DNA of 62,362 bases, the filler included. It is 3 parts of 3 records of this genome, joined end to end, with 100 filler letters (N's around TTAATTAATTAA, not from the genome) between each part and the next. Parts side by side here need not be neighbours in the genome. Positions count along the whole stretch, not along the records: positions 31,826 to 52,925 come from DRR723986_3071; 2 more parts are not named here. One strand, 5' to 3'. A program made the position numbers and the translations under genes. The notes beneath the pieces are model-generated. The model saw only the letters and a list, made by a program, of their open reading frames with translations, was not told where the DNA came from and ran no database searches. Numbering within the stretch: position 1 is the first letter of the stretch; each line of letters begins with the position of its first letter. Shown here piece after piece: positions 1-62,362 of the stretch.

Positions 1-165
1 CATGATGGTGGCCGGGTTGGAGTTCACCAGAATAACGCGGTAACCCTCTTCGCGCAGCGCCTTACAGGCTTGCGCACCGGAGTAGTCAAACTCACAGGCC
101 TGGCCGATGACAATCGGGCCGGCACCCAGGATCAAAATGGATTCTATGTCGGTTCTTTTGGGCAT
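1..165 (-). CDS. carB: Carbamoyl-phosphate synthase large subunit, N-terminal fragment (runs off window start)
   Basis: Manual translation from ATG at 165 gives [55 protein letters not shown], the canonical CarB N-terminus; GGAG RBS upstream; follows carA. Absent from the ORF track. Confidence 0.97.
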
Positions 166-237
166 GTTGTCTCCGCTTTACGCTCAGCGAGAGCGGCTAC
201 TGCCGCCCCCGGTTGCGCAGGACGCAATCCGATAGTC

Positions 238-1386
238 TCAACCGGCCTTCTTGGCCTGGATTAACTCAATAAAGTGGTCAAACAAGGGCGCAATATCATG
301 CGGCCCCGGGCTAGCTTCTGGGTGTCCCTGGAAGCCAAACGCAGGTTTGTCATTGCGCTCAACCCCCTGCAAGGAGCCATCAAATAGCGACTTGTGGGTC
401 ACCGTCATGGTCGCCGGCAAGCTGTCTTCATCAACGGCAAAGCCGTGGTTCTGACTGGTGATGTGTACCACCTTGGTTTTTAAGTCCTGAACCGGATGGT
501 TGGCGCCGTGGTGGCCGAACTTCATCTTCATGGTCTTTGCACCTGATGCCAACGATAGCAGCTGGTGCCCCAGGCAGATGCCGAAGACCGGCAAGTCGGC
601 GTCGAGAATGTCTTTGATCGCAGCGATGGCGTAGTCACAGGGCTCTGGATCGCCGGGACCATTTGACAGGAAGACCCCATCGGGATTCATCGCCAGTACA
701 TCAGCTGCTGGCGTGGTTGCAGGCACCACGGTGAGGCGACAGCCGCGGTCGGCCAGCATACGTAAAATGTTGCGCTTTACGCCGAAGTCATAGGCAACAA
801 CATGGTGAGGCAAGTCGTCATCGCCCAGGACTTTATGACCCTCGCCCAGCTGCCATGCGCTTTCGCGCCACTCATAGCGCTCGGCAGTAGTCACCTCTTT
901 CGCCAGATCCATGCCTTTCAGGCCTGCAAAGCCCTTTGCCAATTCCAGTGCTTTGGCTTCATCTTCCGCGCCGAGGTCATCGCCGGCCAGCAGACAGCCA
1001 CCCTGAGCACCCTTGTCGCGCAAAATACGCGTCAGGCGGCGGGTATCTATCTCGGCGATGCCGACTATATTGCGCGCGCGCAAGTAGTCAGACAGGCTTT
1101 GCTCGCTGCGGAAACTGCTCGCCAACATGGGCAAATCGCGAATAACCAAGCCCGCAGACCAAATTTCTGCAGCTTCTTCGTCTTCTGAGTTAACACCGGT
1201 ATTGCCGATATGGGGATAGGTCAGCGTCACGATCTGACGCGCGTAGGAGGGATCGGTGAGAATCTCCTGATAACCCGTCATGGCGGTATTGAACACCACC
1301 TCCCCAACCGAGTGCCCGTGCGCACCGATTGCAACACCCCGAAAAATACTGCCGTCTTCTAGGGCGAGTATGGCTGTAACCGTCAA
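238..1386 (-). CDS. carA: Carbamoyl-phosphate synthase small subunit
   Basis: [29 protein letters not shown] and [11 protein letters not shown] motifs; TTG start after a GGAGG RBS. Confidence 0.98.
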
Positions 1387-1477
1387 GATAACCTCCTGGA
1401 TCAGACTTGCGGCCGAGAGTCACCGCCGACAGCCGTCGGAACGATAACCAGGGAACCACAGAGGAAAATACGCGTGC

Positions 1478-1516
1478 AAAAAAGCGAGATGCGGTGAATC
1501 CCCATCTCGCTTTTTT
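1478..1516 (-). terminator. Intrinsic terminator-like hairpin in the carA leader (probable attenuator)
   Basis: AAAAAAGCGAGATG-loop-CATCTCGCTTTTTT inverted repeat about 90 nt upstream of the carA start, downstream of a TAAAAT -10-like element (1562-1567, minus strand). Confidence 0.7.
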
Positions 1517-1619
1517 ACGGGGTCTCGGGTGATTAAACCCGGCGCCCAAATCTGAAAAGAAATTTTACGCGAAGTTGGCAGCAGAATCCACCGCGACCGA
1601 CACGCTCACGGTGTAACTA

Positions 1620-2048
1620 TTACCCTTTGAGAGCCGCGACCATCTCCGCGGGCGCATCGACAGCACGCCCCAGCTCGGGAGAAACCACCAGATGGGCCGT
1701 TTTCGCCACCGCCACCGCGCGGCCGGAGCTCACATCGCTGACTCGGTAGGCGATATCAAAACCGCAGCGATGAAAGTCGCTGGCGGCAACATCAAAGCGC
1801 AATACCTCACCGTAATGCGCCTCGCTTAAGTAGCGCACCGCCATATCTGCATTCACCATACCCAGGCCATCGTCACGACCACCCTCGCGAACGCCGCGGC
1901 TTGCCAGGAAGCGCCCGCGCGCCTCGTTGAGCAAACTCACCAAGGCATCGTTACCCAGATGATTGCCAGCGTTAATATGGCTGCGCAACAAAGCAATATC
2001 GGTGCTGAACGGGAAGGTCTCGGGCACCGCAAACTCTAGCTTTGCCAT
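1620..2048 (-). CDS. Hotdog-fold acyl-CoA thioesterase family protein
   Basis: HINAGNHLGND...EAR pattern and 142 aa length, typical of the 4HBT-like family. Confidence 0.85.
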   Translation of the reverse strand: MAKLEFAVPETFPFSTDIALLRSHINAGNHLGNDALVSLLNEARGRFLASRGVREGGRDDGLGMVNADMAVRYLSEAHYGEVLRFDVAASDFHRCGFDIAYRVSDVSSGRAVAVAKTAHLVVSPELGRAVDAPAEMVAALKG

Positions 2049-2052
2049 CGAT

Positions 2053-4241
<2,189 letters not shown>

Positions 4242-4328
4242 AGTGTGTCGTCCAACCCGGATACCAGGGTCTCAGGATGGAGAAAAATGCGAGGCAAGTC
4301 GAGGGGAGGCCACCCTCCCCTCAACTAT

Positions 4329-5459
4329 TTACAGCTTCATGTCGTCAAAGAAGTCTTTAACGCCGTCAAACCAGCTTTTCTTGCGCGGCGACTGCTTGTC
4401 ATCGCCATCCAGCGTTGACTGGAACTCTTGCAGCAGCTCCTTTTGGCGCTTGCTCAACGATACCGGCGTTTCAACAACCACCTTACAGATCAAGTCACCA
4501 GTGCTGCCACCACGAACCGGCGTAATCCCCTTGCCGCGCAGGCGGAAAGACTTACCCGTTTGCGTCTCGGCGGGAATCTTCAGCTTTACACGGCCGTCAA
4601 GGGTGGGCACGTCCAACTCGCCACCGAGCGCCGCGTCGGCAAAACCAATGGGCACTTCGCAGTGAAGGTGCTTGCCATCGCGCTTGAAAATGGGGTGCGG
4701 GCGCACTGACATTTGCACATACAAATCGCCAGCGGGGCCGCCGTCGGGGCTAGCCTCACCCTCGCCGCTCAGGCGAATGCGGTCGCCAGTATCAACGCCG
4801 GGCGGCACTTTCACCGACAGCGTCTTGGTTTCCTCTACCCGGCCCTGACCATGACAGTCATTACACGGGTCGGAAATAATCGTCCCGGTACCCCGGCAAT
4901 TGGGGCAGGTTTGCTGCACAGCAAAGAAGCCCTGCTGCATGCGCACCTGACCCACACCATTACAGGTTCCACAGGTAAGCGGCGTCGAGCCTTTCTTGGC
5001 ACCGCTACCGTCACAGGTTTTACACGACACCAGAGTCGGAATACGGATTTTCGCCGTTGTTCCGCGCACCGCTTGCTCAAGATCGATCTCAAGCGTGTAG
5101 CGCAGATCCGCGCCGCGCTGCGGGCCACGCTGACGCCCCCCGCCACCGCCGCCAAAGATATCGCCAAAAACATCGCCAAAGATGTCGCTGAAGCCAGCGC
5201 CACCTGCGCCGCCACCGAAACCTCCGGCACCGCCACCTACCGCGTCGTGACCAAAGCGGTCATACGCTGAGCGTTTCTCAGAATCCGACAGCACCTCGTA
5301 GGCCTCTGTCGCCTCTTTGAAAATATCTTCCGCCTTGGGGTCATCCGGGTTGCGGTCCGGGTGATTCTTCATGGCGATACGGCGATAGGCTTTTTTAATT
5401 TCCTTCTCGTCCGAATCTCGGGACACGCCCAGTATTTCGTAGTAATCGCGTTTTGACAT
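4329..5459 (-). CDS. dnaJ: Chaperone DnaJ
   Basis: J domain with HPD, G/F-rich linker and four CxxCxGxG zinc repeats. Confidence 0.99.
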
Positions 5460-5632
5460 CGTCTCGCTTCACGCTGTGTTGGGCGCAGACAAACCCCGCA
5501 AGCCCAGTAAAAATTCAATCTCTCATCACACGCGAAACGGGAGCGGGCCAAACGCCCTGCAAAACCCTAAGGTTTTAGCGCCTCCCTTCTCCCGTTCACG
5601 CCAGCAACGCGGGGCAGAGCCCCGCCCGCCGC

Positions 5633-7558
5633 TTACTTCTTGTCGTCGTCTTTGACTTCTTCAAACTCCGCATCGACAACGTCGTCGCCGGCCGCTGAGG
5701 CTTCTGGCTGCTCACCGCCTGCCGCTTCCGCTTCTGCCGCTTGCTCGGCGTACATCTTTTGCGCCAGGCCCGCAGAGGCTTCGCTAAGCTCTTTGGCAGC
5801 CGCTTCGATGGCCTCGACGTCGTCGCCTTTAACGGCCTCGTCAACCTTCACCAGCGCTGCTTCAATGGCTGACTTCTCTTCGTCACTCGCCTTATCGCCC
5901 GCTTCTTCCAGCGTTTTGCGAGTCGCGTTAGCCAGACCTTCGGCGTTGTTGCGCGCAGTGACCAGCGCCTCAAACTTCTTGTCAGCTTCGGCATTCGCCT
6001 CGGCATCGCGCACCATTTGCTCGATCTCGTCCTCGTTCAAGCCGCTGGAAGCAGTGATGCGAATAGACTGCTCCTTGCCAGTTGCCTTGTCTTTGGCCGA
6101 TACATGCAAAATACCGTTGGCGTCGATGTCGAAGGTTACTTCGATCTGCGGCAGGCCGCGCGGTGCCGGCGGAATGTCCGCAAGGTCGAAACGACCGAGT
6201 GACTTGTTCGCCGACGCCTGCTTACGCTCACCCTGAACCACGTGAATGGTTACGGCAGTCTGGTTGTCTTCCGCAGTCGAGAACACCTGCGACTTCTTCG
6301 TTGGGATAGTCGTGTTCTTCTCGATCAGCGGTGTTGCCACACCACCCATGGTTTCAATACCCAGGCTCAGCGGGGTGACGTCGAGCAGCAATACGTCTTT
6401 TACATCACCCGACAGTACCGCACCTTGCAGGGCAGCACCCATCGCAACGGCCTCATCCGGGTTCACGTCACGGCGCGGCTCTTTGCCGAAGAATTCAGTC
6501 ACTTTAGACTGCACCAGCGGCATACGCGTCTGACCACCAACCAGAATCACTTCGTCAACCTCAGAGGCAGACAAACCGGCATCTTGCAGCGCCGTTTTCA
6601 TTGGCTCCAGCGAACGCTTCACCAAATCCTCAACCAGCGACTCCAACTTGGCACGGCTCAATTTAACAACCAAGTGCTTAGGACCGGTGGCATCTGCCGT
6701 GATGTAAGGCAGGTTAACCTCGGTTTGCTGACTGGAAGACAATTCGATCTTCGCTTTTTCAGCCGCTTCTTTCAGGCGCTGAACTGCCAGCGAGTCACCT
6801 TTCAGGTCAATACCGTTTTCTTTCTTGAACTCTTCCGCCAGGTAATCAATCAGGCGCAGGTCAAAATCCTCACCACCCAGGAAGGTGTCACCGTTGGTCG
6901 CCAGCACTTCAAATTGGTGCTCGCCATCCACCTCGGCAATTTCGATGATCGAGATATCGAAGGTACCACCACCCAGGTCGTACACGGCTACGGTGCGATC
7001 GCCCTTGGCCTTGTCCATACCGTAGGCCAGTGCAGCCGCCGTCGGCTCGTTGATAATCCGCTTCACTTCCAGACCAGCGATACGGCCGGCATCTTTAGTC
7101 GCCTGACGCTGAGAGTCGTTAAAGTAAGCAGGAACCGTGATAACCGCCTCGGTGATTTTTTCACCCAGGTAGTCTTCAGCGGTTTTCTTCATTTTCTTCA
7201 GTACTTCCGCAGAGATCTGCGGGGGTGCCAGCTTTTCACCCTTTACTTCAACCCAGGCATCGCCGTTGTCGGCTTTGCTGATGGTGTAAGGCACCATCTT
7301 GATGTCTTTTTGAACAACATCGTCCTCAAAGCGGCGACCGATCAGGCGCTTAACCGCATACAGGGTGTTGTTCGGGTTCGTCACCGCCTGACGTTTGGCG
7401 CTCTGACCAACCAGAATTTCATTGTCGTCAGTGTAAGCAACAATAGAAGGCGTGGTGCGACCACCCTCGGCATTCTCAATAACCTTTACCTTGTCGCCAT
7501 CCATTACCGCCACACAGGAGTTGGTGGTGCCAAGGTCGATACCAATAATTTTACCCAT
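5633..7558 (-). CDS. dnaK: Chaperone DnaK (Hsp70)
   Basis: [14 protein letters not shown] start (ATG at 7558 preferred over the ORF-track start), DLGGGTFD and VDAEFEEV tail. Confidence 0.99.
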
Positions 7559-7628
7559 AACTTTTCTCCGCATTCGCTGTTTACTGCGCGAGGCACCCAG
7601 GCCCCGTTAAACTCTGTTCTTGCTGTAG

Positions 7629-7656
7629 ATATTGGTCCGTTTTTCTCAATTTCAAG
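7629..7656 (-). promoter_or_regulatory. Sigma-32 (RpoH)-type promoter for dnaK
   Basis: Minus strand reads CTTGAA-attgagaaaaacgga-CCAATAT, close to the CTTGAA...CCCCATNT consensus. Confidence 0.65.
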
Positions 7657-7692
7657 CCGGCCATCAACATCTCAGGTGTGAATATTTGGCAG

Positions 7693-8280
7693 TTACTCCG
7701 CCTTCGCGACCACAACCATAGCCGCGCGCAGCAGGCGCCCGTTCAGGGTGTAGCCCTTTTGCATCACATCAATCACCGAGTTCGGCTCCGCACTCGGGTT
7801 AGGCACCATCGCCATCGCCTCGTGGAATTCCGGGTCAAATGGCTGACCTGTTGGATCGATCTGTTCAACATTGTGGCGCGCCAGCGCATCCAGCAATGAT
7901 TTGCGCGTCAACTCCACACCTTCAAGAATCGGCTTCAGCGCCTCGTCTTCGGTATCGGCAGCCGCAAGCGCGCGATCCAGGTTGTCCGCCACGCTCAACA
8001 TATCCCCGGCGAACTTCTCCAGCGCAAACTTGCGCGCGTTCTCGGCATCTTTCTCGGCGCGGCGACGTACGTTCTGCGCCTCTGCTACAGCGCGCAACGC
8101 CTGCTCTTTGGCATTGGCCGCCTCTTCACGCGCGGCGTCCAGCTGCGCCTGAAGATCATCTCCCGCATCGGCGCCCTGCTCTTCAGCAACCTGCTCAACC
8201 GATTCTGCCTGCTCCGCTGCCAGCTCTTCAGCCGCGGCTGTTTTATCTTGTTCCTCTGCCACCTTAGCAGCCTCCTTCAT
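7693..8280 (-). CDS. grpE: Nucleotide exchange factor GrpE
   Basis: [22 protein letters not shown] and [16 protein letters not shown] motifs. Confidence 0.98.
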
Positions 8281-8339
8281 TTCGCCGGACGGCCCAGCCG
8301 CCCAATAACTTCCGCACCCCGAGGGTGAGCTTCCCCGTG

Positions 8340-8366
8340 TATGGGGGCTCTGCCAGGTTTTTCAAG
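8340..8366 (-). promoter_or_regulatory. Sigma-32 (RpoH)-type promoter for grpE-dnaK-dnaJ
   Basis: Minus strand reads CTTGAA-aaacctggcagagc-CCCCATA, a near-perfect consensus. Confidence 0.85.
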
Positions 8367-8425
8367 GCCGTCGGTATTTTTAATTCCCGGAACGCAACCA
8401 GGGCTTGAGCGGGCACAGCCAACTA

Positions 8426-8441
8426 CTGTATAAATAACCAT
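8426..8441 (+). promoter_or_regulatory. Imperfect LexA (SOS) box overlapping the recN -10 region
   Basis: CTGTATAAATAACCAT versus CTG-N10-CAG: one mismatch in the right half-site. TTGAGC (8405) and TATAAA (8429) are promoter-like. Confidence 0.55.
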
Positions 8442-8466
8442 ACATCTTCATTTTGGAGCCGCCACC

Positions 8467-10134
8467 ATGCTGGTTCATTTAAGCGTCAGCAATTTCGCCA
8501 TCACCCAAGCCCTGGAAATCGAGCTACAGCCGGGAATGACGGTATTAACAGGCGAGACCGGCGCCGGCAAATCGATCATGCTCGACGCACTCGGCCTGAC
8601 ACTGGGCGACCGCGCAGACAGCGGCGTTGTGCGGGCGGGCGCCGAACGCGCCGATATCCACGCCGAATTCGATATCAGCGATATTCCCCTGGCCCGCCAA
8701 TGGCTGCAGGAGCGAGAGCTGCTAGCGGGCAACGAATGCCGGCTGCGCCGAGTAATCACCAAAGAGGGGCGGTCGCGCGCCTATATCAACGGCCAGCCCG
8801 CCACCGTAAACGACACCAAAGAGCTCGGCGGCCTGCTCATTGATATTCACAGCCAGCACGCCCATCAGTCCCTGCTTAAAAAGCCCTATCAACGCCAGCT
8901 GCTCGACGCCTTTGCCGGCGCCAGCGAACTGTGCAGCTCACTGGGGGAAGACTGCCTGCGCTATCAGCGCATTAGCAAACGTCTCAACGAACTCGAAAGC
9001 CACCTCGATGAGCAAAACGCCCAGGAACAACTGCTGCGCTACCAACTCGACGAACTAGAGCGCCTCGATATTCAGCCCGGCGAAATTGAAGAACTGGAGA
9101 TCCAACAAAAGCAGCTCGCCAATGCCGAGCAAATTCTGGCCGCTAACCACCACAGCCTGGCGCTGTGCCGCGAAGGCGAGGTCAACGCGATGGGTATTTT
9201 GCATCAAGCGCTCTCGTCACTGAGCGGCTGTCAGCACGGCCACCCAGCGCAAGAAGCCGCCATCAGTCTGATTGAAAGCGCGCGCATTCAGATCGAAGAG
9301 GCCGCCAGCGAACTGCAGCGCGTCACCGACGAAACGGAACTGGACCCCCAGCGCCTGCAAGACGTTGAACAACGGCTCGACGCCATCTACCAAACCGCGC
9401 GCAAACACAAGATCCAACCCGAAGAACTTCCCGAGCTGCAACAATCGCTGCAACAGCAGCTCGAGCAGCTCGACGCAACCGATGAAAAGCTCGATGCCAT
9501 GCGCCAGGAGCAACAGCAGGCGCTCAGCAACTACCAGAGCAAAGCCAAGAAGCTGAGCAAGCTGCGCAGCGCCGCCGCGTTAAAAATGAAAAAACGCATT
9601 GAGGGCAAACTGGGCGAACTGGCAATGAAACACTGCGAAGTGGAGTTTGCCATTATTCCTCTTGCTGACGATGAGCCGCACAGCCACGGCGCCGAAGACA
9701 TCGAAATTCGCATTCGCAGCAACCCCAACGCCGCAATGGGCCCGCTGCATAAAATTGCCTCGGGCGGCGAATTGTCGCGTATCAGCCTGGCCATACAAGT
9801 CGTCACCGCTCAGGTTGCCGCGGTTCCGACAATCGTCTTCGACGAGGTGGACGTGGGTATTGGCGGGGCGACCGCAGAAATTGTCGGCCAGCTACTCAAC
9901 GACCTGGGCAAACGCAGCCAAGTGCTGTGCGTCACCCACCAGGCACAGGTGGCCAGCCAGGGCGACCACCACATTCGCGTTAAGAAAACCGGCAACAAGA
10001 CGGCCTTGCGAACCGAGCTGGAGCCGCTGGCAGAAGATCAAAAAATCGAGGAAATTGCCCGAATGCTGGGCGGGATAGCGATAACCGAGAATACCTTGGC
10101 ACACGCCAGAGAAATGCTCGGCATACGCCACTGA
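8467..10134 (+). CDS. recN: DNA repair protein RecN
   Basis: Walker A GETGAGKS, coiled coil, signature SGGELSR, Walker B FDEVD and CVTH. Confidence 0.98.
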   Translation: MLVHLSVSNFAITQALEIELQPGMTVLTGETGAGKSIMLDALGLTLGDRADSGVVRAGAERADIHAEFDISDIPLARQWLQERELLAGNECRLRRVITKEGRSRAYINGQPATVNDTKELGGLLIDIHSQHAHQSLLKKPYQRQLLDAFAGASELCSSLGEDCLRYQRISKRLNELESHLDEQNAQEQLLRYQLDELERLDIQPGEIEELEIQQKQLANAEQILAANHHSLALCREGEVNAMGILHQALSSLSGCQHGHPAQEAAISLIESARIQIEEAASELQRVTDETELDPQRLQDVEQRLDAIYQTARKHKIQPEELPELQQSLQQQLEQLDATDEKLDAMRQEQQQALSNYQSKAKKLSKLRSAAALKMKKRIEGKLGELAMKHCEVEFAIIPLADDEPHSHGAEDIEIRIRSNPNAAMGPLHKIASGGELSRISLAIQVVTAQVAAVPTIVFDEVDVGIGGATAEIVGQLLNDLGKRSQVLCVTHQAQVASQGDHHIRVKKTGNKTALRTELEPLAEDQKIEEIARMLGGIAITENTLAHAREMLGIRH

Positions 10135-10167
10135 ACGCGGGCGGCAGCGCCGCCCGCAAGATAAGCG

Positions 10168-10581
10168 TTACTTCTTGGGACGAACGTACAACACCAAGCT
10201 GTGATCGACGAGTTCAAAGCCGCGCTCTTCCACCAGTTTGTGTTGGCGCTCTTCAATGACATCGTCGTAAAACTCGATCACCTCACCACTCTCCATACAT
10301 ACGATATGGTCGTGGTGCTCGCCCTTGGCCAATTCAAAAACGGAATGCCCGGCCTCAAAGTTGTGGCGCACCACCAAGCCGGCGGCCTCAAACTGAGTGA
10401 GAACACGGTAAACGGTCGCCAGGCCCACATCTTCACCAGACTCCATCAGCGAACGGTAGACATCTTCCGCACTGAAGTGCTGATTTTCAGCTTCGGCCTG
10501 CTCAAGCAGTTGTAGAATTTTTACCCGAGGTAGGGTGACTTTAAGCCCAGCTTTGCGGAGCTCTTGATTTTCGCTTGACAT
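10168..10581 (-). CDS. fur: Ferric uptake regulator
   Basis: GLKVTLPR, GLATVYRVLTQF and HHDH motifs; divergent from bamE. Confidence 0.97.
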   Translation of the reverse strand: MSSENQELRKAGLKVTLPRVKILQLLEQAEAENQHFSAEDVYRSLMESGEDVGLATVYRVLTQFEAAGLVVRHNFEAGHSVFELAKGEHHDHIVCMESGEVIEFYDDVIEERQHKLVEERGFELVDHSLVLYVRPKK

Positions 10582-10655
10582 AAACCACTGACCTTAGCGT
10601 TGTGTTTAGGTTTGCGCTATTATCCCTGCCTCTGCGAGTGATTGGAACCCTGACT

Positions 10656-11036
10656 ATGTTTTTGCGTATTGCTACCGCCAGCCTGGTAATTCTGCTTGGC
10701 GCCTGCAGCTCTCTGGAGTTTCCCGGCGTTTACCGCCTGCCCATCGATCAGGGCAATATCATCACCCAGGAAATGGTAGATCAGCTTGAAATCGGTATGA
10801 GCCGCAGCCAGGTTGAATACGTTATGGGCACGCCGCTGATTCGCGACAGCTTTAACCCCGACCGCTGGGATTATGTGTACACGCTGAATAAAGAAGGCAA
10901 GCCCGCCGAGCGCCATCAGCTCAGCGCGTACTTCCAGGGCGACAAACTGGTGCGCATTGTTACCGACGTTAAACCGTCAGCCGAGGGGAAAATTAGCAGC
11001 AGCGCCGAGGCCGACGCCCAGCCCGCCAGCGAATAA
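10656..11036 (+). CDS. bamE: Outer membrane protein assembly factor BamE (OmlA/SmpA lipoprotein)
   Basis: Lipobox LGAC, QGN, GMSRSQV...GTP and RWDY; ATG at 10656 preferred. Confidence 0.95.
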   Translation: MFLRIATASLVILLGACSSLEFPGVYRLPIDQGNIITQEMVDQLEIGMSRSQVEYVMGTPLIRDSFNPDRWDYVYTLNKEGKPAERHQLSAYFQGDKLVRIVTDVKPSAEGKISSSAEADAQPASE

Positions 11037-11041
11037 GCAGG

Positions 11042-11353
11042 TCAAGCCTGCTTGCGCGCCTTGGCTTTAGCCGCCCGCTGTTTGCGAACCTCTTTCGGGT
11101 CGGCGATCAGCGGCCGGTAGATCTCTACGCGCTCGCCGTCGTTGAGCGCCTGCGTATCAGGCTTGCTCACTACCTTGCCGAAAATCCCCACATCCGCACT
11201 GGACAAATCCAGCTCGGGAAACTGGCTGTCCAGCCCCGACTGCATTACCGCATCGCGAACCGTCGACCCAGCGGGTAACTCTAACGCCACAATGCGCTGC
11301 TTATCCGCGAGTGCATAGGCGACTTCAACATGTACTGTTTGATTGTTATCCAT
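11042..11353 (-). CDS. rnfH: RnfH/RatB ubiquitin-like protein
   Basis: VEVAYA, GIFGK and GERVEIYRPLIADPKEVR; ATG at 11353. Confidence 0.93.
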   Translation of the reverse strand: MDNNQTVHVEVAYALADKQRIVALELPAGSTVRDAVMQSGLDSQFPELDLSSADVGIFGKVVSKPDTQALNDGERVEIYRPLIADPKEVRKQRAAKAKARKQA

Positions 11354-11777
11354 ATTGCTCTTTCGCACGTTTAACCAGGGCATCGACCAAGTTATTGGCC
11401 ACAGAATTAAATAATTGACGCGTCGCCGCACCCGCCAGCGCATTGCTCAACGCAAATCGCAGATGCAGGCTCACCTTGCAGGCTTTGTCACCCAGCGCCA
11501 ATAGCTCCCATTCGCCGCGCAGCTTTTCGAAGGGGCCGTCGAGCAGCTCCAGCACAATGCGGCGCGGCGGCGTAAGTTGATTTCGCGTGCTAAAGCTCAT
11601 TTTGATCCCCGCTCGCGACAAATCCAGCCTCGCCTCCATCATCGACTCATCCGCCAGCAGCACCTCAGCGCCGACGCAGCCGTCCATATACTCCGGGTAG
11701 GCTTCAACATCGTTAATAAGCTGATATATCAATTCTGCTGAGTATGGCAGCAGCGCGCTGCGGCGAATATCGTTCAT
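11346..11777 (-). CDS. ratA: RatA/PasT (Coq10-like START domain) protein
   Basis: RSALLPYSA, DVEAYPEY, GPF..L.G.W and ALVKRA motifs; paired with rnfH near smpB. Confidence 0.93.
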   Translation of the reverse strand: MNDIRRSALLPYSAELIYQLINDVEAYPEYMDGCVGAEVLLADESMMEARLDLSRAGIKMSFSTRNQLTPPRRIVLELLDGPFEKLRGEWELLALGDKACKVSLHLRFALSNALAGAATRQLFNSVANNLVDALVKRAKEQYG

Positions 11778-11799
11778 GCGGAGGGCTTCCGGTACTGGG

Positions 11800-13170
11800 T
11801 TATAGCTGTAAGCGCTGATACAAGCCTAGTGAAAGCAGACAAAGCAGCGCTGGCGGCGCAATATACCGCAACATGCGCAACCAAAGCCAAAAAAAGCCCC
11901 GCTCCAGCCAGTGATCCCGGCCACCGTACACATTCTTGGGTACCCGCCACGCCGCAAATAGCACAAAACAGAGCGCGCACATCGGCAGCAGAATATTCGC
12001 GACCGCGATATCCAGCCACTCCATCGCCGTTCGCGAGAACCACTGCAGCGGTGACGCCACCTGCAGCGATGCCAGGGAAAGCTCACCCACCGCAAACACC
12101 GACAAACCCACCGCAACCGCCGCCACCCAGCGCGGCAACGCCCAGCGCTCAACCAAATAGGCCACTACGGGCTCAAATAGCGCGACAACCGTCGTCAGCA
12201 CCAAAATGCTCAACAACACATACAAGCCGGTACCGGCAATATCGCCAAAGGCCAGGTTGCCAAAGCTGTAAGGCAGGCTAATAAACAGCAATGCTGGCCC
12301 CTGGCCCGCCACAATATGCTGGTCACTGACCAGAGCGATTAAGATCAGCCCGCCGAGCAGCATCGCCAAGGTGTCGATAACAGCTAAGGCAAACAACTGG
12401 CGCGTAATGGAGCGCCCGGACGGGAAATACGCACCGTAAGCCATGAGCGCCGCCGTGCCTAAACCGAGGGCATAAAACGCCTGCTGCAGGGCAGACAGCA
12501 GCGCCTGCCAGGAAAAGTCTCCCGGGCGGAAATCAAACAACGCACGCCACGCCGCGCCGTAATCCCCCAGCTCATAACTGAAATACAGCAAGCTGAGCAT
12601 GACCAATAACAACACCGGCAACAGAATACGCAGCACCATGGCCATGCCACGGTTAACACTGATCGACGACAGCAACACCGCCAGCGCCACAAAAAAACCG
12701 TGCGCGCCGCGCGCCTCCTCGGGACTGGTCAGCAGCCGCTGGAATTCGCCGGCGATGGTATCGAGGCTCGCCGCCTCCATCACCCCTGACGACATTTTCA
12801 TTATGTAGGTCAGCAACCAACTGGCAACAACCCCCAGGTTTGCCGCTAACAACAGCGCCGTTAGCGCCGCCAGCTGGGTGACCAAGGACCAGTGGCGAAA
12901 CGCGCCAGAGAAATGGGCGATTTGATCCACCGCGTGAATGGGGTTGGCGCGGGCGCGCACGGCGATACGCACTTCGGCGATAGCCACCGGCAACACCACC
13001 AGCAACAAGAAGACGAGGTAAGCCACCAGGTATACCGCGCCACCATTGGCGGCGAGCTGTTGGGGAGCCTTCCAAAAGTTACCCAAACTCACAACAAGGC
13101 CGGTCGCGGCCGCTAGAAATGTCCAGCGACTTGACCAGATACCCTGAACTTTATTCTTCTTGAGGGCCAT
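11800..13170 (-). CDS. Sodium-dependent transporter, NSS/SNF family (divergent)
   Basis: WSSRWTF, LGN.W, NGG, QAFYALGLG...YGAY and GPALLF.SLP motifs; many TM segments. Confidence 0.85.
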   Translation of the reverse strand: MALKKNKVQGIWSSRWTFLAAATGLVVSLGNFWKAPQQLAANGGAVYLVAYLVFLLLVVLPVAIAEVRIAVRARANPIHAVDQIAHFSGAFRHWSLVTQLAALTALLLAANLGVVASWLLTYIMKMSSGVMEAASLDTIAGEFQRLLTSPEEARGAHGFFVALAVLLSSISVNRGMAMVLRILLPVLLLVMLSLLYFSYELGDYGAAWRALFDFRPGDFSWQALLSALQQAFYALGLGTAALMAYGAYFPSGRSITRQLFALAVIDTLAMLLGGLILIALVSDQHIVAGQGPALLFISLPYSFGNLAFGDIAGTGLYVLLSILVLTTVVALFEPVVAYLVERWALPRWVAAVAVGLSVFAVGELSLASLQVASPLQWFSRTAMEWLDIAVANILLPMCALCFVLFAAWRVPKNVYGGRDHWLERGFFWLWLRMLRYIAPPALLCLLSLGLYQRLQL

Positions 13171-13256
13171 ATACCGCCGGCGAAAGTCATCAAAGCAGCG
13201 CTATTTTTACCTTAGCGCCATAGGTTTTGCCAGCGAGTCACTCTATAATCGCCGCC

Positions 13257-13736
13257 ATGAGCAAAAAGAAACCCAAGAACACTAGCAGCACGATCGCCCT
13301 GAATAAGAAGGCGAAGCACGACTACCACCTCACTGAAAAATTTGAGGCGGGCTTGGCGCTGCAAGGCTGGGAAGTGAAGAGTCTGCGCCAGGGCAAAGTG
13401 CAGATCACCGACACCTATGTGCTGCTAAAAGACGGTGAAGCGTTTCTGCTCGGCGGCAATATTACCCCACTACTCAGTGCCTCCACCCATTTTGTGACTG
13501 ACCCCGGCCGCACGCGCAAACTATTGCTTCACAGCAGAGAACTGCGCAGACTGGAGGAAGCGACCCAGCAAAAGGGCTACACCTGCGTGTGTACCGCCCT
13601 GTACTGGAAAAAGCATTTGATAAAGGCGGAGATCGCCCTGGCCAAGGGTAAGAAAGATCACGACAAGCGCGAAACTGAAAAGAATCGCGACTGGGACCGC
13701 CAGAAACAGCGCATACTGCGCCAACACAATTCGTGA
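13257..13736 (+). CDS. smpB: SsrA-binding protein
   Basis: [31 protein letters not shown] and GKK.HDKR motifs; ATG at 13257. Confidence 0.98.
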
Positions 13737-13755
13737 GTGACACACGCCCGAGCCG

Positions 13756-14253
13756 ATGAAAACTCTCTACTTGTTAAGGCATGCCAAATCCAGCTGGGAT
13801 GACGACCAGCTCAACGATGCCGAGCGCCCGCTGACCCGCCGCGGGAAACGAGACTGCGGCTTGGTCGCTCACCAATTAGAGCGCAACCATAAAAAGTTTC
13901 CGCAGGTATTTTGCAGCTCCGCCAATCGCTGCCAGGAAACCCTTCAGCGCTTCCGCACCGAATCAGATGTTTTCGACCACGCCGAGATACACATCACCGA
14001 AGACCTCTACACCTTCGACATGCAGCAGCTGCTCACCTGGCTCAAAGAGCTGGGCAACCAGTACGACAACGCCCTGATTATCGGCCACAACCCTGCATTG
14101 TTCGACTTAGTGAATTATCTCTATGACGGCAAACTGGACCAGCTTGGCACCTGCACCTTTGTCGAGCTGGAAATCAACGTTGAGTACTGGGACCAACTGC
14201 GCCCCGACAGCGCCAAGCTGCAAGACCTTATACGCCCCAAACAGCTGCGCTAA
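13756..14253 (+). CDS. sixA: SixA-like histidine phosphatase
   Basis: LLRHAKSSW, RPLT.RG, SSA.R..ET and IGHNP motifs. Confidence 0.88.
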   Translation: MKTLYLLRHAKSSWDDDQLNDAERPLTRRGKRDCGLVAHQLERNHKKFPQVFCSSANRCQETLQRFRTESDVFDHAEIHITEDLYTFDMQQLLTWLKELGNQYDNALIIGHNPALFDLVNYLYDGKLDQLGTCTFVELEINVEYWDQLRPDSAKLQDLIRPKQLR

Positions 14254-14280
14254 GCCGCTGCACCAGGAAGCCATTGCCGC

Positions 14281-14904
14281 ATGAGCGAGCCAGAAGTTCT
14301 CAAGAATATTCGCATCGTTCACGATGTTCTCATCCTCAAGAAAAGCCACAAGCTTATTCGCCGTATGCAGCGCGCACTGGCCCAACCAGAGATTCACGGC
14401 TACCAGGTGTGGGGCTCGTCGTTTTTGATCATGGACTACCTGCTACAACACCCTCCCCGCCGCGGCAGCAAAGTGATGGAAATCGGCTGCGGCTGGGGAA
14501 TACTGGGTATTTTCTGCGCGCAGCAGTTCAAGTCCAAGGTGACAGCCATCGACGCCGACGAGCACGTCTTCCCCTACCTGGATGCCCACGCCCTGCTCAA
14601 TGATGTCAGCATCACTCAGCGCGTGGCCCGCTATGAAGAGCTCACCGCCAACGACATGAAAGGCCAAAAAATGATGTTGGGCGGCGATATTTGTTTCTGG
14701 CCCAAGCTCGTGCAGCCGCTTTTCAACGCCATTGATACCGCTCTGGCCGCTGGCGTAAAAACCATTATTATTGCCGACCCCGGCAGGCCACCTTTCCACA
14801 AGCTCGCACGCAAATGCGAAAAGGCGTTTGGCGCCGAATTGATCGACTGGGAAGTGAGCCACCCCAAAAAGCAGAGCGGCGAATTGCTGGTTATTAAAGC
14901 CTAA
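14281..14904 (+). CDS. Class I SAM-dependent methyltransferase (Methyltransf_16/METTL21-like)
   Basis: G.QVWGSS..IMDYL, MEIGCGWG motif I, GGDICFW and ADPGR. Confidence 0.8.
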   Translation: MSEPEVLKNIRIVHDVLILKKSHKLIRRMQRALAQPEIHGYQVWGSSFLIMDYLLQHPPRRGSKVMEIGCGWGILGIFCAQQFKSKVTAIDADEHVFPYLDAHALLNDVSITQRVARYEELTANDMKGQKMMLGGDICFWPKLVQPLFNAIDTALAAGVKTIIIADPGRPPFHKLARKCEKAFGAELIDWEVSHPKKQSGELLVIKA

Positions 14905-14907
14905 ACG

Positions 14908-17034
14908 TTAGCTGCGCTTCTTCTTAGCTTTTTTGCCTTGCGGGCGCGCTTTATAGTCCAGCTTAGCTAAGCGCGGCAGTTTGCCCGATTCCAGATAACT
15001 ATGTATCTGCAACTGTGAACGCACTCTTGGTGAACTCTTCTTGCGCGGACGAAAGGCGTTAGTTTGGCTAGGGTCAATCACCCGCGCCTTCACATTATCC
15101 GCCCACTGAATATCGATAATGTTCTGTATGCGCTGCTGAAGCTCGGGGCTGTATATCGGGCAAGTGACCTCAACGCGGAAGTCGATATTGCGCGTCATTA
15201 AGTCAGCCGATGAAATATAGTAACGAGGCTTGCCGCTATTGCGGAATATATACACCCGAGGGTGCTCCAAAAAGCCGTCGACAATACTGATGGCTTCTAT
15301 ATTTTCACTCAAGCCCTTCACGCCCGGCACCAGGGAGCACATACCCCGCACAATCAGGCGTATCGGCACACCGGCCTGACTCGCCTCATACAGCTTGTCG
15401 ACCAGTTCCCGATCAACCAGATTATTGCACTTAAGCGTTATGCCACACTCATCGCCGCGCTTGGCCGCATCGATCTCTGCCTGAACATTTTCAATCACTC
15501 TATCGCGGCTATTCAGCGGCGAAACTGCAAGGTGCTGGAAGTTGTGCCGCTTGTAGGTGTAGGCAATAAAGTCAAAGACCTTCGCCACCTCATCGCCAAT
15601 GGCTTGGTCGTAGGTAAGCAGGCTGAAGTCGGTATATACCTCAGCGGTCTTCTCGTTGAAGTTACCGGTTCCCACGTGGCTGTAGTATTTCTGAACGCTG
15701 CCTTCCTGGCGGCTAATAGAGATCAACTTGCTGTGCACCTTCAAGCCCGGCACACCCAAAATGACGTTAACACCACCATCGGTCAGGCGCTGCGACAGCG
15801 CAATATTCGCCTCTTCATCAAAACGCGCCTGCAATTCAACCACCACCGTAACTTCCTTGTGGTTGGCCACCGCATTGAGCAGCGCGTCCACAACATGTGA
15901 GTTGGAGGCAACCCGGTACAGACTGATGCGAATAGACTTAACTGCCGGGTCGATGGCGGCGGTCTTCAGCAAATCGGTCAGGTAGTCAAAGCTGTGATAC
16001 GGATAAAACAGCAGAAGGTCGCGCTCGCGCATGCAGCTGAGAATATTGTCCGCCGCATCAATCTCGGGCACGCGGATTTTCGGCAGCGACTTGCTGTCGA
16101 GGTAGGCCGGCCCCAGATTGGGAAAGCGCATAAAGTCTTTGGAGTTGTGGTACCGCCCGCCGGGAATCATGGAGTCCAAACGGCCCAGCCCCAGGCGGCG
16201 CACAAGATACTCCAACATGTCATTAGGCATTTGCGCATCGTAAACAAAACGCACCGGATCGCCTTTGCGACGACGCTTCAAACTTTGCGTCATTTTCTCC
16301 ACAAAGGTTTGCGTCACTTCCTCGCCAAGCTCCAGCTCCGCATCGCGAGTTAGCTTAATGGTATAGGCCTCTGCCGAGTCCAGCGGGAACACGCCACGAA
16401 AAACCTGCGGCAGGCACACGCGAATCATATTCTCCAGGGCAATTAGCACCTTGCCTTTTTTACCGTTGCGCCCGGGAATGCGCACGAAGCGCTCGATCCG
16501 CGTGGTGGGCACTTCAAGCAAGGCGAAGCGCGTCTGCCCCTGATAGCTCAGCTTAATAGCCAAATAGATCGACGCGTCATTCAACTCCGGCATTGGGTTG
16601 GCTTCGTCCAAGACGATCGGCACCAACTCTTGCTGAATGTTCGCATGGAAATAATTGCGCACATACTCAATCTGAGAATCGTCGAGCTGCTTCTCGTTGA
16701 TAACGTAAATCTTGCGGCGGCGCAGTTCTTTAAGGTTGGCGTTATAGGTCGACTCAAAGCGATGTTGCAGCTTCAACACCTTCTGGCGAATCTCTTCCAA
16801 CAGCTGCTTGTATTCTTCTTGCTTAGAGGGCGTGGAGAACGCGGCCAGACGACGCACATCAGCAACACGAACGCGAAAGAACTCATCCAGGTTGTTGGAA
16901 AAAATACCAAGGTAGCGAATGCGCTGAATAATCGGCACTGACGGATCGGCCGCTTCCTGCAACACGCGATCATTAAACGACAGCCAGCTCAGCTCCTTGG
17001 CTATCCACGCTTTATCGGTGTTCGACTCCGCCAT
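14908..17034 (-). CDS. ppk1: Polyphosphate kinase 1
   Basis: KELSWLSFNDRVLQEA, NLDEFFRVRVA, ARFDEEANI, KVHSK, GTGNFNE and SADLMTRN. Confidence 0.98.
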   Translation of the reverse strand: MAESNTDKAWIAKELSWLSFNDRVLQEAADPSVPIIQRIRYLGIFSNNLDEFFRVRVADVRRLAAFSTPSKQEEYKQLLEEIRQKVLKLQHRFESTYNANLKELRRRKIYVINEKQLDDSQIEYVRNYFHANIQQELVPIVLDEANPMPELNDASIYLAIKLSYQGQTRFALLEVPTTRIERFVRIPGRNGKKGKVLIALENMIRVCLPQVFRGVFPLDSAEAYTIKLTRDAELELGEEVTQTFVEKMTQSLKRRRKGDPVRFVYDAQMPNDMLEYLVRRLGLGRLDSMIPGGRYHNSKDFMRFPNLGPAYLDSKSLPKIRVPEIDAADNILSCMRERDLLLFYPYHSFDYLTDLLKTAAIDPAVKSIRISLYRVASNSHVVDALLNAVANHKEVTVVVELQARFDEEANIALSQRLTDGGVNVILGVPGLKVHSKLISISRQEGSVQKYYSHVGTGNFNEKTAEVYTDFSLLTYDQAIGDEVAKVFDFIAYTYKRHNFQHLAVSPLNSRDRVIENVQAEIDAAKRGDECGITLKCNNLVDRELVDKLYEASQAGVPIRLIVRGMCSLVPGVKGLSENIEAISIVDGFLEHPRVYIFRNSGKPRYYISSADLMTRNIDFRVEVTCPIYSPELQQRIQNIIDIQWADNVKARVIDPSQTNAFRPRKKSSPRVRSQLQIHSYLESGKLPRLAKLDYKARPQGKKAKKKRS

Positions 17035-17175
17035 ATCAGCAACCCTTACCCTTCAATAAAACACAACGTCGCGCGCGAGCTTAGTTGTTATACATGTCAG
17101 CAGTATTACAGTGTACGACGGTCGCAATTACCTTGCACAGGCCTTACACTCAGCCTTCGCATTGGGAATTAATAC

Positions 17176-18684
17176 ATGGCACAAAACACCGATTCTTACG
17201 CTGCGCTGGACCTCGGCTCAAACAGCTTTCACCTTCTGATTGCCAGTTTTCAAGACGACAAACTTCGCATTATCGACCGCCACAAAGATATGGTGCGCCT
17301 TGCCGCGGGCCTAAACGACGACGGCGTACTGAGCGAAGACGCCCAACAGCGCGCCCTCGACAGCCTGGCCAAAGTCGCCAACCGCCTTCGCGGCGTACCG
17401 CGCAGCCAAGTGAGAATAGTCGGCACCAATACCCTGCGCGCCGCCAGCAACGCCGGCAACTTTATGCAGCGTGCCGAAGCCATACTCGGCCTGCCCATCA
17501 ACATTATCTCGGGTACAGAAGAAGCCCGGCTGGTCTATCTTGGCGTGGCCAATGACCTCGCGGTAGAAAAGCAAAAACGCCTGGTTATCGATATTGGCGG
17601 CGGCTCCACCGAGCTTGTTGCCGGCAAGCAAAACCCCAAGCTGCTGGAAAGCCTGCCGATGGGCTGCGTGAGCTACAGCATGCGCTTTTTCAACAACGGC
17701 GACATTAGCGAGAAGGCCTTTAAGCGCGCCGTCAACGCCGCCCGCCAGCTCATTTCCCCCTATGTAGAACAGTACAAAGACCAATGGCAGGAAGTGGTCG
17801 GCTCCTCCGGCACCATACGCGCCATCAGCAAAATTGCCGCCGAAATGGCGCTGTGCGACACCGGGCAAATTACCCGCGACGCCATGCAAGCCATCAAACA
17901 ACAACTACTGAAAGCCAGCCACACCAGCGAACTGCAACTGCCCGGGCTCAGCGACGACCGCCGCGACGTTATCCCCGGCGGCTTTGCCGTGCTCTATGCC
18001 CTGTTCAAAGAAATGGACATACCCGAGCTGCATATCTCCAGCTACGCCGTGCGCGAAGGCATTATTTACGACCTGGCCGGCCGCCTGCACCACAAAGATC
18101 GCCGCGACGAAACCATTCGCCAACTGATCGAGCAGTACCATATCGACCCCCTCCAGGGTGACCGCGTCGCCCAACTGTGCAAACGCTGGCTACCCGCGCT
18201 GGAGCCGCGCATGAACAGCGACTACCAAGAGGCGGAAAAACTACTGGTCTGGGCTGCGCAATTGCATGAACTCGGGCTGGCCATTGCCCACGGCGGCTAT
18301 CACAAGCACGGCGCCTACATACTGAAGAATGCCGACTTGTCGGGCTTTTCCAGACAAGAGCAAGCGCGGCTCAGCATGCTGGTACTCAACCACCGCCGCA
18401 AACCCAAAAGCCTGGGTATTGCCGAATACGGCGTCACGCCCGACTGGGTAATGATCAGCCTACTCCGCCTGGCCTGCCTGTTTTACCGACGCCGCCAGGC
18501 CTTCGAACTCACCCACGACATCACCCTGCAGAGCCCCGAACCCGACCTTATCGAGCTAAACGTGCCCCAAAGCTGGCTGGACGCCAACCCACTCACCGCC
18601 GCCGACCTCTGCGACGAAGCCGAGCTGCTTGCCAAAAGCGTGAACATCCAGCTAAAAATTCAGCCCCAAGACCCCAAGCAATGA
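17176..18684 (+). CDS. ppx: Exopolyphosphatase / pppGpp phosphohydrolase (Ppx/GppA)
   Basis: DLGSNSFH, SG.EEARL, DIGGGSTE, REG and HD-like LHELG...YHKH. Confidence 0.95.
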   Translation: MAQNTDSYAALDLGSNSFHLLIASFQDDKLRIIDRHKDMVRLAAGLNDDGVLSEDAQQRALDSLAKVANRLRGVPRSQVRIVGTNTLRAASNAGNFMQRAEAILGLPINIISGTEEARLVYLGVANDLAVEKQKRLVIDIGGGSTELVAGKQNPKLLESLPMGCVSYSMRFFNNGDISEKAFKRAVNAARQLISPYVEQYKDQWQEVVGSSGTIRAISKIAAEMALCDTGQITRDAMQAIKQQLLKASHTSELQLPGLSDDRRDVIPGGFAVLYALFKEMDIPELHISSYAVREGIIYDLAGRLHHKDRRDETIRQLIEQYHIDPLQGDRVAQLCKRWLPALEPRMNSDYQEAEKLLVWAAQLHELGLAIAHGGYHKHGAYILKNADLSGFSRQEQARLSMLVLNHRRKPKSLGIAEYGVTPDWVMISLLRLACLFYRRRQAFELTHDITLQSPEPDLIELNVPQSWLDANPLTAADLCDEAELLAKSVNIQLKIQPQDPKQ

Positions 18685-18737
18685 ACTTTGCTAGTGCCGC
18701 TGTAGTCGAAGTGGTACGATACGCTATTGCAGATTTC

Positions 18738-19095
18738 GGGGCCGATTTGGATTCGACGCCGGTTACAAAACTCTGTGGTGCATGCCGTGAGGACAGCGAA
18801 TCACGTAAATCCAAAGCTGTTAACTTATAGTTGCCAACGACGACAACTACGCTCTAGCGGCCTAAACCCCGTTAGCGGTTGCTACCGGATGCTTGTAAAC
18901 GGGACGCAACCGTCAGATAGAACAAGCTAGCTGTGACGTTTGTCTGAGACCGATCAGCGAAACCTTTAATCAGAATCGCCAACTACGTCCTGACCGTTGG
19001 GCTGTAAGCGGCTAAATCAATAAACGGAAGCTAAGCATGTAGAGCCCCGAGCGGCGGACTGGCGGACGGGGGTTCAATTCCCCCCGGCTCCACCA
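18738..19095 (+). ncRNA. ssrA: tmRNA (SsrA)
   Basis: 5' GGGGCCGATTTGGATTCGAC; 3' T-arm GGTTCAATTCC...CTCCACCA; tag ORF at 18833-18865 encodes ANDDNYALAA*. Confidence 0.98.
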
Positions 19096-19099
19096 ATTT

Positions 19100-19132
19100 A
19101 AAAAGGCGACCTGATCTCAGGTCGCCTTTTTT
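19100..19132. terminator. Bidirectional intrinsic terminator after ssrA
   Basis: AAAAAGGCGACCTGA-TC-TCAGGTCGCCTTTTTT between convergent ssrA and the DUF4124 gene. Confidence 0.9.
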
Positions 19133-19140
19133 ATGCCTGC

Positions 19141-19536
19141 TCAGCGGCACTCCTTGTAGAATTTATCCGAGTAGTAGCGACGCGAACGCTTCAGGCGATT
19201 CCCTTCATCGCCACGATAGCCATCGCGCATTCTCTTCTCTATACGCTCAATCTCAGCTTCATAGCGCTTACACCTTGCACCACCCTGCGACCGAGGCGTC
19301 TTCTTAATAACGTGGGCGGTACTTCGCGCTTTGGCCGGGCTCTGCCTCGACTTCGGTACAGGCGTAGCCGGCACCACATGAACGGGCGGGGTATCAATAT
19401 AGCGGCGCGTGTAGGGCAGCCCATTATTTGGCGGTTCATCTGAGAATTGCTTCCGCCCCGCCTCGTCCACCCACTCATACACAGCGGCTTGAGCAAAACC
19501 CGCCATTAAGACCACCGCTATCCATAGCCACTTCAT
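19141..19536 (-). CDS. DUF4124 domain-containing secreted protein
   Basis: Signal peptide then VYEWVDEAGRKQFSDEPP; C-terminal Cys pair. Confidence 0.8.
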   Translation of the reverse strand: MKWLWIAVVLMAGFAQAAVYEWVDEAGRKQFSDEPPNNGLPYTRRYIDTPPVHVVPATPVPKSRQSPAKARSTAHVIKKTPRSQGGARCKRYEAEIERIEKRMRDGYRGDEGNRLKRSRRYYSDKFYKECR

Positions 19537-19635
19537 TTCGCCTCCCTACGAACCGTCGCCAACTATTGCAGGCATAGTAGCGACTCAACACCGACGATAC
19601 ACCCATAAAAACGACAAGCGGCTTAGTATTGGGCG

Positions 19636-19878
19636 AGGTTTCGCTCCTTGGGATGCCTTGAGTTAATATGGGAAAACGCCTCCATTGAAGGAGGCAATGC
19701 CATTATCAAGGAAGCGCTCGTACATGGAAGACTTAAAGAACTTAAGACCTCATCAAACAAACGGAAAATCCAACCTAATCCAAAAGCTATCGGGTCGCCT
19801 AAGCAGCATTTCAATGCTCTGCTAAAGGCCAATTCATGTTTACCGACCCCAAGTTTGAGCAACTCTAAGCTCTTTTGA
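19636..19878 (+). pseudogene. Degraded tyrosine recombinase (phage integrase) fragment
   Basis: FRSLGCLELIWENASIEGGNAIIKEALVHGRLKELKTSSNKRKIQPNPKAI resembles integrase box I (GLRxxELxxLxWxDID) plus the KT..R catalytic-Lys loop; a shifted frame gives FTDP. No full gene is present. Confidence 0.55.
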
Positions 19879-20013
19879 AAAGCGAAAATTAACCCAACCT
19901 AACAAGAAATAACCGCGGTATATTTCAGCTCTGCAAATTGTAGGGTACGCCAGATTCACTAATACTAAAGAACCCCTAGGTTAGCTAGCGATCGGGAATT
20001 ATGAGGACAGCAC

Positions 20014-21419
20014 ATGGTCGATGGATCAACCAAAACGAAATGCCACTGGAGCAATGATTGCCTGAACCGACAAGAGGAAGCCAGGCTCCTCTACCTTCAT
20101 TTAATGCGAATCTACGACCACGGACAAAGAAAGTCACTAACACTGAATATCAATGCGCCATGGGGCTTCGGAAAAACCTATTTCTTAGAAGGGCTATCCA
20201 AAGATTTAGGTGCGAAAAAGCATAAAACGGTCTTTTTCAATGCCTGGGAGAATGACTATTCTGAAGATGCCCTTGTCTCACTTATTATCGAGATAGGAAT
20301 TCAGGCTTTCGAAAGAGACCCAGAATTTTTAAAGAAGTTAAAATTTGCTATTGGAAAAATAATTACTACCGGAAGCAGAATTGCAGAATCAACTGGCGAC
20401 CCACAGGCCATCATTGCATCCCATTTCGCCAGTGAAATATCTAGCTCTGTATTAAAAGACGAAAAAGAGCCCCATAAACTAGGCGACGCTGCTTATCTAA
20501 AGCACGAGAAACGAAAAAAGCCATTTACGACTTTAAAAAAGCACTCAACAAGGCGGCGGAAAAACTCGACCATCCCCAACGCCCTCCCATATTTTTTTTA
20601 ATCGATGAGCTCGACAGATGCCGCCCGACTTACGCCATTGAGATACTTGAAAGCATAAAGCACCTAGTCGGCGTTCGGGGAATTTTTTTTATTATCGCTA
20701 CTGACACAGAGCAGTTGTCACATACTGTAAAAGCCGTCTACGGACAAAGCTTCGATTCAACAAAGTACTTAAACCGCTTTTTTGACGAATTTTACCTTCT
20801 TAGAAAACCGACAAACCTAGAATTTATTGAGAAAAACATCGAAGAAACCAACCAGGTGTCCTTAACTGAGTCAGTCTTAACACGAAAAGAAGATGACAAA
20901 AAATACCACGCCATACTACTTGAAAAGGTTTTCTCTTCGTTTAACTTTTCTCTTCGCGATATTGAGCAATGTCTATTCAAATACCACACCATTGCTAGAG
21001 ACAAGCCTCAAGGCTTTCAAATATACCCAATTTTAGTCAGTTACATGATTTCTCTGAAACACTATAACCAAGCCGCCTACTCTATAATTATCGAGCACAA
21101 AAAGTTCAGTGAAATTTCAGAGTTACATAATGACCCAAAGAACAACCTCGAAAATCATATAACCTCCATCTTCACGTCAGGCAACAATAGGAGAATTGGA
21201 AGTGACCATGTACCTACGTATAAAATCGTCCAGAGATACATTGAACTGATTACGATGTCCCGCGATGATTTTGACAGTCAAATATTCAGCACACAAAGCA
21301 CATTGCTACATGATTCTATTACGGATGAAATAAAGAATTTAGGCACTAAACGCGATTGCATACTCGATAATTATCGATCTATGATCGAGCGCGCAGGGCT
21401 TTTCAATGACACGATCTGA
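20014..21419 (+). CDS. KAP family P-loop NTPase, split by a -1 frame change near 20514-20520 (programmed frameshift, pseudogene or sequencing indel)
   Basis: Frame 0 has Walker A NAPWGFGKT and FNAWENDY. The -1 frame has Walker B FFLIDELDRCRP, IKHL, ATD.EQL and YLNRFFD, and is continuous with ORF 20715-21419. Confidence 0.85.
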
Positions 21420-21486
21420 GCACAACATTCATTAACAAGATGACTCTTCGATGAGTTCTGGAGGCTCAACCCAGCCCCCAGCCAAT

Positions 21487-21519
21487 AAAAAAGGCCAACC
21501 CATCTGGGTTGGCCTTTTT
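21487..21519. terminator. Bidirectional intrinsic terminator between the KAP gene and nhaD
   Basis: AAAAAAGGCCAACCCA-TC-TGGGTTGGCCTTTTT. Confidence 0.9.
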
Positions 21520-21538
21520 GTTTTAGCACCCGCTCAAC

Positions 21539-22936
21539 TTAACCATTCATCAGCAAGTGCACCCAAATACTGGCGCCGTAGCCCAGCGCGATGACTGGCG
21601 TCCATTTCAGGTGGCTGAAGAAGGTGTATTGGCCTCTTGCCTGGCCCATTAGGGCAACACCAGCGGCTGAACCGATAGAGAGCAAGCTACCACCGACCCC
21701 GGCGGTCAGGGTAACCAACAGCCACTGCGAGTGCGGCATATCGGGGCTCATGGTGAGTACGGCGAACATAACCGGGATGTTGTCGACGATGGCCGACATG
21801 ATACCCACCATGATATTAGCGCCGGTATTGCCCAGGCCGCCGTACACAAGGTCGGACGCGACGCTGAGGTAACCGATAAAGCCCAAGCCGCCCACGGCCA
21901 GAATAACGCCGTAGAAGAAGAACAGGGTATCCCATTCGGCGTGAGCGATTTTGGCAAACACGTCGAAGTTGTAGGGGTCGTCGGATGAGCCCGGCGGGTT
22001 CTCTGTTCCCTGATTCCAGTTTTTGGATTTTTGGCGAAGGTAATAGCCGTAGAACTTGAGGTAGGCCAGGCCGGTCATCATGCCGAACACCGGCGGGATG
22101 TGCAGGAAGTTGTGGAAGCTGATAGCAGTAACGATAGTCAGCAGGAACAGACCAACAATCACCAAGCCGCCATATTTCATTTGCACCTGGCTGCCGCCCG
22201 ATGCCGGGGGCGTGCCGCTGGGCAGGGCAAATTGCATGATGACGGCCGGCAACAGGAAGTTCACCGCACTGGGAACAAACAGCACAAAGAATTCTTTAAA
22301 TTCAATAACGCCTTTTTGCCACACCATCAACGTGGTGATGTCGCCAAAGGGGCTGAACGCGCCACCCGCATTGGCGCCCACCACGATGTTAATACAGGCA
22401 ATGGCCACGAACTTGGGCTGGCCAACGCCTACCGCCAACACCACCGCACACATAATTAATGCCGTGGTGAGGTTGTCGGCAATGGGCGAAATAAAGAAGG
22501 CCAGAATACCCGTTAGCCAAAACAGCGCGCGATAACTAAAGCCCCGCGCCACCAGCCAGTTGCGCAGCGCCTCAAATACACCGCGCTCCAGCATGGCGTT
22601 TATGTAGGTCATTGCTACCAGCAAAAAGAAGAATAGCTCGGCGTATTCCAGGAAGTTGTGGCGAATTGCCACCTCCACCTCGTGGGGCCGCCCGTTGCCG
22701 TTGTAGACCACGGCAATGAGCATCCAAATAATACCTGCAGCGAGCAGCACGGGTTTGGATTTGCGCAGGTGTATTTGCTCTTCCAGGATCACCAGCACAT
22801 ACGCGGCGACAAATACTGCAATGGCAACAAAGCCCACCCAGTGCTGGGTAAGGTCCATTGCGGTGGTATGCGCCTCTGACGCCTGCGCCGCAATAGCCGT
22901 TAGCCAGGCAATAGCAAACACTATTCCTCGTTTCAT
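21539..22936 (-). CDS. nhaD: Na+/H+ antiporter NhaD
   Basis: LRKSKPV, SPIADNLTTAL, GGAFSPFGDITT, SAIVDNIP and GGSLLSIGSAAGVA. Confidence 0.93.
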   Translation of the reverse strand: MKRGIVFAIAWLTAIAAQASEAHTTAMDLTQHWVGFVAIAVFVAAYVLVILEEQIHLRKSKPVLLAAGIIWMLIAVVYNGNGRPHEVEVAIRHNFLEYAELFFFLLVAMTYINAMLERGVFEALRNWLVARGFSYRALFWLTGILAFFISPIADNLTTALIMCAVVLAVGVGQPKFVAIACINIVVGANAGGAFSPFGDITTLMVWQKGVIEFKEFFVLFVPSAVNFLLPAVIMQFALPSGTPPASGGSQVQMKYGGLVIVGLFLLTIVTAISFHNFLHIPPVFGMMTGLAYLKFYGYYLRQKSKNWNQGTENPPGSSDDPYNFDVFAKIAHAEWDTLFFFYGVILAVGGLGFIGYLSVASDLVYGGLGNTGANIMVGIMSAIVDNIPVMFAVLTMSPDMPHSQWLLVTLTAGVGGSLLSIGSAAGVALMGQARGQYTFFSHLKWTPVIALGYGASIWVHLLMNG

Positions 22937-23447
22937 TAAGGTTCTCCCATATGGTGTAAAAATTCTGCTTGGAACGGGCCGTCGACCGAAAATGCGCGAT
23001 CGGGTATGTCGAGATGACGGGGCGTTCGCTCGCCGGTAACAAGGTGGACGTGACTCAGCGACACGGCGTGTGCGAGCCGAATAGGGGCACGAAAGGACAC
23101 AACTCAGGTTGAACCGGCGACAATCGCCGGGACTATACGCCTACTGTGGCGGACGCACTATTCGACTTTTGTACAAGGCGAAGGACTGCTGCGACAAACT
23201 GCACTGTTACGGCTGAAAAACTTGGCGCGGAAGGTAGCAGCTTTAGCAGGCTGCGCATTGATCTAGCGCAAGATCCGGCGTGAAAACCGGCTCAATTCGG
23301 CAACCACAATGCGCAGATGCGGATGCGCTGCTCAATGGAACTTTCTCAGCGCCCCGCTGACACAGCCCCAATAGCACCAACATATTGTTCGTTACTTGGG
23401 AGGCAGGTATCCACAAAAAATCGCCAGCGATAAGGAGAATAATCGTG

Positions 23448-25712
23448 ATGTCACTGCGACCAGCAACGCGCTTGATCGCCCTTCTATTCATTCCACTCCT
23501 CTTTTCCGGGCATACCCTTCACGCAGCACCGCCGACGACCAGTGATAGCTCGTCGGTCCTCGCAGAGTTACTTGAGAACGAGGGCGCCCGCAATGCGTTG
23601 ATTGAGCAGTTGCGCAATCCGTCCAAGGCAGTAAATACCAGCGACGCCCCCGGCAAAGAGCAAGCATCACCAGAAGACGATACATCGCCCTCAAACAGCG
23701 AGGTCAGCGATAGTAAAGACTCACTCGCCCGCCAGCTTGCAACATTAACCGCTGCCGCTGGCGAGAATTTCAAACAGCAGCTGGCTACCCTGGCAACAAG
23801 CGTCGAGGCGCTGACTGACAGCGACGACAAACACCGCGTCGATATGTCCGCTATTATTCGCGCCGCAAGCCAACTGGCCCTGCTGGCATTCGCGACATTC
23901 GCACTGTTTTTTATTCTGCATCGCGCCGCCAAGTCGCTGTTTGCTGGTATTGATGATTGGGCGGTGTGCGGGTCCCGCAAATTCGCCATGCTGAGAACCG
24001 TGGCCGCGGTAAGCGCCGCCGGGCTGGTGGATTTAGCGACGGTGTTGCTGGCCTATGCGTCGGGTCACGTTATTGCCTCACAGCTGTCTGTCGAGGCCGA
24101 CGCCGATAGCACTCGCCTTGCACTGTTTCTCAATGCGTTTTTGATCGTTGAGGGAATAAAACTGGTGCTGCGGGCGCTGTTTGCCAGTCGCTTTCCGGCT
24201 CTGCGGTTGTTGCCGCTTAACCAACGGCAAGCAAAGTACTGCAATCGGTTTTTCGCCAACATCACAGGCTTTACCGGCTACGGCATTATGGTGCTGGTGC
24301 CGATTGTGAACGCCAATGCCTCGGAGGCGCTCGGCAGCGCGCTGAGCACCAGCATTGTGCTGCTCGCTGCGCTGTATTACACCGCTACCGTTTTACTAAA
24401 CCGAAAACGCTTGCGAGACCAGCTATTCGGCAGGGCTGCCAACTACCAGGGCAGCCGCCGCATTGCCCTGCGTCTGCTGGCACGCAGCTGGCATTTACTG
24501 GCGCTGGCCTACGCCCTGGTGGTGGTCTTTACCAGTTTGCTGCGGCCCGAAAGCGCCCTGCCCTTTGTGGCACTCGCTACCTTGCAGACCGCCACATATG
24601 CCGGTCTGGGTGCATTGCTGCTCGTTGTTCTTCGCCAGTTGATCGGCAGGGAGGTGCGGCTTTCTGAGTCGATCAACGAGCAACTGCCCCACCTTCAAAA
24701 ACGCCTGAATACCTATATCCCCACCGGTTTACGAATACTGCGAGGGCTGGTGACCGCCGCAATTGTTGTGTGGTCACTCGACGCCTGGTCGGTGTTTGAC
24801 CTGGGCCAGTGGTATGCCACTGAAGTCGGCCGCAGCACGGTGTCATCGCTGGTTGATATTCTGCTCATACTCGCCCTGGCCGCAGGCTTGTGGATTGCAC
24901 TGGCCAGCTTTATCGAACACCGCCTTTCCCCCACGGGCATGGCCAATGCCGCACGCGCTGCCCGCGCAGAGACGCTACTTGGCCTGTTCCACACCTCACT
25001 TGCTGCGGTCATTATTGTGATGACAACTATGATCGTGCTGTCGGAAATTGGCGTGGACATCGGTCCACTGATCGCGGGTGCCGGGGTGCTCGGCCTGGCG
25101 GTCGGCTTTGGCGCGCAAAAACTTGTGCAGGACGTGATCAACGGCATATTTATACAACTGGAAAATGCCATGAACACCGGCGACTACGTGCACGCTGGCG
25201 GCCATGAAGGCACAGTTGAACGCGTGGGCATTCGCTCGGTTGCCTTGCGCGACCTGTTCGGCACCTACCATATTGTGCCCTTCTCGTCGGTCGATGCGGT
25301 GTCGAACTATACGCGCGACTTTGCTTACCACCTTGGCGAATACGGCATCGCCTATCGCGAGAATATCGACAAGGCCATCGAGCACTTGCAGGCGGCCTTT
25401 GAGGAGTTGGCAAGCGGTGAGCACAAGCAAGACATTCTCGAGCCAATGCAAGTGGCGGGCGTGTCGGCACTGGCCGACAGCTCGGTAAATATTCGCGTGT
25501 TGATTAAAACCGCGCCCGGTATGCAGTGGGCCGTTGGCCGCGCCTACAATCGCTTGGTGAAGATGCACTTTGACGACGCCGGTATTGAAATCCCCTTCCC
25601 GCATACCACCTTGTATTTTGGCGAGGACAAGAACGGCGACGCACCAGCCGCCAATGTGCGCTTAGCCAGTAGCGATGGTGATGTTGTGGCCAGCCAGGAT
25701 TCGGCGCGCTAG
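23448..25712 (+). CDS. Large MscS-family mechanosensitive channel (YbiO-like)
   Basis: Signal peptide and TM region, then AGAGVLGLAVGFGAQ.LV.D, G.VE..G.RS and GIEIPFP; AAGGAG RBS before 23448. Confidence 0.9.
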   Translation: MSLRPATRLIALLFIPLLFSGHTLHAAPPTTSDSSSVLAELLENEGARNALIEQLRNPSKAVNTSDAPGKEQASPEDDTSPSNSEVSDSKDSLARQLATLTAAAGENFKQQLATLATSVEALTDSDDKHRVDMSAIIRAASQLALLAFATFALFFILHRAAKSLFAGIDDWAVCGSRKFAMLRTVAAVSAAGLVDLATVLLAYASGHVIASQLSVEADADSTRLALFLNAFLIVEGIKLVLRALFASRFPALRLLPLNQRQAKYCNRFFANITGFTGYGIMVLVPIVNANASEALGSALSTSIVLLAALYYTATVLLNRKRLRDQLFGRAANYQGSRRIALRLLARSWHLLALAYALVVVFTSLLRPESALPFVALATLQTATYAGLGALLLVVLRQLIGREVRLSESINEQLPHLQKRLNTYIPTGLRILRGLVTAAIVVWSLDAWSVFDLGQWYATEVGRSTVSSLVDILLILALAAGLWIALASFIEHRLSPTGMANAARAARAETLLGLFHTSLAAVIIVMTTMIVLSEIGVDIGPLIAGAGVLGLAVGFGAQKLVQDVINGIFIQLENAMNTGDYVHAGGHEGTVERVGIRSVALRDLFGTYHIVPFSSVDAVSNYTRDFAYHLGEYGIAYRENIDKAIEHLQAAFEELASGEHKQDILEPMQVAGVSALADSSVNIRVLIKTAPGMQWAVGRAYNRLVKMHFDDAGIEIPFPHTTLYFGEDKNGDAPAANVRLASSDGDVVASQDSAR

Positions 25713-26767
25713 CCGCCGGCATTCATCACCAAGGCGACCAGCACAATTTGTGGCACCGTCAGCAGCGGCAAAAACAACGCCGCCTTCCAGCTGGCGGCGC
25801 GCTCCTTCATCACCATAATTTCGGTGTAGTCGGTGCTTGCGCCCGTCATTAAAAACGCAAAACTGTTTCCGGGGGCGTTCGCTCTGGTTAACAGGTCCGC
25901 CGCAATCGGCGTGGAGCCTTCGGAGCACACCTCGATAATCGTGGCTGCCACAATCGTTGCCCCCAGGCCCAATAAGCTCGGCCCGAAATAACTGGAAAAG
26001 ATATCCGCCGGCACAAAGCTCTTTAGGGCAACGGCAAGCACAATGCCAAACAACACCCAGCGCATCACCATACGCGACTCTTTTATGCCATCGACAAACA
26101 TGCTGAATACAAAGCGTTTATCAAAACGCGTGTCTCGCAAGCCAGCCTTTGCCTGCGACCAAAAGTCGAAATTTTCTGGCAGCGCAAGCGTGTTGGGGTT
26201 AGCGGGCAATACGCCGCGCCGCACCAAGGCATCAAACAAGCAGCCGCTAATCACGGCAATTAGCACCGATGCAAGAATGAACACCACCGTCCACTTCAGC
26301 CCGACCAGGGCGACCAATATCAAGGTGAGGGAAAAGGAGTTCCAGGGGCTGGCGATAAGAAAGGCCATCACTTGCCCCAGGCTGGCGCCGCGCTCATAGA
26401 GTTTGGCACCCACCATTAATATGCCGTGATTACACAGGTCGAGCAGCACGCCTGCCGCGGTGGCCCGAACAATGCCGGTGAAACCGCCACCGGCGCCCAA
26501 TACGCTTATTAAAAACTCTCGGGGTATACGCGTTAATAGCGAGAGCATCACTACCCCCAGAGCCATACCCCACCACATGGTATTCACCAGGTTTTCAGTG
26601 GCCTCCGCTGCGGTGTGCAGCCAAGAGGGCAGGGCGTCGCTGGCCACCAGCGCCAGCGCGTAAAGTACAGCGACAATTGCCATAGAGCCCCACAGCAACA
26701 CATCAAAGGACTGCTTGCTGTGGCAAGAGGGTGAATTATTGTGGTGGGAGGTATCGCAAGTAGACAT
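25709..26767 (-). CDS. Predicted permease (DUF318/ArsP-like)
   Basis: His/Cys-rich N-terminus, DLCNHG and EVCSEGS motifs; multi-TM. Confidence 0.78.
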   Translation of the reverse strand: MSTCDTSHHNNSPSCHSKQSFDVLLWGSMAIVAVLYALALVASDALPSWLHTAAEATENLVNTMWWGMALGVVMLSLLTRIPREFLISVLGAGGGFTGIVRATAAGVLLDLCNHGILMVGAKLYERGASLGQVMAFLIASPWNSFSLTLILVALVGLKWTVVFILASVLIAVISGCLFDALVRRGVLPANPNTLALPENFDFWSQAKAGLRDTRFDKRFVFSMFVDGIKESRMVMRWVLFGIVLAVALKSFVPADIFSSYFGPSLLGLGATIVAATIIEVCSEGSTPIAADLLTRANAPGNSFAFLMTGASTDYTEIMVMKERAASWKAALFLPLLTVPQIVLVALVMNAGG

Positions 26768-26826
26768 TCGGCGCTCCAATTCACTGCTCGCTCACAGTGA
26801 ATCAAAACCCCGGAGGCTCTGCAATG

Positions 26827-28017
26827 CTAGTCGTTTTGTTCAACCCAGACGCTGATCGCCAGTAGTAATACCGCGACCATCACATACGGCGCGGTGGCAT
26901 GAAAAGCATAAATAAACGTGCCCAACATAGGCCCGACGACCACGCCGACGCCCTGCGCCGCGGTGACCGTACCGGCAGCAGCGCCCTGCTCCTCTGAAGA
27001 AACCGAGTTTGCCGCCAGCGCCGACACCGAGGGATATACCCAGCCCATCCCAGCGGCCGCCAAACCAAAACACGCCCACAAGCCCCACACTGATTCAACC
27101 CACACACTGACCATAAAACCACAGGCCGACACCAGTGCCCCGATGCGGATTAGCCGCGCCGGCGGTTGGGATAATTTGCGCAAAATACTCTGCGAAATAA
27201 TTAACGCCACGCCCACCACCGTTAGCGCAATACCAGCCACCTGAGCGGCCTCGGGCGCGGGAAGTCCGAGCTGATCCAGGGCAAAAAAGCCCACCGTGAC
27301 CTGAGCAATAGAGACCGAAAATGCCGCAGAGAAGGCCACCACAATGGGGCGTCGCAGGCGACTATCCTGGAGCTTGGGGGCGCGCGTTACCGGCGCCGCC
27401 TGAGGCGGTTGCCGAGGAATACGCCACCACACCAGCACCAGCGCCAAGACGGGAAGAACCGCGGTCACGTACATGGGAAAACCCAGCCCGTAGGGCGCCA
27501 ACAAGCCGACGAAGCCCGGCCCGATTACCATGCCCGCGCCACTGGCTGCGCCGAGCAGTGCCATAGCTCCGGCGCGCTTATCCGGCTCGACATTGTCTGC
27601 AACCGTAGCGGCCGCTGTGGCCGGCACCGCGGCGTAGAACAGGCCCACCACCACCCGCCCGACAACCAGACCGAGAAAGGCCAGCATCGGCAGTAATTGG
27701 TGGCGCAGTGACAGGTCGATAAACAAGCACAGGCCAAAATAACTCACCGTAAAACCTGTTAGCCCGATCAACATAATCGGCCTGCGGCCGTGGCGGTCAC
27801 TCAGGCCGCCCCACCAGCGCGCGCACAGGATCCAGGTGAATCCCCCCATCGTCATGGCGGCGCCAATATGCCAGGGCTCAAGCGACAAAATACGCGCTAC
27901 TGGGCCCACCAGGGCAACAAAAGCCATGATCGCCAAGGTGCAGCTAAAGTTTTGAAACATCAACGGCGCAAGGCTGAAGGCCCTGACAGGTGACACAGCG
28001 GACGCGGGGTTTTCCAT
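26827..28017 (-). CDS. MFS transporter (TetA/DHA1-like)
   Basis: Motif A WGGLSDRHGRRP and G.VIGP motif C; about 12 TM segments. Confidence 0.9.
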   Translation of the reverse strand: MENPASAVSPVRAFSLAPLMFQNFSCTLAIMAFVALVGPVARILSLEPWHIGAAMTMGGFTWILCARWWGGLSDRHGRRPIMLIGLTGFTVSYFGLCLFIDLSLRHQLLPMLAFLGLVVGRVVVGLFYAAVPATAAATVADNVEPDKRAGAMALLGAASGAGMVIGPGFVGLLAPYGLGFPMYVTAVLPVLALVLVWWRIPRQPPQAAPVTRAPKLQDSRLRRPIVVAFSAAFSVSIAQVTVGFFALDQLGLPAPEAAQVAGIALTVVGVALIISQSILRKLSQPPARLIRIGALVSACGFMVSVWVESVWGLWACFGLAAAGMGWVYPSVSALAANSVSSEEQGAAAGTVTAAQGVGVVVGPMLGTFIYAFHATAPYVMVAVLLLAISVWVEQND

Positions 28018-28164
28018 AACGGAGCCCTTGGTAAATTAGAAACGGTAAAAACAGGCGGGGAGATGGTATCGGATTATCAACGAAAGGGCAGGACGCCTTT
28101 CTCACTCCGAGAGGGAAAATGAGATAAAGACCGCGCCAGCAGCCTTTATCTCCTGGAGGGATCG

Positions 28165-29796
28165 CTAGCTCTCATCCTGCCAGCGGAAGTCTTTGTAGTC
28201 CTCGCGAATGTCCTTCTTACTCAGCTTGCCGGTTGCAGTGTGCGGCAGAGAGTCAACGAATACGCAGTCTCCCGGAATCCACCACTTGGCGACTTTGTCT
28301 TCGAACCAAGCGAGCATTTCCGCCTTTTCCATTTGCTCGCCGTCTTTCAAAATCACTAACAGCAGTGGACGCTCTGTCCATTTCGGGTGAGGAATACCCA
28401 CCACGGCGGCCTCGGCAACTTTGGGGTGGTTAACGGCGCAATTCTCCAGCTCTATTGAACTGATCCATTCACCACCGGACTTGATAACGTCCTTCAAGCG
28501 ATCGGTGATTTGCATGTAGCCGTATTCGTCGAAGCAGGCGACATCGCCGGTTTCAAACCAGCCATCGTCGTCGAGGGTTTTACCGTCGTAGCCGTAATAG
28601 TCGTTGACGATCCACGGCCCCCGCACCTTGACGGCACCTGAACTCTCGCCATCCCACGGCAGCTCATTGTTGTCTGCGTCCACAACTTTGATATCCACAC
28701 CAAAAGAGGGCCGCCCCTGTTTTAGGCGAAGCTTCTTGCGCTGTTCATCACTGATACCGTCAAGCAGCGGAGGAATACCACCGTTGAAGGTTCCCAGCGG
28801 GTTCATTTCCGTCATGCCCCAGGCTTGCTGAACATCCACCCCGTACTGGTTTTGGAATTGTTCCATAATCATTTCCGGGCAAGCGGCACCGCCAACGGTG
28901 ACGCGATTCAGGCTATCGACCGATTTATTGGCTTTGGCCAGATAATCCAGCAGGGCCAGCCACACGGTGGGCACACCCGCCGAGCACGTAACTTGCTCTT
29001 CATTGATCAATGCACACAGTGTTTCACCGTCGCCCATTTTAGGGCCCGGCATCACCAGCTTCGCACCAACCATCGGGCAGCTGTATACCAAGCCCCAGCC
29101 ATTTACATGGAACATCGGCACAATGGGCATCACGATATCGCGCACCGACAAACTGAATACATCCGGTGCAATACTGGCCAGGCTATGCAAAACCGTAGAG
29201 CGGTGGGTGTACATCACCCCCTTTGGATTACCCGTGGTGCCGGAGGTATAACACAAGGCTGATGGCGTGGTTTCTTCCAGCTCCGGCCAGTCGAACTCGT
29301 CCTTCTCGGCAGCGATTAATTGTTCATAGCAATGCACATTGTTCAGGCTGGTGTCGGGCATATGTGCTTCATCGCTCAGCACGATATATCCCTTTACTGC
29401 AGGCAGTTTGTCTTGCAAGGGTTCCAGAACTTTCACCAACGTGGCGTCAACAAACACCCACTTATCCTTGGCGTGGTTAACGATGTAATCGATTTGCTCA
29501 GGGAAAAGTCGCGGATTGATGGTGTGGCAGATCATGCCACTGCAAGATAGCGCGTAGTATATTTCCAGGTGGCGATAGTCGTTCCATGCCAGCGTGGCGA
29601 GGGTATCGCCGGGCTGCGCTCCTAACGTTTGCAGGGCATTGGCAAGCTGGCGAACACGCTTGAATGCATCTTTGTAGGTATAGCGGTGACGTGGATTATC
29701 GGCGGTGACCGAAACAATCTCGGTCGCGCTATTCACACGCTCGGCGTGCTTCATAATTGACGTAATGGTGAGTTCGCTCATCATCATTGGGGTCAT
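28165..29796 (-). CDS. Fatty-acid--CoA ligase (AlkK/DmdB-like)
   Basis: [43 protein letters not shown] and TGK. Confidence 0.92.
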
Positions 29797-30031
29797 TATT
29801 ATTACTCTCCCTCATTTGAATTAGGCCAATACTAGCCCAGCTGCCTCTGCGAGGTGAACCACCTAAAGGGCGCTATTTCTATCGATTTGCGGACGAATCC
29901 CTCTCAGCCCAGACGCCACGGCGAGTAAGCTTTTCGTATTAAAATGAAAAAGTGGCTGATCAATACCCTGCTCGCTGCTATCTTGAAGTCAAGCCGCATG
30001 CAGATTCACCCTAATTGAGATTGTTGGACTG

Positions 30032-31468
30032 ATGGCTTTCGATATTAACGACAGCACGCTCCCCGCACCCACACCGGCCAGTCTGCTGCTGGCGGACCTG
30101 TTGCGTAGCGGTGAATTTGAAGTTCAGCAGCTAACGCAGATACTCGAGGGCACGCCTGGGCTTGCCGAAGATACGCTGAATTTTGTCAACTCCCCCATTT
30201 TCCAACCGAGGCGGCCGCACAGTGACGTTCATCGTCTCGCCGTGTTGCTTGGAGCAAGAACCGTCGCGGCGCTAAGCCTCGCCACAACCATCGCGCAAAG
30301 CTATGCAAAGGCAGGTACCCAAGGCCTGGACCAACATCACTTCTGGCTGCGGGTCATGCTCTGCGCCACCGCAGCACGTTTGCTGAGTGAGCTGGATAAA
30401 TCGCTTCCCGCTGAGGAGGCCATCATTGCTGCCAGTTTGCAAGACATCGGCATGCTCGTCATCGACCACTTGCTGCCGGCGTTTTATCCAACAAACACCG
30501 ACCAGGGCGACGATCACAACGCCATCGCAACGTGTGAGCGCAATGAATTCGGCATCGACCATTCGGCGCTGAGTCAGTCAATTTTAGAAAAATGGGGCTT
30601 ACCCGAAGCAATATGCAACGCCACCGGCCTGAGCCACCTCAATGAAGCGCCCTTGCGCAACAACCTGGCGGAGCAGCTGGGGTTTATCGCCAGGCTTGCG
30701 TCACTGGCCGCGGACCTGGCCTTTTCAAGCGACCCTGACGCCATCCTGCAACGCCTTCACTATCACTGTTTGAACGAACTGGAATGGCACAGTGGCCAAC
30801 TAACCATGCAGCTACACCTGTTTCGCAGTGCATACAGTGAGCTGCGCCCACTGGCTGACCGAATGAAAATTCCGGCCGCAGTATTTCAAAAAGCCGGACA
30901 GCACCTGAGAGAGGCGCTACAACCACGGCGCATTGAGAACGCCCTAAAGGCATCGGACGAGTTACCAAAACCAGACAAGCACAAAGCGCGTGATGTTAGC
31001 GAAGTTAGCGAATCTATCGACCCGATAACGGGGCTGTACAATCGCCATGCACTAACCTCGTTACTCCAAAACGAACTCAACCGCTGTGAATACGACCAGC
31101 AGGCACTGTCGGTATTTTTGGTTGGTATTCGCCACTATTCCGTCATACGGGAATGTATTTCTGAAGAGGACAATGTTGCCTTTCTGCAAGCGATCGCAAA
31201 GCGGGTCGACCGCCACTGCCGCCGTGACGATATCGTCGCACGTATCACCGACGCAGATTTTGTAGTGGTTTGCCCCAGTGCCGAAGCAGAAGCCTGCCCG
31301 GCAATATGCCAACGATTTATCAGTCAGATTGAAAGCGCTGCAGCAGACACTGAAAATGCCAGCCCCGATATCTACAGCGGCTATGTTTGCGTTCCCTACG
31401 AGCGCTCCCAAAGGAGCGCGTCAGTGGTGCTTTCGGAACTTAAGCAGAGCCTTCTCAGCTATGGATAG
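30032..31468 (+). CDS. HDOD domain plus degenerate GGDEF domain protein
   Basis: HDOD features (VNSP.F, FW, LQDIG, E...GIDH...WGLP); DPITGLYNR starts the GGDEF domain, but the A-site reads ITDADF. Confidence 0.85.
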   Translation: MAFDINDSTLPAPTPASLLLADLLRSGEFEVQQLTQILEGTPGLAEDTLNFVNSPIFQPRRPHSDVHRLAVLLGARTVAALSLATTIAQSYAKAGTQGLDQHHFWLRVMLCATAARLLSELDKSLPAEEAIIAASLQDIGMLVIDHLLPAFYPTNTDQGDDHNAIATCERNEFGIDHSALSQSILEKWGLPEAICNATGLSHLNEAPLRNNLAEQLGFIARLASLAADLAFSSDPDAILQRLHYHCLNELEWHSGQLTMQLHLFRSAYSELRPLADRMKIPAAVFQKAGQHLREALQPRRIENALKASDELPKPDKHKARDVSEVSESIDPITGLYNRHALTSLLQNELNRCEYDQQALSVFLVGIRHYSVIRECISEEDNVAFLQAIAKRVDRHCRRDDIVARITDADFVVVCPSAEAEACPAICQRFISQIESAAADTENASPDIYSGYVCVPYERSQRSASVVLSELKQSLLSYG

Positions 31469-31520
31469 ACCGCAACACCAACTAGTATTCCCCGGGTGTG
31501 GGCTCATGCCCACACACTAG

Positions 31521-31724
31521 TCACTGCAGTAATGGAATGCCCGAGCCCCCTCCGCAAAACGGCGTCGCGCTATTCGGGTCAAACACACCACAGATCGCAT
31601 CTTGACCGTCGGCTAAGCACTGTTGGGGATCCGACGCATCGTCGCAGAGTTCACCCAATAAATCCGAGGGATCGACCGGCAGTTCCGGCGGAGTACCCGG
31701 ATCACTGGAACCCCCGCAGAATGG
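31521..31724 (-). CDS. C-terminal fragment of a Cys/Pro/Asp-rich protein truncated by the contig end
   Basis: Open frame PFCGGSSDPG...LCDDASDPQQCLADGQDAICGVFDPNSATPFCGGGSGIPLLQ*; hairpin GTGTGGGC-TCAT-GCCCACAC just downstream (31496-31515). Confidence 0.55.
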   Translation of the reverse strand, partial: PFCGGSSDPGTPPELPVDPSDLLGELCDDASDPQQCLADGQDAICGVFDPNSATPFCGGGSGIPLLQ

Positions 31725-31725
31725 C

Positions 31726-31825
31726 NNNNNNNNNNNNNNNNNNNNNNNNNNNNNNNNNNNNNNNNNNNNTTAATTAATTAANNNNNNNNNNNNNNNNNNN
31801 NNNNNNNNNNNNNNNNNNNNNNNNN
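31726..31825. other. Artificial contig spacer
   Basis: N44-TTAATTAATTAA-N44 (stops in all six frames); gene content and style change across it. Confidence 0.99.
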
Positions 31826-32272
31826 GACTTTCGACCACTGCCAAGCTTCGTCGTTTTTCGGCAAAATGACACTTGACCAAGCATCTTGCCGGTTCAATGA
31901 ATGCCCGGAGAACTACCAGGAGGACTTCATGTTTAATGGGGACTGTCGCCTTTCGCTACTATTTCCCCGTCATTGACCGATTCCTTCGTGACACAACGCA
32001 GTTCATGACCGACTGGATAGACAGTCCTGGATTCTTGCACGTTGTCTTGCCCGGCAATTTGAGGACGCCGATGCAGATCTAATCCGCGAACGCCTGAACG
32101 AAGCAATCAATCTATGTGACTTTATGATCGAAAACGTGGTTGCCTTCAAAGACGATTGGGATCCACCGAGCGAGTTACTTGGATGCTGGAATACGCTTCG
32201 TGGTCAGTTGATAAAACTGCATACAGAATCATGCACCCTGGGGTTGGCTAAGTTGACTTGTCGTGGCCGTTA
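31826..32272 (+). pseudogene. Partial hypothetical gene with apparent frameshifts
   Basis: Protein-like segments lie in three successive frames: MTLDQASCRFNECPENYQEDFMF / MGTVAFRYYFPVIDRFLRD / SWILARCLARQFED...LCDFMIEN. Confidence 0.4.
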
Positions 32273-32286
32273 GAGAGATCAAGAAA

Positions 32287-32808
32287 ATGCACGCAGTGTA
32301 TCCAAGAGTTGCCCTTTTGTTGCTCGCATTTTATTGCGGCTGCAATGGAAATCATGGCTCGACCAGCCAGACTGTTACAACCAACAATATGGCGGAGAAG
32401 ACCGAAGCTCAATCACAAGCGGCGTACAGTGCAATCACGGTTCCCGAAATAGAACCAGGCTATTATCGCGAGGGCGATGATTACGAGCAGGTCTCAAGTG
32501 TTCTTGCAGAATCAGACGCCAGTATCATTCTTGATTACCATTCAGGGATCGAGTGGTACGACAAGAGTACAAAGAAGCGAGTCCGGCTGGACGACATCAA
32601 CGATGTCAAATCATTGCTGTCCCAAACCGAAGAGAGGCGCGTAGTGACAGTGTCGACAGGCAAAACTGCGTGGGACAAATACGATTTGTACATCGACAAG
32701 GTTGCAGAATTTGCTGATGAGCTAGGTTTCGACATTACTGTCGTGACCGACGACACAGCTCAAGGATTGATAATCTCAAACGTTATCCGCCATGACAACA
32801 AAGACTGA
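32287..32808 (+). CDS. Hypothetical exported protein / putative lipoprotein
   Basis: Hydrophobic N-terminus ending in YCGC, a low-complexity linker and an acidic globular domain. Confidence 0.65.
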   Translation: MHAVYPRVALLLLAFYCGCNGNHGSTSQTVTTNNMAEKTEAQSQAAYSAITVPEIEPGYYREGDDYEQVSSVLAESDASIILDYHSGIEWYDKSTKKRVRLDDINDVKSLLSQTEERRVVTVSTGKTAWDKYDLYIDKVAEFADELGFDITVVTDDTAQGLIISNVIRHDNKD

Positions 32809-32959
32809 CTTACGCAACGGTTTGCACGCGAGCTCTGGCTTAGCGATTTCAAGTAACGCTCTTCGTTCGGATTGACCGGCCCAGAGGTTAGTATACGCTT
32901 GACTTGAAGGCAATTCACGGATCGCAGTGGAAAGGCCGGAAAGAGCGTGCAGTAAACTT

Positions 32960-33077
32960 CCGGCTAAAGCCGGGACTACAAACTCAGTGTTGTGTGTGCC
33001 CGTTCGTAGTACCGCCTTCAGGCGGTAAACTCATGTGGCGCGTCCGGAACCGGCCGGCTAAAGCCGGTACTACGAAC
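32960..33077. repeat. Cluster of three GTAG-family REP elements, including an inverted pair (REPIN-like)
   Basis: GTAGTCCCGGCTTTAGCCGG (minus, 32960-32979), GTAGTACCGCCTTCAGGCGG (plus, 33006-33025) and GTAGTACCGGCTTTAGCCGG (minus, 33054-33073); each is GTAG plus a short hairpin. Confidence 0.8.
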
Positions 33078-33274
33078 TGCGGCAGCCGACATGCCCGAAA
33101 GAATTTCTCTTAAGCTCGATCAGCCTGTCTTCGAAGGGAATCTACAAGCTAGCAGTGACAGTGTCTGACAGACAAAAATGCATTGGACAAATATGGTCTG
33201 TACAACGCTGAGTCTGATGACTAGCTAGGCCACGACACAGGTATACGCCTGTAACGATGCAGGTAGATGTCCAT

Positions 33275-33943
33275 CTATCGGCAACGTGAATAGTCGAACT
33301 TGGGCGTTCGTTTCTGTAGTAGTTCGCCAAAAACCCATTCCAGCATCGCGGCAAATGATCCAATAACGTAAGAATCCCCTGTCTCGTGCGACAGGTAACC
33401 AGCATCGCCGTCGGCGTTACAAACCATCATGTCACCATTTGCTGAGTTGCCGAAGACGCTGGTTGATTCTGGAGGGAATGCTGGATTGATCGAAGGCGTT
33501 CCGTATCCCGCGACAGTAACATGCTTGCCAAACGGCACGATTCCACCAGCGAATCCAATTTCATCCCAGTGTACCATCGAAACAGAGTCGTACAGCGGAG
33601 TGAATCGATCATCACTGCAGTCAGCAACGAAAGGGCCAAACATACAAGGATACAGATCAGCATGCCACCATTGAATCGCTGCGAACGTATCGCGCTGCAT
33701 TAAGTTCGTTTCGGCGAGCAGGAGCCACCATTTTCCGTCGGCAACGAACTTGCTGAGATACCTTCGAAGATTTTCGATTTTGGTTTGCTCGGCAATCTCT
33801 GAAAAGTATGACGCAGGGTTTTGGAAAGCCTTGCGAACAGAGTCTGTAACTGTATCGCAATGCGAGTTAGGAACGGCGTCGAGTTCATCGCCCGCCTCGA
33901 GCACCAGTGTCGTACCACCAACATCATTAGGTCTTGTTAACAT
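33275..33943 (-). CDS. Hypothetical protein, possibly SUKH/SMI1-KNR4-like immunity protein
   Basis: C-terminus FGNSANGDMMVCNADGDAGYLSHETG...GSFAAMLEW matches the SUKH-type pattern; ATG at 33943 preferred, start uncertain. Confidence 0.55.
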   Translation of the reverse strand: MLTRPNDVGGTTLVLEAGDELDAVPNSHCDTVTDSVRKAFQNPASYFSEIAEQTKIENLRRYLSKFVADGKWWLLLAETNLMQRDTFAAIQWWHADLYPCMFGPFVADCSDDRFTPLYDSVSMVHWDEIGFAGGIVPFGKHVTVAGYGTPSINPAFPPESTSVFGNSANGDMMVCNADGDAGYLSHETGDSYVIGSFAAMLEWVFGELLQKRTPKFDYSRCR

Positions 33944-34205
33944 AACCGCGTTCGCACCCTTGCCATCAAGCTGGAAAACAATTTGAAGAGACTGAGCGCT
34001 CCGCCGCATCGCGGTGCGTAATATGATCGAATAAAGTTGAGCGGCGGACACTCGTTTCCCTCCAGCTCACGCTTCTTCAATAGTGGGCCGCGACACTTTT
34101 AGTTGGACGCGTTGATATCAGCTCAATCCGAACTGGCTTCGTTACATCCCTCGGCTCGCCGCCGCTTTAAGTTCCCGAGGATCCGATAGCTGAGTTGGAG
34201 GATGA

Positions 34206-34559
34206 TTAGCGTTTGCGTTTTCGACTCCGACGCTTTCGCTTGGTCGGTTGAGGGGTCAAACCGGCGGGTACGAACCACATCATCAAGCCAACTATGGCGG
34301 CAATCAAAAGCGGAAAGACAATCGGGACGGTAATGAACTCGCCTTCAGACTCGTCAGGATCTTCATCGACCTCGCCCCGCTCGACCTCGCCCGTCGACTG
34401 TTCAGAATCCGCATTAATACCAACTTCCCCCGAGGATTCGGACGGGCTGTACATTGGGTTGCGGACTTGAATTGCAATGGTCTGCGTAATCGCAGCAGCC
34501 ATTGCCAAGAAAACTGTTGTTATGAAGAGGACCAGCCCCATCAACCTAAGGTGTGGCAA
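34206..34559 (-). CDS. Small two-TM membrane protein
   Basis: Two hydrophobic helices flank an acidic loop; basic KRKRRSRKRKR tail. Confidence 0.6.
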   Translation of the reverse strand: MPHLRLMGLVLFITTVFLAMAAAITQTIAIQVRNPMYSPSESSGEVGINADSEQSTGEVERGEVDEDPDESEGEFITVPIVFPLLIAAIVGLMMWFVPAGLTPQPTKRKRRSRKRKR

Positions 34560-34740
34560 CGTAATTCCTTATTGTCAGTGCTAACGGCCTAACGCTTCTT
34601 TTCCAGGATCTATCACGAAACACAGGAGACTCACTGCGAAAATCCTCCCCCGGCCACCGTCAAGATGGCGAACCTGCGCCAAATGGGCGTCATTTGATCA
34701 CTGGCTGGTTAACAGAGTGCTAAACTGGAGCACACTCACG

Positions 34741-34756
34741 GTGAAAACGTTTTCAC
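34741..34756. promoter_or_regulatory. Perfect 16-bp palindrome resembling a LacI-family operator
   Basis: GTGAAAACGTTTTCAC with a central CG, in a divergent intergenic region. Confidence 0.45.
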
Positions 34757-34942
34757 GGCTCGACCGCGTTAATGGCTGAAATGCAAACTGGGAGTACAAA
34801 CGCAAACTTTGCTAACTGAGAGTTTGCGTGTTGAGTTCAAGTTAAGTCCCCACGCATTATGCCTTCACATTGGTTAATCTCGCAAGATCGCGGGTGATTC
34901 TCCCCAAGTGTTGGATATCAAGCAAGTGACAGGAGGTCATTT

Positions 34943-35341
34943 ATGCCTGACACCACATGTTCAACCGCTGGCCGTATCCTTGTCGTTGATGACGACGCTC
35001 TTCTCCGCACAACAGTCTCGATGCTTCTGAATCTGTCAGGCTTTGACACTGTCGAAGCGGTCAATGGTGAGGAAGCTGTAGAGGTTTTCGCCAAAGCCGA
35101 TGGTTCCCTGAACGCAGTATTGCTGGACCTGAACATGCCGGTAATGGACGGGCATACCGCTTTGGAGCAGATCCGCAAAACCGATCCTTCCATTCCCATC
35201 TTCATCGTCTCATCGCTAACCGACGCCCTGTCCGACAGGGAGCGAGAGTTGGTCAATGGCGTGATTCAAAAGCCATTCAGCGCAGAAGACTTCATCAGCC
35301 AGGTGAAAGGGTCACTCGCCGGCAGTTTGGCAACGCAGTAG
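34943..35341 (+). CDS. Stand-alone response regulator receiver protein
   Basis: ILVVDDD, LLDLNMPVMDG and QKPF. Confidence 0.93.
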   Translation: MPDTTCSTAGRILVVDDDALLRTTVSMLLNLSGFDTVEAVNGEEAVEVFAKADGSLNAVLLDLNMPVMDGHTALEQIRKTDPSIPIFIVSSLTDALSDRERELVNGVIQKPFSAEDFISQVKGSLAGSLATQ

Positions 35342-35421
35342 CTTCTCGCGTTCCCCGCCGTGCGTTCAGACTTGAGTTCCGTGGACTATCCACCCGAGAA
35401 GTCTCACGGTAGCTTGTTGGG

Positions 35422-36570
35422 ATGTCCTCCCACAGCCACAACATATTGTTTCTAAATCCGTTTGGTGGCCAGAGCCATGCCGCTTTCCAGACGGGCTGGC
35501 AACGTCATAGCGAGCATCGATTCCAGGTACTATCTTTACCCGCAGTACACTGGAAATGGCGAGCGCGGCATGCGTCGCTGACCTTCGCGAACCAGGCAAA
35601 CGAGCTTGCAGACCGCGGTGAGAGATTTTCCTGCGTGGTTTGCACATCCATGTTGGACCTTGCGTCGTGGCGCGGGCTAGTGCGGCCAGAGATCGCTCGC
35701 CTGCCGGTAATCGCCTACTTCCACGAGAATCAATATAGCTACCCAGTTAAAGACACCGCGGTGGCAGAGCGCGATTCACATCTCGCCTACAGCAATTTCC
35801 TGACCGCTTGCTGCGCGGATGTTGTGTGTTTCAATTCTCAATTCCACCAAGACGCGTTTTTGGAGGATGCCCAAAGATGGCTTTCCCGCATGCCGGATTT
35901 CCGTCATCTCGACGTGTTGGAGACAATCAAAACAAAGAGTCGCGTCGAACCTCCAGGCGTCGATCTCCCAGGTCCTTCGATGGAAACGTTGCCCAAGCCG
36001 CCGAGTAGCCCAACGATTGGATGGGTGATGCGATGGGAACACGACAAAGCACCTGATCTATTTGTCGACACGGTCATCAAACTAGCGGAAGAGGGACTGA
36101 CTTTCCAACTGCTCTTGCTCGGCGAACGTTTCGCGAAGGAGCATCCAAGTCTCCAGCGTTTGCGCCGCAGACTTGGTGACCTGATCGTTCACGACGGCTA
36201 CGCGGCGACTTCGGAGGAGTATCACCGTAGGCTGACCGAAATCGACTTAGTGATCTCTACGGCGCAACACGAATTCTTTGGGATTGCAATCATCGAATCG
36301 ATTCTCGCGGGTGCTCAACCGCTGCTGCCAAATCGATTGGCCTATCCCGAGACGTTGGGGTTGTCGAGGTCGGAGGGGCGACGTGACTTCTTCTACGACA
36401 ACAACGCCGACTTTCTGCCAGCACTACGAGACGCGATTCACATCTACACCCAGCATGGCCCAGCCGAACAACTCCGTGCACTCAGGCTTGAATTACAGCG
36501 ATTCGGTTGGAATCAACGGGCCGAATCTCTCGACAAACTAGCTTCATCAGTCATCGATGGTGAGTTGTGA
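35422..36570 (+). CDS. DUF3524 plus GT-B glycosyltransferase (GTDC1/QTMAN-like)
   Basis: PFGGQSH, LPAVHWKWRAR, YFHENQ.SYP, FNS.F, RWEHDK.P, HEFFGIA..E and P.RLAYPE motifs. Confidence 0.85.
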   Translation: MSSHSHNILFLNPFGGQSHAAFQTGWQRHSEHRFQVLSLPAVHWKWRARHASLTFANQANELADRGERFSCVVCTSMLDLASWRGLVRPEIARLPVIAYFHENQYSYPVKDTAVAERDSHLAYSNFLTACCADVVCFNSQFHQDAFLEDAQRWLSRMPDFRHLDVLETIKTKSRVEPPGVDLPGPSMETLPKPPSSPTIGWVMRWEHDKAPDLFVDTVIKLAEEGLTFQLLLLGERFAKEHPSLQRLRRRLGDLIVHDGYAATSEEYHRRLTEIDLVISTAQHEFFGIAIIESILAGAQPLLPNRLAYPETLGLSRSEGRRDFFYDNNADFLPALRDAIHIYTQHGPAEQLRALRLELQRFGWNQRAESLDKLASSVIDGEL

Positions 36571-36601
36571 ATTTCCGCGAGGCTCGACACTCTCGCCCGT
36601 A

Positions 36602-37069
36602 TCAATCCTTCGTTGCCTCGTTGAATGTAGTTCTTAGTTTTTCGACGCGTTTGCGGTTTGCGCCTAGATCGGAATAACCAATACGTGAGGCTGAGCGGAC
36701 GTGGATCAGTGAGTCCTCTGCGTCCAGGAGAAATTCGACATCGTCGACGTAGCGCATGATTGCCGTTCGAAACTCGAAATGCATGTAGCCCTCTTGCTCG
36801 GTTACCAACGTCGTTCTCGGGTACTGGTTAACGATCTCCTTCAACTTTTCCCAGGCCGATTCCGCGTCTGAATCGAATCGCAGCGGATCGATGGCGTGAT
36901 CGCCGGCACCTTGGGACGAGACGCAATTTGGTTTTTCAGGGCATTCGGCCAGCTTGCCGTCGGTGACACCGAGTGCCGCGGATGGTTTCGACATGGAATT
37001 CATTGCCAATATTCCTATGTAAGCGAGTGCAAGAATCGCGACTGGAATCAGGATGCGTTTGGTTTTCAT
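36602..37069 (-). CDS. DUF1499 domain-containing protein
   Basis: CPEKPNCVSSQ, YVDDVEF and RSASRIGYSDLGANRKR. Confidence 0.9.
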   Translation of the reverse strand: MKTKRILIPVAILALAYIGILAMNSMSKPSAALGVTDGKLAECPEKPNCVSSQGAGDHAIDPLRFDSDAESAWEKLKEIVNQYPRTTLVTEQEGYMHFEFRTAIMRYVDDVEFLLDAEDSLIHVRSASRIGYSDLGANRKRVEKLRTTFNEATKD

Positions 37070-37627
37070 TTATCCATCAACTGTGTGTTTGAAATCCACG
37101 TGTCTTCGAAATCAAAGTGTCTGGGCTGCTGTTAATCGGTCGGTTCGTAGCGGCTCGTTCGACTGTGACGAAAGCGAGAACGTAAGGCGATTCCGGCAAC
37201 CCAAACAAGCATCAGGGTAATTCTCGACCACCTTGCGTCTCGCTGCCCGACAGAACCGACAGCTTCATCTGCATCTTGTTGAGGTCGCCGCGACCTAACC
37301 CACTCTTTCGACCGCAGTAACTGGCCGAAATAACCAGCAAAGCCAGTAGAAGCCGCAGACTTCTTTCGCTTAACGAACTCGGCAAGGCAAACCTGTTGCA
37401 AATGACTGCAACTCATCAGCTCACTATTGATGTTGAAATCTTTGTAACTAGCTTGACTTTACACGGTCGTGTTTTCGCTCGGTAGACGCATTAGCCCAAT
37501 CAATTGGGGGGTGCTGGCGAGGTTCATTGGCCAGTAGAAGTGCACTCACGGGCGTGCTTCCAACTTTGGGTAGTTGTTTTCTTCTTCGCTGAATCATCAG
37601 AAAGCCCCAACTGGACAACACGATTCG

Positions 37628-39076
37628 ATGAGTTCCCAAGACTTGATGCACGGTGAAGTCGCATTGCACCCTGCACAACTAGATACACAAACTGAATACG
37701 TTGCCGGTGCCAGAGCCAAAGCGTTCTCGTATCAGCCTACGATCAGTGACGCGTCACGACGAGTCCTGAACCGACTCTGCTTCGGTGCACATGATGTTAT
37801 TGTGTTTACCGCCGCATCCACTTTGATCAACTTCGCCTATCCGCTGTTTACGGGAGTTGAAATGGCGGTGTTGGCTATTGTGTTGTTGGTCAGCAACAGT
37901 ATCGTCGGCTTGCATTCCGGGGCTGCCTGGAACTCAACCGAAGAGGTGCGACTGGGCACCATTGTCACTTCCATCTTGCTATTCTCGTTCGCCGTTTCGA
38001 AACTCGCAGCGGTAGCCGAGGTTGGAGTGTTCGTTGCACTTGCCGCTCTTTGGGCTAGTGTGCTCCTTCTGCTACCGATTGGACGAGCCGTTTTGCGGAG
38101 CCTTCTAAGTCGAACAAAGTGGTGGCCAGCCCCGGCGATCGTTTTCGGCGATGGAGAACTGGCACTCAACGTCTTTCGGAGACTGAAATCCAAACCAAGT
38201 CTGGGCCTTACACCTGTTTGCATCTTTGAAGAGGCCAAACGGGACAGTATTGAGGCTCTGATTCGCTCAAGCAAGGTTAGTTGGTTTGTGTTCGCCGCTG
38301 AAGAGCATCGCGATGAAGTGCGCGAGCTGGCCTCTTTTGTCTCCAAACGTGTGCCCAACACGCTGGTCGTTCAAGATGCATTGACTCTGCCCACGCAGCG
38401 AGCAAGCGTTTTCGACACCGTTGGAATTTCTGCCATCCAGTACAAAGGCATCTTGGCGTCGAAGTGGTTGCTGGTCGCTAAACGAGCCCTAGATTTCACC
38501 GTGGCACTTGGTGTGACGATTGCATTGCTGCCGCTGTTCTTGCTGCTTGCCCTTATCGTGCGAATGACGTCAAAGGGGCCGATCTTCTACGGTCAAGAAA
38601 GAATCGGAAAGCACGGACGTGTGTTCAAAGCATGGAAGTTTAGGACGATGGTTCCGAACGCCGAGCAAGTATTGAAGAAGTACTTAGCCGAAAACGAAGA
38701 CATGCGTCGAGAGTGGGAAGCGGATCACAAACTCAAGAATGACCCGCGAGTCACTTGGATCGGCTCCTTCCTGAGAAAGACGAGCTTGGATGAGTTGCCG
38801 CAGATCTGGAACGTTCTCGTGGGCGAAATGAGCCTAGTCGGGCCACGTCCAATTGTTCAAGCTGAGACGGAAAAATACGGGCGATCTTTGGACCTATACT
38901 TGCGTGTTACGCCTGGCGTTACTGGGCTCTGGCAAGTGTCGGGACGCAACAACACCACATACGATCAACGCGTTGAGCTCGATAGCTACTACGTACGAAA
39001 CTGGTCCTTTTTGCTTGATATCTGCATCTTGGTTGTCACCGTTCGAGTCGTTTTGCTCCGTGAAGGTGCTTACTAA
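37628..39076 (+). CDS. wbaP: Undecaprenyl-phosphate sugar phosphotransferase (WbaP-like priming enzyme)
   Basis: [53 protein letters not shown] and LLREGAY; N-terminal TM domain. Confidence 0.88.
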
Positions 39077-39131
39077 GTCAGTCACGCCTTGCATCCGCTT
39101 CGACATTGGACAAAGGAACTAATCCGCTTCG

Positions 39132-40715
39132 ATGAGCAGCCTTACGGATTCTCAGATCAGCTCGTTCGATAATGACAGCGGTGTGTCGAGTGCCATCCCC
39201 TGCGCACAAGTAGAGCAGCCGGGCGAGCAGTCACAGGAGCAGCAGGACACTACATCGCACGCTCAGCAGAACGCTGGCCTCGCACCTGAAGGCAATGTTG
39301 CCACTGGTCGTCGACTTGCATCGGAAGCAGTCTGGGTCGTGGGTGGCCGGATCCTTGGCATCGCTACTGCGATTGGCATCAACGTTCTGTTGGCTCGCAT
39401 CCTGCCCCCGGACGAAGTCGGCGTATTCTTCCTGCTGGCGACGATTCTGACCTTCGCCGCGATCGTAGCAATGTTTGGACTCAACGCAGCCCTCGTCCGC
39501 TTCGTTTCCGAACAGCTTGGCGTCGGCAGTCTCGAGGAAGCGGATCGCACTCTAAAGCTAGGCGCTGGAGTTGCCACTGTTGCGATTCTTTCCGGTGGAG
39601 TTGCATGTGCGGCCTTCCTAATGCTGCTCGGAGGACCACTCTTTGGTCTATCCAACACAATGACACTTGGCCCCATCGTCGGTTTGGGAGTCGTAGCATC
39701 GGCGATACTACAACTGTGCGGTAGCCTATTGCGCTCCTTCCACGATTCGCGTCTGTCGATCATGCTAACCGGGCAATTCGGCGGCCCTATGTGCAACCTC
39801 CTGTTTATCTTTTCCGCAGTATTGTTGCACGCCCTGTTCCAACCTTCGATCGTCGTCGTGATGATCCTGAGCAGCACGAGCATGCTGATCATCGTCCCGC
39901 TGGCGCTGGTTGCAGTTTACCGAATTAGTCGACGTCGACTCGATCAGCTCTCGCGTGAAAAGTCCCTCGCAGTCGCCCAGCAAATGGACACGCAAGAGTC
40001 TGTTGTCCATAGTCTTCCACTTTCGATGCTACTGGCTGTGTCGTTCCCTCTGGTGTTGACGCAGGCGTTGTCCTACGTCACTGGCCAGGCGGATGTGTGG
40101 ATCGCCGGCGCGACAATCGAGCATGCGGACCTAGCACTCTACGGTGCCGCTCGACGTCTGATGCTGCTGATTGGGATGCCAATGCAGTTGGTAAACCTTA
40201 CCGTGGTGGCATCCATCGCCGAGCTGCGTGCTCAAGGGCGGCTGCCCGAACTTGAGAAGATACTGCGTTCCGCCGCGACGATGGCTGCTATACCCGCCGT
40301 TTTGGTTTGGCTTCCGCTTGCGATCTTTCCTGAGCAGATTCTCGGCCTGTTGTTTGGCGAGTTCTACAGTCAGTCTGCAACGATTCTAAGGATTCTGTGT
40401 ATCGGCCAAATCGTCTTCGTCGCCGTCGGCGCTGCGGAGTTGACATTGATGATGTCTGGCAATCAACGGTCCGCGCTGATGGTGAACTGCTTTACCGCCG
40501 TACTGCTGCTGTTTAGCGGCTATTTCCTGACCCTACGATTTGGTCCGGTGGGGTTAGCAATTGCGTGGTCTTTGGTTGTTTCTTTGCAGTGCGTGCTGTT
40601 CAGTCTCATGGCACGGAAAATGATTCGCGTATGGACTGTTTGCGATTTTCGGCTGCTGCTGAAATTTCCGGAATTGCTGGCCACGGCGAAAACGAAGCTT
40701 GGGAAAACTGGATAG
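39132..40715 (+). CDS. wzx: Wzx-type oligosaccharide flippase
   Basis: LARIL.P..VG, FGL..ALVRF, ALYGAA.R and multi-TM PST/MOP architecture. Confidence 0.85.
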   Translation: MSSLTDSQISSFDNDSGVSSAIPCAQVEQPGEQSQEQQDTTSHAQQNAGLAPEGNVATGRRLASEAVWVVGGRILGIATAIGINVLLARILPPDEVGVFFLLATILTFAAIVAMFGLNAALVRFVSEQLGVGSLEEADRTLKLGAGVATVAILSGGVACAAFLMLLGGPLFGLSNTMTLGPIVGLGVVASAILQLCGSLLRSFHDSRLSIMLTGQFGGPMCNLLFIFSAVLLHALFQPSIVVVMILSSTSMLIIVPLALVAVYRISRRRLDQLSREKSLAVAQQMDTQESVVHSLPLSMLLAVSFPLVLTQALSYVTGQADVWIAGATIEHADLALYGAARRLMLLIGMPMQLVNLTVVASIAELRAQGRLPELEKILRSAATMAAIPAVLVWLPLAIFPEQILGLLFGEFYSQSATILRILCIGQIVFVAVGAAELTLMMSGNQRSALMVNCFTAVLLLFSGYFLTLRFGPVGLAIAWSLVVSLQCVLFSLMARKMIRVWTVCDFRLLLKFPELLATAKTKLGKTG

Positions 40716-40873
40716 CCAATCGCGTCCAGAGAGAGCTTCTGAGCATTCTGACTAGACTGAGAGTTGTCGATTACGACACGCATTTGGCGAGAAGCCGATT
40801 TCGGCGGCCGCGATTTGTCGCCGGCATAAACTCGCCCAGTCACCACGCAACTGATTCGGAAGTATCAACGTCA

Positions 40874-42148
40874 ATGGCATCGGTTGGCACCAACATTGAA
40901 AGCAGCAGCTCAGGCTGGATCTCACGACTGGCGACAGTTGTGTGGCAACCGAGTGCTGTCTTCTGGCCATTCGTTATCATTGGCTTCTTTCTTTGGCTGA
41001 GTCCTTCTACTCAGGGAGCGGCGGGTTACAACGTCCGTGAGCACCTGAGTTTCGCGAGCCTCGCGATTCTATCAGCATGGTACGGAACGATTGCTCTGAG
41101 TGCATTTGCGGGACAGTTCCTTGCCCGAAGTCTCCCTAAGCTCGGTGTGATGAACAAAGAGCGACTTCGGTCCGCCGATTTCTATCTTATCTTGTCAGGG
41201 ATCGCCGCCGTGGGAGTCGCCTTGGCTTGGCTTGCCGCGATCCGAGGCGGCGTGTCCATTGTCGAGCTGATTAAGACTCAGCAGTTCAACCTCGTCAAAG
41301 AGGCTCTTTACGCCAATTACAACCACTTGTACTCACTGCGTTATACCGCCTCTCTCGCCGGCGGATACGCGATCTACCGGATTGTTTTTCTTCGACAGAT
41401 GAGTTGGCTAGACATATTCAATCTAGTCCTGCTGGTTGCTGCCGCTGCAATCTCGGCGCGAATCCTACTCGTTCAAGCGGTTGTGTTCGGTGGTGGCGTC
41501 GCGGTCCGTTTCAACGCTTTCTCGCAGTTGACCACTCGGGTCATGTTGTGTGCCGGCATTGGGCTGTCAATCTGCTTGGTCGGATTTACATGGGTAAGAA
41601 GTGCGGGCAGCTATCGAGACTACTTCGGCGTTGAAAGCCCAATTGCGATCACTTATCTCGAAGTCCAACGGTACCTTGGTGCCCCGGTTCAAGCCAGCGT
41701 TGGTGTCGCTCGTATCGCTGCCGAAAAGCCCCAGCGCGGGACAAGCCGGAATCTAGTTAAGTACTTGACGCCTACTTTCCTGCACCCCGCATCGCAGAAA
41801 GTCTCGGACAATTCCGGTGGTGTTGGTGAACAGTGGTATCTGGATCAAATCGACGTCGATGAAACACTCACTACCAACTCAGCTTGGGTCGAGATGTACG
41901 GCGACCTCGGGTTCTTGGCGTTTCCCGTCATTGCCTGGGTCAGCTTTTGCATGGCGACCGTTGGGACGTACTTTTGGCGAAGTGACAATTTGCTCTGCCT
42001 GGTTGGGTGCATCGTTCTGTACGGCTTCTTCGAACTCTGGCGTACGTACTACTTTGCCGCTGGATCGTTCACATTCCTAATTCTTGCAGTATGTGCATCC
42101 GCTGTCGGCGGCACTCTGATTGGAACGCGAAGGAGTCCTCAATGGTAG
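40874..42148 (+). CDS. wzy: Putative Wzy repeat-unit polymerase
   Basis: About 10 TM segments with a large loop ending TTNSAWVEMYGDLGF; lies between the flippase and the GTs; ATG at 40874 preferred. Confidence 0.65.
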   Translation: MASVGTNIESSSSGWISRLATVVWQPSAVFWPFVIIGFFLWLSPSTQGAAGYNVREHLSFASLAILSAWYGTIALSAFAGQFLARSLPKLGVMNKERLRSADFYLILSGIAAVGVALAWLAAIRGGVSIVELIKTQQFNLVKEALYANYNHLYSLRYTASLAGGYAIYRIVFLRQMSWLDIFNLVLLVAAAAISARILLVQAVVFGGGVAVRFNAFSQLTTRVMLCAGIGLSICLVGFTWVRSAGSYRDYFGVESPIAITYLEVQRYLGAPVQASVGVARIAAEKPQRGTSRNLVKYLTPTFLHPASQKVSDNSGGVGEQWYLDQIDVDETLTTNSAWVEMYGDLGFLAFPVIAWVSFCMATVGTYFWRSDNLLCLVGCIVLYGFFELWRTYYFAAGSFTFLILAVCASAVGGTLIGTRRSPQW

Positions 42149-43200
42149 ATCAGCAAGTGCTATTCGATGGCCGCTGGGTTGGCCAGCACGGAATCGGTCG
42201 ATTCGCTTCCGAATTGCAGTCTCGATTGTCTGGCGTTCGATCGCAAGCGTTCGGCGGTAGCCCGACCAGTCCACTGGATGCATTGCGCCTCGGTGTAAAG
42301 CTATGGCGAAGCCCAGTTGGCTACTTCTCTCCCGGCTTCAACGCACCTCTGGCTCTGCCGCTGTCGAAGCAAAAGTTCGTTTTCTCCATCCACGACTTGA
42401 TCCATGTACATCACCATGGAGAGGCTTCGATCGCAAAGCGGCTTTACTATTCAACTGTGGTCCGCGCTGCCGCCCGACGCGCATTCGCCGTCTTGACCGT
42501 TTCGGAGTTTTCGAAGGCGGAGATCGTAGAGTGGTCGGGCGTTTCGCCTGATCGTGTGAAAGTTGTTTACAACGGCGTTGGCAGTGCTTTTAAGCGTGAG
42601 GGCGCAAATCACAAATTGTCGCGGCCATACCTACTGTATGTCGGTAATCAGAAACCGCACAAAAACGTCCCTGCACTGATCGAAGCCCTAACGCTGCTTC
42701 GCAAACAGCACGACATCGATCTGTTGCTCTCCGGCCAGGCAAGTGCCGAGACTCAGTCTCTGGTAAACCAACATGCTCTGCAGAATCACGTGCATTTCCT
42801 TGGCTCTGTCGATGACGAGCAACTGGCTGCAGCCTACCGCGGAGCGACTGCCACGGTGATGCCATCCGAGTACGAGGGCTTCGGCTTGCCGCTCGTTGAG
42901 TCTATGGCTTGCGGCACGCCCGTTGTCTCAAGCAATGTTACGTCTCTGCCCGAAGTTGCCGGAGACGCGGCCGAACTCGTTGAACCGAAGTCTCAATCAA
43001 TTGCCGCTGGTGTTGAACGCATCCTGTCCGAGCCAGGCCGACGAGAACAACTCATTCAAGCGGGCCTGAAAAGAGCTAGCCAGTTCTCGTGGACACGCAC
43101 TGCGGCACTTGTCCAAGAGGTGCTCGACGATCTTCAAGCAACCACCGATCAGAACGTCGCCCCACGTTCGGGAAACACAACAGAAGGAGCCAACCAATGA
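42142..43200 (+). CDS. GT4 glycosyltransferase (WbaW-like putative mannosyltransferase)
   Basis: [15 protein letters not shown]-terminus, [15 protein letters not shown] and EGFGLP.VESMACG; AAGGAG RBS. Confidence 0.9.
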
Positions 43201-44387
43201 ATCGAGTTGCCGTGATTCACGAATGGTTAACGACTTACGCAGGCTCTGAGCGGGTGGTCGAGCAGATGCTTGAGATGTTCCCCGACAGTGATCTGTACTG
43301 TGTTGCGGACTTCCTTTCTGGCGACGATCGACGTTTCTTGAAAGGGAAGACTCCGACAACAAGCTACGTACAGAAGCTGCCATTTGCCAAGCGATTCCTG
43401 CGGCATTACCTCCCATTCATGCCTGCGGCAGTCGAGCAGTGGGATCTGGCCGATGCCGACATCGTCCTCTCATCCAACCACGCCGTTGCGAAGGGAGTGA
43501 TCACGGGCCCAGATCAATTGCACGTCAGTTACGTTCACACACCGATTCGATACGCCTGGGATTTCCAAGCTCAATACCTGCGGGAGTCCAATCTCTCGTG
43601 GGGTGTTCGAAGTATGTTGATTCGCGGAATATTCCATTACATCCGAGCTTGGGACCAGTCATCGGCCAATCGTGTCGACCACTTCGTTGCCAATAGCAAC
43701 TTTATCGCCCGGCGGATTGAGAAGTGTTACCGCAGAACCGCCGATGTCGTATACCCGCCGGTTGATATCGAAGCGTTCCCAGCACACTACGACAAATCAG
43801 ACTACTACATAGCAGCCTCGCGATTGGTTCCCTACAAGCGAGTGGACCTGATCGTCGAAGCCTTTCGAAAGATGCCAGACAAGAAACTGGTCGTCGTCGG
43901 TGACGGCCCCATGTACAAAAAACTCGCCAGCGAGTGTCCCGCCAACGTAGAACTGCTTGGCTATCGTCCGCACGCTGAACTAGTGAACCTGATGCAGAAG
44001 GCAAAAGCGTTTGTCTTCGCTGCGGAAGAGGATTTTGGCATCATGCCAGTTGAAGCCCAGGCATGTGCAACACCAGTCATCGCGTTTGGACGCGGTGGCA
44101 GTCTCGAAACTGTTCAGGAAGGAGCGACCGGCTACTTCTTCCGTGAACAATCACCTGAATCATTGGCAGAAGCTGTCGAGCAGTTCGAGGGGCCGTCCAA
44201 CCGATTGGATCTCGGGTACATACGCCAGCGATCGGAATACTTCCGGCCGGAACGCTTCCGAGACGAACTTTCGCAGGTCATCGAAAGAGCGTGGGACGCC
44301 TTTGGTCGCCCGAAAGCTCAGGACACAGAATCAAATCACGCATCAGACAACTCATTAAACGAATCCCCAAGGCCCGTTGCCGTCTAG
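43197..44387 (+). CDS. GT4 glycosyltransferase (WbaZ-like putative mannosyltransferase)
   Basis: HEWL...GSERV, YVHTPIRYAWD, SRLVPYKR and EEDFGIMPVEAQAC; ATGA overlap with the previous gene. Confidence 0.92.
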   Translation: MNRVAVIHEWLTTYAGSERVVEQMLEMFPDSDLYCVADFLSGDDRRFLKGKTPTTSYVQKLPFAKRFLRHYLPFMPAAVEQWDLADADIVLSSNHAVAKGVITGPDQLHVSYVHTPIRYAWDFQAQYLRESNLSWGVRSMLIRGIFHYIRAWDQSSANRVDHFVANSNFIARRIEKCYRRTADVVYPPVDIEAFPAHYDKSDYYIAASRLVPYKRVDLIVEAFRKMPDKKLVVVGDGPMYKKLASECPANVELLGYRPHAELVNLMQKAKAFVFAAEEDFGIMPVEAQACATPVIAFGRGGSLETVQEGATGYFFREQSPESLAEAVEQFEGPSNRLDLGYIRQRSEYFRPERFRDELSQVIERAWDAFGRPKAQDTESNHASDNSLNESPRPVAV

Positions 44388-44443
44388 CCAGTGGCCAGCC
44401 ACCCCGCCGTAGACCACTGTTAGCGATAATTGAAAGTAGAAAA

Positions 44444-45997
44444 ATGAGTCACCTTCCACATTCCCATGAAGGCCTAGACCTCATCGCAGCCTGCTTCAAC
44501 CACAAGAAAAAGATGGTTGCTCTGGCCTGCCTGATCATGGGGCTAACTATTGCCTATACTTTCGTTGCCAAGCACAAGTACACTTCCGAGGCGCAGCTAT
44601 TTGTTCGCCTTGGCAAGGAGACCGTGGGCCTCGATCCGACCGCAACGACCGGCAAGACAATCAGTGTTCAAGAGTCGCGTGAAAAGGAAATCTACTCCGT
44701 ACAAACATTGATGCGTAGCCGAAACGTTCTTGAACAAGTCGTTGATTCGGTTGGCGTTGACAAGATTCTTGAGACGGCGGAGTCGTCCGAAGAAGAATCA
44801 AGTCTGCCAATCGACCTAGGTTTTGTTAAGACCCTCAATCCGCTGTATGTCGACAGTCCACGAGACAAGGCGATCGAATCGCTAGGCAAGGGGCTGGAGA
44901 TCTTCACACCGCGAAACACTGCCATCGTCGGCCTGCGATACGAGACAAACAGCCCTGAATTGGCTGCTGAGGTACTTGAAAATGTGATAGCGTCGACAAT
45001 CACCGAACACGTTCGTGTGCACCAGTCGACAGGCTCAAGCTCTTTCTTTATCGCACAGTCGACTCAATTGAAGGAGCAAGTCGACGCACTTCAACGGGAG
45101 TTGCTCGAGTTCAAGAATGAGACCGGAGTAGCTGATCTAACGAAACAACGCGAGCTTCAAATTGCACGCATTGCCCAACTTGAAAACTCCCGCCTCGCAG
45201 CACTCTCAGAACTCGAGGGCGTACGCAGCGAAATCGATTCTCGACGCGAGATTCTTGCGTCGCAGCCCAACGAAGTCCAATTGCAGGCGACGACAGGGTT
45301 GGCCAGCAGTGCAGCCGAAGGCATGCGTGAGCAACTCTTCACGCTCCAGATTCGCGAAAAGGAGCTGCTGACACGATACGAGCCAAGCCATCCGCGGGTG
45401 ATTCAAATCAAGGAACAGATTGCGGCTGCACAAGCTACAGCCAAAGGCGAAGATGCTTTGACGCAGCGAACCGTCGGCCTTAACCAGAACCGGCAATCGA
45501 TGGAATCAGCCCTGATGAATCAACTTGCCATTGCCTCCTCCCTGGAAGCCCGCAAGAAGGTACTCAGCGAGCAGATTGAAGAAGCCAAGGCGGAGCTAAC
45601 CGGAATCAACCAGAACGAGATTCGACTTTCCGAGTTGAATCGCAAGCTGGAATTGGCAAACTCCACGTACCTTGACTACGCTCGCCGCAGTGAACAAGCC
45701 CGGATCGACGCGGCCCTGGGCGACGAAAATCTATCCAACCTCAGCATTCTCCAGCCACCAAGTCTGTCCAAAATTCCGAGCAGCCCCAAGCTGAGTCTCA
45801 TACTGTTTGCTGGATTCACTCTGGCAATCTTTTCAAGCATGCTGATGGCGATTGCGTTTCAGTTGCGTGACCATCGTGTTCAGTCGCCCACCCACCTGGA
45901 ACGACTCGATACACCGTATCTTGGCGAAGTTTCTCATCTTCCGAAGAAGCGAATTCTGGCGAGCGAAGAGTCAGAAGAAACGGCTGACGTGGGATGA
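44444..45997 (+). CDS. Polysaccharide co-polymerase (GumC/Wzc N-terminal, PCP-2 type)
   Basis: N-terminal TM plus YTSEA, long coiled coil, Y.P.HP.V and a Pro-rich motif before the C-terminal TM. Confidence 0.88.
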   Translation: MSHLPHSHEGLDLIAACFNHKKKMVALACLIMGLTIAYTFVAKHKYTSEAQLFVRLGKETVGLDPTATTGKTISVQESREKEIYSVQTLMRSRNVLEQVVDSVGVDKILETAESSEEESSLPIDLGFVKTLNPLYVDSPRDKAIESLGKGLEIFTPRNTAIVGLRYETNSPELAAEVLENVIASTITEHVRVHQSTGSSSFFIAQSTQLKEQVDALQRELLEFKNETGVADLTKQRELQIARIAQLENSRLAALSELEGVRSEIDSRREILASQPNEVQLQATTGLASSAAEGMREQLFTLQIREKELLTRYEPSHPRVIQIKEQIAAAQATAKGEDALTQRTVGLNQNRQSMESALMNQLAIASSLEARKKVLSEQIEEAKAELTGINQNEIRLSELNRKLELANSTYLDYARRSEQARIDAALGDENLSNLSILQPPSLSKIPSSPKLSLILFAGFTLAIFSSMLMAIAFQLRDHRVQSPTHLERLDTPYLGEVSHLPKKRILASEESEETADVG

Positions 45998-46668
45998 TAG
46001 TTGGCGAACAACATTTACAACTTGCCGCGCCCAAAGCGGTGCACCCTCTGCTTTACCAGTACGTGCCCATTCTCGAATCAGCGGCGCGACGCGCTGAAGT
46101 CGTTTCCTCTCGAACAGGAAATGCATTTCGGCTTGGCGTTACCAGCATGGAGACGGGAACGGGTGTGAGCACGCTTGCGGCGAACCTTGCCTTGGCAGCG
46201 GTTAAGATCGTCCGAAGAGGCACAACACTGGTCGAAGCGAACTTGCTGCGTACTTCGATGATGGATAGCTTTGACGCGGAGTTTGACGGTAAAGCTGAGT
46301 GCCCGGGCTTCGGTGATGCAGTCCTTGGACTTTGTGAGGCAGAAGAAGTCATACATCCGTCATTAACCGCAGGACTCTCCCTGGTTCCTGGCGGGAATGC
46401 CAAGACCGCAAGGCAGTTGTCCGAAGCGACTGACGTAGCCTTGGAGACCACGCTTTCAAAAATACAAAGTGATGAAAACTGGCTCGTCGTTGACCTGCCA
46501 CCCAGTTCCGGACCGTTCACTCAGGCAGTCGCAGCCTGTCTGGACGGCGTGATTCTGCTTGTCTACGGAAACCACACCTCGCGCGTCCGTCTAAACCAAG
46601 TGGTCGGGGGCTACGCAAAGCTGGGGATCCCTGTGCTAGGAACCGTGTACCGGCACATGTCCCCATAA
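45994..46668 (+). CDS. CpsD/CapB-like BY-kinase domain protein with degenerate Walker A
   Basis: VTS...GTGVSTLAANLA, LVEANL, VVDLPP, DGVILLV and LGTV; overlaps the co-polymerase stop. Confidence 0.8.
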   Translation: MIVGEQHLQLAAPKAVHPLLYQYVPILESAARRAEVVSSRTGNAFRLGVTSMETGTGVSTLAANLALAAVKIVRRGTTLVEANLLRTSMMDSFDAEFDGKAECPGFGDAVLGLCEAEEVIHPSLTAGLSLVPGGNAKTARQLSEATDVALETTLSKIQSDENWLVVDLPPSSGPFTQAVAACLDGVILLVYGNHTSRVRLNQVVGGYAKLGIPVLGTVYRHMSP

Positions 46669-46674
46669 CAGCTT

Positions 46675-49600
46675 TTGTCATCGCAACTACGCTTCAGTCG
46701 ATCCAATTGTCCAAAACACCGTCGCCCAGCCGTGTCGAATTCACCAGAAACTCGATTTGATCTTCTGCAACACCGATCACCTCGATCTTCCGAGGAGAGC
46801 TGTGGTGAGGGGATCGTACCGGCTCTGCCGCCCCGCGAAAGCCCCGTGCAGTCGCATCAGACGGAACCAAAGCCTGGAACGATTACGGATTTCGATTGGA
46901 GCGATGATCCTTCACTCGCTTGCTTGGTCACAAGTACTGCCCGCCGCCTACCGAACAATATTGCCATCCGATGCGGCGGTACCGCGCTATCTTATGAAGA
47001 ACTCGATAGGCGTTCCAGCGCGATTGCCCACGAGCTGCTTCGACTAGGCGTGCAAGTAGGCGAAGTAGTCTGCATCGTTGCTGATCATACCGCCGAGTCG
47101 ATTATCGCAATCGTCGGTGTCTTGAAGGCAGGAGCGGCCTATCTGCCACTCGATGTGCAACTGCCACCCGAACGTTTGTCGTACTTTGTTGAAAAGGCGG
47201 ACGCCCGATTCGCAGTCGGAAACGCCCTACCAGCCGGACTCGATGGCTCTTTAAAATTGGTCCGTCCGCAGAATGTAGAAGTTGCACCTGAGTCATCAGA
47301 TGGAAGCCGCGGGCAACTTCCCGCTCCAGACGCCGAGAGACTGGCCTATGTTCTCTTTACGTCGGGCTCTACCGGAAAACCCAAGGGCGTAATACTCAAC
47401 CATCGTGGACCGGTCAACACAATCCGCGATATCAATAATCGATTCGCAGTCTGCAGCGACGACAAAACACTCTGTCTATCGGCACTGGGATTTGATCTCT
47501 CGGTTTACGATTTGTTCGGAATGTTCGCGGTTGGAGGAACGGTTGTCCTGCCGACACGGAAGCAGAGTCGCAATCCGTCTGAATGGTTGCAGCTAGTCCA
47601 AGAGCACGGCATCACAGTTTGGAATACTGTCCCCGCCCTGATGGATATTCTCGTAACGGCGACCAGCGATGAGAAGGCGCTGGACTCACTCGAGACAATT
47701 ATGCTTAGCGGTGATTGGATTCCACTCACTCTTCCGGATCGAATTCGCAAGTTGGTACCGAGAGCGAAGATTTGGTCTCTCGGTGGCAGCACCGAAGCCT
47801 CGATTTGGAGCGTCTTCTACGAGATTGAAGAGGTCGCGGAACATTGGACCAGTATTCCGTACGGCCGGTCGCTTCTCAATCAACGCTGCTATGTTCTAAA
47901 CCAGAAAATGGAGCAGTGCGAGGTCGGAGAGCCTGGCGAGTTATGCATTGCCGGAGTCGGCGTTGCATTAGGTTACATCAACGACGGCGAACGAACCGAC
48001 CAGCAGTTTGTTGCCGATCCATTTGATTCTAGGGACAACGCGAGCAAATTCTACGGTTCCGGTCTCTTGTACAAGACCGGGGATCTCTGTCGCTATGACG
48101 CAGACGGAGTGCTCGAGTTCCTTGGCCGTATGGACAGACAGGTCAAGATCAATGGACACAGAGTTGGTTTGGGCGAGATCGAGAGTGAACTCGTTAAGCA
48201 GACTGGCGTTGTAGATGCGATCGCAAAAGTCGTCACCTCAGATGCAGGCCAACGTCTAGTAGCCTATATCCGCGTGTCCGACGAAACGAACTCGCCCGAT
48301 CAAGCAGCCATTCTCGCCGAACTCAAGTTGCACCTGCCCAGCTACATGGTCCCCTCGCAGATCGTGTCGCTCACCCAATGGCCGCTGTCACCGAACGGGA
48401 AGATTGACTACGCGAAGTTGCCATCGACGACGGACGAATCGCTTGAAATCACTTCGGACCAAAACGATGCGGCGGAGCAACACGAAGGCACCGAGCGTTG
48501 GCTTTCCGACACGCTATCGGAACTCCTGCGAGTGCCCTCGGTTCCCCTGGATCAGTCATTCTATTCCTCGGGCGGCACGTCCTTGACCGCGCTCACGCTA
48601 ATGGCTCGCACCCGACAGGCGTTTGGCGTCGTATTGGATTACAAGACAATCCTCGACCGCGATCAGCCCCTTCGATCACTGGCTGCTGCAATCGATGAAG
48701 CTGTTGACAGCCTGCCGCCTGAAAGCGCCCGAACACTGGAGTTGGCATTCGCCCCTGGCAATTCTCAAACTGCACCGCTGTCCTACCAGCAGCGGCAAAT
48801 GTGGATCGTCAACGAGATCGAAAGCAATCGGACTCGCTACAACGTCCCACTTGCTTACGAAATCGCAGGGGACGTTGATCAAGCCGCACTGGCAAAAGCA
48901 CTCAACACTATTGTGGACCGTCACCATGTCCTGAGGACCGTGATCGATTCTGCCACAGAATCCGAGCATGACTCTACGGACCAACTCACTCAGCGAGTCA
49001 TCGATCGAGACTCAGACGTATTGAAGATCACACGGCTTTCTTCATCCAACGACGAGCCGCTGGAGAAGCATCCCGAGGTGCAAAGCTTCGTACGAAGTCC
49101 TTTCGACCTTAGCACTGAGGCACCATTTCGCGCAAGCCTATTCACGGGCACAACAAGCAGTTTACTCGTCTGCGTCTTTCATCACATCGCCGTTGACGGG
49201 CAATCAGTGGGCATCCTGAACCGGGAACTCGAGGCGCTTTACGCGTCCGAATGCGGTCTTATTCAGCCTGCGGAAATGCCGGAATTGGTTCAGTACGCCG
49301 ACTACGCGCGTGCGCAGCAATCCAACTCCGACGCAAGGCCGCAGAGTCGCGAGCGCAATCGAGAGTTCTGGTCACAGGAACTGGCTTCACCGCCACCGCC
49401 GGTGTCCTTACCAAGTGACTTCACTAAAGGCTCTGCGGCGTCGAATCAGCCCGAGGGCGAAACTGTCCGCTTTACACTGCGCGGCGAAACCGTGCATCGC
49501 TTGCGTGAATTTGCTGTCGAGAAGCAGACCACTGCTTTCGCAGTCCTACTGAGCTCGCTAAAGGTGCTGCTTAGCAGGTATTCGGGGCAAGAGGATCTAA

Positions 49601-52600
49601 TCGTCGGAACAACCGTATCCACGCGAGATCTGATGGAGATTGAGCGCACAATTGGCTACTTCATTGGCGTCCTCCCCATCCGCAGTGAGATCACGCCAGA
49701 ATCGCAATTTGCGTCGATCTGTGAGCAAGTTCACCAGCGGACGATCTCGGCGCTTTCCCACAAGGACTTTCCGCTGGAGGAAATGCAAGCGAACCTTGCC
49801 AGTGAAGGATCGCCGCAAGAACTATTCAACGTCTTGTTCGTACTTGAAGACGATCAACCGGCCCCTCAACTTGGCGATGCGGTTGTCACCGAGCGAAAGC
49901 TTCACACAGGAACTGCCAAGTTTGACCTGTTGGTGTCTGCGATCGACGCCTCTACGGAAATCAACGTTGAGTTGGAGTACAACGCTCGGAAGTACTCGCG
50001 CGACCGAATCGAACAGTTCGCTCGGCATTTCGAAATTGCCGTTGAACAATGCCTTGACCAACCCTGCAGCCGGGTTGCAGAGCTCCCTATCGCGGACAAC
50101 CATAGTGTTTTGGGACGACCTCTGACGGATGAGCAGCCCGGTAGCACTGAGCTTGACCAGCCATCTGGATCCATCATGGCTGCAATCCAGACGCAGTGCG
50201 AAACGAATCATGGTGCCGTCGCAGTTCATTTCGCCGAAGCTCAGTACACTTACGCGGAACTAAACCGTGCTTCAACAATCATTGCGTCGCGAATGACGGA
50301 GCAAGGTGTTGCCGCGGGCGATCTCGTTGGAATCCACGTCAGCCGGTCTCCACAGATGATCGCGTCTGTTCTTGGCGTGTTGCGATGTGGTGCCGTCTGC
50401 GTGCCGGTCGACCCAATCCTGCCGCAACAGCGAAAAACGGAGATCATCCAAGCAGCCCGGCCGAAGCTGATCTTGACCGACCAGCAAGAACAATCCGCGA
50501 GTATGAACTTCGTCCAAGCGCTGGACAAACTTGCGATTGTCGACGTATCGGATTCCTTCAACGATCGGGCCAGTGAAACAACCCAAGGTTACTATTCGCA
50601 CGACACGAGCGAGCTGATCTACGTGCTCTTCACGTCAGGTTCGACAGGCGAACCCAAGGGCGTCAAGATGCCGTTTGGTGTTATCAACAACCTAATCCAC
50701 TGGCAACTCAGTCAGTCGGCCTCGAGAGGTGCCAAGAGTACTTTACAGTTCGCTTCGCTGGGTTTCGATGTCGCGTTTCAGGAAATTCTGGCAACGCTTG
50801 CTTCTGGAGGAGCACTGCACGTTGTCGACCAGCCGACGCACGCAGACCTCAACTCACTTTGGGACACGCTAGTTCAGGAACGGATTGAGCGGGCGTTCCT
50901 GCCTTACGTGGCCCTGAATGGCCTATGTGAGATTGCAAAAACGCGTGGCGAAAAATGCAGCCTTCGCGAGATCGTGACGGCGGGCGAAAGATTGGTGATC
51001 ACGGATACGATTCGCCGATTCTTCGAATCACACTCCGGTTGCAAGCTGACAAATCAGTACGGACCAACAGAGTCGCATGTTGTTTCTTACTACGACTTGT
51101 CGGGCAAACCCGAGAACTGGCCCAGCAAGCCTCCTATTGGCGTTCCTGTCCAGGCCGCCGAACTTGCCGTTGTTTCGCCGGACCGAGTGGCCATGCCAAG
51201 AGGCTCCGAGGGCGAACTTTGGATCGGCGAACAATGCATTGCATCTGGCTATCTCGACGGAAACGATTCCAGCGACGCCAGATTCATCGAATCCACTCTT
51301 CCTGGGTACGACAGCAGGAAGTGGTATCGAACGGGCGATGTTTGCCGAGTCAACTGGGAAGGGCAACTTGAGTTCATTGGCCGGAACGACGACCAAATCA
51401 AAGTTCGCGGCAATCGAGTAGAGCTCGGTGAGGTCGAGGTTCAGTTGCATAAGCACACCGGTGTTCTGCACGCTGCGGTTCTTGCCAACAGCAGCTCTCA
51501 TGCAACCAGCTTGGTCGCGTTCGTCGAGCCTACGGATGCACCGCTTGAACCTGCCAGTATGCAGGCGCTCGTCCACGACCTGAAGGATGCGTTGACAAGC
51601 AAACTGCCAGATTACATGGTGCCCTCCACGATCTACATTCGTGATCAACTGCCCAAATCGGTCAACGGCAAAGTGGACCGTCAACAACTGCGATTAGAAC
51701 TCGCGAAGCTGGCCGAGGACCACGGTGCGAGAAGAGACCGTCAATCAGAACAAGCGGTAGTCGACGATCCGTTTAGCAAGTCGGTAGCCAGTATTTGGGA
51801 ATCGGTCCTCCGTTGCCCGGTCGATTTGAACAGCAACTTCTTCGATTGTGGCGGCAATTCGCTGGCTGCTGCGATCATGTTTGCACGACTGCGAACAACT
51901 CTCGGTGTCAAGGTCTCGATGTCGATATTGGTGGCCAACCCAACACTTCAGCAATTCACTGCGACTCTGACGCAAGACGTTGCATCAAAAAATGAGGTTC
52001 GCGGAGTTGTCGTCTTGGGAGAATCGGCTGAACGTAGTGTCAGCACGGCGGATCCGGTCTACTGTTTGCCAGGGATCGACGGTCACTTCCTCAACTTTCG
52101 CGCCCTCGCGCGACGGCTCAGCGAGGAACGAAACGTCTTTGGGCTCGAACCCATCGGTTTGTTCGATCTTGGCAAATCTAAGTTGAGCTTTGAAGAATTA
52201 GCGGCTGAACAGATACGAGCTCTTCGCCAGCAACAGCACACCAGCATCTATCATCTTGTCGGTTTCTCCTTCGGAGGCGTCTTGGCTTACGAGATGGCTC
52301 AGCAGCTCTGGCGAGCCGGCCACAGGGCTACACTTTGCATGATCGACGCTACTCCAGGAGTACCTGTTCCGTCATCGACGCTGCAGAGCTTTGGATTCCA
52401 CGCGCGGCTGCTTTCGACACTACCTTGGGGCCAGTGGCCGACGTACTTGAATCAACGGCTCAAGGCAGGATATCTTTCGATTCTCCACCGCGCCGGAGCG
52501 ATCAGCCTTGACGACAAGATTCGACGAGTGATTGATTTGGATGAATCGTATGGACGTGTTGCGGCCGCGAATATGGTCGCGTTAGAAGACTATCGCCCAC

Positions 52601-52878
52601 AACCATCGCTTGGACCAGCGACGTTATTCCGTGCGCGTATTCGCGCCAAAGGCGGTAGCGGCGGCGACCCAACGGCGGGTTGGCAACCATACTTCCAAGA
52701 GCAGGACCTTCGCCTTTACGAGGTTCCCGGCGCTCACACAAACATGCTCGCCGAAGACCAAGTCAGCCAACTCTCCCACCACATCCAACGCCTCCTCAAC
52801 ACGCCCCCTCAACACGCCTCCGCGCTAGAGCCCTCCGGCAAGAACCTGTCTTCCAAAAGTTCGTGGTCCCGCCTTTAG
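46675..52878 (+). CDS. Two-module nonribosomal peptide synthetase, A-T-C-A-T-TE
   Basis: A1 (FTSGSTGKPKG, YKTGD, NGKID), T1 (GGTSL), C (HHIAVDG), A2 (FTSGSTGEPKG, YGPTE, YRTGD, NGKVD), T2 (GGNSL), TE (GFSFGG, GAHTNML). Start uncertain: TTG 46675 or GTG 46732. Confidence 0.95.
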   Translation: MSSQLRFSRSNCPKHRRPAVSNSPETRFDLLQHRSPRSSEESCGEGIVPALPPRESPVQSHQTEPKPGTITDFDWSDDPSLACLVTSTARRLPNNIAIRCGGTALSYEELDRRSSAIAHELLRLGVQVGEVVCIVADHTAESIIAIVGVLKAGAAYLPLDVQLPPERLSYFVEKADARFAVGNALPAGLDGSLKLVRPQNVEVAPESSDGSRGQLPAPDAERLAYVLFTSGSTGKPKGVILNHRGPVNTIRDINNRFAVCSDDKTLCLSALGFDLSVYDLFGMFAVGGTVVLPTRKQSRNPSEWLQLVQEHGITVWNTVPALMDILVTATSDEKALDSLETIMLSGDWIPLTLPDRIRKLVPRAKIWSLGGSTEASIWSVFYEIEEVAEHWTSIPYGRSLLNQRCYVLNQKMEQCEVGEPGELCIAGVGVALGYINDGERTDQQFVADPFDSRDNASKFYGSGLLYKTGDLCRYDADGVLEFLGRMDRQVKINGHRVGLGEIESELVKQTGVVDAIAKVVTSDAGQRLVAYIRVSDETNSPDQAAILAELKLHLPSYMVPSQIVSLTQWPLSPNGKIDYAKLPSTTDESLEITSDQNDAAEQHEGTERWLSDTLSELLRVPSVPLDQSFYSSGGTSLTALTLMARTRQAFGVVLDYKTILDRDQPLRSLAAAIDEAVDSLPPESARTLELAFAPGNSQTAPLSYQQRQMWIVNEIESNRTRYNVPLAYEIAGDVDQAALAKALNTIVDRHHVLRTVIDSATESEHDSTDQLTQRVIDRDSDVLKITRLSSSNDEPLEKHPEVQSFVRSPFDLSTEAPFRASLFTGTTSSLLVCVFHHIAVDGQSVGILNRELEALYASECGLIQPAEMPELVQYADYARAQQSNSDARPQSRERNREFWSQELASPPPPVSLPSDFTKGSAASNQPEGETVRFTLRGETVHRLREFAVEKQTTAFAVLLSSLKVLLSRYSGQEDLIVGTTVSTRDLMEIERTIGYFIGVLPIRSEITPESQFASICEQVHQRTISALSHKDFPLEEMQANLASEGSPQELFNVLFVLEDDQPAPQLGDAVVTERKLHTGTAKFDLLVSAIDASTEINVELEYNARKYSRDRIEQFARHFEIAVEQCLDQPCSRVAELPIADNHSVLGRPLTDEQPGSTELDQPSGSIMAAIQTQCETNHGAVAVHFAEAQYTYAELNRASTIIASRMTEQGVAAGDLVGIHVSRSPQMIASVLGVLRCGAVCVPVDPILPQQRKTEIIQAARPKLILTDQQEQSASMNFVQALDKLAIVDVSDSFNDRASETTQGYYSHDTSELIYVLFTSGSTGEPKGVKMPFGVINNLIHWQLSQSASRGAKSTLQFASLGFDVAFQEILATLASGGALHVVDQPTHADLNSLWDTLVQERIERAFLPYVALNGLCEIAKTRGEKCSLREIVTAGERLVITDTIRRFFESHSGCKLTNQYGPTESHVVSYYDLSGKPENWPSKPPIGVPVQAAELAVVSPDRVAMPRGSEGELWIGEQCIASGYLDGNDSSDARFIESTLPGYDSRKWYRTGDVCRVNWEGQLEFIGRNDDQIKVRGNRVELGEVEVQLHKHTGVLHAAVLANSSSHATSLVAFVEPTDAPLEPASMQALVHDLKDALTSKLPDYMVPSTIYIRDQLPKSVNGKVDRQQLRLELAKLAEDHGARRDRQSEQAVVDDPFSKSVASIWESVLRCPVDLNSNFFDCGGNSLAAAIMFARLRTTLGVKVSMSILVANPTLQQFTATLTQDVASKNEVRGVVVLGESAERSVSTADPVYCLPGIDGHFLNFRALARRLSEERNVFGLEPIGLFDLGKSKLSFEELAAEQIRALRQQQHTSIYHLVGFSFGGVLAYEMAQQLWRAGHRATLCMIDATPGVPVPSSTLQSFGFHARLLSTLPWGQWPTYLNQRLKAGYLSILHRAGAISLDDKIRRVIDLDESYGRVAAANMVALEDYRPQPSLGPATLFRARIRAKGGSGGDPTAGWQPYFQEQDLRLYEVPGAHTNMLAEDQVSQLSHHIQRLLNTPPQHASALEPSGKNLSSKSSWSRL

Positions 52879-52923
52879 ACGGAATATTACTGCTATCTAG
52901 TTCGTAGTACCGCCTTTAGGCGG
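52859..52923 (+). repeat. Two tandem GTAG-family REP copies at the contig end
   Basis: GTTC-GTGGTCCCGCCTTTAGACGG (degenerate) and GTTC-GTAGTACCGCCTTTAGGCGG; same family as 32960-33077. Confidence 0.78.
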
Positions 52924-52925
52924 AA

Positions 52926-53025
52926 NNNNNNNNNNNNNNNNNNNNNNNNNNNNNNNNNNNNNNNNNNNNTTAATTAATTAANNNNNNNNNNNNNNNNNNN
53001 NNNNNNNNNNNNNNNNNNNNNNNNN
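52926..53025. other. Artificial contig spacer
   Basis: N44-TTAATTAATTAA-N44. Confidence 0.99.
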
Positions 53026-53026
53026 G

Positions 53027-53158
53027 TCCTGCGCCGGTATCGACCCGAACGAACGTGTGGTCGATGGCCTGATGGCTTTCGTGGCCAACGGGGTGCGGAC
53101 CTCTGTCGCCCTGTCGCGCGAGGAAAGCGAACGCCGGAACCAGGCCGAAGCGGCCTGA
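53027..53158 (+). CDS. C-terminal fragment of an unidentified protein
   Basis: Open frame SCAGIDPNERVVDGLMAFVANGVRTSVALSREESERRNQAEAA* with GC3-rich codons, followed by a terminator. Confidence 0.4.
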   Translation, partial: SCAGIDPNERVVDGLMAFVANGVRTSVALSREESERRNQAEAA

Positions 53159-53179
53159 TCTGTTAAACACTGCTGCCAC

Positions 53180-53256
53180 GAAAAGGCGCGCCCCACGGGG
53201 CGCGTTTTTCGTTTCTCGCGGCAAGACAAAAAAGAGCCGCCCCGAAGGGCGGCCCG
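53180..53256. terminator. Two terminator hairpins between convergent genes
   Basis: AAAAG-GCGCGCCCC-AC-GGGGCGCG-TTTTT and AAAAAAGA-GCCGCCC-GAA-GGGCGGC. Confidence 0.75.
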
Positions 53257-53284
53257 ATATAGCATGAGGGATAGGCTCTGAGGC

Positions 53285-55561
53285 TCAGTCTGCGCCCCGT
53301 ACGTCGAAGGTCGCATCGGGCGAGGGGTGGAAGACCTTCTGCACAAAGAAGATCGCCACAGCCCCTCCAAGGCCGATAATGTCCGACACCCAACCGCCTT
53401 CGATCATGAAGAGCGCTGCCGCGACAAGACCCACGCGCAGGAACCAGGCGGTGCGCCCGCCCATGAACCAGCCCTGCATCCCGCAGGACAGCAGGAACAC
53501 ACCCACCGTTGCGGTGGTCGCTGCCCGGATCACTTCGAACCACGTCCCGTCCATCAGGATGGCCGAGTTGTAGAAGAACATGAAGGGCACAACAAAGGCC
53601 GAGATCCCGATCTTGAACGACGCGACCGATGTCTCCATCGGGTTAGACCCCGATATCCCCGCCGCCGCGTAACTGGCCAGCGCCACAGGGGGCGTGATGG
53701 CCGAGACAACGGCGAAGTAGAAGACGAAGAAATGCGCCGTCAGTTGCGGAATACCAAGGTTCACAAGGCCCGGTGCCACGACCGAAGCCGCAACCGCATA
53801 GGCCGCCGTGGTGGGCATGCCCATCCCAAGCAGGATCGCGATGCACATGGCGAAGAACAGCGCCAGCAGTTGGCTTGCCGCCGCGATGTCCAGCAACATC
53901 GACGAGAAGCGCGCGCCGACGCCGGTCAGGCTGATGACGCCCACGATGATGCCCGCACAGGCACAGACCGCGATGATCTGGATCGACATGATCCCCGCCA
54001 ACTCGAACGCGTGCAGGATCGACCGCAGGCCCATCCGGTTGGGCGTCAGCCAGCTGACGACAGCCGCTGCCACGGTGGCCAATGTGCCCGCCCGAATGAC
54101 CGAGTAGCCATAGAACAGCGCCACGATCAGGATGATGATCGGGATGAACAGATAGACCTGACGGATCATCTTGTTCAGTTTCGGCAGTTCATCCTCGCGC
54201 ATGCCCCGCATGCCCAGTTTGGCGGCCTCCAGATCGACCATGAAGTAGATCGACGCGAAGTAGAGGATCGCGGGGATGATCGCCGCGATGGCGATCTCCT
54301 GATAGGGGATGCCGGTGATCTCGGCCATGATGAAGGCGCCCGCGCCCATGATCGGCGGCATGATCTGCCCGCCGGTCGAGGCTGCGGCCTCAATCGCGCC
54401 TGCGGTGCGCTTGTGATAGCCCACCTTCTTCATCAGCGGGATCGTCAGCGACCCGGTGGCAACCACGTTGCCCGCCGAGGTGCCGTTGATCATGCCCATC
54501 AGGCCCGAGGCGAAAATGGCCACCTTGGCCGGACCACCGCGGGCGCGCCCTGCGGCCGCGAAGGCGAAGTTCACGAAGTAGTCACCCACTTTCGAAGCCT
54601 GAAGGAAGGCTGCGAAGATGATGAAGAGGATGATGTAGGTGGATGACACCGCGGTGGTCGGCCCAAGAATTCCCGCATCCGAATAGACATGGCCGAAGAA
54701 GCGCTGCCAGGTATAGGGCGTCTGGACGGCCAGAATGCCCGGCAGGAGATGGGCGGTGAACGTGTAGGTCAGGAACACGCCAGTGATGATCACCAGTGCC
54801 AGACCGGCCACGCGGCGCGTCAGTTCCATGATCAGGGCGGTTCCCGCCGTTGCGGCAAAGGCCACGCCGATCGGCACGAAGGGCGTCCCGACCGAATTGC
54901 GCGCAGCGGTGCCGTAGATCGCCACGAGATAGATCGCGACGACCAACCCACAGGCGGCCAGAACGATGTCGGATGTGGCGAAACGGTCGCGCGGGGCGTT
55001 TTCGAACCAGCCCAGAACGATGGCGCCGATTGTGGCGATCATCAGCGGCAGGCCGAACCAGTAGATCTCCTGCGCGAAGACCTCGGCCCCGGCCGGGATC
55101 TGCGGGCTGGAAATCCAGACCGTCAGGCCACCCATCTGTTGCAGCGTTCCCGAGTTGATCAGGATCGAAAAGCCGATGGCGGTGTAGGCTGCAACCGCGA
55201 CCGGCAGCAGCAGGACATACCCTGCTTTCGACATCATCGGCGTCGCAGCGCGTTCCTCGTCCTGAAACAGACGTGCGGAAAACAGCAGGAAGCCAAGAAT
55301 TACGGCACCGGCGATATGGACGATGCGAAAATTCCAGGTTTCCAGAGGAAACTGCGGAAGCAGCGGGATTTCGATCCCGGTCCAGTCGCTGATTGACACA
55401 CCATTGAGTGCCAGCATGTGAAAGGCGGCGTAAAGCGTCGCCAATGTGGCCAGCACGATTGCGGAAACACCGCCAAAGATCCGCCGGTTCCGTTCAACGG
55501 GCTCTTCATCCACGCCTTCCGCGAGAATGATGTCCTCGTCTTGTGCAGTTTGACTTGTCAT
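53285..55561 (-). CDS. TRAP transporter fused 4TM/12TM permease (TAXI-associated)
   Basis: GGPAKVA, NVVATG..TIP, EAAASTGGQIMPPIMGAGAF, GMGMPTTAAY and ITPPVALA. Confidence 0.95.
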   Translation of the reverse strand: MTSQTAQDEDIILAEGVDEEPVERNRRIFGGVSAIVLATLATLYAAFHMLALNGVSISDWTGIEIPLLPQFPLETWNFRIVHIAGAVILGFLLFSARLFQDEERAATPMMSKAGYVLLLPVAVAAYTAIGFSILINSGTLQQMGGLTVWISSPQIPAGAEVFAQEIYWFGLPLMIATIGAIVLGWFENAPRDRFATSDIVLAACGLVVAIYLVAIYGTAARNSVGTPFVPIGVAFAATAGTALIMELTRRVAGLALVIITGVFLTYTFTAHLLPGILAVQTPYTWQRFFGHVYSDAGILGPTTAVSSTYIILFIIFAAFLQASKVGDYFVNFAFAAAGRARGGPAKVAIFASGLMGMINGTSAGNVVATGSLTIPLMKKVGYHKRTAGAIEAAASTGGQIMPPIMGAGAFIMAEITGIPYQEIAIAAIIPAILYFASIYFMVDLEAAKLGMRGMREDELPKLNKMIRQVYLFIPIIILIVALFYGYSVIRAGTLATVAAAVVSWLTPNRMGLRSILHAFELAGIMSIQIIAVCACAGIIVGVISLTGVGARFSSMLLDIAAASQLLALFFAMCIAILLGMGMPTTAAYAVAASVVAPGLVNLGIPQLTAHFFVFYFAVVSAITPPVALASYAAAGISGSNPMETSVASFKIGISAFVVPFMFFYNSAILMDGTWFEVIRAATTATVGVFLLSCGMQGWFMGGRTAWFLRVGLVAAALFMIEGGWVSDIIGLGGAVAIFFVQKVFHPSPDATFDVRGAD

Positions 55562-55667
55562 TGTCCCCTCCGCTCCGCCTCGGGAGAGATGTCAGGCGGA
55601 TCCCGGTTTGAAAAATGCCGCGCCCAGGGTTGGGGCGCGGCACAGGTTGTCAGGCCTTGGGCCGCGA

Positions 55668-56663
55668 TTACATGTCGCCGTGGATCATGTCGGCCGCGAT
55701 CTCGGCACCGGCGTTTTCGGTGAACCACTGGGCGGCACCGGGGTGCCACATCAGAACACCGTTGCGGTCCCAGTTCTCGGGCAGGGTGGACCGGGCGGCG
55801 CGGTGGATGTTCACCATGCGCTCGTTATCCGACATCACCACGTCAACGACGGCATAGACGAAGCTGGCCGGCAGGTCGCAGTTGGCGATGGCGAAGTTCC
55901 ACATCGACACGGACCGTGCGTCATGATCGAGCGTGGTGTAGGTGTCTGCCGCGATGTTGAAGGCCGAGACCGGGAAGGCTTCCATGATGGTTGCCTGCTC
56001 AGCTTCGGTGAACTCGATGATGTTCACGTCGGTCTGAACTTCCAGCTGGCTGACAGCGGGAACCGGAACACCGGCTGCGAACGCGATCACGTCCAGCAGG
56101 CCATCCTGAAGCTGGCCGCCAAGGTCGGACCAGCCGCCGTTGCGGCGCTCGAAGTCGACGCCAAGCGTTTCCATCATGCGCGGGAAGTAGGTGTCCGAGG
56201 TGGAGCCAGCAGGGCCGAAGCCGATGCGGGCACCTGCCGGGATATCTGCCACCGAGGTGATGCCCGAAGAGGCCAGCGCGGTCACAGAGAAAGGCGTCTG
56301 GTACATCGGGAACATGGCGCAGGCGTTGGTCATCGGCAGGCCGGGCGCGATCGGGTTGGTGCCTTGCAGCGATTCAGCCGCCGGGCCCATGGTGGTCATG
56401 CCGAACTGGGCTTCGCCGGTGTGGACCAGCGCCATGTTCTGCATCGGTCCGCCGGTGACTTCGCCGCCGCCGGTCAGGCCCAGCTCTTCCGCCACAAGGT
56501 TGGCCCAACCGGACCCATAGGCGAAGTAGGTGCCGCCCTGCGATGCAGTGCCGACGGTGAAGCTTTCGGGCCAGCCTTCGCGGTCCTGATGGCCGTCAGC
56601 GAATGCGACGGTGGTGGTCAGCGCGGTGGTCAGCGCGAACGCTGTGACTTTGGTGAATTTCAT
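55668..56663 (-). CDS. TAXI family TRAP solute-binding protein
   Basis: Signal peptide, GTASQGGTYF..G, TGG..QN and HPGAAQWF. Confidence 0.93.
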   Translation of the reverse strand: MKFTKVTAFALTTALTTTVAFADGHQDREGWPESFTVGTASQGGTYFAYGSGWANLVAEELGLTGGGEVTGGPMQNMALVHTGEAQFGMTTMGPAAESLQGTNPIAPGLPMTNACAMFPMYQTPFSVTALASSGITSVADIPAGARIGFGPAGSTSDTYFPRMMETLGVDFERRNGGWSDLGGQLQDGLLDVIAFAAGVPVPAVSQLEVQTDVNIIEFTEAEQATIMEAFPVSAFNIAADTYTTLDHDARSVSMWNFAIANCDLPASFVYAVVDVVMSDNERMVNIHRAARSTLPENWDRNGVLMWHPGAAQWFTENAGAEIAADMIHGDM

Positions 56664-56902
56664 TGTGGGTTGTCCTCCGATTCATGCCGGCCCTCTGCCG
56701 GCTTTGTCCGAATGAAGCCTCCTCTCCATCCGGGGCCCTCAAGCGGGCCGTGCGCCGCAACTAAGGGTCGCACAGGCCGACTTGATCAACCGACGCGGGT
56801 CGGGAAACACCGAGGAAAACGTAAAATCTGGAAAGGATGGGTCGATTGGGGGGCAAATGCCCGCTGCCCGTGTTCCGAAACCGACACATGGCCTGGCAGG
56901 GG

Positions 56903-58249
56903 TCAGTCCCCGTCGGTGAAGGCCCCGCGCGACAGCCCGTATTTCTGCATCTTCTCATACAGCGCCTTGCGGCTCAGCCCGAGCGATTCATAGGTGTCCT
57001 TCAGACTGCCGCCATGGGCGGTCAGGCTGGCGGCGATCAGGGATTTTTCGTGTTCGGCCACGCTTGCGGCAAGTGTGCGCCCGGCAGGCATGGCTTCGGA
57101 CAAGCCGCCGATATCCAGTTCGAGCCCGAGCGCGAACCGGTCGGCGGCATTGCGCAATTCGCGGACATTGCCGGTCCATTTACGCGCCGCAACCGCCGTC
57201 AGAACCGCTCCGGGGATCTGCGGAACCGGCAGTTTGTAGCGGGCGGCGGCCTCGGCCACGAGATGGGTGAAAAGCCGCGGGATATCCTCGCGCCGGTCCT
57301 CAAGGTTCGGAATCCGCAGGGTTACGACATTCAGCCGGTACAGCAGATCGGGCCGGAAGGTTCCGGCGGCGGCCTCGGCCTCCAGATCCTGTTTGGAGGC
57401 GGCAACAAACCGGACGTCCAGAGCAATCGGGTCGTTGGAGCCAAGCCGCGTCACCGTGCGGTTCTGGATCGCAGTCAGCAGCTTGGCCTGCACCTGCTGG
57501 CTCATCGCATCGATCTCATCAAGGAAGACCGTCCCGCCGCGCGCGTGTTCGAACTTGCCGAAACGGGCGCGGGTGGCCCCGGCGAAGGCCCCGGCCTCGT
57601 GGCCAAACAACTCGCTTTCGATCAGATCGGCGGGCAGGGCAGCGCAATTGATATGAACGAAAGGCTTCCCCGAGCGGGCGCTGGCGCGGTGCAGGGCGCG
57701 GGCCGCGACCTCCTTGCCGGAGCCGGTCGCGCCCTGGATCAGCACATCGGCTTCGGTCGCGGCAATGGCCCGGACCTGGGCGCGCAGCCGCACCATCGCT
57801 TCGGATCGTCCGGTCAGACGTGATTCAATCGTGTCGCGCCCGCCAACCTGCCGTCGCAACGCCCGGTTTTCCAGTGTCAGCCGCCGTTTGTCGAGCGCCC
57901 GGCGCACCGTCGTGACCAATCGCGAGGGGGCATAGGGTTTTTCGAGGAAATCATAGGCGCCGTCGCGCATCGACTGAACCGCCAGTTCCACGTCGCCATG
58001 GCCGGTCACAAGGATCACCGGAAATTCCGGGTCGATCTCCAGCGCCTTGGCCATCAAAGTCAGCCCATCCATTCCGGGCATACGGATATCGGTGACCATG
58101 ATGCCGGGATAATCCCGTGCGACATGGGCCAGCGCCGCCGTGGCGTCAGAAAAGCAGGCCACGTCCAGATCTTCCAGATGCAGCGTCTGTTCCGCCGCCT
58201 GACGCAGGTGGTCCTCGTCATCGACAAAGAGAATGGTTTCGCGGGTCAT
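56903..58249 (-). CDS. dctD: DctD-like NtrC-family response regulator (REC-AAA+-HTH)
   Basis: DIRMPGMDG, GATGSGKE, ESELFGHE.GAFAGA, FLDEI, FR.DLLYRLNV, GNVREL and LYEKMQKYGL. Confidence 0.88.
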   Translation of the reverse strand: MTRETILFVDDEDHLRQAAEQTLHLEDLDVACFSDATAALAHVARDYPGIMVTDIRMPGMDGLTLMAKALEIDPEFPVILVTGHGDVELAVQSMRDGAYDFLEKPYAPSRLVTTVRRALDKRRLTLENRALRRQVGGRDTIESRLTGRSEAMVRLRAQVRAIAATEADVLIQGATGSGKEVAARALHRASARSGKPFVHINCAALPADLIESELFGHEAGAFAGATRARFGKFEHARGGTVFLDEIDAMSQQVQAKLLTAIQNRTVTRLGSNDPIALDVRFVAASKQDLEAEAAAGTFRPDLLYRLNVVTLRIPNLEDRREDIPRLFTHLVAEAAARYKLPVPQIPGAVLTAVAARKWTGNVRELRNAADRFALGLELDIGGLSEAMPAGRTLAASVAEHEKSLIAASLTAHGGSLKDTYESLGLSRKALYEKMQKYGLSRGAFTDGD

Positions 58250-60102
58250 TGCGCGGCCACCGCCTGCTGATCAGGGGCCTGGGCCAAATCGACGATGAAC
58301 ACGGCCCCTCCTTCAGGATGGTTGCGGGCAGCCAGCGTGCCGCCAAAGTCGCGTACGATATTGTACGAGATCGACAGACCCAGGCCCAGACCCTTGCCGG
58401 GGCTTTTGGTGGTGAAGAACGGGTCGAAAATATGGGCTAGCGTGTCTTCTGTCAGGCCGGGGCCTTGGTCTCGCACCTCGACCCTATGGCGGTTTCCGTC
58501 GCCCAGAATGGCGATCTCTATCTCGGGACTGTTCAGCGTTTCCATCGCGTCGAGCGCATTGGACAGAAGGTTGACCAGCACCTGTTGCAGCCTCACGCGC
58601 CCACCCATCACCATGATTTCTTGCACGGGCGGATCATAGTGGACAGTCGCATTGGCGCCGTTCAGCTTGGGGGCCATCAGGTCCAACGCATCGTTCAGCA
58701 CCGCCACCAGCGGGATCGGCCCGATCTTTTCCTGTGGTCTGCGGGCGAAATTGCGCAGATGCTTGGAGATTGACGCCATCCGGTCGGCCATCTGGGAAAT
58801 CAGCCCGACATTCTTGCGGGCATCCTCTGGGCGGTCGCGGTCGAGGAAGGTGGCGGCGTTTTCCGCATAGGCTTTCACGGCAGCCAGTGGCTGGTTGAAC
58901 TCATGGCTCAGTGCCGCCGACATCTGGCCAAGGGCCGCCAGCTTGCCCGCCTGCACCAGTTCCGTCTGGGTTTGCCGCAATCGCTGTTCGGTGGCGCGGC
59001 GTTCCTCAACTTCTTGCACAAGCTGTGCGTTGGCGCTGTTCAGATCCGCCGTGCGTTCCGCCACGCGGCGTTCCAGCTGTTCCCGGTGTTGGCGCTGTTG
59101 GTCCAGCCGTTCGACAAGCCGAGCGCGCCGTTGCAGGAACAGCACGGCAACCAGACCGGCAAAGAGGAAAACCAAGACGATCAGCGCAAGGGTCTGTCGG
59201 GCTTGAACCAGGGCAGGCCCCGTGGGCGTCAATACCGAGACGCGCCAGCCCACGGCAGCGATCAGCCCGGTGCTGGTCACGAACTCTTCCCGGCCATCGG
59301 CACCGGTGACGGTCAGCAGATCATGGCCGGGTGTCAGGGCGCGCCGTTCGGTTTGCAGCAGTTGCAACTGGTCCAGAGGGTACTGCCGTGTCGCTGCGAT
59401 GGTTTCCAGGGCCGGTTCCGGGATCGGCCCGAGGCTGTTGAAATGCCAATCCGTGCGGTCGGACAGGAAAATCACGTTGCTGGGGTCGGTCACGACAATG
59501 GTGTTGGGACTGTCGCGCCACGTGGCCTCGAACTCGTCCATCAGGATCTTGACGGCCACGACGCCGACGATCTCGGTGCCATCCAGCACCGGGGCCGCGA
59601 AGTAATAGCCGCGTTGACCGGAGGTGGTGCCAAGCGCATGGAACCGGCCGCGCCCTTCGGCCAGGGCGGCGCTGAAATAGGGACGATAGTCAAAGCGCCG
59701 CCCGACAAAGGAGGTATCGCGCCGGTAGTTGCTGGCCGCCACGGTCAGCCCGGTCGTGTCCATCAGCCAGATATCAGCCACGTTCAGCGTCAGCGCCGTC
59801 TGCCGTAGCTGTTCGTTTCCGTAGGGCACCAGCCCCTGATTGTCGGGATCGCGCAGGATGCTTGTCAGGATCGGGCGCTCGGCCAGCAGGTGCGGCAGGA
59901 CATCGGTCCGATAAAGGGCACTGCGCAGGGATTCGGTGGCAAGGCGCAGGGTCGCCTCTTCCCGCGTGGCGGATTGAAGCAAAAAATAGCGTTCGAGGCG
60001 GGGCAGGGCGGCAAGGCTCAGACCGACGGCCAGTGCCACGATCACCAAAAGCGATCGCAGGGCAGGTGAACTGCCAAGTGTTCTGGTCAGGCGTCTACTC
60101 AT
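58246..60102 (-). CDS. dctB: DctB-like sensor histidine kinase with dCache domain
   Basis: TM, ASN...SFVG....RPYF, ALGTTSGQRGYY, H-box SHEFNQPL, NLLSNA.DA and FFTTK..GKGLGLGL. Real start about 60102; the 1013-aa ORF-track call is over-extended. Confidence 0.88.
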   Translation of the reverse strand: MSRRLTRTLGSSPALRSLLVIVALAVGLSLAALPRLERYFLLQSATREEATLRLATESLRSALYRTDVLPHLLAERPILTSILRDPDNQGLVPYGNEQLRQTALTLNVADIWLMDTTGLTVAASNYRRDTSFVGRRFDYRPYFSAALAEGRGRFHALGTTSGQRGYYFAAPVLDGTEIVGVVAVKILMDEFEATWRDSPNTIVVTDPSNVIFLSDRTDWHFNSLGPIPEPALETIAATRQYPLDQLQLLQTERRALTPGHDLLTVTGADGREEFVTSTGLIAAVGWRVSVLTPTGPALVQARQTLALIVLVFLFAGLVAVLFLQRRARLVERLDQQRQHREQLERRVAERTADLNSANAQLVQEVEERRATEQRLRQTQTELVQAGKLAALGQMSAALSHEFNQPLAAVKAYAENAATFLDRDRPEDARKNVGLISQMADRMASISKHLRNFARRPQEKIGPIPLVAVLNDALDLMAPKLNGANATVHYDPPVQEIMVMGGRVRLQQVLVNLLSNALDAMETLNSPEIEIAILGDGNRHRVEVRDQGPGLTEDTLAHIFDPFFTTKSPGKGLGLGLSISYNIVRDFGGTLAARNHPEGGAVFIVDLAQAPDQQAVAAQ

Positions 60103-60210
60103 GGCCCCCGAGTATGCTGTGCGGCGCAAGGATTGCCTAGAGCCCGCGTCATCGTGGTTTTCATTCTTGCGGGCATGGATCATGCTGCCGTGAACGAGGG
60201 AGATAAAGCA

Positions 60211-61644
60211 ATGACCCAAACGCCGTTTACGGGGCCAGAAATCTGCGCACGAGATGCCCATGAGGTGGTGGCGATGCTTAAGGCGGGCGAGGTCAGCCCG
60301 GCAGAGCTGATCGACGCCGCCCTGACCCGGATCGCCCAGGTGGACCCTGCGGTGAATGCAACCGTAACCTTGTGCGCAGACAGGGCACGGGGGGCTGTGC
60401 TGGACCGGAGCGCGGAAGATCACCCCGGCTGGCTGGCGGGACTGCCCATCGGCATCAAGGATCTGACCCCGGTCGAGGGGGTGCGCACCACATGGGGCAG
60501 CATGGGGTTCAAGGATTTCGTGCCGGATGAAAGCCATCCGCTGGTCAAGCGGCTCGAATCGCGTGGCGGCGTGGTTTTGGGCAAGACCAACACGCCTGAA
60601 ATGGGGGCAGGGGCCAACACGTTCAACGAGGTCTTTGGCCGAACCCGCAACCCGTGGGATACATCGCGCAACGCGGGCGGCAGTTCCGGCGGCGCGGCGG
60701 TGTCGCTGGCCACGGGCGAGCTGTGGCTCTCTCACGGGTCCGATCTTGCCGGCTCTCTGCGCACCCCGGCGGCTTTCTGCGGTGTCGTGGGGTTCCGTCC
60801 CAGCCCCGGCCTCGTCAGTCCCGGTCCCGCAGGCAACAGGTTTCACCCCGAGGCCGTGCAGGGCCCCATGGCACGATCCGTGCGCGACTGCGCGCTGTTT
60901 CTCGATGCCATGGCCGGATTCGATCCCGCATGGGCGATTTCCTTCCCGCCGCCGGATGAGCCCTATCAGCAGGCCGTTCTGCGCGCCGACGAAAAAGTGC
61001 GCATCGCGTTTTCGCCCACGTTTGGCGGGTTCGCGGGCTGTTCGGCTGAGGTGGAGGGATACCTTCGCAAGGCGCTGGAGGCCGTAGCCCGCGCGGGCGG
61101 CGTGGTCGAGGAAGAATGCCCCGATCTGCCCGGCCTCGACCATGCCTATCGCACGCTTCGAGGCATGCTGTGGGCCAGCGGGACGGGCCGCGCGCCCGAC
61201 CACATCCAGCGCCATTTCAAGCCGACGCTGGCGCAGAACATTCAGCAGGGGCGCGATCTGACCATCGACGACGTGCTCGACGCACAACTGGCCAAGTCCG
61301 ATCTATTCGACCGGATGACCGGTTTCCTTGCCGATTTCGACGTGCTGGCCTGCCCGGTTGTGGGTTTGATGCCCGGTCCCGTCGAAGAGGAATACCCGCG
61401 CGAAATCGATGGGGAACCGCTGACCGACTATATCGACTGGCTGAAGTTTTCTTTCCTGTCGCCCACCACCGGGCTTCCGTCTGTTTCCGTTCCGGTGGGT
61501 CTGTCGGAAGGCGGGCTGCCGGTCGGTCTGCAACTGATCGGCTCTCATCGGGGCGAGGCGCGGCTGTTGCAGGTGGCGCGGGCGGTCGAGATGGCCTGCG
61601 GTGGGCCGCTTGGTCCGATTGATCCGATCACCCGCGACGGCTGA
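60211..61644 (+). CDS. Amidase-signature family amidase
   Basis: GIKDL (Lys), GKTNTPE, GGSSGGAAV and GSDLAGSLR.PA; GGGAG RBS before ATG 60211. Confidence 0.95.
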   Translation: MTQTPFTGPEICARDAHEVVAMLKAGEVSPAELIDAALTRIAQVDPAVNATVTLCADRARGAVLDRSAEDHPGWLAGLPIGIKDLTPVEGVRTTWGSMGFKDFVPDESHPLVKRLESRGGVVLGKTNTPEMGAGANTFNEVFGRTRNPWDTSRNAGGSSGGAAVSLATGELWLSHGSDLAGSLRTPAAFCGVVGFRPSPGLVSPGPAGNRFHPEAVQGPMARSVRDCALFLDAMAGFDPAWAISFPPPDEPYQQAVLRADEKVRIAFSPTFGGFAGCSAEVEGYLRKALEAVARAGGVVEEECPDLPGLDHAYRTLRGMLWASGTGRAPDHIQRHFKPTLAQNIQQGRDLTIDDVLDAQLAKSDLFDRMTGFLADFDVLACPVVGLMPGPVEEEYPREIDGEPLTDYIDWLKFSFLSPTTGLPSVSVPVGLSEGGLPVGLQLIGSHRGEARLLQVARAVEMACGGPLGPIDPITRDG

Positions 61645-61710
61645 GCCTCTTGTGGGGTGGGCCGGTTTCGCGGCATCACTTGGGGCAAATGCGTAGAAGG
61701 ATCCGCCCCC

Positions 61711-62362
61711 ATGTATGACAGCAACTACCTCGCCCACAGACTGCGCCGCGCGTCTGCGGGATTGGAGGAGCGAACGTTCCTGACCCATGCTGCCGACGGG
61801 CAGAAGGTCTGCTATGGCGACTTCTTCCACAACGCCGAACGCATGGCATCGGCGCTGCGGCACATGGGGGTTCAACCGGGCGACCGGGTGGCTGTGCAGG
61901 CCCCAAAGACGCAAGAGATGCTGGAACTCTATGTGGGTTGTGTGCTGGCTGGCGCGGTCTTCCTGCCGCTCAACACTGCGTACACGCCTGCGGAACTGCG
62001 CTATTTCCTTAGCGATGCGTCACCGGCGCTGTTTGTCTGCGATCCCGAAAGGCTCAGCGATCTGACGCCCGTTGCCAAAGAGTGCGGCGTAGCCCAGATC
62101 CGCACCGTTGCCACGGATGGCTCCGGCAGTCTGCGCGATGCACGCGACGCGGAGGCGCCCGGTTTTGATCCGGTACCAAGGGGCGCGTTGGACCTTGCGG
62201 CGATCCTCTATACCTCGGGCACGACGGGCCGCTCAAAAGGCGCGATGCTGACGCATCGGGCGCTGGCGTCGAATTCCGAAACCCTGCGTGATGTCTGGCG
62301 GTTCACGGGCGATGACGTGCTGATCCACGCGCTGCCGATCTTCCACACCCACGGGCTGTTCG
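61711..62362 (+). CDS. matB: Malonyl-CoA synthetase MatB-like ligase, N-terminal part (runs off window end)
   Basis: Manual translation: MYDSNYLAHRL...GDRVAVQAPK...GAVFLPLNTAYT...LAAILYTSGTTGRSKGAMLTH...HALPIFHTHGLF. Absent from the ORF track. Confidence 0.85.
   Translation, partial: MYDSNYLAHRLRRASAGLEERTFLTHAADGQKVCYGDFFHNAERMASALRHMGVQPGDRVAVQAPKTQEMLELYVGCVLAGAVFLPLNTAYTPAELRYFLSDASPALFVCDPERLSDLTPVAKECGVAQIRTVATDGSGSLRDARDAEAPGFDPVPRGALDLAAILYTSGTTGRSKGAMLTHRALASNSETLRDVWRFTGDDVLIHALPIFHTHGLF

Follow-up and report, generated by a model that had tools for sequence, protein, structure and literature searches.

A planctomycete Wzx/Wzy polysaccharide cassette encodes a two-module NRPS that may attach a cysteine-bearing unit to the glycan

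The window analyzed here is the whole stretch of DNA (62,362 nt including filler), composed of three contigs with N spacers between them; contig DRR723986_3071 occupies positions 31826–52925. This contig encodes a Wzx/Wzy-type polysaccharide cassette together with a synthetase for non-ribosomal peptides (NRPS). All eight genes claimed in the initial annotation are present as open reading frames on the + strand, and the features are as follows:

37628..39076, + strand, WbaP-type initiating undecaprenyl-phosphate hexose-1-phosphate transferase (TIGR03022, 426 bits, cut-off 403; PF02397)
39132..40715, + strand, Wzx flippase (PF01943, 48.9 bits; 12 hydrophobic segments)
40874..42148, + strand, Wzy-like polymerase (~8 hydrophobic segments; ESM Atlas neighbors)
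42142..43200, + strand, GT4a, a GT4 glycosyltransferase (PF00534/PF13439; start overlaps the wzy stop)
43197..44387, + strand, GT4b, a GT4 glycosyltransferase (PF00534)
44444..45997, + strand, Wzz-type polysaccharide co-polymerase without fused kinase (PF02706 over cut-off; two hydrophobic segments)
45994..46668, + strand, BY-kinase-like protein, probable pseudokinase (weak TIGR03029/TIGR01007 matches)
46732..52878, + strand, two-module NRPS, A(Cys)-T-C-A(Pro)-T-TE (2048 aa from GTG 46732)
46915..48429, + strand, A1 domain, pocket code DLYNMSLIWK, cysteine type (best solved match BmdB)
48763..50094, + strand, condensation (C) domain, HHIAVDG intact (PF00668; best solved match tyrocidine synthetase 3, 2JGP)
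50167..51699, + strand, A2 domain, pocket code DVQAVAQVVK, proline type (best solved match gramicidin S synthetase 2, 8P5O)
52054..52824, + strand, type I thioesterase (TE), Ser1865-Asp1891-His2021 (numbered from 46675), clade motif CxPGIDGH
52926..53025, no strand, N spacer at the contig end; the DNA past it is unrelated

Several components of a Wzx/Wzy pathway are encoded: an initiating transferase (also above the TIGR03025 cut-off), Wzx (PF01943), glycosyltransferases (PF00534 twice), and a co-polymerase (PF02706). For the wzy product, Pfam and NCBIfam searches both gave no match; its ESM Atlas neighbors, at 0.98–0.99, are named Wzy or O-antigen ligase, and PF14296 occurs on 12–13% of the members of these neighbor clusters, which makes it a candidate polymerase or ligase. 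Orthologue starts align at the wzy ATG at 40874. GT4b is 53.7% identical to a Klebsiella GT4 that lies upstream of gndA-manC-rfbK1, and we take it to be, probably, a WbaZ-like mannosyltransferase; the Man-Man-Gal assignment made earlier is likewise an assumption, based on enzyme names.

The three overlaps reported between genes (42142/42148, 43197/43200, and 45994/45997) were all verified; apart from the kinase–NRPS junction, the remaining intergenic gaps are 55, 158, and 56 bp. The NRPS had been described as opening 6 bp after the kinase stop. The frame does open there, at TTG 46675, but in the closest relative (L002) it starts at a GTG aligned with GTG 46732, which is thus the likely start and leaves a gap of 63 bp; the proposed 6-bp coupling of the two genes is therefore probably wrong. 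The absence of a terminator before the NRPS holds, with no terminator-like site at 46668–46732, and a promoter/terminator scan was at chance level (14 sites in the region vs. 10.4 ± 6.9 in shuffles). The contig ends just after the NRPS, as annotated, 47 bp past its stop. Contigs of three DNA runs (three studies) cover 28/30, 29/30, and 13/30 bins of 36500–52925; among those listed, no piece spans the kinase–NRPS junction. Among eight runs, none of RNA is listed as containing the region. The match of the closest genome (G001) to the region is 57 bp only.

The BY-kinase-like gene is present as annotated, but its product looks inactive. The Walker A position reads GTGVST (GAGVST in L002), and because the Walker A lysine is missing and the scores are far under every BY-kinase cut-off (TIGR03029/TIGR01007), the protein is probably a pseudokinase. 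Apart from this locus, L002 alone has the gene within the cassette; it is missing from 10 of the 11 related cassettes. Wzc/BY-kinase-controlled capsule or exopolysaccharide export does not describe this locus, given the missing lysine and a cassette that contains no OPX (Wza) gene; PF02563 is located elsewhere in the genome in all five relatives searched.

The two-module architecture of the NRPS was confirmed by Pfam, with catalytic motifs intact in each domain of a type I modular enzyme: A, T (Ser), C (HHxxxDG), A, T (Ser), and TE (Ser-Asp-His). Pocket codes were compared over 12 orthologues. BmdB differs from A1 at one of 10 pocket positions and PchE is also among the top matches; the cysteine code, backed by the BmdB match and by the orthologue codes, upholds the basis of the ‘thiol-bearing’ product suggested earlier. 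For A2, tyrocidine synthetase 2 is among the matches listed, and orthologues have codes such as DVQLIAHVVK. The C domain is of the ordinary L-to-L type by its best matches; a special (e.g., dehydrating) C domain was rejected on those matches rather than by formal classification. With a cysteine pocket in A1, a proline pocket in A2, an intact C domain and TE triad, and a serine in place on each carrier, the NRPS should assemble Cys-Pro on the second carrier. It has no N-capping or acyl-starter domain, and the cassette has no amino-sugar gene. There is no phosphopantetheinyl transferase gene on the contig; PF01648, which marks this enzyme, was found in all five relatives searched.

The structural model of the TE (pLDDT 67.8) has type I TEs as its best fold matches, and these include hydrolyzing, cyclizing, and transferring enzymes alike. 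Identity to solved TEs is only ~15–22%, and we therefore claim no membership in any solved TE group. The lids of all 18 TEs next to glycan genes carry charges of +4 to +13; a first comparison, of 25 with 85 TEs, gave median charges of +5 vs. +2. A basic, membrane-binding lid as the mark of a lipid-linked acceptor was rejected as non-specific, since the lid is also positive in 12 of 20 TEs not adjacent to glycan genes. No glycosyltransferase fusion was present in the 33 proteins scanned of 150 profile matches; their extra domains are mostly second TEs, carriers, and methyltransferases, with one sulfotransferase.

Among 401 Pirellulaceae genomes, a close Wzy orthologue (E < 1e-200) occurs in 11, and a close TE orthologue (E < 1e-57) in the same 11 loci, ~10 kb away on one strand. 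A scan of genome contigs recovered the full gene order in eight of eight loci, all among the 11. NRPS homologues unlinked to glycan loci, which the initial annotation had named as evidence against its reading, were not found: all 11 close orthologues lie in the cassette, and the linkage is fixed among them. Outside the family, a search of 401 genomes of the phylum gave no close orthologue besides G004 itself. The NRPS is kept where wbaP is absent within the fetched cassette (L028–L030) or the kinase-like gene is missing (10/11), and the beginning of its gene overlaps the end of the co-polymerase gene in L005, L006, L007, and L038. Flanking genes vary, and the related cassettes and their annotated flanks share no conserved gene for export, regulation, or tailoring; the initial annotation saw neither tailoring enzymes nor a dedicated exporter here. 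The dN/dS values are 0.12–0.20 in six pairs. The 11 close cassettes are kin and not 11 independent events, and their Mantel values (0.85–0.95) reflect this shared ancestry. In the pair L028/L030, dS is 0.29 for the NRPS vs. 1.2–2.6 for the glycan genes, so that NRPS and glycan genes are not always co-inherited. Four distant cassettes and L012 share the wzy/GT4a core, and the DNA retrieved for them contains no NRPS; they carry sulfotransferase and/or methyltransferase genes.

A second set of 32 loci was picked by co-polymerase similarity alone. An NRPS adjoins the co-polymerase gene in six of them, vs. well under one expected by a rough hand estimate that takes one or two TEs in a genome of 6 Mb and windows of 20 kb. 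NRPSs are present in five of the seven loci with a Wzx of at least 36% identity, and in none of the 16 with a co-polymerase–kinase–wbaP layout; the cassettes that bear them are marked by the closest homologues of the window's Wzx. The enzymes differ: L087, L088, and L097 encode a single-module A(Cys)-T-TE, L089 and L090 have other substrate codes, and L105 has a second Cys-Pro line with its TE in a different branch. L038 (G278) combines wzx (47%), an unrelated Wzy, a co-polymerase, and an A(Cys)-T-TE, and both its TE and its Wzx group with those of the window. In the trio L088/L089/L091, whose glycan proteins are 52–71% identical, there is, respectively, a Cys enzyme, an enzyme with a different code, and no NRPS. 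Very large Calx-beta/lectin or DUF11/lectin proteins are encoded after these three loci.

The common theme over lineages is an A domain and a TE beside the co-polymerase (the most frequent neighbor) or the last glycosyltransferase, with module number and substrate varying. NRPS genes lie inside cassettes or close them off, in varied positions, across several branches of the TE tree and three Wzx clades with good support, and on the Wzx tree their presence follows clades (three changes vs. 11.2 in shuffles). All trees are quick searches with weak deep nodes. The tree with variant-locus TEs omits eight near-duplicate rows; the Wzx tree omits duplicates and matches of <300 residues, and three short contigs were left out of the groups. 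Single-module members of the TE clade (P0147–P0149 and P0155) were not counted as linked. Because cassette NRPSs may be single-module, of another code, a second Cys-Pro line, or absent in a matched cassette, their variation appears to be the pattern of an optional glycan-decorating enzyme.

We propose that WbaP and the two GT4 enzymes would assemble a short repeat unit, linked to undecaprenyl pyrophosphate, on the cytoplasmic side, while the NRPS would load Cys (A1) and Pro (A2) and form Cys-Pro on the second carrier. The TE serine would accept Cys-Pro and hand the dipeptide to a sugar of the lipid-linked unit rather than to water; the matching Wzx would then flip the acylated unit, and Wzy and the co-polymerase would polymerize it into a surface polysaccharide with thiol groups. 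The A(Cys)-T-TE relatives would attach cysteine alone, with proline here as a spacer, and the thiol polymer might serve disulfide cross-linking, metal binding, or adhesion. For the specific step in which the TE passes the Cys unit onto the lipid-linked repeat unit before flipping, we see the chances as evenly balanced. We lean slightly toward the broader reading: a modular planctomycete family in which TE-terminated NRPSs may transfer peptidyl or aminoacyl groups to lipid-linked Wzy repeat units, yielding cysteine-bearing polysaccharides (thiol, disulfide-cross-linkable), and in which a change of A domain or an added module would reprogram the substituent. Here the Cys-Pro ester may be self-cleaving, and the flippase pathway might also export and slowly release cyclo(Cys-Pro). 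The main objection is chemical: free-amine Xaa-Pro esters are generally labile, and a free-amine Cys-Pro ester should cyclize to a diketopiperazine, so that an O-ester could shed itself and a released thiol peptide is possible. Activated Cys-Pro C-termini are described as forming diketopiperazines (PMC11284063). The initial proposal of a dipeptide decoration did not weigh this problem. Decoration is favored over a dedicated free dipeptide by the single-module and other-substrate versions found in cassettes of the same type.

A-T-TE enzymes can also dimerize their substrates into free products. The alternative that survives best, unlikely though still of some weight, is that the NRPS frees a thiol peptide, cyclo(Cys-Pro) or Cys-Pro (of Cys-Cys type in single-module strains), co-expressed with the glycan, which would buffer redox state, bind metal, or act as a signal in biofilms. 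A complete assembly line with a canonical TE is consistent with this, as are the cassettes without an NRPS, which imply that the polymer can do without it, and an Xaa-Pro thioester favors the diketopiperazine (PMC11284063). However, conserved genes for an exporter, a regulator, or tailoring are lacking, NRPS presence tracks Wzx clades, and an A + TE theme with changing modules and substrates fits a variable substituent better than a single signal. Rather improbable is a route in which Cys-Pro, joined as an ester to the lipid-linked repeat unit by the TE, crosses the membrane through Wzx, after which the labile ester cyclizes and sets free cyclo(Cys-Pro) or a small glycopeptide outside, the glycan pathway serving as exporter. 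This would unite the genomic coupling with self-cleaving Cys-Pro ester chemistry in a cassette without an exporter, and a similar model was put forward for carenaemin (PMC8313283); but single-module Cys versions could not form a Pro diketopiperazine, and a co-polymerase at nearly every locus argues for a long polymer as the product.

An acceptor among other envelope components made or used with the glycan (lipid anchor, carrier lipid, or surface protein) has a small probability: it draws on the large lectin-domain proteins of L088, L089, and L091 and on the frequent position of the NRPS next to the co-polymerase gene, whereas the clade of the window lacks a conserved protein of this kind, an acyl-starter domain is absent, and the sulfotransferase/methyltransferase genes of sister cassettes indicate glycan modification. 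A single chance insertion of an unrelated NRPS next to the cassette, followed by its passive retention, a very improbable account to which the kinship of the 11 cassettes, the terminal position of the NRPS, and the L028/L030 discordance lend something, is largely excluded by the start–stop overlaps with the co-polymerase gene, the spread over Wzx clades, TE branches, and positions, and the excess of NRPSs at co-polymerase loci.

If transfer of the Cys unit to the glycan is correct, it predicts a natural thiolated polysaccharide; a natural series of Cys, Cys-Pro, another residue, or none on closely related glycan backbones; and a function for some of the orphan NRPS or NRPS-like genes counted in planctomycete genomes. 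Cultured strains (L004–L008) carry the cassette, which makes the reading directly testable.

Several known systems resemble the cassette in part. In teichoic acid D-alanylation by DltABCD, an A domain likewise charges a phosphopantetheine carrier with an amino acid that is destined for a surface polymer; Dlt uses stand-alone DltA and DltC, membrane DltB, outer DltD, and D-Ala (PMC3783018), whereas here there are carriers in cis, a condensation step, a TE, a Wzx/Wzy glycan, and Cys-Pro or Cys. The domains are fused in one protein, TIGR01734 scores 493 bits (cut-off 559.85), NF003417 reaches its cut-off (518 vs. 476) only when both A domains are added together, and neither an MBOAT DltB nor a DltD is encoded among the eight genes or annotated flanks. 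The AzeB-type bimodular Xaa-Pro NRPSs (pyrrolizidine/azabicyclocarbamate) also have two modules and an A(Pro)-T-TE end, but they join acylated Ser/Thr to Pro with dehydration and require a Baeyer–Villiger monooxygenase (bioRxiv 10.64898/2026.07.17.738954). Here there is a single C domain, a Cys module 1, no starter C domain, and no monooxygenase in any fetched cassette. The WcbR/RkpA type I PKSs likewise place a carrier-protein assembly line among capsule genes; they are described as polyketide/fatty-acid synthases with a different export system, not as amino-acid-loading NRPSs (PMC3908369). The Lysinibacillus ice-nucleation PKS-NRPS was rejected as a parallel, since it is not presented as a glycan system in the excerpt of its report (PMC8857237). 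Excerpts of PMC12992917, PMC13190842, and PMC10805854 give cluster counts and extract activities, and nothing on the cassette.

Type I TEs that can act as transferases are described for FrsA and Sln9 (PMC7794379), and the TE of Pks13 transfers an acyl group onto trehalose before export (PMC11649247). As proposed here, a terminal TE gives an acyl group to the hydroxyl of another molecule; in the accounts excerpted, the acceptors are depsipeptides or free trehalose and the donors are N-acylated residues or mycolate, and none is a Wzy repeat unit. The closest precedent is carenaemin of Collimonas arenae Cal35, a PKS/NRPS product that depends genetically on a Wzy-type locus, for which the authors propose that the peptide is joined to a repeat-unit sugar before flipping (PMC8313283). 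The attachment of an NRPS-type product to a Wzy repeat unit has thus been published, but as a hypothesis only. Carenaemin involves two separate loci, a hybrid three-residue core, and a diffusible antifungal, and its model is a proposal with no attaching enzyme assigned in that same part (PMC8313283). Here, a single cassette includes a co-polymerase and an in-cis TE as the candidate transferase, and it would, if the reading is correct, offer a characterizable case of an assembly-line NRPS that acylates a Wzy-type polysaccharide via its TE, the very step that lacks an assigned enzyme in carenaemin.

The window consists of three contigs with N spacers between them. Eight genes lie in succession on the + strand of the contig at 31826–52925, with an even GC content along the cassette (52–56% per gene):

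37628–39076, + strand, wbaP (TIGR03022 above cut-off)
39132–40715, + strand, wzx
40874–42148, + strand, Wzy-like membrane protein (from hydrophobicity and ESM Atlas neighbours; no family match)
42142–43200, + strand, first GT4 gene
43197–44387, + strand, second GT4 gene
44444–45997, + strand, co-polymerase
45994–46668, + strand, kinase-like gene
46675–52878, + strand, NRPS (frame from TTG 46675, stop at 52878)

All three gene overlaps noted in the initial annotation are present. The NRPS frame is open from TTG 46675, as first proposed, but the nearest relative starts at a GTG aligned with 46732. The kinase-like gene is likewise present, but its Walker A lysine is absent, both here and in a relative (L002); it is a probable BY-pseudokinase kept in two lineages (window 45994–46668 and L002:15120–15827; 64% identity). 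Three DNA runs, from three studies, give coverage in parts all along the cassette region, the NRPS among them. Upstream of wbaP are a QTMAN_N-family glycosyltransferase gene and a DUF1499 gene (35422–36570 and 36602–37069), of which only the latter is also upstream in L002, and the same contig carries two ORFs without a Pfam family (32263–32808 and 33275–34051). The other contigs (1–31725 and 53026–62362) are unrelated to the cassette; they carry housekeeping genes (dnaK, dnaJ, grpE, recN-like, ppk, and ppx) and, by eye on an unrelated higher-GC piece, TRAP transporter-like, two-component system, and amidase genes.

The NRPS has the domain order A-T-C-A-T-TE, with catalytic motifs present (HHIAVDG, both carrier serines, and GFSFGG...D...H). 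The nearest solved domain to A1 is that of BmdB, with one of 10 pocket positions differing; A1 is assigned to cysteine because BmdB and PchE are cysteine-loading enzymes. For A2, the nearest solved structure is the proline-specific domain from gramicidin S synthetase 2 (8P5O). Cys-type and Pro-type codes are kept in all 12 full-length orthologues examined. The C domain is similar to ordinary C domains, and the thioesterase (TE) model (pLDDT 67.8) finds matches of 15–22% identity among type I TEs, whatever their function. Cys-Pro, its amine free, is the predicted carrier-bound product.

Searching with Wzy gave 22 proteins; searching with the NRPS gave 12 full-length orthologues (39–41%) among the 120 matches listed. 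Rosistilla, Rhodopirellula, Aporhodopirellula, and strain SH139 are names common to both lists, which makes a host within the Pirellulaceae very likely. The NRPS–wzx/wzy linkage, originally proposed from the window alone, recurs: the order wbaP-wzx-wzy-GT4-GT4-co-polymerase-NRPS was found in 8/8 genome loci, with the kinase-like gene only in L002. Across 401 family genomes, the Wzy profile matches 15 (11 at E<1e-200) and the TE matches 63 at E<=1e-15 (11 at E<1e-57); the 11 close Wzy and 11 close TE matches fall in the same 11 genomes at the same loci, tying close NRPS homologues to glycan loci. In L005, L006, and L007, the stop of the co-polymerase gene and the start of the NRPS gene overlap, the NRPS is kept in cassettes without wbaP (L028–L030), and the genes downstream vary between lineages. 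NRPS dN/dS is 0.12–0.20 in six pairs, a seventh (window vs. L002) being saturated, and is somewhat lower for the glycan genes (0.03–0.13). NRPS and glycan distance matrices agree (Mantel 0.85–0.95), as expected from kinship alone. One pair, L028/L030, is discordant (dS 0.29 in the NRPS vs. 1.2–2.6 in the glycan genes), which suggests that one part was exchanged at the co-polymerase/NRPS boundary; the downstream gene, like the NRPS, is much closer between the two than the glycan genes. The cassette is real, conserved, and under selection.

No NRPS was found in the DNA fetched for L012 and four distant Wzy loci (L032–L035), which keep the core in parts and have genes for a sulfotransferase, a methyltransferase (FkbM or another type), or a GumK-like protein. 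Wzx matches occur in 44 of the 401 genomes, the top 12 being the 11 cassettes and G278; none of 15 loci read from the remainder (two of them short contigs) has an NRPS. The G278 locus (L038), the twelfth TE match, encodes Wzx (47% identity to the window), Wzy, a co-polymerase (38%), and an A(Cys)-T-TE enzyme of one module, the start of which overlaps the co-polymerase stop. Its TE and Wzx cluster with those of the window (SH-aLRT 97–98 and support 99, respectively), and its Wzy is unrelated (hhalign probability 0.2). Divergent from this cassette are GT4, GHMP kinase, nucleotidyltransferase-phosphatase, and epimerase genes (L038:14105–18662), which we take to represent a heptose-type pathway.

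As an independent test, 361 genomes of the order were ranked by co-polymerase similarity (150 matched), and 32 high-ranking loci were read, the NRPS playing no part in selection. A TE-terminated NRPS adjoins glycan genes in six of the 32: A(Cys)-T-TE in L087, L088, and L097 (two carrier matches in L097); enzymes with other codes in L089 (A-T-TE) and L090 (A-T-C-T-TE); and, after GT4 and co-polymerase genes in L105, A(Cys)-T-C-A(Pro)-T-TE with a TE of a different branch. An NRPS is present in 5/7 co-polymerase loci with Wzx of at least 36% identity, the exceptions being L091, without NRPS, and L112, which stops at the co-polymerase. None of the 16 loci with a co-polymerase-kinase-wbaP layout among those read has an NRPS, L101 and L110 are wbaP-GT4a-GT4b-co-polymerase cassettes without one, and five of the 32 loci are orphan co-polymerases. 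Between co-polymerase and wbaP, L093 (G1068) has approximately half a TE (8566–9333; 41% to the window TE across 98 aa). A and T domains are both missing there, and the fragment may be what is left of an NRPS since lost. Glycan proteins of the trio L088/L089/L091 are 52–71% identical, yet L088 encodes an enzyme with a Cys code, L089 one with another code, and L091 none. Very large Calx-beta/legume-lectin/galactose-oxidase-like or DUF11/lectin proteins follow these three cassettes (L088:3–4169, L089:14206–19998, L091:10875–17351), and in L088 a class III aminotransferase and an acyl-CoA ligase are encoded directly after the NRPS. In the Wzx tree, NRPS-bearing loci lie within three well-supported clades (deep nodes are weak), with 3 changes in NRPS presence vs. 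11.2 in shuffles. The phylum scan found no close orthologue outside the family; 5/12 more distant TE loci read adjoin glycosyltransferase or export genes.

Other assembly lines also occur near glycan genes. One comprises KS-AT followed by T-aminotransferase-C-A-T-TE, with cysteine in the position of the TE nucleophile (GYCLGG): L040/L054 (G341), L044/L055 (G168), L045/L057 (G228), L046/L056 (G035), and L047 (G161). Three genomes have it next to a complete wzx/wzy cluster and a fourth next to a GT4 gene; in two, GNAT/FemAB-like genes come after it. A KS-AT-KR-DH-T-TE polyketide synthase lies within wza-wzc-GT clusters of two planctomycetes (L082, G446; L083, G625); its Pirellulaceae relatives (L039, L041–L043, L050) come after a formyltransferase-A-luciferase-like NRPS, and no glycan gene is visible near them. 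Further NRPSs that end in a TE (A-T-C-A-T-TE or A-C-T-TE) adjoin GT87, GT2, or nucleotide-sugar genes in L074 (G771), L076 (G589), and L081 (G657).

The NRPS gene is optional, varies in substrate and module number while its coupling to flippase and co-polymerase stays, and lacks a dedicated exporter; in this it resembles the enzymes that decorate repeat units with acetyl, sulfo, or methyl groups. As the NRPS is cytoplasmic, the acceptor within reach would, given known Wzx/Wzy topology, be the undecaprenyl-PP-linked unit before flipping, to which the TE would hand Cys-Pro. The decorator-like pattern, this accessible acceptor, and the existence of type I TEs that pass on their acyl group instead of releasing it (FrsA and Sln9, in excerpts of PMC7794379; Pks13, onto trehalose, in parts of PMC11649247) make it our preferred reading that the TE transfers Cys-Pro to the repeat unit, for which we judge the prospects roughly even. 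The main objection is chemical, namely that Cys-Pro may close to a diketopiperazine, as described for activated Cys-Pro C-termini in passages of PMC11284063. Because of this cyclisation, and because the cassette has no capping enzyme and no evident amino sugar, two alternatives stay alive. Free cyclo(Cys-Pro) as the product is rather unlikely; the single-module Cys versions speak against a diketopiperazine as the conserved purpose. That argument is qualified, because A-T-TE enzymes can dimerise substrates. The same self-cyclisation and missing capping enzyme or amino sugar would suit a transient Cys-Pro ester serving export, which we consider more doubtful still. A test of TE lid charge did not discriminate.

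The comparative case is strong, and the cassette is testable in cultured strains; the chemistry of Cys-Pro transfer is a proposal only. In the portions consulted of the mostly open-access literature covered, no paper describes the cassette or a TE that catalyses transfer of a peptide to a Wzy glycan. If Cys-Pro is transferred to the repeat unit, this would be a new form of carrier-dependent aminoacylation of surface polymers. It would have its logic in common with Dlt, but none of the Dlt transfer proteins (abstract of PMC3783018). Pyrrolizidine-type Xaa-Pro NRPSs have another starter and other partners than the cassette NRPS (parts of bioRxiv 10.64898/2026.07.17.738954). The nearest published idea to NRPS decoration of a Wzy glycan is the model proposed for carenaemin, in which an NRPS core would be joined to a repeat-unit sugar before flipping, but from two separate loci (sections of PMC8313283).
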